Part shown: positions 1 to 64,000 of the stretch, piece after piece
How positions within the stretch are numbered: the first letter of the stretch is position 1
Layout: each line of letters starts with the position of its first letter
DNA from: Epithemia pelagica
Taxonomy: Eukaryota; Protista; Bacillariophyta
Assembly (NCBI GenBank): GCA_946965045.2
Contig: OX337240.1
Location: 868,001 to 932,000, forward strand
Reading direction: 5' to 3'
DNA length: 64,000 nt
Made by a program: the position numbers and the translations under genes
The notes under the pieces: generated by a model
Told to the model about the DNA's origin: nothing
What the model saw: the letters and a program-made list of their open reading frames with translations, nothing else
Database searches by the model: none

Positions 1-2
1 GG

Positions 3-689
3 TCGACGGTTGTGGAGCAAACAAAGGTTTCCATGAAGCATGTGGAAAATGCATTAACACCGACCGTTGAAGAAAAGAGTAAAACCACTCAGGATCGTAG
101 CACACCAGAAGGAGCTTCGAACGACGATATGCTTCAGCACATTCAGTCCGGATGGACATCTGTGGTGGAGCACACCAAGGCTTCCATGAAGAAGATGGAA
201 GATGCCATTACCCCCAAACCGGGAGAAGGAGAAGTGGACCCTACAAAGCAAGTCGAACAAGCCGAAGGTGGTACAGAAGCCAGCGACAACATGCTCCAGC
301 ATCTCCAATCTGGTTGGAGTTCGGTCGTGGAACAGACCAAAGCGTCCATGAAGCATGTCGAAAAGGCAATCACACCGACAGTCGACACCGAGAATACCGA
401 ACGATCGACCGAAACACCATTGCCCGAGAGTGGCGCGCCCTCCTCCAACAACGACGATATGCTTCAGCACATTCAGTCTGGCTGGACCACGGTTGTAGAA
501 CACACCAAGGCCTCTGTTAAGGAAGTCGAAAAACATATTCCGACTGTGGTGGAGAAGACAAAGCAATCTCTTCAAAAGGCTCATGAAGCTGTCTCCTCGC
601 GCACTGGATGGTTTGAGCAAACGGCTGAGGAGGACAAGGTTGACATTCCAGTTGTGCCAGAGATGAACGAGACGGCTGGCAATGCATAG
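3..689 (+). CDS. 5'-truncated protein built from ~55 aa repeats (core DMLQHIQSGWxxVVEHTKASMK); function unknown
   Basis: Frame is open from the window edge. Repeat cores start at ATGs 129, 291 and 459 (spacing 162/168 bp), and the tail of a further copy is at 3-50. Confidence 0.75.
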   Translation, partial: STVVEQTKVSMKHVENALTPTVEEKSKTTQDRSTPEGASNDDMLQHIQSGWTSVVEHTKASMKKMEDAITPKPGEGEVDPTKQVEQAEGGTEASDNMLQHLQSGWSSVVEQTKASMKHVEKAITPTVDTENTERSTETPLPESGAPSSNNDDMLQHIQSGWTTVVEHTKASVKEVEKHIPTVVEKTKQSLQKAHEAVSSRTGWFEQTAEEDKVDIPVVPEMNETAGNA

Positions 690-1099
690 GAATGTTTCAA
701 AATGATGGTCTTGTCTCTGCTCATTTGTTTGTTTCGTGATTTTAGCACTCGATCAAGTACTCGTTCATATATATCAGGTCGACCTATTTACGTCCCTTGT
801 CTCTTATTAATACTCGTAAGTTAAAGGGAAGTCACCCATATTCTTTCTAAGTAGCATCATTGAATCCCATACTCCAGGAAATCATGCAGTTTACTTGCCG
901 GTAAGACGAAACTGTTCATGTTAGATCAAGAGATCGCATCCTAGAACCACAGCATTGCGAATTGCGAGGCTTTGGGAGACCTAACATGGAGCCAATCAGA
1001 TAGCCTTGGATTCCACGTGTAGGCTTCTCCACGTACCATGGGTTGTTTCGTCGCCATCAAATCGCAGAATTCAACACAAAAATGAGACAACACAGAGAA

Positions 1100-1999
1100 A
1101 TGAAGTCGTTGGCGGTACTAGTACTATTTGTTGCAATGGCAAAAGTTGACGGACTTGCAATGATATGGGGTGGATGGAAATGGGGACAGTCATGCCAGGT
1201 TGCGACGCGGCTCTGCGTTGACAGTCGGCGATTTCGTTTTCGATCATTAACATCAACGACGACGACTAGCAGTACCAGTAGAGCACTGAGTACAAGTACT
1301 TCGAATGAAGATACAAATCACCATCAACTCACTCTGACTGCTGGTTCGATTCACGAATCGGAATATGAAGTGAAGAAGAGCAAGTTTATTGGTTATGCTA
1401 CTCATGTTCAAACCTGGGACGAAGCGTCGTCTTTTCTCGCTGACATTAAAGGGCAACATCCCAAGGCTCGGCATTGGTGTTATGGTTTTCGAACCGGTAG
1501 TCAGAATCCACAACCTGGTATAAACATGGACAACGACGAGAACAATGGGGAATCTGGATTCTTGTCAGAACGGTGCTCGGACGACGGTGAGCCGACAGGG
1601 ACGGCTGGAGCTCCCATTTTGGGTGCCATTCAAGGACAAGGCTTGACCAATGTCATGTGTGTTGTGGTCCGTTACTTTGGTGGCATCAAACTTGGAGCTG
1701 GAGGTCTCATTCGTGCCTATGGAGCCTCGGCTCGACAAGTGTTGAGGGAGGCCGAATCGAACTACCAAGTGGTCCTTCCCACGACTCCTCGCACTGTTAC
1801 TGTGTCGGCACAACAAGTGGGAGCCCTGTACGACGTATTACAACAACACCAACAACGGGGGACCATTGTTCGTTCCGGGGAGGAAACCTATGGACTCGAT
1901 GGGAGTCTCACCCTTTCGGTAAATTGCGTTGTGGACCATGTGGATGCCTTTGAACGGGCACTGCAGGATGCTACACGGGGAAAGGCAGTTATTTCATGA
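1100..1999 (+). CDS. IMPACT/YigZ (UPF0029) family protein with N-terminal signal-like extension
   Basis: Motifs EVKKSKF, HPKARHWCYG, SDDGEPTGTAGAPIL and VVVRYFGGIKLGAGGLIRAY. ATG at 1100 begins the hydrophobic MKSLAVLVLFVAMA. Confidence 0.9.
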   Translation: MKSLAVLVLFVAMAKVDGLAMIWGGWKWGQSCQVATRLCVDSRRFRFRSLTSTTTTSSTSRALSTSTSNEDTNHHQLTLTAGSIHESEYEVKKSKFIGYATHVQTWDEASSFLADIKGQHPKARHWCYGFRTGSQNPQPGINMDNDENNGESGFLSERCSDDGEPTGTAGAPILGAIQGQGLTNVMCVVVRYFGGIKLGAGGLIRAYGASARQVLREAESNYQVVLPTTPRTVTVSAQQVGALYDVLQQHQQRGTIVRSGEETYGLDGSLTLSVNCVVDHVDAFERALQDATRGKAVIS

Positions 2000-2605
2000 T
2001 GTGATCTGCGTCCAATGCAAGAAACATAGTACCGCTGTGGAAGAAACGAACGGATACAGTTAGAAGAAGGAGGACACCCTGTGTTTTGCTTGATGCAAGT
2101 ACGCCTCCTTGCGAATGGTCTCGCTGTCGTTCGTTCGAAGTTGAGATTGAGAAAGTCTTTGGTCGTAAGGAGAAGGATACGTGATGAAAGGTGTATGGTG
2201 TGGATGGAAATAATCGTTTGCCACTCATACACGGTAGTCGACGAGAAGTCATGAGAAATGTTCAGACGAAGGACCAACGAAGATCCAATCTGATGATCCA
2301 TTACTCTCATTCCTTCTCTCATGGCTCTGTTCATTATCCCATCACCGGAAGAAAGATTGCTTCTTTTTCTCTGAATGAAATACTCCAAAATCCCTTAGCT
2401 AAGGAACGAGTCTGGTACTCATCCCTCTTCCCTCTTCGCTTACGGATAGAGAGCTAACGTTAAACCTAAGCGTTCGCCTTTCGGACATTGCACGCACCTC
2501 CAGCTTTTGAGTCGCTGAACCACCGCGCATTTTTTTGAAGAATTGGGCGTTTTTCTCACTATCCGTATTGTGGTCCGCAAGCCGTAAGGTCCAAAGCAAG
2601 GCACC

Positions 2606-5257
2606 ATGGAGGAGTTTACCACAACACCGTCTTCCCTCCTCAATTCAGAATTGCACTCGACTCTGCATGATCGTCAACGTCGCAATCAGCGCATGATTGG
2701 GAAGGAAGATCAGCTTCGTGCTCGTCGCTATGGAATGTGTGAACTCGGACGCAATGGTCGGTTGAAGTACACCTACAATGGCAAAATTTTGATTTGGTGC
2801 CCCGTCTCCAACCGTGCCATTACGTGTTGGAATGTGCCCCCACACGAACGAGGACCCGAGACGAGTGGTACCAGCCATACTGACCCTATTCTCATTCAAA
2901 AGAGTCATACACATACGTCTCCTTATGCAGAGACGGCTCATTCGTTGGTCAGTCATCAAATTCGCAATCAGTTGGACAAATGGAAGAGTCATACGGTCTT
3001 GGTGGTCGATATGAGTGGCTCGATGCGGACAGACGATGTCGACGGCGCCCGCTGCCGGTCGGATGGAGTTTGGACGTGTTTGGCCAAGGACTTTGTCAAG
3101 AAACAAGTGGAAGAGGGCAAAACGTCACTGCATGATTTGGTGAGTGTCGTCTTGATGCGCGATACAGCAGAGGTTGTGCTCGAATGTGAACCTACCGATT
3201 ATGTCTTGTACAACAAACTGGTCGATCTGCGGGAATGGAGTCGTCACAGACCAGGAGGCCATGGGAACTACGAACCAGCTCTGGAAAAGGCCGAAGAGCT
3301 CTTGAACAAGAATCGATCGGGATCCTGTGCTGTCTGCCTATTCTTCTTTTCTGATGGACGCCCGTCCGATGCTAACAAACAAGAGTTGCCGAACAAAATG
3401 GGAGCCCTGGCAAGTCGCTTTGGAAGGCGACTTACTGTTACATGTGTGGGCATGGCCAACCATCAGAAAGAAGATTTCTCCATTCTAGAGAAAATGGTAC
3501 ACGAAGCCAAAGCTTACGGAGCCGTCGCTTCTTTTAACAAACCGTCCATGGATGCTAACTCCCTTTCCTCCATTATTTCTACGCAAATGGCCTCCTCTTT
3601 GACGTCCACCAAGACCGAACTGACCAATCTGTCATCGGGGAAAAGCATGACGGTTCGAACGGACCTGGTACGAGAACGACAAAATGCACCGGATGATCTG
3701 GTACCAAATTTTGATTGGAGAATGTTCAATACGTCTTCCATGTACACAGTCCAGGTGTGGGCCTGGGCAAACCGCCATACTAATCGCAGGCAAAATCACG
3801 ACACCGGAGGTGAGTTTTGTCGTCTGATTGATCCACGGTGTGCATCGTGTTACAAAGTCACCGTTCTGGATCCTGCCTTGCAAGATGCCAATCCACAAAA
3901 GGGAAAGATGTGTTCCGGTTGCAGGGCGTGCTTCTTTTGCCATACTTGTTTGAAAAATCGGGCTGCCGGTCGGAGTCACCCAAAGTCAGTGTGCGAAGCC
4001 ATGGCTTCTGCACGACGAAAAGGAGAGTTCATGCTCTTGAAAGAAACGTGTAATTTACCATCTTTTTCTGTCGCATGGAAAAGGCAGTGTTTCGGAGAAG
4101 GAGCTGAACGGGTAGCCTTCAAATTTCGATATCTGGATGATGAAGGTGATTTCACCGGTCCACGCATGGTGGCCAAGGAATCAAGGTTTGTGGACAAGGA
4201 AGATCTTGATGGCATTCAGAAAGCTAGTTTGTATTTATCCTCCAGTCAGCACAAGTATCATAGGACCTTCATGCGGACACAGTTTTGTGCCGCTCAATGT
4301 GCCGATAAGTTCAATGAAACTCTTCGGCAATGGGAAAACCATCTCGACGACATTGCCAAAGGACGACCAGATGATCATGCGTTGCTAGAAAAATGCCGCT
4401 TTTACAAGGCAAGGATTCGACGGTATCCTCGAGTGCAGTTTTTACAACCACGGATTTTCGAGTTGGTCGACCGCGACAAATGCAAGACATTTAACGTTTT
4501 GGTGGAGCCCATGATTGAAGGCAACTACCGTAAATACAACAACAATAATGGCGGTCTCGTGGGTGGAGGAGCCAAATTCCAATCTCCCTTTTTGCCACCA
4601 CAGCAAAGTCCCGATGGCAGCTTGAATCCTTCCTTGGTACAGCTGTTATTGGGAAGCAAAGAAAATGCCAATGACGGGCAGGACGCTACAGCAAGTCTCG
4701 GAGGTGGCACTTCCAATGCTGTCACTCCCGCAAGAGGAGCAAACAATCTGCTTGGAGCTATTGCAGAAGGAGACTCGGACGAAGAAGAGGAAGACGAATC
4801 AGACGAGGAAGACGAAAACCACGCTGAGGGTCTTCGAGCAGCCACTAACAATGAAGATCAGACTTCACCCGGTCGTCCTCGGGAACTCTTTGAAAGAATT
4901 GTCCAAGAAGGAGACTGGTCCAAACGGAAACTTACCACAGAAGTTATTCCCGATGAAGATTTCATGCAAGCCTTTAGTCATTTCTCGTTTGTGCAAAGTC
5001 GTGGACGACTTATTGTGGTCGATCTGCAAGGGTCACTCAGTGTATGTCCCAAGGTGGGAACAAAAGAATTTGTTTTGACGGATCCCGCAATCCACAAACG
5101 CAAAAAGTCAAAATTTCTCAAGAACTGGAAGTTTGGACGCACGGATCGTGGTGATAGAGGCATTAAAGATTTTTTTGCCACCCATGTCTGCAATGATGCA
5201 TGTAGACTCTTTGGACTGAAAGAAAAGAAAGAACATCAAAAGTATCCCTACTATTGA
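2606..5257 (+). CDS. vWA-domain alpha-kinase (eEF2K/MHCK-type), with an N-terminal small alpha/beta domain and a MYND-like Zn module
   Basis: vWA MIDAS LVVDMSGSM and FFSDGRPSD. Alpha-kinase motifs FGEGAERVAF, VAKESRF, EPMIEGNYRKYNNNNG, QAFSHFS, VVDLQG, LTDPAIH, and TDRG...FFATHVCNDAC. Confidence 0.92.
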   Translation: MEEFTTTPSSLLNSELHSTLHDRQRRNQRMIGKEDQLRARRYGMCELGRNGRLKYTYNGKILIWCPVSNRAITCWNVPPHERGPETSGTSHTDPILIQKSHTHTSPYAETAHSLVSHQIRNQLDKWKSHTVLVVDMSGSMRTDDVDGARCRSDGVWTCLAKDFVKKQVEEGKTSLHDLVSVVLMRDTAEVVLECEPTDYVLYNKLVDLREWSRHRPGGHGNYEPALEKAEELLNKNRSGSCAVCLFFFSDGRPSDANKQELPNKMGALASRFGRRLTVTCVGMANHQKEDFSILEKMVHEAKAYGAVASFNKPSMDANSLSSIISTQMASSLTSTKTELTNLSSGKSMTVRTDLVRERQNAPDDLVPNFDWRMFNTSSMYTVQVWAWANRHTNRRQNHDTGGEFCRLIDPRCASCYKVTVLDPALQDANPQKGKMCSGCRACFFCHTCLKNRAAGRSHPKSVCEAMASARRKGEFMLLKETCNLPSFSVAWKRQCFGEGAERVAFKFRYLDDEGDFTGPRMVAKESRFVDKEDLDGIQKASLYLSSSQHKYHRTFMRTQFCAAQCADKFNETLRQWENHLDDIAKGRPDDHALLEKCRFYKARIRRYPRVQFLQPRIFELVDRDKCKTFNVLVEPMIEGNYRKYNNNNGGLVGGGAKFQSPFLPPQQSPDGSLNPSLVQLLLGSKENANDGQDATASLGGGTSNAVTPARGANNLLGAIAEGDSDEEEEDESDEEDENHAEGLRAATNNEDQTSPGRPRELFERIVQEGDWSKRKLTTEVIPDEDFMQAFSHFSFVQSRGRLIVVDLQGSLSVCPKVGTKEFVLTDPAIHKRKKSKFLKNWKFGRTDRGDRGIKDFFATHVCNDACRLFGLKEKKEHQKYPYY

Positions 5258-5718
5258 AAAAGAAAGAAGTAACGTGAAGAGCAGGTCTTGAGGAGAAATT
5301 GTGTGGTTAATAAACTCTTCCTAATTGTCCAAATCTTTTTTAAGTTTCTAGAGTAATGGTTTCAGCAGGAGTTGAAGGAGTATGGCTAGAACTTAGGACC
5401 AAATAACAATGCGGGTAGCCTGAGTAGGAGTAACTTGAGTGATCATATAGGAGTAGTTGGAGCTAGGACAGCTAGGATTCGACGACATACATTGAAGGTC
5501 ATGCCGTGAGTCGTGGTACGTCTTACCGTCTTCCGTATCTGTTCCTGGCAACCAGCCATTTCTGTACTTTCAGGTCCAGTCGCTGATGCGATTGATGACC
5601 ATTCGGAAGTGTCGATGTTTTACTTCCGTTTTGGGGGAGATTCGCAATTCTCATGAAGAAGGGCTCATAAAAAGTGAAAAGAGAACCTCGAACCACTCAT
5701 TACAGACACATCTGAATC

Positions 5719-6897
5719 ATGCAATACAATGCTCCTTACGAAGACATTCCGTATGCCAAAGCCGCTTACGTGATGAGCAGCGATAATCCTGTCCCAATGC
5801 CTCCACCGACTACATCTCCCAAGCTGAAATCTAGTCACGCGCCCCTGTCAGAACAACAGATCAATCGTCTGACAGATCAAGGTTTTACAAGAAGCCTGGC
5901 CGAGTCACTCAACCAGACGAAACAAGCTTTTGCTCTTTGCATATGGGTTATAGACAATTCGGGGAGCATGCAAGCCGCCGATGGACATCGTTTCATTGGT
6001 AACATAAACAATAGGGGTGGAGGGGGCAAGCTGAAGATGGTCGATTGCTCAAGATGGGATGAAATTTGCGACAGTGTCGAAAACCACATCCGACTGGCAT
6101 CACTTTTGGATGCACCAACACGGTTTCGATTTCTGAACGCACCGAGCGTAAATATTGGGCCTGGCAAGTTCACGATCGCTGAGGACAGCACGGTTCGCCC
6201 CGAGGATGAAGTGAGAAACGCCGTAAATCTTGTCAGAAAGGTCCGACCTGGTGGTTGCACACCACTCACTCAGCACATTATGGAGATTCATCGTGAAATC
6301 GAAGCGTTGACCCCTCAGCTAAGAAAGACGGGTCAACGTGTTTCAATTACCATTGCCACTGATGGTTTGCCCACAGATGAAAGGGGCTACGGTGGCGAGC
6401 TTTATCAGAATGAGTTTGTCGACAGTCTTCGCTTGCTTGAAGGCCTTCCAGTATGGGTGGTGATTCGCTTGTGCACTGACGATGAAGGCGTTGTGGACTT
6501 CTACAATCGCCTTGACGAAATACTGGAACTTTCCATCGACGTTCTCGATGATTTTCTGGGAGAGGCCAAAGAGGTTTATGGCGAGAATCCATGGCTGACT
6601 TATTCGTTGCCCCTTCATCGCATTCGTGAAATGGGGTACCATGATCGATTGTTCGATTTGATTGATGAACGAAGGCTCACCACGAGCGAAATCAGGGATT
6701 TTTGTATCCTCCTCTTTGGCTCTGACACTTTCGACGGAGCCCCAGACCCCTCCTCTGATTGGAAAGGTTTCGTCAAGGTACTAGACCGCGCATTGAAGAC
6801 AACGGAAACACAGTGGAATCCTGTGAAGCACAAGGCAAAGCCTTTGGTCAGCGTGAAGAGGCTAAATCGATTTTACGGTCGTTCCTCATGCTTTTGA
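5719..6897 (+). CDS. Stand-alone vWA-domain protein
   Basis: MIDAS motif VIDNSGSM, GCTPLT and ITIATDGLP; 392 aa uninterrupted ORF. Confidence 0.85.
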   Translation: MQYNAPYEDIPYAKAAYVMSSDNPVPMPPPTTSPKLKSSHAPLSEQQINRLTDQGFTRSLAESLNQTKQAFALCIWVIDNSGSMQAADGHRFIGNINNRGGGGKLKMVDCSRWDEICDSVENHIRLASLLDAPTRFRFLNAPSVNIGPGKFTIAEDSTVRPEDEVRNAVNLVRKVRPGGCTPLTQHIMEIHREIEALTPQLRKTGQRVSITIATDGLPTDERGYGGELYQNEFVDSLRLLEGLPVWVVIRLCTDDEGVVDFYNRLDEILELSIDVLDDFLGEAKEVYGENPWLTYSLPLHRIREMGYHDRLFDLIDERRLTTSEIRDFCILLFGSDTFDGAPDPSSDWKGFVKVLDRALKTTETQWNPVKHKAKPLVSVKRLNRFYGRSSCF

Positions 6898-7033
6898 GAG
6901 CTTGATGTGATCACGAAGACCACCCAATCAGTTTTGTTTAGTTCGTCAACCATACATAAAATTCTTGCATTTATATTTCCATAGCAATAGCTCTAGCTGT
7001 AAAATATGGTCATATGACGATGAGCTTGGTTTC

Positions 7034-10000
7034 TCAAATTCCTGAGGAGCCGTCCTTCGGTGATTGTGTCACAGAAGAGTTGTCAATTCTCCAGTAAGGA
7101 ACAGTTGGCCACGAAGACAAAAATTGTTTCAGATGCCGAATGTCGGAAAAGCTAGAAACAACACCCGGGGACGACCGAATTGCCTTGAACTCCTCCTTCC
7201 ATTTCTGGCTGTAGACTCTTGCTGACATGGCCCTTCGATAGGGAGAATCCACCAGAAACCAATGGTCGAAAAATGTCAAGACACGATCTTTCAGTTCTTC
7301 AGCAGTCGGACTACGTGATGCTTCGCCAGCGCCATCTTCTTCTGCTGCTGCTTCTTTATCGCGAACAAGTAACTCTTCCGAAAGTCGATCCAACCGATCA
7401 AATGCGGGTGTCTTCATCGTGTCGGTCAGACTCTCGGTGTTTAATATCTCACCCCATGCACGTGATACTTCCTGAGAGAGTTTGGTATCGGTTTCCATAA
7501 GCTGCGCCACAACCGCCTCTCCTTCTTTCGCCACCGCTTCAGGTGACATTGCTGCGAGCTCGTCGCGAAATGAACACAGCCATGCTTCAATCCGTTCTTC
7601 TAATGTCTCTGGGGAAACACTGCTACCTTGGACGATGATGCTCATGGCCCAAGCATTTCCAACCGTTTTCCGAGCCGAAACACTGACAATGTAACCCAAT
7701 TGTTCAATCGTTCGCAACTGATTGAATGCGCTGTTGTAAGCCATGTGCGAAATCAAATCAAATGTGGCAAGACCTTGGTATCCCAAATTAAACTCGGATC
7801 CACATTGTAAAACCACTTCCACCGCATTGTTCTCCTCGGTCTCTGAGTAGGCCAAGTCTGCATACACCAAAGGAATGGATCGCTGAGCAGCCACTGGTCC
7901 AAAGATTTGTCCTGCTTCCTCCTTGGTTGGCATCTGCAGAGACCGGAATGATGGGGTTTCCACGCTGCTCAAAACTCGTGACTTTGCCAAAAATCGCTTG
8001 GTGATTAGATCTCCAACCACCTTCGCCTCGTGAGTAGCCAGATTACCCATACAAAGCGCTTCACACTTGACTCTATCTGACAAGCATTCTTCCGTGACCT
8101 GTGCACATTCTTCCATTGTTAACGGTGAAACTCCAGCCGATCCTTCCATTTCATTGATGTAATTGTCAATGTACCACACGCTCTCCTCTATCAGTAAACG
8201 GGAATTGTAATTCGCCACTTCGTAGGGAGAATCGAGGCGGTAATTCTTGGTCTCACGACACAAGTCATCTTTGGCACGGTTGAATTTCTCGAGCAAAGAC
8301 GGCTCACCTGTTTTCATTTCTTCAATCAACGAAAACATTCTCGCTGTCAATGTATCCAGTAGAAAAGAAAGCTTTTGAGAATATCCACGGACCGATATTC
8401 TGTATCCTGTTGGAACACAGGCCACGCGGTAGTTACAACCAGCCAGAGATGCATCATATACAAACGAGTTCAGGTCGTCGTTCAAAAGTCGTTGGAAAAT
8501 GCGATTGTAGGTGATGCTTCTTGGAGATCGATATACATCGGGCGTGAGAATCGAAAGCCGAATAAAGGCTTTGGGTACTTTCCAATATTGATCCATTTTG
8601 TGCCACAGCCGAAGTCGATCGTTTTCAATGATTGGAACGGGAGGAATCAAAGTGTCATTTTCGTCGAGGTCATCCTCTTCCTCCTCGACCACTGGTCCAC
8701 TGCCATTTTCGACTCGTGCATCCTCGCATCGCAGTGAGAAATCATCCGGTATGTAGGCATTCAACTCGGGAATGTGCAGTCGCTCGTCAAATTTGCTGGG
8801 GAATTCCCACTGCTTCATTTGCGTCTCTCGCATGGGTGTGTCCTTGTGCTGTGCACCATACCATGGTTCCACGACCCATTTGCCTTGCGAGTCTTCTTGT
8901 TGGTTGAAATCCGAATTGGTGACTACAATCAAGGCATTTTCGGGTCGCAGTCTCTCCAAAAAGGCCTTGGTGATTGCAGGATCATTGTCCGATTGGATGG
9001 TGGATCCTCGGAGGAAATGTTTTGCTTCCATACAATCAAACATGAATCCGGCCGCATTGGACACAAAATCAGTAGGATCCCCATTTTCACGGAACCGAAA
9101 ATGCATTTCCGAGATTCGCCGTTGTTCATCGTGATGGGGACCAAATTCAGTTTGACTTTGTTTGATCAAGGCAATCCATTGAAATGTAAGATCCAGAACT
9201 TTGTCCAAGTGCGCCATGCCTTCGGGTGTCAGAGAAATGGTCACCGAAAACAGGCAGAAATCCGAAGAATCAATGGCAATTCCCGAAGACAAACTCGTCA
9301 GGTATCCTTCTTCATTCAACAGCGCATGCAAGGATCCGGGAGATTCATGTCCCAACAAGTGTGAAACGACACGGTGCGGGTGACGTTCTCGCATCAAGGG
9401 ATCGTCGAGGGGAGGTACGGCAAAACTAATCTTGACACTCCGAGTTTCCAAGAGAGGAATCATGTACCGGATCAAGCCCAATTGTTCCGGTCCAAAGGCT
9501 GGACATTTGTACACGGCATGCTCGCGAACAAAGTGTGGTTTCGGTTCATCACCATTAACGGTATCTGCTGCGGGAGGTGGGAGCGTCTCTTTGTATCTAG
9601 GTTCCCCTTCGGAATACGGCAACGCTCCAAAGGTTTCCACCACTGTTTGTTGCAGGGCATCAAGGGATGCATGTCCTGAAACAGCCAGCCGTAAATTGTA
9701 AGACTGATAGTAGGTATTCCAGAAATTGTGCAATTCTTCCAAAAGTTTGTCCGTGCCCTGCCCCGTCAAGGTTTCCATGTTGCCACACCCAAATTTGGCA
9801 AAGGGATGACTCTGGTTGGCAAAGGACTTGACGGCCTGATAGTTGCGCCAGGCATCACTGGTCTTGCCATTGCGATATTCCGAGTCAATGGCCTTGACTT
9901 CTCGATCCACAGCATCTGGATCAAACTTTGGTTTGATAAAGAACTGAGCCAAACGATCCAATGCCCCCGCCAAGCCTTGAGACGTTTGATTCGAGTCCTT

Positions 10001-10690
10001 ATTCTCTGTAATGATGGAAAAGAAATAGTTGGTATCTTCCATATCGGTGTAAGCGTTGGAGGATCCTCCCCCGTATTGATTCAAAAAGGTTTCGTATTCG
10101 TCTTCTTGCGGATACTTTTCCGTTCCCAGAAAGACCATGTGTTCATGAAAGTGAGCCAGACCGGGTATAGAGTCATCAAAATGGCCAGCCTGGACATGTA
10201 CGGAAGCTGCCTCGGCACCGACATCACCCTCTTCCATTTGATCCGAGATCAACATGACTTGGAGATTGTTTTGTTTGAGCTTGATGAAGCGATATTGTCG
10301 TGCATCGCGATCGGGTTTCTCGAATTCATGGTCATGGGCGAGTATTTCCACCAACGCATTGTCATTCTTGGGGGGAGTGCCTTGTTGTGTTTCATCCAAC
10401 TCGGAAACGGCAGCGGTAGCATCTTGGGCTGTTTCGTCAAATGCCGTGCTGGACAATGGCGAGCTGCATCCATGAACAACCCCCACTTGGTTGGGTGGAA
10501 ACAAATAATTCACACTACTTCTCCTGAATGGGGCAGTCGGAGGATTCATCCATGGAGTCGCTTCGGCAATCATGAGCCAGCAACAAAATACGCGTGCCAT
10601 GAGAGGTTGAACCATGGTCCAGTGGCCCAGAAAGGACGACGACGAAAGAGGGACCATGCGTCGAGACGAGGCTGCTGGTGGTGGTGCCAT
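7034..10690 (-). CDS. Insulinase-like (IDE/nardilysin, peptidase M16A) metalloendopeptidase
   Basis: Inverted zinc motif GLAHFHEHMVFLGTEKYP, SNAYT, LDRLAQFF, WHKMDQYWKVPKA and AFNQLRTIEQLGY. The ORF is open to 11053; ATG 10690 (MAPPP) is chosen as the plausible start before a hydrophobic targeting segment. Confidence 0.93.
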   Translation of the reverse strand: MAPPPAASSRRMVPLSSSSFLGHWTMVQPLMARVFCCWLMIAEATPWMNPPTAPFRRSSVNYLFPPNQVGVVHGCSSPLSSTAFDETAQDATAAVSELDETQQGTPPKNDNALVEILAHDHEFEKPDRDARQYRFIKLKQNNLQVMLISDQMEEGDVGAEAASVHVQAGHFDDSIPGLAHFHEHMVFLGTEKYPQEDEYETFLNQYGGGSSNAYTDMEDTNYFFSIITENKDSNQTSQGLAGALDRLAQFFIKPKFDPDAVDREVKAIDSEYRNGKTSDAWRNYQAVKSFANQSHPFAKFGCGNMETLTGQGTDKLLEELHNFWNTYYQSYNLRLAVSGHASLDALQQTVVETFGALPYSEGEPRYKETLPPPAADTVNGDEPKPHFVREHAVYKCPAFGPEQLGLIRYMIPLLETRSVKISFAVPPLDDPLMRERHPHRVVSHLLGHESPGSLHALLNEEGYLTSLSSGIAIDSSDFCLFSVTISLTPEGMAHLDKVLDLTFQWIALIKQSQTEFGPHHDEQRRISEMHFRFRENGDPTDFVSNAAGFMFDCMEAKHFLRGSTIQSDNDPAITKAFLERLRPENALIVVTNSDFNQQEDSQGKWVVEPWYGAQHKDTPMRETQMKQWEFPSKFDERLHIPELNAYIPDDFSLRCEDARVENGSGPVVEEEEDDLDENDTLIPPVPIIENDRLRLWHKMDQYWKVPKAFIRLSILTPDVYRSPRSITYNRIFQRLLNDDLNSFVYDASLAGCNYRVACVPTGYRISVRGYSQKLSFLLDTLTARMFSLIEEMKTGEPSLLEKFNRAKDDLCRETKNYRLDSPYEVANYNSRLLIEESVWYIDNYINEMEGSAGVSPLTMEECAQVTEECLSDRVKCEALCMGNLATHEAKVVGDLITKRFLAKSRVLSSVETPSFRSLQMPTKEEAGQIFGPVAAQRSIPLVYADLAYSETEENNAVEVVLQCGSEFNLGYQGLATFDLISHMAYNSAFNQLRTIEQLGYIVSVSARKTVGNAWAMSIIVQGSSVSPETLEERIEAWLCSFRDELAAMSPEAVAKEGEAVVAQLMETDTKLSQEVSRAWGEILNTESLTDTMKTPAFDRLDRLSEELLVRDKEAAAEEDGAGEASRSPTAEELKDRVLTFFDHWFLVDSPYRRAMSARVYSQKWKEEFKAIRSSPGVVSSFSDIRHLKQFLSSWPTVPYWRIDNSSVTQSPKDGSSGI

Positions 10691-11348
10691 GGTGGAATCC
10701 CTAAAGGAGGATAAGGATTGCAGGGTCGGCGTCTTTTTGTTGGCCCACCTGCAGCAATAAGAACAACAAGGGTGCAGCGTTCTTCTTCTTCGTTGGGAAA
10801 GCTGACGTAATAGGAAACTGAGGTACACCATTGTCGCGCCACCTGCTGCCGAAAGCGGCCCAAGAATTCGGCGCCCACTTTGGATCGCTTCAAAGTCTCT
10901 CGAGGGTCGCAGAAATGGTGACGCACTTCGAACATCGATTCCCGCGGGAATGAAATACGGACATAAGCCCTCCAAAGGCGGATCATCGCGAGTTCCATCG
11001 ATCATCTTCGAAGTGTGTCGTAAAAGGACACCCGCCATGACGGATGACACCATGAAGAGGATACCTTGTGCTCATAATTTGGATTCTTGTCGAACCAATA
11101 AACAACAACCATCCAATTCACAATCACACACACTCCAAGCAGAAACACAAGCAAACAAAAACCAAAATGACGCAGCAACAAAGTTTTGAAGTACAAAGTT
11201 TGAATGCGAACGAAGTCAAATTCAACAACAAGTCCAGCACCTGACGGAAGGCGACGCCGATTTAACGCAAGAGTCTGTCATCCATTCGACGTCGAATCAC
11301 ACTGGCAAGTCTTTATCTCGTACGGAAGATGGTGCGACAGCCACTTCC

Positions 11349-12080
11349 TTGAAGTCAGCAGTGCGTGGTGTCACCAACTTTGTGCCGTTGCAAATGGGCG
11401 GACGAGGTGGCACACACATGGTGTCGGAAGGATCCGCGCGGTTGATTCAGGTTGAAGTTTCGTTGGAGGATTTGGAACACATGACAACTCTATTCTACAA
11501 AAAGGCATTTCAAGATCACACATTGGACAAGTTTATTCGATCACATGAGGACCCACATGGTGCTCGGTTCGCCAAGTGGATTCACCAAAAATTGAGTGGC
11601 TCGTCCGTGTGGGATCAAGATCGTCAAGAGCGAAACTTGGAACCGGCTCGTGTGGCGGGTGGTCATCGTCACGTGGTACATGATCGCTCGTCGGCTCATG
11701 TGGCGGCCTGGCATTCTCCCAAACGTCCGTCGCGGGAGGTGGGACGGCATTTCAAATTGGATGAATGCCGTGTTTGGATGCGCTTGCATTTCTGGGCCAT
11801 GCGAGAATCGGGCTTGATGGACACTGCTCCCAACTTTTGTGATTACTATGTACGATTCATTGGACATTTTGTCCGTGTGTACGAATCCACCGCACCCCTC
11901 TTTGCACGAGACAGTTTGCGCTGGTCGGAGGACTCGTCCAATATTGCACGATACTTGGAACAAGGCCGTCGTATGAACGATATCTTGGGTTTGTCCGTGT
12001 CGGAATCGAAGGCGCAGCTTCCATTGCATGAAGCACAAGACTCGGAATGGCCTTACATTCAAAGTCCTCAGCGTGGATAG
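11349..12080 (+). CDS. Truncated-haemoglobin-like (2/2 globin, group II-like) protein
   Basis: Helix pattern LFYKKAFQDHTLDKF (B/CD), HGARFAKW (E), AHVAAW (F) and FKLDECRVWMRLH (G8 Trp-like). The 5' end is uncertain; see the frameshift finding. Assigned by pattern only. Confidence 0.6.
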   Translation: MKSAVRGVTNFVPLQMGGRGGTHMVSEGSARLIQVEVSLEDLEHMTTLFYKKAFQDHTLDKFIRSHEDPHGARFAKWIHQKLSGSSVWDQDRQERNLEPARVAGGHRHVVHDRSSAHVAAWHSPKRPSREVGRHFKLDECRVWMRLHFWAMRESGLMDTAPNFCDYYVRFIGHFVRVYESTAPLFARDSLRWSEDSSNIARYLEQGRRMNDILGLSVSESKAQLPLHEAQDSEWPYIQSPQRG

Positions 12081-12375
12081 AGAGCGAGAGAACAGACTGG
12101 ATTACCCTCTATTGTATACTGAATGATACCGATGAGAAAACTACTAGGAGTACACCATTAAAAACGATACGCCCAACAATATAATCGTTCAACGTGTTAT
12201 GGTATAGAATGCAGGAGTATGCGGACTGTGTATTCTGTGATATTTTGATTCCTGTGGTAGTAGTAGTAGTAGCATTGGCTTCTAGTGGCTATCTGAAACA
12301 ACATAGTAGAGTTAAGTTTTGCGACTAAGATTGACTTTGTGAGGATACAAGAAAATTCGATTATCGTATGCGGAA

Positions 12376-13267
12376 GATTCGCATTGAGACCATTGGCCTC
12401 TCTTCGATCGGTCTACGTTGGAAACGCACAATCCATCTCAACCCACGTGGACATGAACGGATTCGCAAAGGGAAACTCGAAGGTTCGGATGCGACGCTGC
12501 AGCATGACGTGGGTCGAACATGTTCAGAGGATTCTCATTGCCACAATGGCGTTCTGGCTAGCATCTGGTATGTTTCCATCGATTGTGTGTGTCCATGACA
12601 CCAATGCGAATTGCCGAGACTCCACAGATACACAAGAGCGGTACATGTTTCCTTGTTATTTGATACGGCTATATCATTTCTTATCGAGAGTCGAGAGAGG
12701 TGCCTCATTTTAACAGAGCAACCGCAATGATGTACGATGGGTGGTACACATGGGACAAGACCGAACCAACATTATCATGCAACGACTACCGGCGAACCCA
12801 AAATGGAAAATGGTCATATGTGCTTCGACCTAGAAAAATAACCAAGCAAGCAGACATATCAGAGAACTTCCCCAGGTAGTTCTAATCGAGTCCTTGATAA
12901 AATACAAGTGGCTCCTACAAACTTGTGTCATCTCAGTACCAGGCCCAGATGACATGAATGCATCTACGATCTATGATAGAGGGGGCAACAATTTGTGGCA
13001 ATAGAGGTAGCTCCTCCCTCACTTTGTGAGGCTACCCATACCCATCCAAAAACGCCGTTGCCCATAGCCCATAGCCATGGGTCATAACCATGATTCGCAT
13101 TTTGACAAACTGGGCCATCTTGACCGTGCACCACCAAAAAAATGAACGGAGACTGCATGGAACTGCAACATGGAATTCGAAGGTTCGGATGTGATGGTAC
13201 ATGACGTGGACGTGGGGAGAGGTTGGATTCTCATTATGACACTGGTCTAGCATGTTTCAAAATCGAT
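12376..13267 (+). repeat. Two diverged ~180-210 bp direct repeats (12376-12583 and 13092-13267) in intergenic DNA
   Basis: Collinear shared blocks GATTCGCATT, ATGAACGGA, TCGAAGGTTCGGATG, CATGACGTGG, GGATTCTCATT, CTAGCAT and ATCGAT. Confidence 0.75.
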
Positions 13268-13602
13268 AGTTCTTGAATGGTCCGGAAGCACTTGGATACG
13301 GACATCACAGATGTACAAGCAATAAAAAGCGAGTGCTGCATGTTTTTTTAATTATCGGCTCGTTGCAGCACGGCCACATGCACCGCGCCACTACTAGATG
13401 AATGTTCCACCATGTCATTTCAAACACAAGATCACATGGCCAAAACGTCGTACCTAACTAAAGACAAAGAGCGAGGAGGAAAAGGAAACCATACATTCTA
13501 TCATCTTGCTTTACGGAACATGTTATGTGGTTTCATGTCCCCCTCCAAAACAATTGATAAAGATACATAAAAAGGCGCAGCTCATTCTCATATGAAATCT
13601 TG

Positions 13603-14427
13603 TCATGCCGCTCCTGCTGCTATATACCCCGAATTGGTTGCCGAAGTAATCAGGAAAAAGTTGTGCACAAGTTCCAATACCATGTCGTCTTCTGGCAACC
13701 AACAATATTTGACAAACTCTTGTAGGCAGGCGAGCCATCTGTTGGATGCTTCCAAGTCACTGAGATCGTAGCAACATTTTGCCAAGTTGGTACAAATGGC
13801 CATGAGCAAAAAGGTAATGCTGTTCCCTCGTGCCGTGGCGTCCGTGGCATATTCCTTGAGGTTCATCCATGCGTACTCATAGAAACAGCGTGCATTTCTC
13901 AATGCAAGCGTCGGGTTGACACAGCCATTTCGAGCACTGAGTTGGGAACAGAGACCAAGATTGAATAGGCAGGCTGCAGTGCAGCATGACAGAAGCTGGT
14001 CCGTGATCATTTCCGCAACATTGCTTCCAATGAAGCTGAAGGGGTAAGCAAAGAACTCGTCTTCCCACTCTGGACAGGCAATTGACTGATCCTTGGACAT
14101 TGGAACGAACATGAGCTCGGTTGGTATCCTCCATACAGTTGAGTCTGAGTTGTTTCCACTTGCTAAAGCCTTTCGAGTCTCAGAGAGCGAGGAAGTAATG
14201 CGGCCAAGGAGTTCCGATGCAATGGATAATTCATTTTGAGAGATGAGGACAGTGGCATCGTAGATCGACTTTTGGATGAGAAAGGCGGCTTTGACGTGTT
14301 GATTCATTGCGGAAACGCCAGTGAGCTGGTTCCTTTGGTGTCGGTTGATAAAGTGATAGGAAGGCAAGGAGGTTGGTTCCAAGAGAGGCTTGATGATCGG
14401 ATGAGTCATCAGATAATGTGAGACCAA
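13603..14427 (-). CDS. Uncharacterised helical (TPR-like) protein
   Basis: 274 aa ORF with a TTG start; an ATG at 14307 (MNQHVK) is also plausible. LFNLGL...ARCFYEYA and NLAKCCYDL look like TPR helices. Confidence 0.6.
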   Translation of the reverse strand: MVSHYLMTHPIIKPLLEPTSLPSYHFINRHQRNQLTGVSAMNQHVKAAFLIQKSIYDATVLISQNELSIASELLGRITSSLSETRKALASGNNSDSTVWRIPTELMFVPMSKDQSIACPEWEDEFFAYPFSFIGSNVAEMITDQLLSCCTAACLFNLGLCSQLSARNGCVNPTLALRNARCFYEYAWMNLKEYATDATARGNSITFLLMAICTNLAKCCYDLSDLEASNRWLACLQEFVKYCWLPEDDMVLELVHNFFLITSATNSGYIAAGAA

Positions 14428-14976
14428 ATAAAATCGTCAAGCAACTTTGCACTGTTCGCATCCTTGCCACTTTGGTATTCGCATCTGTGCCATTATTCAT
14501 TATTCCTCAAAGTTTCTCGTCGGACGAGTGAGGATGGAATTCGGATTTCGACCAGAACCCACATAGATGAAGCAGTATTCATGTTGATGTTGTAGTTGAG
14601 TTTGGAGGTCCGGAGCGAAGGACAGACGATAAAAGACCGCATATGAACAGGATCGAAGATTTAAGAAGGATCCAAAATCCGAATCGCATCGATACACCTC
14701 AGCCCTCAGACTCAGCCAAGATCCAGCCAACATGACGGAAGACTACTCCCACTCCCAGCGGGTATGAGTCCTGAGAATTAGTGATTGTGTAGTAGGTTGA
14801 ATTGAGAGTATTTCGAGACAAAAAACACGATACACATGCGACCTTGCTTGGGAGTAATGGGCGACGGAAAAAGGGGGGAACGTGCCTCACCACTCACCAC
14901 ACCACCACCCACGCTACTCGGCACCATCAAACAGAGATCGCGATTCTCGATCTTGTGTGAAGTGAATCAAACGAGA

Positions 14977-16020
14977 ATGAAGCTGCTTGTTTTCTTTGGT
15001 ATATGGATTGTTATCACCATGGTAGCATCTGGATTGAGCACGCCTCTTCCGTCGAACGTGAACAAGGTGGCAGTGATTGGAGCGACGGGACGGTTGGGTC
15101 GAACAACGGTCCAACAGCTCGTGGACCGGGGAATCTCTTGCAAGCTTTTGATACGCAACGGATTGGACCAACCCGTCGAACAATCATCATCAAATGACGA
15201 GGAAGATTCGCCATTGATGAAAAAATCGCGGACAGAATTGATTGCCTATCTGAAATCGAACAAGGGTGTGGAACTTGTGTCGGGTGATGTCGGCAATGTC
15301 AGTGCCTTGCAAGAATTGTTGAAAGATTGTGACGCTTGTTTGGCTGTCTATGGATCCACTCGTCGAAGTAAATTGAGTGATATGTGGAAACCGGTAGAAG
15401 ACGATCCGACACACGCAAAGCAGATTAATTATCAAGGTGTCATCAACATTCTCAACGCTGCCAAGGGGACACCCTGCAAGAGAGTCGTTCGAATTACGGG
15501 CAAGGGCGAAGATCCTACGTCATTTTTCAGTGTGGCTATCAACATGTTGGGAAGTATGGCCAAAGCATGGAATTATCAAGGAGAATTGGCCCTGCGCAAT
15601 CAAAGTGATATCGAATATACCATTATTCGACCAGGTATCATGAGTGAACAAGGACCGTTGGATGGCACAAACGACAGCTACAGATTGACATTGGCGGATG
15701 ACGGCGGTGATTTGAAGGTTTCCAAAATACGGTATGCCGACATTGCCGCTCTCTGTATAGAATCACTTGGATATCCCAATGCGGCACGGTCGACTCTGAC
15801 GGCCATAACTGTAGACAAGGACGATGCGTCTCCCATGTCGGCAACATCGTGGGGAGCCCTTTTGGCCAAGGTCCAACCAGATCGACGAGTCTTTCCAACA
15901 GATATGCTCCAACAACACAAGGCAGCGGTACGCAGCGCTCTCATCAAGATTGGTGTCTTTGGCTCTGCCGTCGGTGCTGTCATTCTCGCCATGTTGGCCA
16001 AGGTAGTCTTTTCGTGGTGA
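14977..16020 (+). CDS. NAD(P)-binding Rossmann-fold (atypical SDR, NmrA/Tic62-like) protein with signal peptide and C-terminal TM helix
   Basis: VAVIGATGRLG, LVSGDV, INYQGV, YTIIRPG and IRYADIA. Hydrophobic N-terminus from ATG 14977. Confidence 0.88.
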   Translation: MKLLVFFGIWIVITMVASGLSTPLPSNVNKVAVIGATGRLGRTTVQQLVDRGISCKLLIRNGLDQPVEQSSSNDEEDSPLMKKSRTELIAYLKSNKGVELVSGDVGNVSALQELLKDCDACLAVYGSTRRSKLSDMWKPVEDDPTHAKQINYQGVINILNAAKGTPCKRVVRITGKGEDPTSFFSVAINMLGSMAKAWNYQGELALRNQSDIEYTIIRPGIMSEQGPLDGTNDSYRLTLADDGGDLKVSKIRYADIAALCIESLGYPNAARSTLTAITVDKDDASPMSATSWGALLAKVQPDRRVFPTDMLQQHKAAVRSALIKIGVFGSAVGAVILAMLAKVVFSW

Positions 16021-16435
16021 GAATGAGGAACGGTTCCTGCGTCCCCATGGATTGGTCATGGACACAACGCTTTGTCGCAAGTCACATCCTTCTCGCCCCA
16101 CAATTGTTTTTTCTGGGTGGACTTTTGACGATGATGCAACGGGATCCGAACGGCAGTGTTTCCAACCTGGAACAGCAGATGTAGAAACAACAAGGGAGCA
16201 ACTAATTGTGTTTCCCTCACGTTCCTTTTAAGATTGTTTTTATACATACAGCTGCCTGGACCTTCAGATCGACGCTGTGCTTCATCAGAGAGGTGCGCAC
16301 CTTCGAGTTTTGTTGGAAAGTTGGGGACTGTCTTGGGATCGTATCGCATTGAGATGACGAGGAAACTAAACATTTCAAAGGAGTTCTCGTTCATGTGTCT
16401 CCTTGAACATATCAAAAAAGGCCCAGATGAGATCC

Positions 16436-16626
16436 ATTCCTGAAAGAATCAGTAAGAACCAAGCGAACCAATATTTTCAATTTGTTGTTCCTTTCTTCCA
16501 CACCTTTTGCTGCCAAACATACATCGGGCCTAATCAACGACAGAGAGAGGGCATTCCTCAAAGAATCAGTAAGAACCCAGCGAATCAATTTGTTGTTCAT
16601 TTCTTCCAAAACCTTTCGCCAAACAT
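16436..16626 (+). repeat. Two-copy ~75 bp direct repeat at 117 bp spacing
   Basis: ATTCCT(G/C)AAAGAATCAGTAAGAACC..GCGAA.CAA...TTTGTTGTTC.TTTCTTCCA at 16436 and 16553, each followed by GCCAAACAT. Confidence 0.8.
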
Positions 16627-17081
16627 GATCAAAAAATGATAGAGTCTCTGATTGTTCAGTCTCGATACTTTGAGTCATGAATGTGACGTGGAAGGTGGAA
16701 GCCCTCGCAATTCGCGGGCTGTGGGCTGTTCTGTTCTTTGAGACTGTTCTCTGTTCTGCTTTTCCGCCGGCTACGATGCCTACGGGCTACGGGTAGCCCC
16801 AAAAAATCCCAATTCCAAATCTTCCTGCAAAAAAAAAGCCGACGATGTTGTCTATCGATTCCTTGCCCGCGACGATCATGTTCGGACTCATGTCGACGAT
16901 TTCCGGACCCATCCTGGTCCAGTGTTAAGCAAGAACGAGTGAAAAGAGAGTTACCGACGATCGAGGTTACTCACATTTCAGTCCTTGTCTATCTATTACG
17001 ACATCTTTCCATACTCTTTTGTGACATCTTCATGTCTTTGGTGGTAGGTTCCTGCTCCCCGAGTCAGGACCGTTTCCCGAC

Positions 17082-17621
17082 ATGGGCGCAAGCGACAAGA
17101 ACGTGATGCTCTTTGAAAGGTTTGCGCATTATTGCAATATTGTTTCATTGGGCTGGGCCATCTTGTACTATGGCACACAACGCCCTGACTTGTTTCAGAA
17201 AGATCACTACGGCTACCTTTTGATTGGCCTGTGCCTCCAGCATGTGTTCGAACAGTTCATGCACGAGACGGGCCCTTCCACGACGACCAGTATATTGCAC
17301 GAAAATCGCATTTGGACTACCTACGCCGTCCTTGTCTTTCATGGATACAGCTGGACGCACGGAGGGTACGACAAGGTTTTGGATCGTTTCATGGCCGAGC
17401 CATTTTTCCTCTTCCTGTCGATTGTGGGGTGCTTGATGGGGGCGCACGCCAGCTGTGTCACCAACTGGATGCTGGGCACCTACGCCGCCCTCGAAGGAGG
17501 GTGGCCGTTTCCCGTGCGTGTCGTCAACTTTCTCGCGTCGTTGGGTTTGGTCGGGTTCCTGGTCAAAAAGTATTTGGAAACGCACAATGAACAAGCCCTA
17601 AAGTTGCAGAAATCGGAATAG
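17082..17621 (+). CDS. Small multi-pass membrane protein, unknown function
   Basis: 179 aa ATG ORF with 4-5 hydrophobic segments; GC-rich third positions are consistent with coding. Confidence 0.7.
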   Translation: MGASDKNVMLFERFAHYCNIVSLGWAILYYGTQRPDLFQKDHYGYLLIGLCLQHVFEQFMHETGPSTTTSILHENRIWTTYAVLVFHGYSWTHGGYDKVLDRFMAEPFFLFLSIVGCLMGAHASCVTNWMLGTYAALEGGWPFPVRVVNFLASLGLVGFLVKKYLETHNEQALKLQKSE

Positions 17622-17958
17622 ATAAGACTACTTCTACCTACTCACTGTAGGTCTATTTCGGTAGTCTCACTGTAATTGAGTCACGATCGGGTTTGAGGCA
17701 GAGAAGTTTGTCATGGACCTTTTCTGCGACCTATTGCGCGCCTGTCCATCCGAGAAAATGGCGCAACACCTCCGCACCTCCGCACTCTCCTTCGCGGACG
17801 GAGTATGTCATTTTTTAGCACCTCATGTCCACAATGATGCCACGATGATCTCTAATTCTAATAGTACCACGGTTCTAGGAATCTGAGAAGAGGGGGTTGC
17901 ATCTTTGTTTAGAAGATACGGTGATTGGTTCTTGCTGGAAATTTTCATCATCATAATC

Positions 17959-20900
17959 ATGGTGGTGGTCTTGAATGTTGCCGAAAAGCCATCGGTGGCT
18001 CGAGCTCTCCAAACAGTGTTTGGTCGAATGCCGGGAGCTCAAAGTCGGGGCATGCAACGAGATGGATCGTCTCAAATTTTTACCCACGACCGAGTCCAAT
18101 TTCCTTCCATTCAACAGCAGCAAGGACAAGGACAAGCGCAACGAGGTGTTCCAGGTAAGTGTTGTTCCGTGTCTTGCATTCCATCCAACACGGCTTTTGG
18201 GAGGGGGACGTGCCATTGGAATCGGAGATGCGAGAGAACAACAGAACTGTTGTCTCATGATTTTGTCGTCATTTCATCCCTTCTTTGGTGGAACCTTTGC
18301 TGCTGCTTGATGAACAGTCGCTCCTCATACCATGATAACGACTTCGGTCCGTGGCCATTTGGCCTCGCAAGATTTTAACAGTGCCTTGTATGGGTGGCAA
18401 AAATGTGAACCCGTGGCCCTGTTTGAAGCTCCGATTGAAACCTTTTATCGAAATGATATGGAACCCTTGCAACGCATGATTGCCCGTTTATCGCAACAAG
18501 TTCAATATGTGATTTTATGGTTGGATTGCGATCGAGAAGGAGAAGCCATTGGGGAAGAAGTCCGACACGTGTGCTTGCAAGCCTCGCGGCAGTTGACGCC
18601 ACGGCACATTTTTCGAGCCAAATTTTCCACTGTCCTGGCACCGGAAATTGAACGCGCCCTTCATTCCCTGGGACGCGTCCAAGATGCTCTCGTAGATGCC
18701 GTCCAATTGCGAAGTGAATTGGATTTGCGGGTCGGTGCCGCCTTTACACGATTTCAAACCTTGCGATTGCAACAAAAGTTTGATTTTTCCCAAGATCAAG
18801 CCAATGGGAGTGGTCAGTCCACAGTTGTGTCCTATGGACCTTGTCAATTTCCTACCTTGGGCTTTGTCGTCGAACGATGGGCTCGGATCCAAACCTTTGT
18901 GCCCCATCAATTCTGGACCATTGAACTCAGTCTTATTTGTGGGGAAACCCACCAGGAAAGTGGTAACAACCAAAACAATCATCGCAACAATGCCCGTCCG
19001 ATTCATTTCAATTGGAAACGTGGTCGCTTGTACGACCAAACCTTGGCCACGGCCTTGTACGAAAGTTGTCTCGATGCGGGTCCAGCGACTGTGGTGTCGA
19101 TGCAAGGCCGACCCCAAAACAAATGGCGGCCTGTGCCCTTGGCTACGGTAGAACTCCAGAAACGGGCCAGTCGTTATTTGCGCATTGGGAGTGAACAACT
19201 TATGGCGGCCGCCGAAGAACTTTATCAACAAGGCTATATTAGTTATCCTCGTACCGAAACGGAACGATTCCGTCCCGAATTTCAGCACCATCCTCTGATT
19301 CAACAGTTTGCCAGTCTGGGGAATGGGCATCCAGAATTTTCCGAGTATGCGCAAAAGTTGTTGAATGGGCACTTTCAAAATCCTCGCGCGGGACAACATG
19401 ACGACCAGGCACATCCTCCCATTACACCCTGCAAGGCGGTAGATCCCAACTCTATTTCCGATAGTACACAACGCGGTGTCTACACCTTGGTTGTTAAGCA
19501 CTACTTGGCTTGTTGTTCGCGGGATGCCATGGGAAAAGAAACCACTCTTACCGTACGATTGTGTGAAGAAGCCGCTGGTACCATGGAAGAGTTTACGGCC
19601 AAGGGTCTCATGATTCTCGAACACAATTGGTTGGAAATTTATCAACCCTGGGAACGGTGGAGCACTGGACAAGGAGAATTGCCCAATGTGCAAGTAGGAA
19701 GTCGCATTACTCCCCATTCGCTCATTCTCAAACAAGGCAGTACCACTCCACCGCTGCCTCTGTCCGAAGTGGAACTCATCTCTCTCATGGATCGCAACGG
19801 CATTGGGACCGATGCTACCATTGCCACTCACATTGCCACTATTCAAGATCGTGAGTATGCCATTAAGGATGCCAGCCAAAAGTTTTTTCCCACGCCTCTG
19901 GGCATTGCCCTCATTCAAGGATACAATACCATGGGATATCAACTCAACAAACCAGATTTGCGACGAGAAATGGAGGCCGAGTGTAACCACGTTGCAGCAG
20001 GTCGAAAGGCCAAACAACAAGTTCTGGTTCCCCTCCTGTCCAAAATGAAGCAAACCTTCCAAACGGCAGTGGCAGAAGCACACAAATTAGATGCGGCCAT
20101 GGCTCAGCATTTTCCTCGAGTCGGGGCCAATAATCAAACATGGAATGTGATTCAGAACCAATTTTCTCTCTGTGGCACATGTCAGACTCCCATGATGCTC
20201 AAGCAGCAACATGGTGGTGGTGGTCGAGGCAATGGCAACCATCGACGAAAAGCACTCTTGTTCTGTTCGACTTGCAGTGTCGGCTGGCCACTACCACGTT
20301 CTGGCGTTCCACAACCGCATACCACAACTGGCACTGGGGCACCCACCATTTGTCCGATTTGTCAATTTCAAGTGGTACAAATGCAACGGGGGGAGGGCTA
20401 CGAAGGTAATGGATATACCCTTTGTCCCAAATGCTTTTCGAATCCGCCCGCCGAATACGGTGGTGCCTCGGGTGGACAACAGTTCAAGTGCTTTGAATGT
20501 CAAAATACCGCATGTTCTCTCTCGAGCGCCATTGTCGGAGGAGAAACTCCTGTCTTTGCTTGTCCATTTTGTTCCAACGGTGCCATCAACCAACAACAAC
20601 AACCAGCACAGGTAACGTTGAGACGAACATCTCGAGGGTTTGTCTTGTCCTGCAATCGTTACCAATCCGATCGAGGTCGACGTTGTCCCTACACCATTTG
20701 GTTGCCCAAACAATGTCAATCGGTATCCGTCGCTGGTTCTGGAAACAATGATGAAAACCAACCGCCTTCGAATCAGTCAGTATCGGCTGGTTCAATTTGT
20801 CATTCATGTACCAACAATCGCAATGGCTCTGTGGTCCGACTGATTTCTATTCAATGGAAACCTGGGAGTGTTCCTCCGCACTTTGGACGGGAAACCTCGG

Positions 20901-21187
20901 TTTGTGTCTTGTGCGATGCCGAGTTTCGACAGGAATTCCACATGAACTTACCACAGCCAGGTCAAGTTCAGACGACCCGTCCCAATGCGTCGTCATCGTC
21001 GTCCTTTGCAGGACGAGGTGGCGGTGGTCGGACAACCAATACCAACGCCCGATTTGGCGGACGAGGCACTGGAGGCCGGGGTCGTGGACGAGGCGCTGGT
21101 GGAAGGAATGGGACAGGAGGTGGTGGAAATGTTTGTTACGCCTGTGGACAACCAGGTCACTTTGCAAACGCTTGTCCCAATCGATGA
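17959..21187 (+). CDS. TOP3A: DNA topoisomerase III alpha; exons 17959-18154 and 18318-21187
   Basis: VLNVAEKPSVA, WLDCDREGE, SELDLRVGAAFTRFQT, SYGPCQFPTLGFVV, catalytic ISYPRTE and GIGTDAT; C-terminal C4 Zn ribbons, RGG tract and CCHC knuckle. The GTAAGT...AACAG intron (18155-18317) joins the exons in frame. Confidence 0.95.
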
Positions 21188-21511
21188 ATGATGACCGACG
21201 ACAGACGGAGCTTAAACCAAGCGCACTTGGCACAATAACGAGTACATGGGCTTTTCTTTTCAAGATTCCTCAAACAGTTTTCTAGAGGTTTGAAAATGCC
21301 GACCTTTGGATTCAAATCGACAATGATCTATCATCGCAGTTTGGTTTTTGGGATTTAAAGGTTGGATCGTCGGGTATTAGCGACGGTAGTGTTTCATGAA
21401 AGATGCGATTGAAATGCGTATAAAGCACGACTCAGCTTGGCAGCATGATGGGCGCACACGTTTGCGAAAGATTCTCAAAGATCCATTGATTGGCAGCTTG
21501 AATGATAACAG

Positions 21512-22393
21512 ATGACGATGATGAGAAACATGGCAGTACTTGGCCCACCCGGAAGCGGGAAGGGGTTTTATGGGAAGCCTCTAGCAGAGTGCCTTGGCTT
21601 CACCGTCGTGACGGTTTCCTCTGTCTTGCGAAAGTCCAGTCTGATTGATCCAAATCTTTTGGATTCTGGGAACTTGATTGACTGTCAAAACGTTTGTGAT
21701 GTACTTCTCGACTTTATCTCTCAATCAAAAGGAACAGACCGTCAAGACTCAGCTTCTCCGAAATCAGAATCATCAACGGCATCGCCTCCCGCTGCCGAGA
21801 AGACTAGTTCAACACAGATGGGTACAGGAGGAGGAGGAGTGATTGTGGATGGGTTTCCCCGGACGTCATTGCAAATTGCGCTGATGGAGCAACAATGGCC
21901 GAAAGAACTCCAAATACAAGCAGCGATACACGTGGATGTTCCCGATTCGGTTTGTGAGGCCAAAATGTTGGGAAGGCGAGTGTGTTCGGTTTGTCACCGA
22001 TCGTTTAATGTGGCAACTGTCGACTGGGATGAGTTTGATTTACCAGCCATTGTGCCCAACGCACAGGGAAAACAAGATCAAGAGTGCATTCGTCACTTTG
22101 GAAAGGTCTGTGAACCCACCCTGATAGAGTTTCCCGATTTGAGTTCTTCCATGAACCACCAAGAGCCGGGGACGAATGATAGTGCAGGCTTGTCTTGGTG
22201 GACGCAACGCAAAGATGACTCCGATGCAGAAATTGTCATGGGACGCTTACGGATACACCGAGAGCATGAAGAACCCATCCTCCAGCACTATCGACAGCGC
22301 GGGAAACTATTCACGTATACGCCGAAAGATGGTGTAAGAGATATTCCGGATATGCAAAGAGCGCTCAAGCTTTGGTGGTCCCAGTTCGAATGA
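21512..22393 (+). CDS. Adenylate kinase family protein
   Basis: P-loop GPPGSGKG, VDGFPRT, and LID GRRVCSVC. Confidence 0.9.
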   Translation: MTMMRNMAVLGPPGSGKGFYGKPLAECLGFTVVTVSSVLRKSSLIDPNLLDSGNLIDCQNVCDVLLDFISQSKGTDRQDSASPKSESSTASPPAAEKTSSTQMGTGGGGVIVDGFPRTSLQIALMEQQWPKELQIQAAIHVDVPDSVCEAKMLGRRVCSVCHRSFNVATVDWDEFDLPAIVPNAQGKQDQECIRHFGKVCEPTLIEFPDLSSSMNHQEPGTNDSAGLSWWTQRKDDSDAEIVMGRLRIHREHEEPILQHYRQRGKLFTYTPKDGVRDIPDMQRALKLWWSQFE

Positions 22394-23768
22394 CAGTCGG
22401 TTGCATGTTTACGTGTCGCTGTCGGCCCATTGCACTGTTACGTGATCTGAGACTCTCAGGGACATCTCCCTCTTCAGAGCTCTCAACCGTGGAATTCGTC
22501 CACCATAGCTTGGCGAACTTACGGGCCAAGGCACTATTTGGTACTGCTACAAGTCAGAAAAATATTCCAGGCTTGAAACATGTGAAGAACTATGTTGCGA
22601 TCAAACAAGTGGCTCTTAACTAAGTATGGAGTTTTTTGAAGAGTGCTCGAGTTGTGCTGTGCCTTGCGCTCAAAGTTCCTGCGTTTACCTGGTGACAACA
22701 ACACGCAATTGATAGAAACAACCACTGATGACCGTGCCAACGGGAGCCCTTCTGACTAACCGCATCCACAGTTACGACAAGGTCCAAGCTACCCATTGTA
22801 GGCACCACAATATTGACAGTACCATCCCGGAGGAGGTGCCGCACCAACACCACCCTTTGTAGTAGTCAGGGCCTCCTCAATCACTTCACAGCCCATCAAA
22901 CTGGAGCCGACGAAACAACGACAAAATGGGTAAGGAAGGAGTATCTTCTCGATTGACAACAATAACTCTGCTCCTTGGTTCGACTCACATGTTACTTTTC
23001 TCCAAAGTCATCTTTTTGTTTGCTCACTTGATTAGTGTTCGTCTTCTGTTGATGGAAATCTGAAGGATTCAAGTTTTATGAGCACAGAATGCTGCACATT
23101 CTGGCTATATCCTTTTCTGCGCGAATGGATCTTTCTATCCCCGACACCTCATTCTCTTTCTTGTCTTTGGGTCACTGTGACTGCCTGCATCCTTCAGGCC
23201 AGTCGCGTTCGAATTGGTGTGTCTATTGATTGAAATTTTGGGGGGATATGTAGGACTTGAATCGCGTTGAAATTTTGGATAACCCCAAGGATTCAATCGC
23301 GTTCCATGAGAATCATGCCTGGTTCCCTTTTGTACTGTAAACGGTTTTCTTGGAAGATATTTCTGTGGGGAACGTGCTCGAATCCAAAGACTCTCATATG
23401 CATACTCATCAATGTCGTGCTGATTGGAATGTTTCGCTGTGACAGTGACTTTTCCACTGGATCCGGATGGTGTATATGGTGACTGTTGTCGGTGTCGGCC
23501 TCCCGAGCGAGGCGTTAGTTGCCCATGTAAGGGCACAAGATATCAACCTTGTTGTGGCGGACAATGAAGTTGCAGGTGAGCAATCTTGGAAACACTGTTT
23601 GGTGTGCACAGCGGATTAGGTTATTCTGATCAATCTAGGTAGTGCGATGGATGAGTCCCATTCAAGACAAACAGTTCATTGAAGGAGGAGGGAGTTAAAC
23701 AGATTGAATTGATAAACAGGCTGTGGACCCCCCATCCCCTACCTGGTGTTCAAAAGGTCCTGAGTCCT

Positions 23769-24336
23769 GGAACACTCGGAACTTTGTAGTTGGGGACACA
23801 TAGCCTCGATTGCTAGGAGACACTTCTCGTCCTCTAGCTGGCGACGCTCTAGTCTCGATTGTCTTGTAGGCTTTAGTGGGTAGTCCTGTAGGGTAGAAAA
23901 GGGCAATACATCTGGACACGAGTACATATTTGGACAACATCTCCTCAACGGAGAATTTTTAGTCTTGTAGTGGACAGCGTGACATAATTGATTTAACATT
24001 TTCAATCCCGTATGTGCCCAGACAAAATAATATCCCTAAGTAGCGATTCCTGCGGTCCGTTGAAGAAGAGAATGTACTGGAAGTAAATACACTACCATAG
24101 AGCACCGAGATCCCGGAGAGCCGGGGGATGTCCGTTCCTGTTAATATCGCCTACGGGAATCACAAACCAATCAGCGATCGAACTGGACAACTGGACAACT
24201 GGACAAATCGAACTGGACAACTGGACAACTGGACAACGAACTGGACAACTGGACAACTGGACAACTGGACAACTGGACAACTGGACAACTGGACAACTGG
24301 ACAACTGGACAACTGGACAACTGGACAACTGGATAA
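23769..24336 (+). repeat. Left inverted-repeat arm, ending in an (CTGGACAA)n array (about 18 units, 24180-24336)
   Basis: GGAACACTCGGAA...GATTGCTAGGAGACACTTCT, CTCAACGGAGAA, ATCCCGTATGTGC and GAGCCGGGGGATGTC all match the reverse complement of the right arm. Confidence 0.9.
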
Positions 24337-24494
24337 ACGATGCAACAATAGAAGGACACAACAAACAAGCCAACGAACGAACTAACAATCAAGGACGCAA
24401 CAAACAAATAACCCAACAATCAACCAGGATTTTACTATGGAGAATTAGTTCTACCTATGGGTTTTGGTGATCAGGTACGAGTGGCAGGTACGAG

Positions 24495-24908
24495 TCAGCC
24501 GGAGGAAGACATCTGATCAGAGTCGAACACAACAGGGCGAAACCAAGCCTTTGAGCCCTTGTTTCGCTGTTTGTCGATGGCACGCTGAAGTCGGAGCTTG
24601 AAGAGGGCGGTCATCTGGTCGGGGCTCTGAAGCCCACACTGAGCGAACTGCTTGACAAGGTGGTTAAGCTTTTTTTCAAGGTCAAGGTGCTGTTGCAAGA
24701 TGGCTTCTTCAACGCATCGGGGAGGCTTGATCGTGCTCTCAAGAGCCACACTCTCCTTGGAAACAAGGGTATATTTGACGGCACCCTCGCCCATGTCGAT
24801 AATGACGGGAAGCATGCATTTGGTTGCTGAGCGTTGTGTGTTCAGCCAACCTTTACTTCCGACAAACGTGCCGCCAATGAAGCGGATAGGTTCGCCTCGA
24901 CCGTCCAT
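24495..24908 (-). CDS. Element ORF-A: 137 aa, KOW/SH3-like N-terminus plus helical C-terminus
   Basis: ATG ORF. GEPIRFIGGTFVGSKGWL fits the KOW pattern G-x2-h-x-h-x2-G-x-F/Y-x-G-x2-G (inference). Confidence 0.65.
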   Translation of the reverse strand: MDGRGEPIRFIGGTFVGSKGWLNTQRSATKCMLPVIIDMGEGAVKYTLVSKESVALESTIKPPRCVEEAILQQHLDLEKKLNHLVKQFAQCGLQSPDQMTALFKLRLQRAIDKQRNKGSKAWFRPVVFDSDQMSSSG

Positions 24909-24952
24909 GATTCAACAATCAACCAATTGCCTGAGTGGAACAACAAGTAAAG

Positions 24953-25054
24953 ACGCAACAATCAAAGCAAGAAAGAGGGTCCGAGAAGAGTGGAAAGATT
25001 TGAACGCAACAATCAAAGCAAGAAAGAGGGTCCGAGAAGAGTAGAAAGATTTGA
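24953..25054 (+). repeat. 51 bp two-copy tandem repeat between ORF-A and the transposase (also at 28567-28668)
   Basis: ACGCAACAATCAAAGCAAGAAAGAGGGTCCGAGAAGAGT(G/A)GAAAGATTTGA x2, one mismatch. Confidence 0.9.
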
Positions 25055-25302
25055 GACAAAGAGTCTCGCTGTTCATTCGGCCTGCGTCCAGTCGAAGGGT
25101 GCCCCGCGGGAAGTGACATCCCCAACAACGTAGATTTAAGTCTCCTATTAGTCACAACTTCTATGGATTCAAATGCTTTAGTATGTGCTCGCTCTTCATC
25201 TACTTTATTGGTTCACTTTCTACTTTACAGGCTCGCCTTTTCATCTACTTGCCTCTCCTGTCTTTTGTACTCGTAGGATCATAAGCTTTGCCGAACACGA
25301 AA

Positions 25303-26220
25303 ATGAGACTCTTGCTTCCTGATGATATGATGCAACATGGCATCAAGCTTTTGGGCTTTTCATACGATTCTGTCATGAAGATGTCCCCCGCAAAGCAGGA
25401 GAAGGTCTTTCGCTCACACTATGGTTCGTCGCCCCTGGTGGTTGCACATGTGTGGTATGATCTTACCACAACCGACATCGCAAGTTCCAAGCTCAACGAC
25501 AGTGAGAAGACAGAGAAAGGATTGAAGAGGTTCTTTGTTGCGATGTATTTTCTGTTCACTTACCCAAAAAATGCGCATATCATTGCAACCATGTTTCACC
25601 AAAATGAGAAATATTCCCGGGGTGAGGCAGTGTGGCAGTGGGTCCGTAAGATCCAAGGCCTGAAAGCCAAAGTCATCATTTGGCCTCAATCACATGACGA
25701 CCCGAACCGTGAAGTGTATGTTGTTACAGTTGATGGGGTGGACATGAAGACATGGGAACCGATGCATGAAACCTTTCCGCATGACCGACAATTCTTTTCC
25801 AAGAAATTTGCGCATGGTGGGCTGAAGTACGAGTTGGCAGTGAGTGTATTTTGGGGTCGGCTTGTCTGGATCAATGGCCCGTACAAGGCAGGCTGTCATG
25901 ACCTGACCATCTTTCGAAACGGGCTTAAGGATCGCTTGGCAGATGGCAAGATGGCGATCGCTGACCGAGGATACGTTTCCTCTAGGGAAGATGAGGTCCA
26001 CAAATTGGCAACGCCCAGAGCCACCGACAGTACGGAACTAGCAAAGTTCAAGTCTCGTTGCCGATGCAGGCATGAGACATTCAATGGAAGGATCAAGAAC
26101 TTCCGCATTCTGTCTGACACATACCGCCACTCCCTGGACAACCATCAGGCAGCTTTCGAAGCGGTTTGTGTCCTTGTCCAGTATCAAATCATGAATGGTT
26201 CTACGTTGTTTAACATCTAG
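25303..26220 (+). CDS. DDE transposase, PIF/Harbinger-ISL2EU/IS5-like (DDE_Tnp_4-type), copy 1
   Basis: TVDGVD, FSKKFAHGGLKYELAV, VWINGPYKAG.HDLTIFR, IADRGY and RCRHETFNGRIKNF. The catalytic acidic residues appear intact. Confidence 0.88.
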   Translation: MRLLLPDDMMQHGIKLLGFSYDSVMKMSPAKQEKVFRSHYGSSPLVVAHVWYDLTTTDIASSKLNDSEKTEKGLKRFFVAMYFLFTYPKNAHIIATMFHQNEKYSRGEAVWQWVRKIQGLKAKVIIWPQSHDDPNREVYVVTVDGVDMKTWEPMHETFPHDRQFFSKKFAHGGLKYELAVSVFWGRLVWINGPYKAGCHDLTIFRNGLKDRLADGKMAIADRGYVSSREDEVHKLATPRATDSTELAKFKSRCRCRHETFNGRIKNFRILSDTYRHSLDNHQAAFEAVCVLVQYQIMNGSTLFNI

Positions 26221-26377
26221 AGAGTAGGTCTAACATGGCAAAATAACCAATAACCAATAACAAACGATCCTAAAAATAGTTATCATCTTGATGCATATTA
26301 TGACTACTTCTCTGTACCACGTGGCATATAACAGAAAAGGATTCGCTTTCTTCTTCTTCGTTACTCAGTACTAAAGC

Positions 26378-27970
26378 TCAAAGGGATGCAAAGAGAGAGT
26401 TGACATCAGTCACACCACCATCAGAGGATCCACCAACTGGGACAGACTTGCTGTCAGAGACCATCCAATAAACATAGACAGAAAAAAATGAGGTGCGCCC
26501 ACTCTGTTTTTTCATTGGCGCCGTCTTCCTCGTCATGTTGATGTTGTCCCCAGGGTGAATCACTGAGTTGTCTAACTCAACGCCCTCGGGGAAAATTCCA
26601 AGCCAATTCTTGCTACTGCATGCCTTGTTGAGCTTGCTCTTCATGAATGTTGAATGCAGCCGGTTGCTGACATTCTTCGAGTTGTCTCCGGTGAACTCTG
26701 CGTCTTCAAAACGCGACAAAAACTGATCAACATCATCATCCATCGAATCACGCCACGGACCTTCAATCAAGATGGCACGTCTCTCCAAGCCAGGGAAACC
26801 AGTGGCAATCCTTGCGCTGTACTTGTCGATATCCAGTGGCTCGACTTTCATTCGGATGATGTAGACGGTGCGTTCGTGTTTGTGATACACAACGCCAGGC
26901 ACTCGGAAGACCATCACCTCATGAGAATCGGGGTAGTCAAATGAGATGTTGACAATCTTCGGGTTTTGGATGGTGCCCAAAGGGAACTCGGTCATTTCGC
27001 CAGAGTTTCCGCTGCTGCTGTCGGTCGAGGACGACATGATGGGAACGGCTGTGATGGGAGCTGGGACTGAGGCTTGGTCAGGGAGGACGAAGGAAGGAGG
27101 TGCAAGTTGGATGCCTTGTGGCTCAGGAGATGGAGATTGAAAGCTGGAGAACCGCGGTGGAGTTGCAAAGGAGGGAAGGTCTCCTCCGAATGCAACGGCT
27201 CTCTTCGAAGTTGCACGCGGCGGCGTATGGAACCGTGCAGATGTTGCGCCGGTTGACTGGACCTTGCTGGGCGGGCGATGTATTTTGATGTCTCCTGCGC
27301 CTGCGCCTTCGTCAAGCTTGTGCTTGCTTGCCTGGACGCGCGGTTCAGAGGCAACGGACAAGTTCGTAAATCCACCAATCAACGCGAAATCGTCGATGTT
27401 TTGTTCCTCCTCCTCGGATGCCTCGTCGTCCACCGCGAGGTCTTCGAAATCGACGTCGTCAACGCTGCTCGTCGTGGTGCCGGAACTTGCTGGGCCACTG
27501 TAAGCAGCGAACGCCTCTCTGTTGGTGCCAAAGTTGCTGAGGATCCGAGTGTTCCACTCAGCAAGGGTCCGCTCACTGGGGGTGATCTTGTACTCGTCCA
27601 GGAGCTTCTTGTACTTCTCAATGTCAAGCTTGGTAAGTGACGAACAGCGCTTTTGAAAGCGGCGGAAGATCTTCCCAGAGCCGTACTTGTCACTTGACGA
27701 GGCTCCTCCCACGATGTCGGAAAAGAAGACTTCGGCTCGAGGCTTGGATGGGATGCTCTCGATGTCTTGCAAGAGAGTTTTCACCTGCTCGTTCGATAAG
27801 AATGAGGGATTCGGCATTATGAGAGGTTGTGAGCCTTTCTTTGCAAAGCAACAAACTACTCGTAGACCTGTCAAAAGCAACATTAGTCTTATTTTCATTC
27901 CTACGTATACGCAATCATAGGTACATCTTAGGCATTGGTACTGCGTTGCTGTGGAGCATTTTGGCGCCAT
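26378..27970 (-). CDS. Element ORF-C copy 1: unknown protein (helical N-domain, acidic/Ser-Pro linker, alpha/beta C-domain)
   Basis: 530 aa ORF convergent with the transposase; an alternative start at 27817 gives MPNPSF. No family recognised. Confidence 0.75.
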   Translation of the reverse strand: MAPKCSTATQYQCLRCTYDCVYVGMKIRLMLLLTGLRVVCCFAKKGSQPLIMPNPSFLSNEQVKTLLQDIESIPSKPRAEVFFSDIVGGASSSDKYGSGKIFRRFQKRCSSLTKLDIEKYKKLLDEYKITPSERTLAEWNTRILSNFGTNREAFAAYSGPASSGTTTSSVDDVDFEDLAVDDEASEEEEQNIDDFALIGGFTNLSVASEPRVQASKHKLDEGAGAGDIKIHRPPSKVQSTGATSARFHTPPRATSKRAVAFGGDLPSFATPPRFSSFQSPSPEPQGIQLAPPSFVLPDQASVPAPITAVPIMSSSTDSSSGNSGEMTEFPLGTIQNPKIVNISFDYPDSHEVMVFRVPGVVYHKHERTVYIIRMKVEPLDIDKYSARIATGFPGLERRAILIEGPWRDSMDDDVDQFLSRFEDAEFTGDNSKNVSNRLHSTFMKSKLNKACSSKNWLGIFPEGVELDNSVIHPGDNINMTRKTAPMKKQSGRTSFFSVYVYWMVSDSKSVPVGGSSDGGVTDVNSLFASL

Positions 27971-28212
27971 CCTTTTTGGCGCCGTCCTTATTCATACCTC
28001 TACGCAATCATAGGTACATTTTGGCCGTTGATACGCATTGCTATCCATTCGTGCCGTGCGTTGCATGGCATACATCACAGCGAAGCGACTGTTCGCGGGA
28101 AGCAGCTTCCCGTCAAGGGTGGGTCTTGTTTGACGCTATTCTATCAATGAAAGAGCATTGACATGGCAATCAAACTGTTTCTACTATCATCTTATCGCTC
28201 ATAACTTCTAAG

Positions 28213-28548
28213 ATGGCACCGATTGGAAAGGAAGGTTGGATTCCCTGGCGCAAGAGCGCAACTCGAGCTCTCATCGTTTCTGAGTTGGAAAGCGGTGGCA
28301 TTCCACTCACGCATGCAATTGGAGTCACGGCCGAAGATGTTTGGAGCAAGTACAAGGATCATGAAACTGTTGTGTCCGAGAAAGTGGTCAAGGAGCAGTT
28401 TCTTCTCCGTCTCAGGGACCACCAGAAACAAGTAGCTATCAAGAAACAATGTTCCTCACGTGAGGAAATCGCCCTCCGTCACGACCTTGCCATGCATCCT
28501 CCTCTCTGTCGCAACGCCTTCGGCCGTCACAATCAACCAATTGCCTGA
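28213..28548 (+). pseudogene. Element ORF-D copy 1, truncated by the duplication junction at 28528
   Basis: Identical to 31827-32387 up to ...NAFGR, then reads HNQPIA* from the next unit. Confidence 0.85.
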
Positions 28549-28916
28549 GTGGAACAACAAGTAAAGACGCAACAATCAAAGCAAGAAAGAGGGTCCGAGA
28601 AGAGTGGAAAGATTTGAACGCAACAATCAAAGCAAGAAAGAGGGTCCGAGAAGAGTAGAAAGATTTGAGACAAAGAGTCTCGCTGTTCATTCGGCCTGCG
28701 TCCAGTCGAAGGGTGCCCCGCGGGAAGTGACATCCCCAACAACGTAGATTTAAGTCTCCTATTAGTCACAACTTCTATGGATTCAAATGCTTTAGTATGT
28801 GCTCGCTCTTCATCTACTTTATTGGTTCACTTTCTACTTTACAGGCTCGCCTTTTCATCTACTTGCCTCTCCTGTCTTTTGTACTCGTAGGATCATAAGC
28901 TTTGCCGAACACGAAA

Positions 28917-29834
28917 ATGAGACTCTTGCTTCCTGATGATATGATGCAACATGGCATCAAGCTTTTGGGCTTTTCATACGATTCTGTCATGAAGATGTCC
29001 CCCGCAAAGCAGGAGAAGGTCTTTCGCTCACACTATGGTTCGTCGCCCCTGGTGGTTGCACATGTGTGGTATGATCTTACCACAACCGACATCGCAAGTT
29101 CCAAGCTCAACGACAGTGAGAAGACAGAGAAAGGATTGAAGAGGTTCTTTGTTGCGATGTATTTTCTGTTCACTTACCCAAAAAATGCGCATATCATTGC
29201 AACCATGTTTCACCAAAATGAGAAATATTCCCGGGGTGAGGCAGTGTGGCAGTGGGTCCGTAAGATCCAAGGCCTGAAAGCCAAAGTCATCATTTGGCCT
29301 CAATCACATGACGACCCGAACCGTGAAGTGTATGTTGTTACAGTTGATGGGGTGGACATGAAGACATGGGAACCGATGCATGAAACCTTTCCGCATGACC
29401 GACAATTCTTTTCCAAGAAATTTGCGCATGGTGGGCTGAAGTACGAGTTGGCAGTGAGTGTATTTTGGGGTCGGCTTGTCTGGATCAATGGCCCGTACAA
29501 GGCAGGCTGTCATGACCTGACCATCTTTCGAAACGGGCTTAAGGATCGCTTGGCAGATGGCAAGATGGCGATCGCTGACCGAGGATACGTTTCCTCTAGG
29601 GAAGATGAGGTCCACAAATTGGCAACGCCCAGAGCCACCGACAGTACGGAACTAGCAAAGTTCAAGTCTCGTTGCCGATGCAGGCATGAGACATTCAATG
29701 GAAGGATCAAGAACTTCCGCATTCTGTCTGACACATACCGCCACTCCCTGGACAACCATCAGGCAGCTTTCGAAGCGGTTTGTGTCCTTGTCCAGTATCA
29801 AATCATGAATGGTTCTACGTTGTTTAACATCTAG
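28917..29834 (+). CDS. DDE transposase, copy 2 (identical protein)
   Basis: Same translation as copy 1, offset +3614. Confidence 0.88.
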   Translation: MRLLLPDDMMQHGIKLLGFSYDSVMKMSPAKQEKVFRSHYGSSPLVVAHVWYDLTTTDIASSKLNDSEKTEKGLKRFFVAMYFLFTYPKNAHIIATMFHQNEKYSRGEAVWQWVRKIQGLKAKVIIWPQSHDDPNREVYVVTVDGVDMKTWEPMHETFPHDRQFFSKKFAHGGLKYELAVSVFWGRLVWINGPYKAGCHDLTIFRNGLKDRLADGKMAIADRGYVSSREDEVHKLATPRATDSTELAKFKSRCRCRHETFNGRIKNFRILSDTYRHSLDNHQAAFEAVCVLVQYQIMNGSTLFNI

Positions 29835-29991
29835 AGAGTAGGTCTAACATGGCAAAATAACCAATAACCAATAACAAACGATCCTAAAAATAGTTATCAT
29901 CTTGATGCATATTATGACTACTTCTCTGTACCACGTGGCATATAACAGAAAAGGATTCGCTTTCTTCTTCTTCGTTACTCAGTACTAAAGC

Positions 29992-31584
29992 TCAAAGGGA
30001 TGCAAAGAGAGAGTTGACATCAGTCACACCACCATCAGAGGATCCACCAACTGGGACAGACTTGCTGTCAGAGACCATCCAATAAACATAGACAGAAAAA
30101 AATGAGGTGCGCCCACTCTGTTTTTTCATTGGCGCCGTCTTCCTCGTCATGTTGATGTTGTCCCCAGGGTGAATCACTGAGTTGTCTAACTCAACGCCCT
30201 CGGGGAAAATTCCAAGCCAATTCTTGCTACTGCATGCCTTGTTGAGCTTGCTCTTCATGAATGTTGAATGCAGCCGGTTGCTGACATTCTTCGAGTTGTC
30301 TCCGGTGAACTCTGCGTCTTCAAAACGCGACAAAAACTGATCAACATCATCATCCATCGAATCACGCCACGGACCTTCAATCAAGATGGCACGTCTCTCC
30401 AAGCCAGGGAAACCAGTGGCAATCCTTGCGCTGTACTTGTCGATATCCAGTGGCTCGACTTTCATTCGGATGATGTAGACGGTGCGTTCGTGTTTGTGAT
30501 ACACAACGCCAGGCACTCGGAAGACCATCACCTCATGAGAATCGGGGTAGTCAAATGAGATGTTGACAATCTTCGGGTTTTGGATGGTGCCCAAAGGGAA
30601 CTCGGTCATTTCGCCAGAGTTTCCGCTGCTGCTGTCGGTCGAGGACGACATGATGGGAACGGCTGTGATGGGAGCTGGGACTGAGGCTTGGTCAGGGAGG
30701 ACGAAGGAAGGAGGTGCAAGTTGGATGCCTTGTGGCTCAGGAGATGGAGATTGAAAGCTGGAGAACCGCGGTGGAGTTGCAAAGGAGGGAAGGTCTCCTC
30801 CGAATGCAACGGCTCTCTTCGAAGTTGCACGCGGCGGCGTATGGAACCGTGCAGATGTTGCGCCGGTTGACTGGACCTTGCTGGGCGGGCGATGTATTTT
30901 GATGTCTCCTGCGCCTGCGCCTTCGTCAAGCTTGTGCTTGCTTGCCTGGACGCGCGGTTCAGAGGCAACGGACAAGTTCGTAAATCCACCAATCAACGCG
31001 AAATCGTCGATGTTTTGTTCCTCCTCCTCGGATGCCTCGTCGTCCACCGCGAGGTCTTCGAAATCGACGTCGTCAACGCTGCTCGTCGTGGTGCCGGAAC
31101 TTGCTGGGCCACTGTAAGCAGCGAACGCCTCTCTGTTGGTGCCAAAGTTGCTGAGGATCCGAGTGTTCCACTCAGCAAGGGTCCGCTCACTGGGGGTGAT
31201 CTTGTACTCGTCCAGGAGCTTCTTGTACTTCTCAATGTCAAGCTTGGTAAGTGACGAACAGCGCTTTTGAAAGCGGCGGAAGATCTTCCCAGAGCCGTAC
31301 TTGTCACTTGACGAGGCTCCTCCCACGATGTCGGAAAAGAAGACTTCGGCTCGAGGCTTGGATGGGATGCTCTCGATGTCTTGCAAGAGAGTTTTCACCT
31401 GCTCGTTCGATAAGAATGAGGGATTCGGCATTATGAGAGGTTGTGAGCCTTTCTTTGCAAAGCAACAAACTACTCGTAGACCTGTCAAAAGCAACATTAG
31501 TCTTATTTTCATTCCTACGTATACGCAATCATAGGTACATCTTAGGCATTGGTACTGCGTTGCTGTGGAGCATTTTGGCGCCAT
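29992..31584 (-). CDS. Element ORF-C copy 2 (identical protein)
   Basis: Same translation as copy 1, offset +3614. Confidence 0.75.
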   Translation of the reverse strand: MAPKCSTATQYQCLRCTYDCVYVGMKIRLMLLLTGLRVVCCFAKKGSQPLIMPNPSFLSNEQVKTLLQDIESIPSKPRAEVFFSDIVGGASSSDKYGSGKIFRRFQKRCSSLTKLDIEKYKKLLDEYKITPSERTLAEWNTRILSNFGTNREAFAAYSGPASSGTTTSSVDDVDFEDLAVDDEASEEEEQNIDDFALIGGFTNLSVASEPRVQASKHKLDEGAGAGDIKIHRPPSKVQSTGATSARFHTPPRATSKRAVAFGGDLPSFATPPRFSSFQSPSPEPQGIQLAPPSFVLPDQASVPAPITAVPIMSSSTDSSSGNSGEMTEFPLGTIQNPKIVNISFDYPDSHEVMVFRVPGVVYHKHERTVYIIRMKVEPLDIDKYSARIATGFPGLERRAILIEGPWRDSMDDDVDQFLSRFEDAEFTGDNSKNVSNRLHSTFMKSKLNKACSSKNWLGIFPEGVELDNSVIHPGDNINMTRKTAPMKKQSGRTSFFSVYVYWMVSDSKSVPVGGSSDGGVTDVNSLFASL

Positions 31585-31826
31585 CCTTTTTGGCGCCGTC
31601 CTTATTCATACCTCTACGCAATCATAGGTACATTTTGGCCGTTGATACGCATTGCTATCCATTCGTGCCGTGCGTTGCATGGCATACATCACAGCGAAGC
31701 GACTGTTCGCGGGAAGCAGCTTCCCGTCAAGGGTGGGTCTTGTTTGACGCTATTCTATCAATGAAAGAGCATTGACATGGCAATCAAACTGTTTCTACTA
31801 TCATCTTATCGCTCATAACTTCTAAG

Positions 31827-32387
31827 ATGGCACCGATTGGAAAGGAAGGTTGGATTCCCTGGCGCAAGAGCGCAACTCGAGCTCTCATCGTTTCTGAGTT
31901 GGAAAGCGGTGGCATTCCACTCACGCATGCAATTGGAGTCACGGCCGAAGATGTTTGGAGCAAGTACAAGGATCATGAAACTGTTGTGTCCGAGAAAGTG
32001 GTCAAGGAGCAGTTTCTTCTCCGTCTCAGGGACCACCAGAAACAAGTAGCTATCAAGAAACAATGTTCCTCACGTGAGGAAATCGCCCTCCGTCACGACC
32101 TTGCCATGCATCCTCCTCTCTGTCGCAACGCCTTCGGCCGTCCATTCTGGAACGGCTCTGATGCACAGAATTTTCTGGAACAAGATGTCTTCAACCGAGT
32201 TTATGAACGCATGCATGTTGGCCTGCTCTACCTCAGCCGCCCTGAGTACCAGGAGTTTCCGATGCGTTTGTTCCGTCATCATCTCTACCAAGAGATCAAA
32301 CGCCAGAAGTTTATCTGTTTCCTTGAAATGAAGCGGGCCCAGAAACTAGCCACCAAGCGAGCCAAAGATCAGACCCGTAGCTCTTAA
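31827..32387 (+). CDS. Element ORF-D: 186 aa basic helical protein with two W-x2-S-led repeats
   Basis: ATG ORF. WRKSATRALIVSEL...FLLRLRDHQKQ and WNGSDAQNFLEQDV...FRHHLYQEIKRQ resemble each other. Confidence 0.75.
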   Translation: MAPIGKEGWIPWRKSATRALIVSELESGGIPLTHAIGVTAEDVWSKYKDHETVVSEKVVKEQFLLRLRDHQKQVAIKKQCSSREEIALRHDLAMHPPLCRNAFGRPFWNGSDAQNFLEQDVFNRVYERMHVGLLYLSRPEYQEFPMRLFRHHLYQEIKRQKFICFLEMKRAQKLATKRAKDQTRSS

Positions 32388-32458
32388 AGTAAATTGGTTG
32401 ATTGTTGTGCCATTCCTCTAGTTTGTCTTCGTAGTCTTTTGTACAGTTGTTCGTAATC

Positions 32459-33046
32459 TTTGTCCAGTTGTCGAGTTGTCGAGTTGTCGAGTTGTCGAGT
32501 TGTCCAGTTGTCCAGTTGTCCAGTTGTCCAGTTGTCCAGTTGTCCAGTTGTCCAGTTGTCCAGTTCGTTGTCCAGTTGTCCAGTTGTCCAGTTCGATTTG
32601 TCCAGTTGTCCAGTTGTCCAGTTCAATCGCTGATTGTCAAGTTCAGTTTTGTGTTTCCCGCAGGTCATGTTAATACGAATCGACATCCCCCGGCTCCCCA
32701 ACTTGTCATATATTGTACTATTCTACAGTAGAATTTTTCTGAACGGATCGTATCTTCTGGAGTACTTAGCGATCAAATTTTCAAGTCCGCACATACGGGA
32801 TCAAAAGTATCGATCAGACCCTGTCACGCCCATCGCTACAGGACTAACATTTCTCCGTTGAGTTGGTCGTGTACAGAAAATCGCGATAAGTATCCATGTC
32901 CAGTTATATTGCCCCATTTGTCCCTTCCGGACAACGTCACGAACCGAACTAGACTAGAGAGCTCTAAGCCTGAATAGCTAGAGGACAAGAAGTGTCTCCT
33001 AGCAATCGAGTCTATATGTCCCCAACGACATAATTCCGAGTGTTCC
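32459..33046 (-). repeat. Right inverted-repeat arm with a (TTGTCCAG)n array (about 19 units, 32459-32624; four TTGTCGAG variants)
   Basis: Reverse complement matches the left arm, including the array interruptions ATCGAA and CGAA at the same positions. Confidence 0.9.
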
Positions 33047-33164
33047 TGAGGAGATACCGATAATCGACAGGTAGCAAAAAGGATAGGAGTAAGGGATAGG
33101 ACGGCTATCACCTTAGCTTACCTCTAGCTATTAGTCTATAGCTCTAGAGGCGTCACATGTCATA

Positions 33165-33545
33165 CAGGGCTGTGCACTATTCAATTTATGCATATATATT
33201 TTCTATTAAATTGAATAAATTTAGTTATTTTTCCTTGACAAAAATTAAAATTTATCTGAAATATATTTAGGGTTAGGGTTATCCCTAATTTGGTGGGGTA
33301 GCAATGTAGGCACGGGAGAATCTGATAGAGCTGTGCCCTAACCTTAACCCTAACCCCCAATCTATTCCTAAATATTCGAATATTAAGTGAATAAATCTAT
33401 TTTTAAATATATTTCTAGTTCAGTGACAATCTATCTATGGTAGGAGTATCTATTTATTCGCTAGGTAGGAATATATCTACTCCTATCTATCTATTCCACT
33501 ACTGAATTTGGGAATAGATTAAAAATTGAATTTGACACAGCCCTG
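33165..33545. mobile_element. 381 bp AT-rich MITE, hAT-type
   Basis: TIR CAGGGCTGTGcactATTCAATTT versus CAGGGCTGTGtcaaATTCAATTT (reverse complement of the right end). Perfect 8 bp TSD ATGTCATA at 33157-33164 and 33546-33553. CAG-initial TIRs with 8 bp TSDs are hAT hallmarks. Confidence 0.92.
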
Positions 33546-33566
33546 ATGTCATATGTTCTCTCGACC

Positions 33567-34886
33567 ATGACAGTGTCGTCTTCTTGGCGCACGGCAGCAG
33601 CACGAATTAGTACCACCACAACCAGGTCCACAATGAACACTAATAGAAGGATCGCAAGAGGAGGCCTGACTCGTCCCCTGCTACAACGTCCTGGTTCCAT
33701 CGGCTGGAATCGATCCTTCACCACGGTTCCTCCACAACAGCCGTCGTGTGGTGGTCCTCGGGTGCGTTTGTATGGAGTTCCCTTGTCACAGCCCTTCCGA
33801 TCCGTGGCCTGGGCACTCTTGTTGCTCAAGGTACCCTTTGAATTGATTGTGACAGTTCCAGGACAAAAGGATTCCTCCTCCTCCATTGTGGGTGCCCGAG
33901 ATTCCCAGTTTCGGCAAAAGACACGAGCCCGGTCCATTACAGTCCCCTTGTTGGAAATTCTTGCACCGTCGTTGGACACACCCGAGATTGATTCTACAGC
34001 AACCACAACAATAACGACAACAATGACAAGCACAAGCCACCCCCAACCAGAGGATCCAAACACTGGTTTGTCCTCGTCATCGTCGTCATCTTCGTATGGC
34101 GCCATTACGGAAAGTGGTGCCATTTTGATGCATGTTTGTGAACAATGGGATACGTCGGGAGTCTGGTATGGTCGTTCGGGTACCTTGTTTAAGGCTACCA
34201 TTGATTCGTATTGTCATTGGCATCATACCAATACCCGAACGTTGGGACGTTTGGCCAGTCAATATTTTTTAAACGCCAAGTCCCCCACCACAACCACGGC
34301 AGATGCCACGGAACACGAAGAAATGCACAAAATTTTGCATCGTCTCGAACATGGATGGTTGTCGCGGACGACAACGACGACGACAACAAGCACCGAACCA
34401 ATACTGTCGGATCACACCACTGCACTGGACAACGAGAACGACAACGGCCAACCAGACTTGTTTCTCGCGGGTGGATCGCATCCCTCCATTGCCGATTTGC
34501 TGTGTTATTGCGAAGTGGTTCAAGTCGTCTGGACTGGGTTGGTACTCCCTGGTCCGTCCAACGACGACAAAAACAACAACAGCAACAACAGCCAAAATCA
34601 CTCCAACGATAGCCTCCATTCCCTTTCCCAACAGTATCCTCGTCTCGGGGCCTGGATGCAACGCATGCAACAATTGCCCTACCATGATCCCGTTCATGCC
34701 GCCTTATTTCATTTGGGACGGATCCGTTCACCACACAACCAAACGAATGATGACAACCAAGTGCCCTGGCCCAAACGATTGGCCCGTGCCAACAAGGCAG
34801 GCATTCAAGCCTTACATGAGGCTCAACATGACAAACTCGGCAACTCTACAACAACGACGGCAGGTACTCCTCGGTCCAAACTCTAA
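33567..34886 (+). CDS. Glutathione S-transferase (theta-like) with an Arg/Ser/Thr-rich, mitochondrial-transit-like N-terminus
   Basis: LYGVPLSQPFRSVAW, ITESGAIL and SIADLLCYCEV. The ORF track starts at 33546, which is the MITE TSD. Confidence 0.82.
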   Translation: MTVSSSWRTAAARISTTTTRSTMNTNRRIARGGLTRPLLQRPGSIGWNRSFTTVPPQQPSCGGPRVRLYGVPLSQPFRSVAWALLLLKVPFELIVTVPGQKDSSSSIVGARDSQFRQKTRARSITVPLLEILAPSLDTPEIDSTATTTITTTMTSTSHPQPEDPNTGLSSSSSSSSYGAITESGAILMHVCEQWDTSGVWYGRSGTLFKATIDSYCHWHHTNTRTLGRLASQYFLNAKSPTTTTADATEHEEMHKILHRLEHGWLSRTTTTTTTSTEPILSDHTTALDNENDNGQPDLFLAGGSHPSIADLLCYCEVVQVVWTGLVLPGPSNDDKNNNSNNSQNHSNDSLHSLSQQYPRLGAWMQRMQQLPYHDPVHAALFHLGRIRSPHNQTNDDNQVPWPKRLARANKAGIQALHEAQHDKLGNSTTTTAGTPRSKL

Positions 34887-35353
34887 AAGAGGTTATTGAT
34901 GTGGGGACAAAGACTACAATCTTGCATGCTCTGTCAACACGGGATCGACCATTCGAAACGATCATGCACGACGCAACATATCATTGGACACACAAGACAT
35001 GGATACAGATATACAGTTTGTCATCCTGTTGTAAATTCTTTTGTAGAAATAATGAAACACCAAATCGCGTTTCGATAAAGTATATCTCTGTGAGCTTTTG
35101 GTGTACCAACAGGCCCGTGCACATTGGGAGTGTGGGAGAAAGGGGAATTGTGGTGTCGATGATTCTCTTGAGAGAAAGAGAGAATTCCACCCTCAACGAC
35201 AGACGAGAATCAAAGACCACACCGTCTAGGTAGCGTCATAAGTCTGCATTGGCAGGTAGTCAACAGAATGAAAAAAGCGCCTTCTCCCTCTCCTAGAAAT
35301 CGGCCAGTTGCAGTTCGTAGGGTTGTCGTTGTAGCATGTTGCGTCATTTTCAT

Positions 35354-38300
35354 CTATGTTGGTGGTGGAGGAGGCTGTTGTTGTGGTTGTTGTTGTTGTA
35401 ATTTGATGAGTTGTTGGGTGACGGCACCAATGGCTTCGGGTGCAAAGTCGACACGAAGTGCCATGGTTTGTCCAACTTGGTCGGGTGTCAAGACTGCGGA
35501 ACCCGGAGTTCCATGGTACATGAGCCATTCAGCCGGTTGTTCCATTTGCAACAGGGCCACAACTTGATGTAAGGGTTCCCAATGCGCCATCAACGATGAC
35601 GACGACGAGGCCATGGGAACGGCCGTCGCAGCCGGATGATTGTTGTTCATGTTGTTGGATGTGGAAGAGTTTGAATGACTAGATGGCGTTGCACAGCGTT
35701 CGATATACGTTTGAATCATTCGCACTTGTTTCGATAACAAGAGAGATCCCCAATCGGTAAAGCGTTTTTCCAACCGCCACAAGGCGGTAAGAATCACATG
35801 AACGACACGATCCACCAAATGTTCCGCCAAGCGGACCAAAACCTGCGGTTCCAATCGTGTGGCAATTTGTTGCAAAAATATATAGGATTCCAGTGGACCC
35901 ATGAGTTCCGTGGCCAACCGCTCGTCTCGTTCCAATTGTTGCAATTGCTTGGCATCAATCTGGTACGATTCGTGGGCCACAAATGCACCAATATGGTCCA
36001 AACACAACCCATTGCCACTAATCAATACACCGGCACTGTCCTTTCCATTCTCGTCATTGTCCGGCAAGATTTTGGCATATTCTCCCACAAGTTCCTTGAC
36101 TTTTTGCGTCTGTATGGAATCGTACGTGTTGGCATATCGAAACAATTCTTCTCGTGTCAATTGGATCATGGCAATGGCCTTTTCATCTTCGGTGGACCAT
36201 GCAATCTTGTCTTCCTGTGGTGGCACGGATGGGAGGTCCTCCGAACCAGGATGCGGAGCGTCTGTACGGGCGGCTGCATCATTCGTGGTAGTGGATTCCT
36301 GAAGCAATCCATCCAAGTATTCGACAAGGGATCGACAGGCCTCCGCGGCGGCGTGAATGCCATTGAGGGCACAGAATTTGGCATGCATTTGCATCAAGCG
36401 CGATCCAGCACTACTACTACCAGTTCCACTCAGAGAAGTGAGAGCGGCCAAGAAATTTCCCGACGACGGATGGCTGCGACTTGTTGTCTTATTAGTATTG
36501 GATGGGGCAGACGTTGTGGTTTTCTTCTTTGTGGATGCGGTCGCTCCCATGTCTTGATCCAAGGCATCTAATAAGGCTGATGCAAAAGTATTGGTGGACG
36601 GTGGTGCGGATACGGATGATTCGGATGGTTTACTATTCGTCGTCGTCGTGCCCTCGTCATTGTTCGGTTCATCCGTGTCAGGGGTCATCCAACACCCTCG
36701 TTGTTCGTAAAAGAGCGCCCGATGGACACCGCCGCCCAAGGATGATGATAGATTGTCGTCATCCTGGTCGGTGGACCAAACATCATGGGCAATGGCATGG
36801 GCGACGGTTCCCATGGCGGAGAGGGCTTGTGTGGAGGCGGCACGTTCCAGGGCGCGCGTCGACAAGTAGTGGGCATCTTCCACGACAGACGGCACATAAA
36901 TCAAGGTCCCCATGACAATCTGAATGGGTTGGGCCACACTCTTGGCCTTGTGCCATTGCTGGACCGCCAAAAATCGTTCCAAGGCGGCATACTTCCAGGA
37001 CCATTCGGGTAATAATTGTTGGGAAATGACAGTCGTCGTCGTCGTCGTCGTAGCAGTAGAAGTATTGGAGGAGGAAGAGGATGTCTCGTGTGGCATGGTT
37101 TGGATCGAGTCCTGGTAGTGGTGGTTGTTGCGAAGGAGTGTTTGGTATTGTGCCATTAACAAACACGCCAAGGCCATTTCATCCACCAACCCATCCAAAA
37201 ATCCCAAATCCGGTGGATTCTCATTGTTTTCTACGGGGGCGCCGGTAGTAGCAGCGACTGCACTTTGTTGCATGAAGGAATCCACCGGTCGGTCCGTCCA
37301 AAACCAGTCCGACACGGTTTGGCACAGTTCTTGGGCCTGCTGATTCAAGACTTGAATGGAAGTGACACACATGCGATGGAGTGGTTCCGTCACAACCCCC
37401 GTGGCGTCCTGATTGTTGTTGTCGTTGTCATTGTCATTGTCATTGTCATTGTCGTGGGATGGTGGTAGTGGAGGCGGCAAATTCACCAACCAGGCTACCA
37501 AAGGATGAATCAGAGCCGCCGCTTGACCCAACAGGACCGCCAAGGCATTGGCATGATGTTTCTCATAGACTACGACTGCTGCTGTTCCAGTCGTGTGCGC
37601 CGTGGAGGATACGGCGCCCATCGTGTGGTCCTCCTCCTCCCCATCGTCATTGTACACTTGCACATTCGGGGGAGGTGGAGCGTGCGACGACGACAATGTG
37701 GCGTCAGCCAAGCCTCGTTTTCGTTCTTGCACCAATTGCCAAATGGCCGGTTTGATGCGGGTCCGAAAGGTTTGTCGTTGAAAGGAAACGTAGGATTGTA
37801 CCACTTCGTCTACTGTGGGCAGCAGCACTCCACCCCCGACGTGGGTGGTGGTGGAGGATGTCGCCGGTACAGGCATTCTGGGTGGTGGTGATGGTTGTGG
37901 TAGTTGTTGCAGGAGCAATCGGAGTACGAGTTCGGTCGTTTGTGCCACGGCTCCTTGATAGGCCCGCAACAAATCATCGACGGCTTCGGGAGAAGCGTCC
38001 AATGGCTCTCCTCCTCCTGTAGTTCCATGACGACCACCATGACGACGACTGTCTCCGGATTGACTGTGTTCACTGATATCGAGGGGTGATGGTTCGGTGA
38101 TTGGCATCATGACGTGGACCAGCAACTCATGGGCGGTTGCAATGGTTTTGGATTGCACATGTCGAAACAAGTCGGCTTCGACCGATTGCGGATCGGCCCG
38201 ATCGGCTGTCCATCGAGCCAATTGATCCAAGGATGGGACAAGGGCTTCCAACTCGGCCTGAACGTGCAACACGTCGTCCACTTCCAAGGGTGAATGGTTC

Positions 38301-38524
38301 CTGGTAGTAGCAGTCGCAGTGGTGGTGGTGGTGGTGGTGGTGGTTGTAGATCCTCCTCCTCCTTGTGGTTGTGGTCGGGGTCGTCTTGGTTCCGTGCTAC
38401 GACGGAGTTCCTCCAATCCCATGAGTAGTTGGGCCATGACATCCGAAAACTCGGCCGAAGGTGGTGCCATGGAAGACGGCGAACCGACCGGGTCGTCGAC
38501 CGATTCCTCCTGGTTGCCAAACAT
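35354..38524 (-). CDS. COG4: Conserved oligomeric Golgi complex subunit 4-like
   Basis: C-terminal RFTDWGSLLLSKQVR, LHQVVALLQMEQ and LT...MALRVDF; central VVEDAHYLSTRALERA. Confidence 0.75.
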   Translation of the reverse strand: MFGNQEESVDDPVGSPSSMAPPSAEFSDVMAQLLMGLEELRRSTEPRRPRPQPQGGGGSTTTTTTTTTTATATTRNHSPLEVDDVLHVQAELEALVPSLDQLARWTADRADPQSVEADLFRHVQSKTIATAHELLVHVMMPITEPSPLDISEHSQSGDSRRHGGRHGTTGGGEPLDASPEAVDDLLRAYQGAVAQTTELVLRLLLQQLPQPSPPPRMPVPATSSTTTHVGGGVLLPTVDEVVQSYVSFQRQTFRTRIKPAIWQLVQERKRGLADATLSSSHAPPPPNVQVYNDDGEEEDHTMGAVSSTAHTTGTAAVVVYEKHHANALAVLLGQAAALIHPLVAWLVNLPPPLPPSHDNDNDNDNDNDNNNQDATGVVTEPLHRMCVTSIQVLNQQAQELCQTVSDWFWTDRPVDSFMQQSAVAATTGAPVENNENPPDLGFLDGLVDEMALACLLMAQYQTLLRNNHHYQDSIQTMPHETSSSSSNTSTATTTTTTTVISQQLLPEWSWKYAALERFLAVQQWHKAKSVAQPIQIVMGTLIYVPSVVEDAHYLSTRALERAASTQALSAMGTVAHAIAHDVWSTDQDDDNLSSSLGGGVHRALFYEQRGCWMTPDTDEPNNDEGTTTTNSKPSESSVSAPPSTNTFASALLDALDQDMGATASTKKKTTTSAPSNTNKTTSRSHPSSGNFLAALTSLSGTGSSSAGSRLMQMHAKFCALNGIHAAAEACRSLVEYLDGLLQESTTTNDAAARTDAPHPGSEDLPSVPPQEDKIAWSTEDEKAIAMIQLTREELFRYANTYDSIQTQKVKELVGEYAKILPDNDENGKDSAGVLISGNGLCLDHIGAFVAHESYQIDAKQLQQLERDERLATELMGPLESYIFLQQIATRLEPQVLVRLAEHLVDRVVHVILTALWRLEKRFTDWGSLLLSKQVRMIQTYIERCATPSSHSNSSTSNNMNNNHPAATAVPMASSSSSLMAHWEPLHQVVALLQMEQPAEWLMYHGTPGSAVLTPDQVGQTMALRVDFAPEAIGAVTQQLIKLQQQQPQQQPPPPPT

Positions 38525-38894
38525 GAGAAGCTATGAAACGTCTCACAGAGTACAACAAAAAGCAGAGAGAGAGAGAGAGAGAGAGAGACAGCACTCGAAT
38601 GAATAGCACTGCTATCCGAACCAGCAACAACGTCGTTGGGCGTCGTCGTGACGCTCTCTTTTGTTGGTGCCGTTCCCAGAGTCATTGTCCATCTCGTCTC
38701 GTCCTCGCCGAAAAAAGTGGGTCGCGTATAGTCGCTTATAGATCGCATAAAATGGAGGACACGTTTTTCGGAAGCAATGACGTGGATCGATGGGCACCAT
38801 GATATGAGAGATGATGGGTTCATGGCAAACGAAGAACACTATCCTCTCGTCGCTCGTTTGCTGTTGTAAATAGTATTGAATCCGAATCAGAAGA

Positions 38895-39740
38895 ATGCAG
38901 CTGTTGCTCTCCAGTGTTTTGATTCTTTCCTCGATTCCACCCTTGTTGGGATTCGTAGCCATTGACCACAACAACGCGGTCCTCCAACCGCATCACCAAC
39001 ACCAACACCACCATCATGCGTCTCTGGCTCTCCACATGGCCAACGACGACAACGACGACAACAACGACAATGAAAAGCGCGTGACCTTGTATGGTCATCC
39101 CGGTACACGATCTCCCTTGGTCAATTGGGCCTGTCATGAATTGGGTGTCACGGTCGAAATGGGCGACTTGCGTCACAATCCTCATCCCTTTGGTCAAATT
39201 CCATGTTTGGTCGACAACAGCAACAAGAATGCCATGCTCTTTGAATCCGGTGCCATTTTGGCCTACTTGATTCAACACTATAGTAGTGACGCCGTGTCAA
39301 CCGCCGAACGAGCCGCCATTTTGTCGTGGATTGTCTGGGCCAATGCCTCGTTGGATCCCATTTGCTTTTTGGAAACACCAGACGGCAAGGTCTACGATAC
39401 GGGCTTGAAACAACCCAACAAACGCATGGACCGTCTCGAACAACTTCTCCTCCTCCAACAGCAACAACAACAAGACAACGACAACCAGGAACTCTGTTTG
39501 GTTCCCAGTGTAGGCTTTTCCGTGGCCGATGTGGCCGTCACATCCTATCTCTTGTATGTCCTTCAATTTTTTCCCCAAGTGGACCTGTCGACGAAATGGC
39601 CCACGATTGTCCAATACATGAAGGAGGCTGCCAGTCGACCCACCTATGCACAAGCCTTTGGACAAGATCTTCAAACCTACCTCGTCGACAAGCTTTCCTC
39701 CTCCACGACTCCTTCCCAGAAACTCTTTGGCATGTTTTAA
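38895..39740 (+). CDS. Glutathione S-transferase family protein with a likely bipartite plastid-targeting sequence
   Basis: LYGHPGTRSPLVNW, HPFGQIP, LFESGAIL and FSVADVA. A signal peptide ends ...PLLG/F, with Phe at +1. Confidence 0.88.
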   Translation: MQLLLSSVLILSSIPPLLGFVAIDHNNAVLQPHHQHQHHHHASLALHMANDDNDDNNDNEKRVTLYGHPGTRSPLVNWACHELGVTVEMGDLRHNPHPFGQIPCLVDNSNKNAMLFESGAILAYLIQHYSSDAVSTAERAAILSWIVWANASLDPICFLETPDGKVYDTGLKQPNKRMDRLEQLLLLQQQQQQDNDNQELCLVPSVGFSVADVAVTSYLLYVLQFFPQVDLSTKWPTIVQYMKEAASRPTYAQAFGQDLQTYLVDKLSSSTTPSQKLFGMF

Positions 39741-39910
39741 TGCAGCCAATACTACTTTACTAGTTTTTTAGATGGATATACGTCTTCTTCTAGTAGGTAA
39801 TAATAGGTTACAGTGTGGTAGTCGAACGAGCTGGTGGTTCTATATATAGAAAAGTTGCAGGATTGCTCGTAGCATGGTTCTTGCGTGACGTGCGTCCCGT
39901 CCAGGTTCGG

Positions 39911-42900
39911 TTATGACGCAATTCCCTGCGACAGGTATTGAAAGAGATCGTACTGCCGAGTCCCATACGATGTAATGGACTGTTGAATCAGATCCAAGGC
40001 AAAGGCCACTGTCTCTTCCTTGTTGAGTTCGGGACGGAATCGTTCGCGCAATTTGGTCAACATTTCCTCGCGACTGGGACCTTCGGCAAAGCACTTGAAG
40101 GTACTGTTGCGACTGGTTATTTCCACCAGGGTAAAAAAGGTATCGCTGTAGGACTGCAGGGCCAAAAAGCCACAACAAAACAGCGTGACAAAGTCTGAAA
40201 ACAAGGGCGATTGGGGACCTCCCATGACCTCCAACATTTCGTCCGTAAGCTTGAAGGGAGTCGACATTTCCAAGCTAAAGGATCCACCCGGAGCGACGCC
40301 AAAGACAAAGCCAAAGTCAATGTGAATCACATGACCTGCAGTATCCAGGAGGAGGTTTCCATTGTGCCGGTCCTTGAACAAAAAGAAATAGGACATTAAC
40401 GAATAGGCCGCGAGACTGCGGACAAAGTTTTGTTGGGCAGTCTTGAAGGAACCACCCGGATCGGCCGTGAACTCGGTCATTCGGTGCAAATGCTCTCGAA
40501 GGCCACCTTTCCCATAGCCCGGACGTTTCTTGAGGGCATCAAAGGACATGGCATTGCGGACCATTTCAATAATCCCCGTGGTTCTCCCCGTGGCCAGAAT
40601 ACGATACGGGCTGACCCACAATTCCAGCCCCGCAATTTCAAACGCCTCTTGACACAGCTCGATCAGTTGCATGACAAAGGCCTCTTGTCTCAAATCGTCG
40701 TTGGATTTTACAATAATACCAACCAAGTCCCATCCCGGATGCGTCGCTTGAGGACTGGAAGCAGCAATCCGAGACTTTTTCTCGGCCCAACGTTCACCAA
40801 AGGCAAAACGACCCCAAAATGCTGAATCTTCCTTCAGTTTATCTACAGTTTCCGCCTCTAACAAGACTGAATGACGAACAAACTCAATGTCTTTCTTAAC
40901 CAACTCGAGGAGTTCCCCATTCGTCACCATTTCTCCCTTCCACAGCGTAAGGGCTTGTAACACTGCCGGTGGCAACGGCCCACAACCGGCCAACCGCGGA
41001 TCCAAGTCACCGGCATCAATCGAAGGCATTTGATGGGGATGTATTGAATCCGCCTTTTCATCAAAATCGGACAAGGAGTTCACTCGACTCAGTGACACGT
41101 GCTGCAGCACTTTGGCAGCATCGGCGGCACTCAGGTGTCCCTGCGCCACTCGGTTCTGTACCAACAAGAGACGGACGGCTTCCATGACTTCGTCTTCTTC
41201 GGATTGTTTGCCAGTCAAGTCACCGATATCAAAGCTTTTCCCCGTCGCCGAATTCTTGTCCAATCCCAAGGAAGCTAACTTTTCCTTGGTACTCGCCAAT
41301 TCCAAAAATTCTCGATCCTTGTCCTTCACCATGCCGTCATCTGGTTCTCGTTCACTACCGTCATCCAGCAACAACGCAGTGGCTCGTTTGGTCTCCAGTT
41401 CCTTCAAGCTGCGTTGGACCGACTCGGCGGCCCCAGCCGCAATGGAATTTCGTTCCTTGCGACCTCTCATCATGATCACATTCAATACCTCTCGCCGAAT
41501 ATCTCCTGTCGGAGCAAGTTCGTTGAATCGGTCGTGCGCATCACAACTGGAGTTTTTAAACATTCTGCGGGGTCCACCAATTTTGGGGGATGGAGAAGAA
41601 CCGGTGGATGGAGACGAGGCGGAAGCGTCCGGTGTTTGCTTGGACGTTCTGGTCGAATCTTCCCCAGTCTTTTCCTCATCCGTAGCAGTGGCATTGTCTA
41701 TATCTCGTTTAAACTGTTCCACCATGACATTGGTCACCATTTGATCTACAACTTCTTTCGGTGTAGAAGCTGTACTGCCATCATCAAAGCTGGAATTACG
41801 CCGTGGCGTCAATCCATCAAATCTCTTTAACGCCTTTGTGTTTTGTCTATGATCCTGTGGTGTTCCTTCCAACTCCGATGTCGAAGACTGTCGAGAGGGT
41901 GACTGCTCTGTGGATGCTGTTTCGGACGTTTCCTCCCTCCCTGTTGTAAAATCTGTATTTGTCTCTCTTGGATCCTCGTCGTCCTTGTCTTGACTGGTTT
42001 TCTGTGAAGCGGTTTGATCCTCTTGTTTTGTCTCGTCATCCTTGGGTTGAATGTGCTTCACAACCTTATCCCACTTGTCCTTGACTCCTTCCATGGAGTT
42101 ATCTCCTGCTGCCAATTCGGCTCCTTCATCCACTTGTTCGACCAACAAAAGGACGGGCGTCCGTTCCTTGCTTCGAAACACATGTCCTTCCGTGCTGGGA
42201 ACTCGGACAATCCGAATCATGGAATCCGAGATTCGATTGAGCGGATCGCCACCCATGGTTCCAGACGCATTGAGCAATCGCAATTCTTCTTCCAAGGCCC
42301 CGGCTCGGGACCGCACGTCCATGAACCGCAATTTCTCGGCAATATCACAAACGCGTTTGGTAAAGTTCAAATGGCTCGTAAAGTAATCGGCATTTTTAGC
42401 AATGCGTAGCTTTTCGTGGACCATGGCTTCTCGCAAACGAGCTGCATCCTCATTGCCAGAATCTGGTGATGATGATTGTTGTTGCTGTTGTTGCTGCTGC
42501 AACAAGGGTATTCGGTGTCGAACGGAGCGATCCAGTTTGCCAAAGACGGTCCGTCGTCGATAGTCCTGAATTTGGGCAATACTGGCTTTGAGCATTCGTA
42601 CTTGATCGTTGGTGGGAGACAGCATTTTCCCCAAGGTGACAGACCCACCACCCCACCCATCGTCGTGTCCAAACAGGTAGGATTCCAGTTCACACACAAA
42701 CCGCAGGACCGCAAATCGTCGGGCCCGACAGGCGGGAGTCGTGGCCGGATGATGCAAGGATGCCGACGAGGATGTGGCGGAGGAAGAGGAGGAGGACGAC
42801 GCGGATTGACCAAAATTCAAGGATTCTTCCAAATCGGCGGAATGACTCCACAACAATTCCAACGCCAAATGAATGGAATATTGTGATGCCACGGTTAGGA

Positions 42901-44968
42901 GGAAATCTTCCATCAAATCGACACGGGCCACGGCCAAGGCATCTTCGGGTGGTAACATACACAAGTGAATATGACACAATTGAGGCCAGAAAAAGGCCAC
43001 ACTACTTAATTCCCCATCGTGACACAAATCCAAAAAGAATTCCAACAAGCATTGCAACATTTGTGTGGCATGTTGGGTTGTGAGCAGTGATGGTTGTTGT
43101 TGTTGGGAGGAATGGTGATGATAGAGTTTGTTGTTGGAGGGAGGGAGGGCATAATCCAAAAGCAACTTCATGGCTGTGCCCATATCGCCTGCCACCCGAA
43201 AGGCTTGTTTCTTTAAGGAAGCTGTTTCACTTTCGGCTTGGCCCACAGCCTCATCCAATTGTTCCAAGAATTCCCCGACGCCAATGCGACCCTCCAACAA
43301 ATCTTCTGACAAGGCTTCCAAATAGGGTGAGGCACACAACAAGGCACCAAATCGTTTCTTGTCACGCAAGGCCTTGAGTAAGGATGCCGTACTTTTGGAT
43401 GTGGGAGAAATGTGAATCCACGAGGATGTCGTCGTGGTGGTGCTTGCCAACGGCTTGGCTCGCGTCGGAGAATGCAAGGGCGAAGATGGTTCCACGGTGG
43501 CGCTGGTCGTCGTCGAGGTTGGAATAACGGCATCCTCGGTAGGTGTATCGACTTTGGTCCAGGATTCGTTGCTACTGTCCGAACTCTTGTCATCGCTGGC
43601 GGTTGGAGGCGGCGGTGGTGGTGTGGAGGGGGGAGGAGGTCGATCCGCCATTGTAGAGGAAGACGGCGGCGGCGGCGGTGGAGTCGATGGTGGAGGGGGT
43701 CGATCCGACGAAGGCGATTGTGGATTGGAGGCTGAATCGTCCGTCATGTCGATAGAAACAAGATCGCCCGGTTCGGATAGAGTGTTTGAGCTTATTGCAA
43801 CGTCTTGAGACGGTGGATCCGTCTCGGGAAGGGCGTCGTCTTTGATGATGGTACTGTCTTCCTTGGAAGGGGATGCATGCGCTTCTTTTACGGTTCCTTC
43901 TTCGACCCGTGGTTCTTCTTTTCCTTCCTCTTCTTTTACTGGTGGTGGTTTCCTGGTGCGAGTTGGGGACGACGGTGGTTTGGTGGTGCCTCGTTTGGAT
44001 TTGGGTGTTACCAGAGTGACACACAATTCTCGCGCTTGTAACAAGGCTTCATGTTCTTGCAAGGCACTCGCCATACAGGATTGAATCCATTGCAAATGAT
44101 CCAGCAACCCTTGAGCCACAAAACAATCTTGACACGAATCAATGCGATTTTCCATTCCATACTGCCACAAGGGCGCACTGGCCAACCACAGTGGTTTGTA
44201 AATGTGACTATTGTTGCTATTGTTGTTGCTGCTGCTCGCCGACGAAATGTCCAAGACACCACACGAACGACAATACCGAGGTGGTTTGGGTGTCCCTCCC
44301 AACAACAGGGATCGAGCGGGTTGAGGATTCAAAGGAGTCAATGGTAAGGGCGGCGGTAACACTTGGGAAATTGGATTCATGAGGGGAATGGTGCTGTCCT
44401 TCTTGTTGTTGTCGTCGTCGTTCGAATCATGCACCGATGTTGGTTTGTCATCTCCTTGTGTTTCATTTGGTTGCTGCATCAAAGTGAGTTCCAATCCAGC
44501 TTGCAAGGTGGCCAACCAATGTTGACGACATTTGGGGGTCACGGCTTGACACAACAATTGTTTGCCTTGATTGGTCACCAATTGAAAGGATTTGGAAGCA
44601 GTGGTGGGTGCGGTTGTGGTGGTGGTGGTGCCCGTCCAATACGAGGAAGCCCCGACAATGCGATACATGTGAAGGGGTGCATCGCCTCGTTCGTAGGCCG
44701 CAAAGGATTCGTGACAAATCAACCAATTGGCGGTCACGGTACAATATTCCACTTCGGCACTGGTCCAAAATCCACTCGCACTCTTAGAGGAGGACGCTGT
44801 GCTGGTGGCGGTAGAGCTTGTTCGTTGTTGGTGTTGTTTCTGCGGAGTCGTTGCCGCAGCAATCGCTGGTCCTCCTCCCGGACGTTCCAATTCCTGTCTC
44901 CACAAGGATCCACGACAAACACCTTGCTTCCGGACAGCCAAGTGCGTGGTACTCGATGAAGAAATCAT
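39911..44968 (-). CDS. Phosphatidylinositol 4-kinase (type III beta-like) with an N-terminal PH-like region
   Basis: FRSKERTP, IVKSNDDLRQE, KDRHNGNLLLD and HIDFGF; helical domain VAFFWPQLCHI. Confidence 0.93.
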   Translation of the reverse strand: MISSSSTTHLAVRKQGVCRGSLWRQELERPGGGPAIAAATTPQKQHQQRTSSTATSTASSSKSASGFWTSAEVEYCTVTANWLICHESFAAYERGDAPLHMYRIVGASSYWTGTTTTTTAPTTASKSFQLVTNQGKQLLCQAVTPKCRQHWLATLQAGLELTLMQQPNETQGDDKPTSVHDSNDDDNNKKDSTIPLMNPISQVLPPPLPLTPLNPQPARSLLLGGTPKPPRYCRSCGVLDISSASSSNNNSNNSHIYKPLWLASAPLWQYGMENRIDSCQDCFVAQGLLDHLQWIQSCMASALQEHEALLQARELCVTLVTPKSKRGTTKPPSSPTRTRKPPPVKEEEGKEEPRVEEGTVKEAHASPSKEDSTIIKDDALPETDPPSQDVAISSNTLSEPGDLVSIDMTDDSASNPQSPSSDRPPPPSTPPPPPPSSSTMADRPPPPSTPPPPPPTASDDKSSDSSNESWTKVDTPTEDAVIPTSTTTSATVEPSSPLHSPTRAKPLASTTTTTSSWIHISPTSKSTASLLKALRDKKRFGALLCASPYLEALSEDLLEGRIGVGEFLEQLDEAVGQAESETASLKKQAFRVAGDMGTAMKLLLDYALPPSNNKLYHHHSSQQQQPSLLTTQHATQMLQCLLEFFLDLCHDGELSSVAFFWPQLCHIHLCMLPPEDALAVARVDLMEDFLLTVASQYSIHLALELLWSHSADLEESLNFGQSASSSSSSSATSSSASLHHPATTPACRARRFAVLRFVCELESYLFGHDDGWGGGSVTLGKMLSPTNDQVRMLKASIAQIQDYRRRTVFGKLDRSVRHRIPLLQQQQQQQQSSSPDSGNEDAARLREAMVHEKLRIAKNADYFTSHLNFTKRVCDIAEKLRFMDVRSRAGALEEELRLLNASGTMGGDPLNRISDSMIRIVRVPSTEGHVFRSKERTPVLLLVEQVDEGAELAAGDNSMEGVKDKWDKVVKHIQPKDDETKQEDQTASQKTSQDKDDEDPRETNTDFTTGREETSETASTEQSPSRQSSTSELEGTPQDHRQNTKALKRFDGLTPRRNSSFDDGSTASTPKEVVDQMVTNVMVEQFKRDIDNATATDEEKTGEDSTRTSKQTPDASASSPSTGSSPSPKIGGPRRMFKNSSCDAHDRFNELAPTGDIRREVLNVIMMRGRKERNSIAAGAAESVQRSLKELETKRATALLLDDGSEREPDDGMVKDKDREFLELASTKEKLASLGLDKNSATGKSFDIGDLTGKQSEEDEVMEAVRLLLVQNRVAQGHLSAADAAKVLQHVSLSRVNSLSDFDEKADSIHPHQMPSIDAGDLDPRLAGCGPLPPAVLQALTLWKGEMVTNGELLELVKKDIEFVRHSVLLEAETVDKLKEDSAFWGRFAFGERWAEKKSRIAASSPQATHPGWDLVGIIVKSNDDLRQEAFVMQLIELCQEAFEIAGLELWVSPYRILATGRTTGIIEMVRNAMSFDALKKRPGYGKGGLREHLHRMTEFTADPGGSFKTAQQNFVRSLAAYSLMSYFFLFKDRHNGNLLLDTAGHVIHIDFGFVFGVAPGGSFSLEMSTPFKLTDEMLEVMGGPQSPLFSDFVTLFCCGFLALQSYSDTFFTLVEITSRNSTFKCFAEGPSREEMLTKLRERFRPELNKEETVAFALDLIQQSITSYGTRQYDLFQYLSQGIAS

Positions 44969-45520
44969 GTCTTGAGATTCGTTTGCTAGTTACGGCGACC
45001 AGAGCAATCTAACAATCTATACAATCCTCTGGATGTTGCTTTTGGATCTGGAGTGTCGCCTTTTCCGGGGGGAGGTATCTACACACAACTTTTTCTCTGT
45101 CTGTGGGCATACAATGACTCAAACTTTGCGGCATTCGACAAAGTGTCTCTCTCTCTCTTCTTTGGTGTTGTGCTCAATGAAAAAAACCTCAACATCAACA
45201 ATCAACGCTGCTGTCTCTGTTGCGTCTCACTGTCTCTTCTCTATGGGCCTGCCGGCGGGAACGACTCGTCCGTTGCTCATGGTACAAATGAATCTGTACT
45301 CATACATTTTAGAGAACATTACATTCTACTATATGTATAAATTGTAGAAAAGGAAAAGACTCATGGGTCGCATGAATAGTCGCGTATAGTTTCCGTGACA
45401 AGGAGGAAAAAAAGACGGATCACCCAAAGATGCAAGAACTTCTTCGAACATGTCATATCTGTGTATCTTGTCAACAACCGAAATGTTTGTTTCATTTCCT
45501 GTGGTTGTGTGATTGCCACC

Positions 45521-46585
45521 ATGTTTTGGAGAACCACCAACCAACGTCCCCAACAGCCGCCACAACACAGTCCAGGAACATCCTCCCCCCAGCACGACGA
45601 TGACGAGCACGGCAACCACAAGGGCGAGACTCTACGATCCGCCAAAACCATGGAGGAATCACCCACTACAACGACGTCAAAACGATTGGAACCGGACGAC
45701 AAAAACAACAACGACAAGAACAAGAACAAGAACAAGAGTGTAGTAGAAAACGGAATCCGCCGCCATGTCCAGGAAAAACCAGTCCTGCCTTTTAAACCGT
45801 CCAATGGATTCATGACGGTGACGGCACGAACTGGATTTTTGCAATGGTGTGAATTGTCCGAATTGGCCAAGGCATCCAAAGACTTTCGAGAATCATGCTC
45901 CTCATACTCGTCGAACGACGACCATAACCAACAACAACAACAAGAAGAAGACGATCGCATCTTGTCACTCCATGCCTCGTCCAATCCCCAGGATCCCTTG
46001 TATTTTTGGCAAATTTACAGCATTACCGGCGTCCAACCGATTTTGGACGTGGTTACCAACTTTTATCGTCGCATTTATCACGACACGACACAAGAGTGGT
46101 TTCGATCCGTCTTTGGCCAATTGGCCAGTCAAGAACGACACATTCAAGCACAGGTACAAATGTGGATTGATTGCATGGGGGTGGACGAACCTATCATGGT
46201 GGTAACTTTCGATTGGAATGGCATCATTCGGCTACGCAAACCTTGACACTTATGAATCAACGAGGCATGCAACAATGGGTCCACTACATGAAGGAAACCT
46301 TGCAGGAACTCCAACCACGATTGAAGGATGTGGATCCGCGATTGCCGGGAGCAATCTCCACCTTTTTTGCAATTCTTTTTGGAATACTATGCCCACAAAT
46401 TTGACTTTGTGGTCCCCGTGTCGGAACCATTGTTTGGAAAGTTGATCCTTCCACCCAACAGCAGCAGACGATGGACCAATGATAGTGCCAGTCGTACTAC
46501 TGCAACGGAAAATGCACAAGTCTCCTCCTCCTCCTCCAGCCATCACACAATCAGGACGACGAAACACACCGAGGGGGACATCTGA
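45521..46585 (+). CDS. Truncated-haemoglobin-like protein with N-terminal extension; interrupted by two compensating homopolymer frameshifts
   Basis: NFYRRIYHD..WFRSVF, RH...W...MGGGRTYHGG..RL..HH and MNQRGMQQW are spread over frames that rejoin if G5 at 46177-46181 is read as G6 and T6 at 46363-46368 as T5. Confidence 0.7.
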
Positions 46586-49500
46586 GGGACTGCTTTCGGA
46601 ACTGCTTTCGGAACCATGCAATGGCGTCGGAGCAAGACCTGTCACTGACCCGTGAATGGGAGTACCGGTACAAGAAACAGCAACAGTTTCATAAAAAAAG
46701 AATCCAACCTGAGTCATAAACAGACCTGTTATGTTATCATTAGTAAACTTTGATGTGGACACTTCCCTTTTCTATACCCCTTTCGGTCTTCGAACTCCTA
46801 GTCGAAGAAGGAAAGTCCCGTGTGCAAAAACTATATTAAAACACCTCCTACAAATATTATGTAGCTTATGGCGAAGTGCGAATAGGATAGCTAATAACCC
46901 AAAATGTGATGGACCAAGATCAAGACCAAATTTCTGCTTAAATAATAATGGTGAGAGAAAAAACTTGAGCCGTACAAGACTGGTTTTGGTTTGACCTCCG
47001 AGGGATCGACTGGGTACGCCCAACAAATTTCGAAAGAACCTGGAGCATGGAGCATGTACTGCAGCGCTCCTCATGATAAACGAGATACGAGTACTCTCCT
47101 CTACCATGTCGATCTCTCAACTCTCCACACAACTCTGCGAAAAACGAAAAAAGATACGGAGTTGTCGAGCCGTCAACTGTCACTACATTTCATCGTTTAA
47201 CATCCCATGTCATGGATCATGGATGCGATCCATTTCTCGCTTCTCGTTGCTTAGCGAATCGATGGATTGTCGTCCATGTGACTATAGAGTCGAGGACGAA
47301 AGACGGTCTCCGCCTAAACTGTAACATGTTGTTAGCAGAGCCTAGAGCACTGAATGCCTTAGCTGGGGGCTTGGTGCCTCCGAGAAGATGATGTGTCTTG
47401 TAGAAGAATTGATGGCCACAGTGACCATCCAGGACTAGTCTACGTATATGTACGTATGTAGGGAAATCTACCAGCGACGTATGTAGGGCATGGAATTTGG
47501 AATCTTACTTCCGAAATAGGAAGACTATGGCTTAGTTGAGAAAAACTACCCGTCGTCACAGAGGAAATTTCAAATTTTTGTGTGAAACAAATTACTCCAT
47601 TGCTTAGGCTTGGTTCGATTTGGCTCAAGGACCAGTATTCCGATGGCGGCTATAAAGCCAACACGGCAAAGGTCGTGGAAACAATGAAAGGTCTACCGCT
47701 GATCACAGCCTCTGGTTTCCGTACTTTCGAGCTCTACAATAGCTACTGTTCACCTTCCGACACAATGGTGGAATCGTGGGATGACTCTTGTGTTTGTTTT
47801 GTTTTGTTTTGCATTATCAATTATCTTTGCCTCCGAACCCCTGGGACCAAATCCATCATTTTACCACCCACTTTACCATTCCGTGGTGGCAATCCACATA
47901 CTTTGAGTTCCGGGAGATCCTTGAACCAGACGAGAAACAAGATTGTTCTGGTAGCTATCGTATGAGAGGTATCAACCTTCTCTGCCTACTCCCAGTATAA
48001 TGTATAGCTATAGTGTCTGCCTTGTTCTTGTATATTTCCATTGGTTGCCAGTAGATGAATCCTCATCAATCAACATGGCTAGTTTAAAACCGACAGGGAA
48101 GCAAAGAGTCCGGCTAACCGTAGAACAGTTCTAAATTGGACTACACTGTTGTATCATTAGACACTCACCCCCTACCCCATACATCTCCATGGTTGGTTGT
48201 TGATCCACTGGTGACATGGGTGGTGATGGCAAGGGATCCTGCCGGACATGCCTCTTTCCTGGGGCATCCTCAAGTCGACCTACATGGTATGGGCTCTGCT
48301 TTCATCCTTTCCCTTTTCTGTTCTACACAATGTAGTGACAACCACAAGAGAGACAGTCCGTATCATCTACGGCAAGCTTCTCTATTGCCAGTAGCCTTTC
48401 GTATCTACTTCGATTGCATTGTTCTAGCTAGTAGGTACTCGCAGACACTACTCTAGATACGGTCTGTTGCAGTTAGAATGATTCCATTGCCGAATCTGGT
48501 CTGTACGTAGCTTACCTACCAGAAATTCTGATGGCCATTCGGCCAACATAACTTTCAAGACGCTGATCATTACCAATTACTACGGAGCTACCCAGGTCGA
48601 CTATTTCTAGTCATCGCAAAATTGTCGGTCAAATGGCCATCAGAAGGTGCGATTTTACCGCGACTTGGCCAACAAAGCCGAGGTAATGTCTCTCCGCCTC
48701 TCTTTGTTTTTGTTCTGGGTTCCTGGTTCTGGTTCGTTGAAAATGTCAAATGTCTCATGACACACGTACGTGTTCCTCATCTGTTGGTTGTCAACTGGAA
48801 AATCATTCCAGCTCCGTTCTTGAACAGCCCCTGCCATACTTCAGTAATAGCTAGAAACATCAGAGTAGATTTTTAGTGAAAATCATTGATATGCTACACT
48901 CTACTAGTCTGAATAGGTTCAAGTGTAGATTTCAAATAGATCCGACTAAATCTCGTAGATAATTATTAGTCTGATCAGCATGAGCATGCACTGGAAAGTT
49001 GGTCCCAAGGCGTTTCCAGCGGACCACGCTTGTGCGGTGGGACATGTTTCTCCAAGAGCCCGTCAACGTGATGCGCTCTTCCCCTACCAACACTCAGCAT
49101 GATTATGTCTGCTGTTTTCGGGCATATATGAATAAACATACAAGCCACTGATTGCTCCTTGTAATTTGAGGCCCTACCAAGAATCAAGACAATTTTTGTC
49201 CATATGAGCGGCCGTAGCTTGTCGGGAGGTAGCTGGCTGGGGCGAATCAAATCTAGTGCCCATAGTTGAGGCTAAATAATATAGAGTTCATAACAATTAT
49301 AAGGTCCAGTCCCAATGGTCATTGACAAAAAGTGTCATTATTATTTGCATTTCATTATTTATTACCCCATTCGGCGCAAACTGCTAGAGCTCGGGCCTAC
49401 AGATTTCTGTAAGCTCATACCTCATACTGTCCGGGGGACATGCGTACTTCTCAACGTAATTGTTGTCCACCTTCTTTCCGTTCCATTTCGGTGTCCTAAC

Positions 49501-50199
49501 TATGGGAGCGCCGAAAGGCAATGACAAGTGACTACGATACGATCGATGATTTATGATTTCTTAATGATTTAGCAATTGTCTTCAACATGAGACGCTGTCA
49601 AAATTCTTGTTTGGACCTTCTTTGCTACCACTCCGTTGTACACAATCCTTGACTCAAAGCCCTAGCTAGGGGAGAAAATAACTCCTCCAGCAAACAACAA
49701 GGACGGTGGGGGTGGACAGTTGAAAGAAATAGCAAGATGGTGAATATCAATGGATGGTCACAATTTCACGACTTGTCTTGGTCGGACCACAACCATCCGA
49801 ATGTATGCAATAGCCAGTCAATAGCCGCCTCCGTGGGCCAAGATCCAAGATCCAACTGCTGTCTCGTACATGCAAAGTGAACAACAGCTCTCCAACGCAA
49901 GCCTCTCTTGTTCGTCTAAGCCTTTGTCCCGGAACAGGATCATGACCAAAGCATCCATAACTGCACAGAGGTGCGTCCGGTCGCAACTGGAAAAAAGTGA
50001 GACAAACACAACCATTATAGCCAGGAGATCCACCGAGAGACAGGATGTCTCGATCGACCGTTTCTGGAAACGGAAGCGGTACAAAGTACACTTGCAGAGT
50101 GTGTGAGAGTAACCTACAAATCTACACCGATTGTGGTTGCTCACAAAATAGACCAACCACCCACAATCAATAACACACTGCGCCACACCAGCAACCATC

Positions 50200-52080
50200 A
50201 TGTATGTCGTTGGCAGCCGCAATGAACAACCAAGAATATCACTCGTCGACTCTCAGGATCAAGAGCTTTCGCTCGTTACCGAAAAGACGAAGAACGATAC
50301 CGTACCACGTGATTGCATTCCAGGAGACGCCACCGATCAGGACGAGTCCACCAACAAGGACTGTTCATCGCCCAAATCCACCGCTACCAAATCTGCTGCT
50401 AACAGCGGCAAGATGAAGCAACCCTCGGAGCGTCGCGTCCAACACAATTACCATGATCACATGCACGACAAGCCACCAGCCTACTTGTACGATGACGACG
50501 TTCTCGGCAGTGGACATTGCTTTACCGTGAGCACCAGTGGCCTGGGTGGAGCCGGTCTTTCCTTTACCATTAAACTTCACGAAATGTTAAACACGGCCGA
50601 ACGGGAAGACTTGAAACACATTGTCTCGTGGCAACCACACGGTCGATGTTTTGTGATCCACAAGACGGAACTCTTTAAGGAACTCTTACCACGCTTTTTT
50701 GGAATCTCCAAGATTGCCTCCTTCCAACGGCAACTCAACATGTACGGCTTTCAACGCATCACACGAGGGATGGATAAGAGCGGCTATTATCATGAATTGT
50801 TTCTACGAGGCCGAGTCTTTTTGGCCTATCAGATTCGTCGTGTCCGCATCAAGGGCACGGGTGCTCGAGCCAAGGCCAATCCCGATCAAGAACCCAATTT
50901 TTGGAACATGAAGTGGCTCGAACCTCTCGATTATCACCATCATCAAGGAGGAGGAGGAGCACAACCACCAACACCAATGAACCAGTTGTCGTGCAGTTCC
51001 GATCAACCCCGGTTCACTCCCGCCGATGCCCGACAGTACTCCTCGTCCTCACGGAGCGACTTGGCCTTTGCCAAACTACTCAAGGAAAAGCCCTGGATGA
51101 CCACCAAGGCATGTCTCGAAGAAGATGGGGGAAAGGATGTGATTACTGCTACTACTGCTCAAGAGATTGGAAACTCCTCCTCAAGCTCGTGGCACCACCG
51201 GGCCTCGCAATCCGGTGGTCCCTTGTTGTTGCAGTCGGCAGCTCCCGAAGAGTCCTTGGCTCTGTCGCCCATTCGTAACATGCGGCACGACATGCGAGAA
51301 GAACGACGGATACCCGTTTCCTCCCAACCACAACAACACCATTCTCCTCCTCCCACAATCCCCATTGTGTCACCGGTACGATCCTCACCGCCGCGCAGGG
51401 TCAAACCACTGGTGGAATGTTGGGGACGAAACTTTCATCCCGTGGAAGAAGAAGAGGCGGCTCCAGAAGAAGCATGCTCCCGAACAACCACAACCACAAC
51501 CACAACCAGAATGCCACCAAGAACCCCTCGAGTCCAACAACAACAAGAAAGTTCCAGAACCACGGAACCGCTCTTCCCCGTGAATCGTTTGAATCCAGGA
51601 CAGGCATTGCCAGAACCGGACTGGAACTGTTCCAACGACAAGAGTCCACGCCCTTCATTTTCGCAGTCGCCTCCGCAGCAACCTCCCCTGTGGTCTCCCC
51701 ATCCACGACCATCACGGGACGCCTTACTGGGAAGCATGGACAAGGAGGAGGAGGACAACCACTACAGGGACTCGTTGCAGCACTCGACTCCTGCCATGGA
51801 CGTCGTGGACCGCCGCCGCCACCACCACCACCAGCCCCACCACCAAGAAGAACCCTCGGAATCGGTATCGTCCCGATTGGATCGAATTGCCTCCCAAATC
51901 AGTGACCTACGACAATTGCAACATCAACAACAAGAAGAACAAAAATCTCACAGTTTTGATTCCCTCGACATGGAGAGTGCCATGAATGAACGGATTCTCC
52001 CTCATGGAACAACCAGTTGGGATTCGGTAGATGCCAATGCCACGGTTGGAGAAATGGTGCAACGAGTTACGGATTCCTAA
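50200..52080 (+). CDS. Heat-shock transcription factor (HSF DNA-binding domain)
   Basis: FTIKLHEML, IVSWQPHGRCF, SFQRQLNMYGF and YYHELFLRG. Confidence 0.93.
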   Translation: MYVVGSRNEQPRISLVDSQDQELSLVTEKTKNDTVPRDCIPGDATDQDESTNKDCSSPKSTATKSAANSGKMKQPSERRVQHNYHDHMHDKPPAYLYDDDVLGSGHCFTVSTSGLGGAGLSFTIKLHEMLNTAEREDLKHIVSWQPHGRCFVIHKTELFKELLPRFFGISKIASFQRQLNMYGFQRITRGMDKSGYYHELFLRGRVFLAYQIRRVRIKGTGARAKANPDQEPNFWNMKWLEPLDYHHHQGGGGAQPPTPMNQLSCSSDQPRFTPADARQYSSSSRSDLAFAKLLKEKPWMTTKACLEEDGGKDVITATTAQEIGNSSSSSWHHRASQSGGPLLLQSAAPEESLALSPIRNMRHDMREERRIPVSSQPQQHHSPPPTIPIVSPVRSSPPRRVKPLVECWGRNFHPVEEEEAAPEEACSRTTTTTTTTRMPPRTPRVQQQQESSRTTEPLFPVNRLNPGQALPEPDWNCSNDKSPRPSFSQSPPQQPPLWSPHPRPSRDALLGSMDKEEEDNHYRDSLQHSTPAMDVVDRRRHHHHQPHHQEEPSESVSSRLDRIASQISDLRQLQHQQQEEQKSHSFDSLDMESAMNERILPHGTTSWDSVDANATVGEMVQRVTDS

Positions 52081-52726
52081 ACAAAACACGCAAGGATATT
52101 CAAGACATGCTACTCCTTGTATCACTACGAATGTTATGCAGTGGTTTAAAGCCAGTGGAGAAACGCAACGATTGTTTAATGGAGTTGCATGTTGAATCAC
52201 AATGAATCAAGCATGATAACAAGTGTTCATAACAAAAACAGGAAATAGATACTATAGTAATGATTTGACTAGATCCAAACGCATATAACGGGGCGTGAGT
52301 GTTGTAGAAGCATGTCACGTGAACATGTGTCGTTAGGACTGGGAACCGTTCGACTCACCTCGAAACACACTCTTCTCGTCCCACCGCTAATGCTACCGTG
52401 TGTGCGTGTGTACACGGTTCCCTCGGACTCTTTCCCGGTTGCCCATTCCAATGAGTGAACAACTACCAAATGGGAGTACGTGTCAACCGAGTAGAAACAG
52501 GTTCAGGACAGCAGATGTGTTTCGCCTAACGGCAACCAGGGAATTTCGAATCCATGACCAAAGCGTTTGGTCCATCCTGAAACACACAGGATGGTGATAG
52601 CTCACGTTTCGTCTCTGACTCGGATTGTAAGGAGGGATGCGTCCCACTCATTCGTTTCGTGTTACGGACCGTGTGTGTTCCCTCAACAACAACAACAACA
52701 ACAACAACAACAAAACGTTTGTCTTT

Positions 52727-55700
52727 TTATTTTTTCTTGAGCATTTCCGTGGCGGTCAATTCCGCCGAAAAGGCGGCGGGTTTGCCGGCATAGGTGGTGG
52801 TCCGTTTCACGGCTTGTCGATTGACGAGAAAATAATTCTTGACACAATAGCCCGTGACGCGAAAAATAATAATCAGCCACATGATTTTGGCAAAACCCTT
52901 TTGCAAGAGTTGGGGCAAGGAGGAGGAATCGAGAATGTGCAAGGCCGGCAATTGCATTTCCGACCAGGGTGTGGCCGATCCCCATCGATACAGCGGTTTC
53001 TTGCCACGAAAATTGGCCATGCCATGAATCAACACGGCCGGAAAGAGCAATTTCCACAGGGGCATGTCGACGCCCAACAAGTGTTTCTTGGCCAACCCCA
53101 GTGCCGTCATGGTACCACACAACTCTTGAATGGGAAAAATGCCACGACAGAGCGCATAAAAGCTTTTATTAGGATACCATGGCTTGGTGTAGAGCAAAAT
53201 GCGTCGTCCCGCATCACAGAGTTTTAAACCAAGACTGGCGGCCAGCATTTGGCTGACATATTGATTGGCATTGACATGGTCGGGTTCATTGGGTGGCCGC
53301 AAAATTGGTTCGGCGACCCATTTCGAACGGGACCTCTTGTCATTGCTGTTTCGTTTCGTCCACATAAAGTTTCCCTTGAGATTGGTCGTCCACCGCAAGA
53401 TGCAGAGTTTGGTGTATTCTTCAATCATGGGACAGACCAGACAGGAGGCGGCCACTTCGGCTGCCAAGAGGGTAATGCGTTTGGGACGATACCCCGTTTC
53501 TCTCAAGACCCACGGAATGACGGGAATGGGAACTTTGGGTGCCAAACTAAAAATTTTGGGTTCAAACCAGGTAAAGACCAGTAATCGCACCAGGGTCGTG
53601 GCGAGAATTTCGGCCCCAAACGCCAGGACAAAGCCCACAGTGAAGGAGGTGAAAAAGGTATTGACAAAGGCATTCATGTCATTCTCAGTCGGGTTAATGA
53701 CCAAGAGGCATTGGATAATGGGCGCAATGGTGGCCATGCCCACCAGGCCCAGGTTCTCATAAAATCGTAAATTGTACTGAGACAGGGGCAGTGTGCGGGG
53801 AGAGACACCCGAATAGCAGGCCAGAGCCACAGTGACAAGTGTCAACCCAATTTTTTGAATCGAGTCAAAGCTCATACTGGCATCGGCCATTGTTTCGGGA
53901 GGAACAAAAATGGTCATGGGCGTATAGTCGTAAAAATAAGAGCGTCCCAAGTGTTGTTGCTGTGGTTGTGGTCCTGCCGCAACAGCATTGGCAGTCGGAG
54001 TGGCGGCATGCGGCACTCGCGTTGGTTGTGGCTGTACCAGAGCGGTCGAGGAGGAATGCTGTTTGGGCGGATATGCAGAAGGAGGGGTCGTCGTCACGGC
54101 CCGATTTCGTGGAACATTGAAAAATGCCGGCTTGGACGGCTGTTGTTGCGACGCAGAATGGGGAGGCGGCACTTGTGGCCAAGGTCCATACTGACTGTAA
54201 TAATAGGCATGTTGTTGCGGCGTCAAATACGTTGCTGGTGGTGGTGGTGGCGGATACGGATATTGATAGCCGTACAAGGGGGCAGCCCCAAACGAATACG
54301 AGGGCGGCATGGATTCGGGCGGCGGAAACACGGGACCTCCATGTTCTAGAGAGTGTTGTTGTTGCGATGGCGGTGCTTGCTGTTGTTGTTGTCGTTCTTG
54401 TTGCGGAGGTGGATAATAATAGGGTCCATTGTTATTCGGATACAGGGGATGCTGTGGTTGTTGCTGTTGTTGTTGTACAACCGGAGGAGGCATTCGACTC
54501 GTCTTGGCGGAACTCGTCTCGTCTTCGGATTCTTCCGCGTCACTATAATAGACGGGAAGGTTGGGAAGGGCATAGCCCCGTCCTTCATCGTGGTCCTCTC
54601 CTCCGTCGTCCGACGACAGGGATTGATGAATGGGTGGGGAGGGACGGTTCTTGGCACGAGTAGCAGCCACAGCATTGTGGTTCTTGGGATTGGTCGTCTC
54701 TCGCTGTTGTTGGAGTCTTCGATACTTGGCTCGATCCACACTGGTCCACAGCCGTGGAGGAATGGGTTCCGAGTCTTCTTCGTCTTCTTCTTCCTCCTCC
54801 TCCGACTCGTCGTCCACCACTGTGCGGGTGGCTCCATCGGATGCCAATGACGAGGACGAAGCAGAAGCAGATCGTCGTCGGCCCGAGTTGCTCGTCATGT
54901 AATCGGTATCATCCAACATTTGTTGCAATTTGTGGAGGGTTTGCATGGGTTGTGAATTGGGAGAGGCTTTGGAGGACGACGAGGTGGATGGAGTGGCTCG
55001 TCGAGCAGGAGGCTGCCTTGGGTGGGGTCGTTGCTCCTGCTGCTGCTGCCTGGGCTTGGGCAATGATTCCTCGGCTGTCCGAGAAGATGACACGGTGCTC
55101 TCGTTCATAATCTTGGTTTCGTTGGTAGTGGTCGAAGGACCACCCTGAAACGGACTTGTCATTGTTGTTGTTGCTGTGGTGGCCGCATGCGATTGGGCCA
55201 ATTCGGCCGACAAACGATTCCATTCTTCATCGTCCGAACTTTCTTGTTCGTCGGCCTCGTCATCGGAGGACGCTCCTCCTCCACCACCACCATTATGATT
55301 ATTCATATTAGCATTGGTCGGTGCTGTTCGATCCTGGTCGGTCCTTGTCCATGCCTCCCCCCGACGCGGTGGGGGATTGGCCGTGGCTCTTGTCGTTGTG
55401 GTGGGAAGGCGACCGGGAAAGGATGCCGCAGCAGCGGCGGCAGCCGCGTCCACGGTTCTCCAACACAACAACAACAGTACCATCTCATGGATCCCTACCA
55501 TCATTCTCCTGTTGGTGGAATTCTTCTTGCGGCTTGTTGTTGTTGTTGTCCTGACACAGTGTCTTGTTGGTTCACAGTCGCACGACGACGACGACGACGG
55601 CAACGACGCGGCGCCAGTGGACAACAAGAAGGACAACGGGCAAAACCCTCCTGGGTCGTCGTCTCTCATTCGCCTCTTGTTCTTCGTGGAATCATGCATG

Positions 55701-55786
55701 GAGGAGGAGGAAGGCAGTATGTCGAATCGAGGTTTCAAGGACACACAGGCGATCAATACAACAACCAACAACCACAAAGAACACAC
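52727..55786 (-). CDS. Membrane protein with a long low-complexity N-terminus and a C-terminal PrsW/CPBP-like intramembrane metalloprotease domain
   Basis: IEEYTKL (EExxK) and LIHGMANF (HxxxN) within TM helices. The true start is probably a downstream ATG (MMVGIHEMVLLLL). Confidence 0.6.
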   Translation of the reverse strand: MCSLWLLVVVLIACVSLKPRFDILPSSSSMHDSTKNKRRMRDDDPGGFCPLSFLLSTGAASLPSSSSSCDCEPTRHCVRTTTTTSRKKNSTNRRMMVGIHEMVLLLLCWRTVDAAAAAAAASFPGRLPTTTTRATANPPPRRGEAWTRTDQDRTAPTNANMNNHNGGGGGGASSDDEADEQESSDDEEWNRLSAELAQSHAATTATTTMTSPFQGGPSTTTNETKIMNESTVSSSRTAEESLPKPRQQQQEQRPHPRQPPARRATPSTSSSSKASPNSQPMQTLHKLQQMLDDTDYMTSNSGRRRSASASSSSLASDGATRTVVDDESEEEEEEDEEDSEPIPPRLWTSVDRAKYRRLQQQRETTNPKNHNAVAATRAKNRPSPPIHQSLSSDDGGEDHDEGRGYALPNLPVYYSDAEESEDETSSAKTSRMPPPVVQQQQQQPQHPLYPNNNGPYYYPPPQQERQQQQQAPPSQQQHSLEHGGPVFPPPESMPPSYSFGAAPLYGYQYPYPPPPPPATYLTPQQHAYYYSQYGPWPQVPPPHSASQQQPSKPAFFNVPRNRAVTTTPPSAYPPKQHSSSTALVQPQPTRVPHAATPTANAVAAGPQPQQQHLGRSYFYDYTPMTIFVPPETMADASMSFDSIQKIGLTLVTVALACYSGVSPRTLPLSQYNLRFYENLGLVGMATIAPIIQCLLVINPTENDMNAFVNTFFTSFTVGFVLAFGAEILATTLVRLLVFTWFEPKIFSLAPKVPIPVIPWVLRETGYRPKRITLLAAEVAASCLVCPMIEEYTKLCILRWTTNLKGNFMWTKRNSNDKRSRSKWVAEPILRPPNEPDHVNANQYVSQMLAASLGLKLCDAGRRILLYTKPWYPNKSFYALCRGIFPIQELCGTMTALGLAKKHLLGVDMPLWKLLFPAVLIHGMANFRGKKPLYRWGSATPWSEMQLPALHILDSSSLPQLLQKGFAKIMWLIIIFRVTGYCVKNYFLVNRQAVKRTTTYAGKPAAFSAELTATEMLKKK

Positions 55787-56078
55787 AACCTACTTGACAC
55801 TTTTTTGCCCTGGAAGACGACACCGACCACGAAAACGGTACAGACCAATGAAAAGAGAAAAGAAGAGAAAGATGAGACGCCCACGTGTCTTTTTCTAAAA
55901 CTAAAAACTAAAAATGTGAGGCCCTACACTCCAGTCCAAAGTAGACTGAGAGCGCGTGCGTGGTATACTGTCCACTGCAGAGTGAGTGTGGAACGTGGTC
56001 ACACCCAGCTGCAGTTCGATCGAACCAGAACCAGAAGGACAATGACGTGAGCCACGTTGTACACTTTGAAGCTATAGT

Positions 56079-56900
56079 GTGAGAAGTAGTCTAGTGTCAA
56101 TCTGTACAACCGGGAACCAGAACGGCTCGCTCCCCATGATCCCCGATCCATTAAGTTCGCGCAAGAAGTTTGCAAACTTGGAGCGGGCATTTCCACACGG
56201 CCAAAGATTTTTGGGTGGCGAGACAACGACCATGTCGCCATCCTTGTCTTCGTCTTCGTGGCTGTGTGTGTGGTTCACCCTTGTCTTGTTCTGGACCAGC
56301 TTGATTCTTCATTCCTGTGCGGCCTTTCAACTACCTCCCTGGACGTGTCCACGAGAAACGATCCAACCAGCCAAGGACGCTCCTCCCGTCCTGAAAATGT
56401 CGTCGTCGTCGTCTTCTTCCACTCCATCCACCACCACCACCACCGGACCCCAATGGTTTCAACATTCCATTACCATCACAGCGCCGTCGCGAGGATGCCA
56501 TTTGATTACCGGTCAAGTGCAAAAGGCCATTTCGTCCGACGTGTCCAAAATCCAAATCGGCATGTGCAATCTCTTTGTGCAACACACGTCGGCTTCCTTG
56601 ACCATTAATGAAAATGCCGATCCCGATGTCCGACGTGACATGGAAGTGGCCCTCAACAAATTGGTGCCCGCCAGTTGGAATCGCGATGGAACCTTTTGGC
56701 ATACCATGGAAGGAGACGATGACATGCCCGGTCATGTCAAGAGCAGTCTCATGGGCGTCAGTCTCAATATTCCCATTCGCAATGGCCAACTCGCCCTGGG
56801 AACCTGGCAAGGGATTTATTTGAATGAACATCGCGATCAAGGAGGATGGGGTGGAGGACATGCCAGACATGTCCTCATTACACTCCAAGGAATGGCCTAA
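56079..56900 (+). CDS. YjbQ/UPF0047 family protein with signal-like N-terminal extension
   Basis: HTSASLTINENADPDVRRDM, DDMPGHVKSSL and LALGTWQGIYLNEH. Confidence 0.92.
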   Translation: MRSSLVSICTTGNQNGSLPMIPDPLSSRKKFANLERAFPHGQRFLGGETTTMSPSLSSSSWLCVWFTLVLFWTSLILHSCAAFQLPPWTCPRETIQPAKDAPPVLKMSSSSSSSTPSTTTTTGPQWFQHSITITAPSRGCHLITGQVQKAISSDVSKIQIGMCNLFVQHTSASLTINENADPDVRRDMEVALNKLVPASWNRDGTFWHTMEGDDDMPGHVKSSLMGVSLNIPIRNGQLALGTWQGIYLNEHRDQGGWGGGHARHVLITLQGMA

Positions 56901-57106
56901 TCGAATCAAGGAGCTTATAGCAATAGGTAGTAGTTGATGATGGGTTTGGATCGGATCCGTTTCTTTCCTCAGTGTAACTTGTTTACCCTCTATTTATACA
57001 TGGTCGTTGTAAGGTTAGAAGAGACAGCATCATGGTTGATCCTGCGACATGCCCACGGAAAGGTTCCTCGTTCTAATGGATCATGCAAACGCGTTTGAGT
57101 CATTGA

Positions 57107-59821
57107 TTGGTCGCGTTAGTGACTGGGTGTCTCACAATGGCGGCTTCTGGGTTGGGGGCATGTCTCGGCCCCAGCTTCCGATTGCGAATGATCTTGTGGG
57201 TGCGGCGCCTCACGTTTCATTCCTACCAGTCCGTCGTCTTGTGGCTGCTACTGCTGCTGGTTCGAGTGCGTGGTTTCCCAGTCGCCAGTCCAAGAGCCTT
57301 GTTCTTGTTTGTACCGTGCCACCACTGTGAGTGGCCATTGTCGTGGACTCGGATCCGTCGGCCAACTACCACCACCACCCTCAGGATGATCCAGGAACAG
57401 GCTGCTACACCGTCGTTGTCTTGTGGAGCACATGTGCACCCGTCGATTGCCAACATTCTCCGCCTCAACAAGCAACAACCACCACCACCACTGCAAGTCT
57501 CTGAATCCAACCACGGAACCATCAGCACAACACCACCAAACTTGGAGGACCTTCCAGTCTTGGCTCGGACATGGGACAACCACTTGTTTGGAAATCCAAA
57601 AGAGCCGCCACAGGATGATGACGAGACGAGTCGTTGTGTGAGTGGGACAACCTGCCAGGCCCTCCATCACTTGGGCTGCTCCTCCGTGAAACATCAACAA
57701 CAACCACAACACGAGACGGACGAATCGGCAGTTCTGGCAGCCTGGACCCTGTTGGCTCTGGGATTACTGGAATCGGCCATTCGGGACCGTGTCATGGGGT
57801 GTCACACCAATACGGTGGGCAAGGCACCCCTCTTGTCCACCATGATTCGTCAACTCGGAAATCAACCACCACCACCACAAGACAAGGACAATGATCAACC
57901 CCACGACGAAACGGCACAAAACTCACAAGAACAAGAACAGGAGCAGCAGCACAAACGACTACAACCGAGCTTGGGTTCGGTCCTCGAAACTTTGCTGCTC
58001 CCCAAACAGGGGAGTGGTCTCAATTTGAGAAATTTGTTGTGGCATGGCTTTTGTGGCTCCCTCCCACGTCCCTGGTTTGCCTTGGTATTGCACTTGTACA
58101 ATCAAGTCCAATCAGAATCGCAAAGACAACCAGACACAACGCCACACCACAATAAGGATGACAGTCCGAGTGTCTCCAGTACCGACAGAAATTTCCGCAG
58201 CAGCATTCCTCCTGGAACAACAAGCGACAACCCTGTCTCACAAAAGGACGAGGAATGGGAGTATGCGGCCACGCTCCAAAACGAGATTGCACTGGGGGCA
58301 TTGCTGCGACAGCCGCAGCATCGAATGATTATGATGGAAACCATTGCCCAGTGGTTGCCCTCCAGTCATGCCTCCCTGTGGGCCGTGGCGTGTGACTGGA
58401 TGGATCATCGGTACCCCGCCTGTGCAACAGCCGTCATGGTAGTCTTGTTGGAACATGGCTTGCGGCTCGACTGGTGTCGCGTCAATCAGGCACCGCACCA
58501 TGCCGTGGCACATCCCGGTCATTACTATGTGACCCTCGATGGCCATGGACAACGCAATCAACACAATCTCTTGTTACATCCCCATGTACTCCACACGGAG
58601 GACACCCTGTCCAATGGGCCCCACAACGACGACACGACGGAACCAAAACAGATTCCCGATCCAGTACCGAATGCCTTGGTGCAACATTTGGGTTCCGAGA
58701 CCATGGCCTTCTTGTCGGATTTGTTTTGCAGTGCCTCGGGACCCAACATTCGTGCCGCTTTGGGACATGGATCGTGGGATGGACACGTGTGTCGGGAATT
58801 GCAACAAATGGCCCACGACAGCATCCACGACAAGGACAAGGATAAGGACAAGGACAACCAGTCCACGAATGCCATCCAGCCGTCGGATCAGCAGCTTGCG
58901 CCAGTGGTTTCCTTACTGGTTCTGGCCTTGTATCAAACGGCGAGAATGGCAACCGCAGGTTCCACCATCACGTCGTCATCCTCCCTGGTACCCCGCTTTG
59001 TGTACCAACCCAAATTCTCCTTTGCTGCCACAACCTACCACAACCTGGAATCCATGCGTCACGAGCTGCAAAAACTCTCCACACTCGTTTTTGCTACATC
59101 AAATCAAAGGGAAACGGCGTTGGATTCCTCATTGGACTACTTCCCCAGTAGACCTCCCTCTTGTGCAGACCTGGATGCTCACATGGAGCTCTTGATGCAA
59201 CGACTGGAATGGAGCAAGGAACTGAGCCGCGAGTTGAAACGCAATCAACAATTGATGCCACTGGGAGCAGTTCGCACGCTCTTGGCCGACCTGGTTGTGG
59301 CATGCCAATCGTTTTCAACGAGTGCGCAAGAGGCTTTGCTTCTCATGACTGTTGCGGCGGCAGCAGATCCAACTGCAAACGACACTCGAACCGTGAAACA
59401 GGGTTTGACACGCCAACCGAATACCAGACACTACAAACAAGCCAGTCGCATCGTGGACTTGGCACCCTTGGCCTTGGAGTTGTACCGGTTTACCTTGCAT
59501 GTGGCGTTGGTCTCGCTCGACATGGCACTCCCGCCAGAAAACGACGACAACGACGAGGACCAAGCAACAACGAGTCAAGCCTGCTCCAATGGTACCGCCC
59601 TGCACACCACAATAACGTCCACGCCAAACAACAACAAGAATCCATCTCTACTCAAAGCTGTGGAACGATCGAGAATGGTGATTTCGACAACCTCCAGCTT
59701 TTGGACAGTCAATGCCGACCGCGCCACCAAGGCGATTCAAGACTATGGCAAGGGCAAAGCCATCAAATGCTTTGCGGCACAGTCGTATCCAAATGCAGTC
59801 TCTTCCAAGACAAAGCCGTGA
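57107..59821 (+). CDS. ERMARD/C6orf70-like (DUF4209) protein
   Basis: GLNLRNLLWHGF, LLEHGLR, YVTLD and GPNIRAALGHG resemble ERMARD motifs (from memory of the family). Start uncertain. Confidence 0.6.
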   Translation: MVALVTGCLTMAASGLGACLGPSFRLRMILWVRRLTFHSYQSVVLWLLLLLVRVRGFPVASPRALFLFVPCHHCEWPLSWTRIRRPTTTTTLRMIQEQAATPSLSCGAHVHPSIANILRLNKQQPPPPLQVSESNHGTISTTPPNLEDLPVLARTWDNHLFGNPKEPPQDDDETSRCVSGTTCQALHHLGCSSVKHQQQPQHETDESAVLAAWTLLALGLLESAIRDRVMGCHTNTVGKAPLLSTMIRQLGNQPPPPQDKDNDQPHDETAQNSQEQEQEQQHKRLQPSLGSVLETLLLPKQGSGLNLRNLLWHGFCGSLPRPWFALVLHLYNQVQSESQRQPDTTPHHNKDDSPSVSSTDRNFRSSIPPGTTSDNPVSQKDEEWEYAATLQNEIALGALLRQPQHRMIMMETIAQWLPSSHASLWAVACDWMDHRYPACATAVMVVLLEHGLRLDWCRVNQAPHHAVAHPGHYYVTLDGHGQRNQHNLLLHPHVLHTEDTLSNGPHNDDTTEPKQIPDPVPNALVQHLGSETMAFLSDLFCSASGPNIRAALGHGSWDGHVCRELQQMAHDSIHDKDKDKDKDNQSTNAIQPSDQQLAPVVSLLVLALYQTARMATAGSTITSSSSLVPRFVYQPKFSFAATTYHNLESMRHELQKLSTLVFATSNQRETALDSSLDYFPSRPPSCADLDAHMELLMQRLEWSKELSRELKRNQQLMPLGAVRTLLADLVVACQSFSTSAQEALLLMTVAAAADPTANDTRTVKQGLTRQPNTRHYKQASRIVDLAPLALELYRFTLHVALVSLDMALPPENDDNDEDQATTSQACSNGTALHTTITSTPNNNKNPSLLKAVERSRMVISTTSSFWTVNADRATKAIQDYGKGKAIKCFAAQSYPNAVSSKTKP

Positions 59822-60180
59822 GACGCGCTGGTGTGGAGTTCTTCAGGTTGTGTCGGTGATGATTGATGATGTCCTGGAGTGCAGTTTTTCCAGTTTGTGA
59901 GGATAGATTTGGCTCGTAAAATTGATGCCAACACGAGATGCACGCAAGCATTCAATCTGGGCGCGAATACTTTTTCCTGTTCCGGGATTGGGAATAAGCG
60001 TTAAAATTCATTATCATTTTACTTTCTCAACCGCTCGGAGGTACTGGATGCGACTTTCCATGCGCGCCGGGCCATCCAGTTCGATGGGCACACCAAGAAC
60101 AACAACACCATCCAACAACAACACGAGAAAGAAGAACACTGAAGCACAGTCTCTGTTGCATCTATAATACCAACGCTCTC

Positions 60181-63100
60181 ATGAACGAACGGCTCATGGA
60201 ACATGAGAACCATGCTTCCGTGGATCGAAATCTTGCAGCAGAGGTGGTCCAGGGCGATCCAATTACGACAAGGGCCGAGCAAGAATGTACTACGAATGAC
60301 GAGGATGCTGCAGCTAATACTGCCTCTCTTTCGACCGCACAAGTTTGTACCATCATTCGCACCAATATGCAAAATATGGGTAGGTCATTGAGACTGGACG
60401 GTCATGGTCCATGCTTCTTCTAGAATTTCATCTCACACACACATGTCTTGATATGTGTTTTTATGTGTGCCTCTCACCACTTTCCAATCCACACACCATT
60501 CATTCGTGTCTCCTCCCACCCAATACGAATAGAACGATCGTTGCGGTGTCCCTTGTGTTTGAGTTGTTACCGAACCGCGACCATGATTGGAGCCTGTTGT
60601 CACACGTATTGTCAATCGTGCATCTTGCAAGCCTTGCAGCACAAAAAAGAATGTCCCACCTGCAAACAAGCGTGTACCAAACGATCCTTGGTCCCGGCCC
60701 CGCACTTGGACGCGTTGGTGCGGGCCTTTAAGCATGTCCTTCGCGATTTTGGTTTGGCACCCAGTCAATTTGATCCCAGTGTGGCCGTCACACAATTGCA
60801 TCCCGACGACAAGAAACGATTGGAGGAGCTTCACAATGAGGAAGAGGAAGAGGAGGAGGAGGAGGAAAATGTCATTCAACTCATTGAGGACCATGACGAA
60901 AATGATACTCACAACAACAACAACCATAATGGATCCGTGATTCTATTACCACACAAGGAACCCGATGGTTTGACCAAACTCCCTCCCCAGTCCTGGCGGG
61001 CCCGTCGCCACCGCCGCCGCCGTGGTCGTCGATCCATGAGCACGGATTGGATTCAGGTCCATGAACATGTGCAAGCGGCCCGAACCTTTGCGCAACATTT
61101 GAGTACGGCGGCATCCAGTTTGTTGCAACGAGAACAGGCCGCCGTCGTGTCCGTCAATGAACGAGCCCTCGTACGAGCGGCCGTGGCCGTCCAACAGGCC
61201 AAACAAACCAACGACACGAGTACTACTAGTACTACTACTACTGCCAACGAACGCCAAGCCGACGCGAAAACTCACCCAACGCGCATTGTATTCTCCACCG
61301 AGGAACCGCAGCAACACTCCCAACCCCGTGTCGTAGCTCCCGTACAACAGCAGCAACAACAACACGACACCACCACCATACTCGATGTGACATTGTCACA
61401 ACAAAATCTCGAACAAGCACTGGAGCAACAAACGGCCGATCACCTCTGGTCGCAACAACACCAAGGCGTCGAGGAGGAGGAGGACGACGACCATCCAAAC
61501 CCTTGTGCCATGGATCCTGCGGACAACTCGCAAGAGTTTTTTTCGGCACGCGAAATGGAATCGCAAGAGCTGGAAGAGATCCAGGTACTCACGAATCATG
61601 CTTCGGATGCCTGTCGTCCACAAGAACAACCGCAAGGCGAGGTACAATCTGCCACAATGAGTACTCCCACGGATCCGATTGACACATTCAACAACGGAAA
61701 CTCAAGCAAACCTACCGAGCCCGAACTGGAACCAACAAATCAGAATGATTCCGTACCAACGAGCGAGGATGCATCCAGTGATAGAATGGTTTGTTCGATA
61801 GAAGCAGGTCCAGTAACTCGCGACGAGCTGAATTCCAATGTAACTGTTCGGAAACCCCTTGTTCCCACCAACCATGCCGACGACACGGATTCCCAGAGGA
61901 CTGTGAAAACGATCCCGCCCTGGTCGGTTGGACCACCAACCACCACAACTCACGAGGCTTCCATGCAGAACCCACCATCAAGTCCAATGGACAAAAAGCC
62001 ACAAATTCCACGAGGTGGGAAACCGTCCTTTGTACCACCACATGCCGCTGCAGGTGGAAAGAATGAAAATTCTCCCTCTCGTGCCATTGCGAGGCCGCTG
62101 AACTACTTTTCGGTCGGTTCCATTGTACAAGTATCCTCACGGACCTGGCCTGGTACGTGTGCTTTACGAGTCGTTGTTCCGTACTCGTGTCGTCCTCGTT
62201 GGAATGGCTAACCTTTTTTGGTTTGTTTTTCTACGGTCAGGCATTAACAAACCGGGAGGTGTAGGACGTGTCACCCGCGTCCAGTTTCCCGACGACCAGA
62301 CAACGGATCGGAACGCGTCATGCTTGTATGACATTGCCTACATCTTGGGAGGGAGAGAAGTGGGCGTCGAATCCAAATATGTGACGGCCAATGATGGAGC
62401 CCTGGGACGGGATGATCACGATGCCGGCTCGCTTCGGATCCGATTCAACAATAACATTCCGCAAAGCTTATTGAATCAGCTCGAGGCGGAAGGGTTTGAC
62501 ACGGTGGGACGGCCCAGTCTCGCCATGATGCACAAGGTGGAAGAGGAACGCAAAGAAAACGTCAAACCCTTCTTGGTGGAACCACCAGCCAAGTCACCGA
62601 AAAAGCGGTTGAGCGAGGAACCTCCTCCAGGTGCCAGTCACCGAAACAAGAGGCTGAAACGGGCCAAAGCCGCTGTGGTGTCCACCTTGAAAAGTGCCTT
62701 GACCAAGAACAAAAGTCGCAAACCGCAAGGACAAGACCCACCTCCTGTTGTACTCAGCAATGCCGAAAAGTGTCAGCAGGCCAATGAGCATTACTCCAAG
62801 CAGTTCCAGGACGCTGTACAAAAAGGAGTCTTGTACGTGACAGTCTCCAGTTTGTCTCCACCCGAAGCCGAATCCGTGGCTCGTCTGTGTACCCTTTCCC
62901 CATCCATGGGACCTGTCAAGGTCAAACAATGCGACACACTTTCGGCCAAAGTAAGCATGTGCTTGGTTCCTACCCCTGCCATGAGCCGGTCCGAACCAGC
63001 CAACCTTGTGGCGCGTAGTCGCACCGTCAAAACCATGCGAGCCGCCTTGGCGGGGATCCCGATTGTTCCCTGTGCCTGGGCTGTCAAGTGTCTGCAAAAC

Positions 63101-63622
63101 CAAACCGTGGAAGAACCCACGCCAGCCATGTACATTCGAACGCTACCTACCAAGGCGGGAGATGGTCACACTGCCTTTGGAGTGGCCCACTTGGCATCCT
63201 TGTCCCATGTGAATGGCCTGCACCGAAAACCATTGAAATCCTGTGCCGTGTACTTGTGTGGTAAATTCCCTCGACAAGTGGAACGTGACATTATCCTCTT
63301 GGCCAAGGACGCTGGTGCCACGGTCCTGACTCAACGGTCGACAGTCCTCTCCAGGATTCGGTCGGAACAAACCGTCGTGTTGCTCTGCAATAAAACGGCC
63401 CAAACCTCTCTTACCGCCAAACTGGAGAGTGAAGTGGCCCAACATCCGAAACGTGTCCTGGTGGCCTCGGCACAATGGTTGTTTGATTCCATTAGTAGTG
63501 GAGAATGTCAAACGGTTCAAGCGTATCCGCCCGAATGCCCAGTGGCCCATACATTGTGGACCATGACATCGGCGGCTGCATCCATGACGCAGACAAGCTA
63601 CTTTGGAACAACCGAGCTTTGA
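60181..63622 (+). CDS. BRCA1/BARD1-like RING + Tudor-like + tandem BRCT protein; exons 60181-60379, 60533-62152 and 62241-63622
   Basis: RING CPLC...CCHTYCQSC...CPTC. GT-AG introns 60380-60532 and 62153-62240 join the exons in frame (NMERSLRCPLC; RTWPGINKPGG). BRCT motifs RTVKTMRAALAGIPIV..AW and WLFDSIS. Confidence 0.85.
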
Positions 63623-64000
63623 AAAACTTGGAGTTTTTCCTAGGCAAAAATAGAATTGACTTTTTGAATCACGTTTTGATTGGATGGTCTTGATAGGTCA
63701 ATGACAACAGGGGTCCCTGTCTGTCTTACTATTGGAACGTGGTACTGTCGATCGTTTCGAACGTTGCTGTCCGAAAAACCTGCGGGAATCTTTTAGAAAC
63801 AAAGGCCCCGTGGTAACAACAACAACAACAATACTACCTAAACGATTACATAGAATGATACAGTTCCAAATCTCTGGGAAGCACTTGTGTGAAGCTCTAC
63901 TGCTCTCTGGAACATGGAAACATTCGTCTCACTGCTGTCTTTGGGGTTTTGTTTTACTCTGTTGCATCTGGATCCGTAGTAGGAGGAGGGGAGTCGCTTT

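Follow-up and report, generated by a model that had tools for sequence, protein, structure and literature searches.

A probable Harbinger-type transposon with four conserved genes and long inverted arms in the diatom Epithemia pelagica

INTRODUCTION

Harbinger elements are textbook two-protein DNA transposons, and canonical PIF/Harbinger elements have an AT-rich TWA target and one Myb-like ORF1, with a DNA-binding domain of the Myb/SANT/trihelix kind. ISL2EU elements make a 2-bp duplication and often carry a YqaJ-like nuclease, while Spy elements have a single ORF and no target-site duplication. NuwaI, reported only in animals, has two ORFs (a transposase and a Myb/SANT protein) in ~4.5 kb, terminal repeats of 12–61 bp that usually start with GGG, and a 3-bp duplication of 5'-CWG-3' (PMC4482050). 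In rust fungi, PHISTA elements (Kojima 2025) make TA duplications, carry a TET/JBP dioxygenase, and have more than two genes, one of them for a third protein that lacks Myb/SANT; Harbinger4_TP of Thalassiosira pseudonana is placed in PHISTA's sister lineage (PMC12730594). Among host proteins, the Arabidopsis IDM complex is formed from domesticated genes, and HDP1/HDP2 show no direct interaction with IDM2/IDM3 (PMC5339849).

Here, we analyzed a 64,000-nucleotide stretch of the Epithemia pelagica genome (assembly GCA_946965045.2, contig OX337240.1, positions 868,001 to 932,000), referred to as the window; all coordinates are positions within it. The window holds what is probably an autonomous, recently active cut-and-paste Harbinger/PHIS transposon, from a lineage whose four conserved genes are arranged as two divergently transcribed pairs. 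The original prediction allowed that an already-described family might share this four-gene layout. We found no description of it in the literature searched, which did not include Repbase.

RESULTS

Termini and target sites

The transposon proper is a DNA transposon at 23770–33045 with inverted arms of ~570 bp. It is flanked by the target-site duplication CTG at 23767–23769 on the left, and the identical triplet is found in direct orientation at 33046–33048 on the right. The original prediction bounded the element at 23769–33046 and suggested aligning copies to define the ends. The alignment gave 3-bp duplications and left the element in place, with the outermost base on each side reassigned to the CTG duplication. 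Copies of the family have the termini GAACAC...GTGTTC. We also considered a 7-bp duplication, TCCTGAG, for the window copy, and rejected it because the other copies fix these termini with 3-bp triplets.

The target-site triplets of the five complete copies of the window's family are CAG (three times), CTG, and ATG, and a sixth copy (L003) has CTG that is readable at its left end only. A related family at locus L009 has CGG on either side, and an environmental relative, L015, has a terminus that ends ...CCGGGTGTTC and is followed by CTG. Overall, CWG (CAG or CTG) was found at 5 of 7 target sites, the remaining two being ATG and CGG, and TWA was found at none of the sites examined. The CAG flanks are direct and not inverted, and therefore CAG is not part of the terminal repeat. 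The 3-bp CWG duplication is consistent with the NuwaI group of Harbinger/PHIS, with NuwaI compared by its published description.

Inverted arms and subterminal arrays

The two arms, aligned over 23769–24336 and 32468–33046, are inverted and 75.3% identical across 599 columns (E = 9e-106), which bears out the ~570–590 bp arms first proposed. Identity rises to ~92% over the outermost ~71 bp and to 96% in the CTGGACAA arrays. Within the element, the left arm lies at 23770–24336 on the plus strand, with a terminal repeat that starts GAACACTCGGAA, and the right arm at 32468–33045 on the minus strand. The left subterminal array (24181–24334, plus strand) is built from the 8-bp unit CTGGACAA as 3 units, ATCGAA, 3 units, CGAA, and 11 units. 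The right CTGGACAA array (32460–32631, minus strand), which reads TTGTCCAG on the plus strand, has the same block layout and includes four CTCGACAA variant units. This layout is common to both arms of every copy, and the sole length variation is in the inner block (4–17 units). Long array-bearing arms were originally taken as a distinctive feature of this element, but they are typical of the whole clade: long inverted arms are also present in L006, L009, and L015, and GGACA-core arrays lie at both ends of L006 and L011 too. The terminal inverted repeat of L010 measures 54 nt only, where the contig end cuts it.

Gene layout and internal duplication

Without the internal duplication, the gene order is A(-), transposase(+), C(-), D(+), and the ORF coordinates agree with the layout originally described. 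Gene A (24495–24908, minus strand) encodes 137 aa. The transposase gene (305 aa) is present at 25303–26220 and, as an ORF call with the same sequence, at 28917–29834, both on the plus strand. Its product matches Pfam PF13359 (DDE_Tnp_4) with E = 7e-12 and 45.6 bits against a cutoff of 24.8. The DDE triad is intact, in VDGVD, ADRGY, and RHETFN, and three lineages share all three of its residues. Gene C, 501 aa as called, lies on the minus strand at 26378–27883 (the ORF extends to 27970), with a second ORF call of the same sequence at 29992–31497, also on the minus strand. Two 45-nt direct repeats, 93 bp apart, are found at and just upstream of the C ORF start (27897–28034, and again at 31511–31648). 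The intact gene D (31827–32387, plus strand) encodes 186 aa.

A duplication was implied by the original prediction, and we find it as an exact tandem repeat of 3,614 bp, in which 24915–28528 and 28529–32142 are 100% identical, with 0 mismatches. It is absent from the five other copies described below. Its effect is to give two transposase genes, two C genes, and one truncated extra gene D of 111 aa (28213–28548, plus strand), cut at the junction 28528/28529. No usable microhomology was found at the junction. The octamer CCGTCCAT occurs near both breakpoints, not in register.

It is conceivable, though we think it rather unlikely, that the duplication is an assembly artefact and that the true locus has one 5.66-kb element of the same form as the other copies. 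The perfect identity of the two units would suit an artefact, as would the independent short-read runs X1–X4, which may share a sample with the window's assembly: no contig was seen to bridge 28528/28529, and the loose ends at that point lead into the usual D sequence, the course expected from the other copies. However, contigs drop rare variants, so the unseen junction proves nothing. Furthermore, the naming of the contigs points to a long-read assembly, where one read would be long enough to contain a 9.3-kb element, and the depth of the duplicated part is slightly higher than that of gene A (440 vs 414 and 511 vs 460), although depth is not a copy number. We favor a genuine duplication, which the window copy would have gained later, most likely through faulty gap repair or template switching.

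Copies within the genome

Elsewhere in the assembly there are five further copies, 98.9–99.7% identical and with the gene order unchanged; their loci are unrelated, and the six copies have different neighboring genes. Thus, all six unrelated loci have the four genes in one order, enclosed by the same arms, which is the linkage that the original prediction had proposed to look for. All four ORFs, first described as intact in at least one copy, are undisrupted both here and in almost every one of the five further copies. In short-read contigs, the depth of the element is ~6–7 times that of its flanks. Pooled pN/pS among copies is 0.33 (p = 2e-5), a deficit of non-synonymous changes, with values of 0.06 for A, 0.24 for the transposase, and 0.39 for C; gene D, at 0.83, has no such deficit. 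Because the copies are ~99% identical and intact, the element is a candidate active transposon, and the window's family is probably young and still mobile.

Divergent lineages with the same four genes

We then looked beyond the window's family. In seven additional lineages that have diverged much further, members of the A, transposase, C, and D families are found together in stretches of no more than 7 kb. Two of these lineages, L006 and L009, are different families in the same genome, and the other five, L007, L010, L011–14, L015–17, and L018, come from other samples. Protein identity to the homologues in these lineages is roughly 24–57%. D and C are adjacent and divergent in 8 of 8 lineages, and A and the transposase in 6 of the 7 where both were seen. 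When C- and D-family genes were fetched via their own homologues, a DDE_Tnp_4 gene was always beside them; the transposase alignment, used as the query for related loci, gave one metagenome locus of 1.2 kb. The sister family L006 has an extra SET-domain gene. With linkage at six loci and in seven divergent lineages, the ORFs do not behave as independent single-copy host genes, and the original reading of one transposon, as opposed to a chance arrangement, holds.

Accessory proteins

No Pfam family was found for A, C, or D, as expected from the original description of three accessory genes of no recognized family, and hhalign shows the three to be mutually unrelated. When A, C, D, and the transposase were searched as profiles against PDB sequences, nothing meaningful was returned, and every TM in the ESM Atlas shape searches was below 0.4. 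Homologues of gene A were found beside the transposase in 7 other lineages. For gene A, there are weak KOW/SH3-like leads only: a KOW Pfam match in 1 of 7 family members (E = 0.18, weak) and an ESM Atlas feature search score of 0.71, below 0.9, for the KOW lead.

The C model has a helical N-domain, a disordered linker, and a C-terminal beta-sandwich (residues 300–482). Using VIA-align, the best Z scores for the sandwich were 6–7, against a noise bar of ~8, to HSP16, Hsp20.1, and the CS domains of Shq1 and Sgt1. Foldseek against the PDB gave E values of 3e-3 or worse for C and nothing for either C or D at E ≤ 0.001, and none of 41 C-family members has an HSP20 or CS Pfam match. On the model, the C terminus would be a beta-sandwich weakly similar to alpha-crystallin/CS domains. 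A word-based homologue search with C found its own cluster only; an exhaustive HMMER search recovered the family, with 65 representatives, all unnamed.

The D model consists of two three-helix modules and a basic tail. It matches FF, homeodomain, and SANT folds at Z 4–6, under the tool's noise bar, and a Myb-bearing Atlas cluster at TM 0.36; its ESM Atlas feature search score was below 0.9. No Myb/SANT Pfam match was found in A, C, or D, nor in 7 members of the D family searched at E up to 1. The D family has at least 126 clusters, all unnamed. Judging from the modeled helical modules, D may be the leading candidate for the Myb-like DNA-binding protein that is missing.

DISCUSSION

Judging from the conserved linkage and the non-synonymous deficit, A, C, and D may belong to the transposition machinery as subunits. 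The ~570-bp arms, with their conserved terminal sequence and oriented CTGGACAA arrays, would be the putative protein-binding ends. D, with its tandem three-helix modules, would replace the usual Myb/SANT partner, with the subterminal arrays as its binding sites and the transposase as the protein it recruits. C, combining a helical domain with an alpha-crystallin/CS-like beta-sandwich, may act as an adaptor or chaperone-like scaffold, and A as a small nucleic-acid- or protein-binding cofactor.

A different division of labor is that this is a Harbinger-type transposon whose transposition machinery lacks A, C, and perhaps D: these would be conserved cargo that performs some other service, e.g., on host chromatin or silencing. 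We regard this as a minority reading with some weight. It draws on the weak similarity of the C beta-sandwich to alpha-crystallin/CS adaptor domains and on Arabidopsis, where the Harbinger-derived HDP1/HDP2 belong to an anti-silencing complex with the alpha-crystallin-domain proteins IDM2/IDM3 (PMC5339849), as well as on the extra SET-domain gene of sister family L006 and the TET/JBP gene on fungal PHISTA elements (PMC12730594). However, the fold matches are under the noise bar, Pfam searches of A, C, and D, including family members, detected no known chromatin domain, and without D nothing would be left to act as the DNA-binding partner on which Harbinger transposases normally depend.

The machinery reading can be extended, at distinctly lower odds, to a three-protein module that supplanted the Myb/SANT partner. 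Here, D would be a new DNA-binding fold reading the GGACA arrays, A a cofactor, and C an adaptor of alpha-crystallin-like type. Both C and the sister family's SET-domain gene would recruit or modify host chromatin and keep the element expressed, making the module an element-encoded counterpart of HDP1/HDP2-IDM2/IDM3. We consider this speculative and improbable as a whole.

It is very improbable that the locus is a composite of unrelated A-transposase and D-C mobile units, nested or side by side, or of host genes caught between inverted repeats by chance: the relative order and orientation of the two gene pairs do vary between lineages, and extra genes may intervene between them (L006, L018), but each copy has a single pair of termini and a single target-site duplication, internal terminal repeats were not found, and the same arms enclose both pairs in every complete element.

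On the reading of a single transposon, the window's family may be active and might also serve as a genetic tool. The oriented CTGGACAA arrays supply a testable binding-site hypothesis, and A, C, and D represent sizeable unnamed protein families that now have a clear genomic context.

How does this element compare with described systems? The original prediction called it Harbinger/ISL2EU-like. The Harbinger half of that name stands, on DDE_Tnp_4 and the 3-bp duplication. ISL2EU shares a related DDE transposase superfamily, but we ruled it out, along with Spy, because of the duplication length: an ISL2EU element would be expected to duplicate 2 bp and to carry a YqaJ gene, and the window element duplicates 3 bp and gave no YqaJ match in Pfam searches of its three accessory proteins, including family members. 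For Spy, both the presence of a target-site duplication and the four ORFs are at odds with assignment. Like canonical PIF/Harbinger elements (Kapitonov and Jurka 2004, cited in PMC2806351; mPing/Ping, PMC2836001), the element combines DDE_Tnp_4 and a 3-bp duplication with a presumed need for a separately encoded partner protein; unlike them, it has a mostly CWG target, three accessory genes from unnamed families, and very long arms. The existence of a four-gene lineage that lacks a recognizable Myb partner indicates that the accessory machinery of the Harbinger superfamily is open to rebuilding.

NuwaI is similar in its Harbinger-type DDE transposase and its 3-bp CWG duplication, seen here at the majority of sites listed above (5/7), but by its description it differs from the window element, which has four conserved ORFs, no detectable Myb/SANT, ~570-bp arms, 8-bp arrays, and a GAACAC start (PMC4482050). 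The Arabidopsis IDM complex is an analogy only, in that it sets Harbinger-type proteins beside alpha-crystallin-fold adaptors, to which the C beta-sandwich is weakly similar (PMC5339849). Unlike PHISTA, the window element has neither a TA duplication nor a TET/JBP dioxygenase; like PHISTA, it belongs to the PHIS superfamily and has more than two genes, and PHISTA thus provides a precedent for multi-gene Harbinger relatives (PMC12730594).

Structure of the element

The element was originally predicted to carry four genes between two inverted arms, and ORF listing, a repeat search, and self-BLAST all bear this out. The arms, at 23769–24336 and 32468–33046, are 75.3% identical over 599 columns (E=9e-106), rising to ~92% in the outermost ~71 bp. 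In each arm the 8-bp unit CTGGACAA forms an array, which runs in the same direction relative to the arm's own terminus. In both arms of every copy of this family, the array reads as three units, ATYGAA, three units, CGAA, and then an inner block of 4 to 17 units. Judged from the sequence, this layout fits a set of putative fixed binding sites followed by a slippage-prone block.

Between the arms lie gene A (24495–24908, − strand, 137 aa), the transposase (25303–26220, + strand, 305 aa), and gene C (26378–27883, − strand, 501 aa as called; the ORF extends to 27970). Gene D is intact at 31827–32387 (+ strand, 186 aa) and truncated at 28213–28548 (+ strand, 111 aa), where it ends at a duplication junction. 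The flanking ORFs are adenylate-kinase-like on one side and weakly GST-like on the other (E=8e-4, under the Pfam cutoff). A pair of 45-nt direct repeats, 82% alike and 93 bp apart, occupies 27897–28034 and again 31511–31648; these lie at the beginning of the C ORF and immediately before it, on the side of the C-D promoter, and may be regulatory.

A period scan revealed that 24915–28528 and 28529–32142 are identical at all 3,614 bases. In the window copy, the transposase gene and C are therefore both present twice, D once intact and once truncated, and A once. This duplication is unique to the window copy, being absent from all five further copies described below, and its junction has no usable microhomology. 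The junction was not seen in independent short-read contigs; at 28528 these run into ordinary D sequence, which is what the other, unduplicated copies would give. Depth in the short-read contigs is slightly higher over the duplicated part, which is only suggestive. We consider it probable that the duplication is real.

Copies, termini, and target-site duplications

An exact-sequence look-up assigned all four window proteins to small clusters, which come from a single ENA assembly. Five further copies (L001–L005) lie on different contigs with different neighbor genes, and in each of them the genes run D(−) C(+) transposase(−) A(+). The predicted linkage of the same four genes in the same order thus recurs at several loci. 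The copies are 98.9–99.7% identical, and their length differences are all multiples of 8, reflecting array length. In the short-read contigs of three public runs, element depth is ~6–7x flank depth, as a rough indication only.

Alignment of the junctions set the termini at GAACACTCGGAA...TTCCGAGTGTTC. Every copy is flanked by a direct triplet of its own: CAG in L002, L004, and the window copy, where the + strand reads CTG; CTG at both ends of L001 and at the single readable end of L003; and ATG in L005. As the flanking CAG triplets are repeated directly and not inverted, they form a target-site duplication outside the terminal repeat, and together with the junction alignment this places the element proper at 23770–33045. 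At the filled site, TCCTGAG is present twice (TCCTGAG, then TCCTG-element-CTGAG...). One contig of run X2 matches the left flank to 23732 and then runs on in a divergent form of the flank, whose last bases are ...GGTCCTGAGG; with only 30 letters visible, this may represent an empty allele in which left and right flank are joined. Biofilm metagenome runs X4 and X6 contain 6–20% of the element's sampled words at a likeness of ≥99%, so biofilms contain the host itself or a very near relative.

Two copies have insertions. In L003 (contig ctg1238l), a copia-type LTR retrotransposon at 13331–21102 lies between the transposase and A. It encodes a 1895-aa RVT_2 polyprotein, and each of its ends has a copy of a 56-aa and a 259-aa ORF; L003 also has this retroelement upstream, and L005 has it downstream. 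In L004 (contig ctg1117l), a ~5.4-kb insertion at 12462–17850 splits the transposase gene. It has a 1130-aa ORF with a 212-aa ORF on either side, both of these pointing the same way, and looks LTR-like.

Conservation of the four-gene set

Apart from one frameshift in C (L003) and the interrupted transposase (L004), the four ORFs are intact in all copies. Non-synonymous differences among copies are below expectation, with a pooled pN/pS of 0.33 (p 2e-5) and individual values of 0.06 for A (p 0.003), 0.24 for the transposase (p 0.004), 0.39 for C (p 0.01), and 0.83 for D (not significant). On these grounds the genes look functional. The transposase matches Pfam DDE_Tnp_4, and its D, D, and E are kept in VDGVD, ADRGY, and RHETFN across three lineages. 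With this transposase, defined termini, and 3-bp duplications, the element has multiplied recently.

An exhaustive HMMER search found 65 representatives of the C family, which match no Pfam family and show a clear two-domain pattern with motifs GTxxNP, PERN, HIR, GPS, and YWLLVFP. A profile search gave at least 126 clusters for D, all unnamed, two of them fused to a SAP domain. Loci were fetched through C or D homologues, and their ORFs were scanned with phmmer and the family HMMs. All four families occur together at every fetched locus with a long enough contig. With C on the + strand, the order is D− C+ [SET-domain gene] T− A+ in a second family of the same genome (L006; T, transposase) and D− C+ T− A+ in a third, decayed one (L009). 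In other samples it is D− C+ T− up to the contig end (L007), D− C+ A− T+ (L010 and L015–17), T+ D− C+ A− (L011–14), and D− C+ x x A− T+ (L018). D and C form an adjacent divergent pair in 8/8 lineages, and A and the transposase in 6/7. By tblastn, identity of L006 and L007 to the window proteins runs from ~24% (C) to 57% (transposase); families in the other lineages were detected by profile E-values.

Long inverted arms are typical of the clade: they measure ~750 bp in L006 and ~600 bp in L009, and in L015 they reach at least 312 bp. The terminus of L009 is GAACACCCGG, flanked by CGG on both sides, and L015 ends in CCGGGTGTTC, after which comes CTG. L006 and L011 each have GGACA-core arrays at the two ends. 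Some relatives have additional genes. The SET (lysine methyltransferase) gene of L006 (contig ctg1357l, 11489–12274) scores 27.4 bits, above the cutoff of 22.4. It separates C from the transposase and falls within the inverted arms with their GGACA arrays; a chlorophyll a/b-binding-type gene is nearby, and a separate check showed the source organism to be a eukaryote. The ~7.2-kb relative L018 (Logan contig, SRR29699978) has two extra unnamed genes, of 341 and 229 aa, at 2493–4329, where they separate A from C, and its subterminal repeats, CCAGCGTAAAACC and GTGAGCCAGTGTGAGCC, are unlike the GGACA arrays. In the environmental relative L010, a 523-aa unnamed ORF (4985–6556) lies beside the four conserved genes, inside 54-nt terminal inverted repeats.

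Accessory proteins and possible mechanism

As originally proposed, A, C, and D belong to no recognized family: none has a match in Pfam or among PDB sequences, and profile-profile comparison shows no relation to one another. The AlphaFold model of C has two confident domains, one helical (30–128) and one beta-rich (300–482), joined by a disordered Ser/Pro-rich linker. Foldseek gave no match for this model, and VIA-align matched its C-terminal domain best to HSP20/alpha-crystallin and CS domains, with Z scores of 6–7 that lie below the noise bar of the tool. The D model (pLDDT 79) consists of two modules of three helices each, the third helix being long. It matches FF, homeodomain, and SANT folds at Z 4–6, and among Atlas shapes it is nearest to that of a Myb-bearing cluster (TM 0.36); a Myb-like DNA binder is one possible reading of this predicted fold. 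A has only weak KOW/SH3 leads.

Harbinger transposases need a Myb-like ORF1 (PMC2836001; PMC4482050). D may stand in for this protein and bind the oriented subterminal arrays, with C as a possible adaptor or chaperone-like scaffold and A as a putative small cofactor. The gene pairs would each be co-expressed from one of the two bidirectional intergenic regions. Alternatively, A and C could be conserved cargo acting on host chromatin, a reading kept alive by analogy with Arabidopsis HDP1/HDP2-IDM2/IDM3 (PMC5339849), by the SET-domain gene in L006, and by fungal PHISTA elements carrying TET/JBP (PMC12730594).

Comparison with known groups

No description of the A/transposase/C/D gene set was found in the literature searched. 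The ISL2EU-like part of the original prediction does not stand, as the target-site duplication is 3 bp here versus 2 bp in ISL2EU; Spy, which makes none, is likewise ruled out. The NuwaI group, described from animals only, shares the CWG target (Han et al. 2015, PMC4482050). However, one of the two ORFs of NuwaI encodes a Myb/SANT protein, and its terminal repeats are 12–61 bp long and start with GGG (PMC4482050); by this description the window element differs in both layout and repeats. The Thalassiosira pseudonana (_TP) family Harbinger4_TP belongs to a lineage making 3-bp duplications (Kojima 2025, PMC12730594), which is consistent with Nuwa. Harbinger4_TP may be the nearest named relative.
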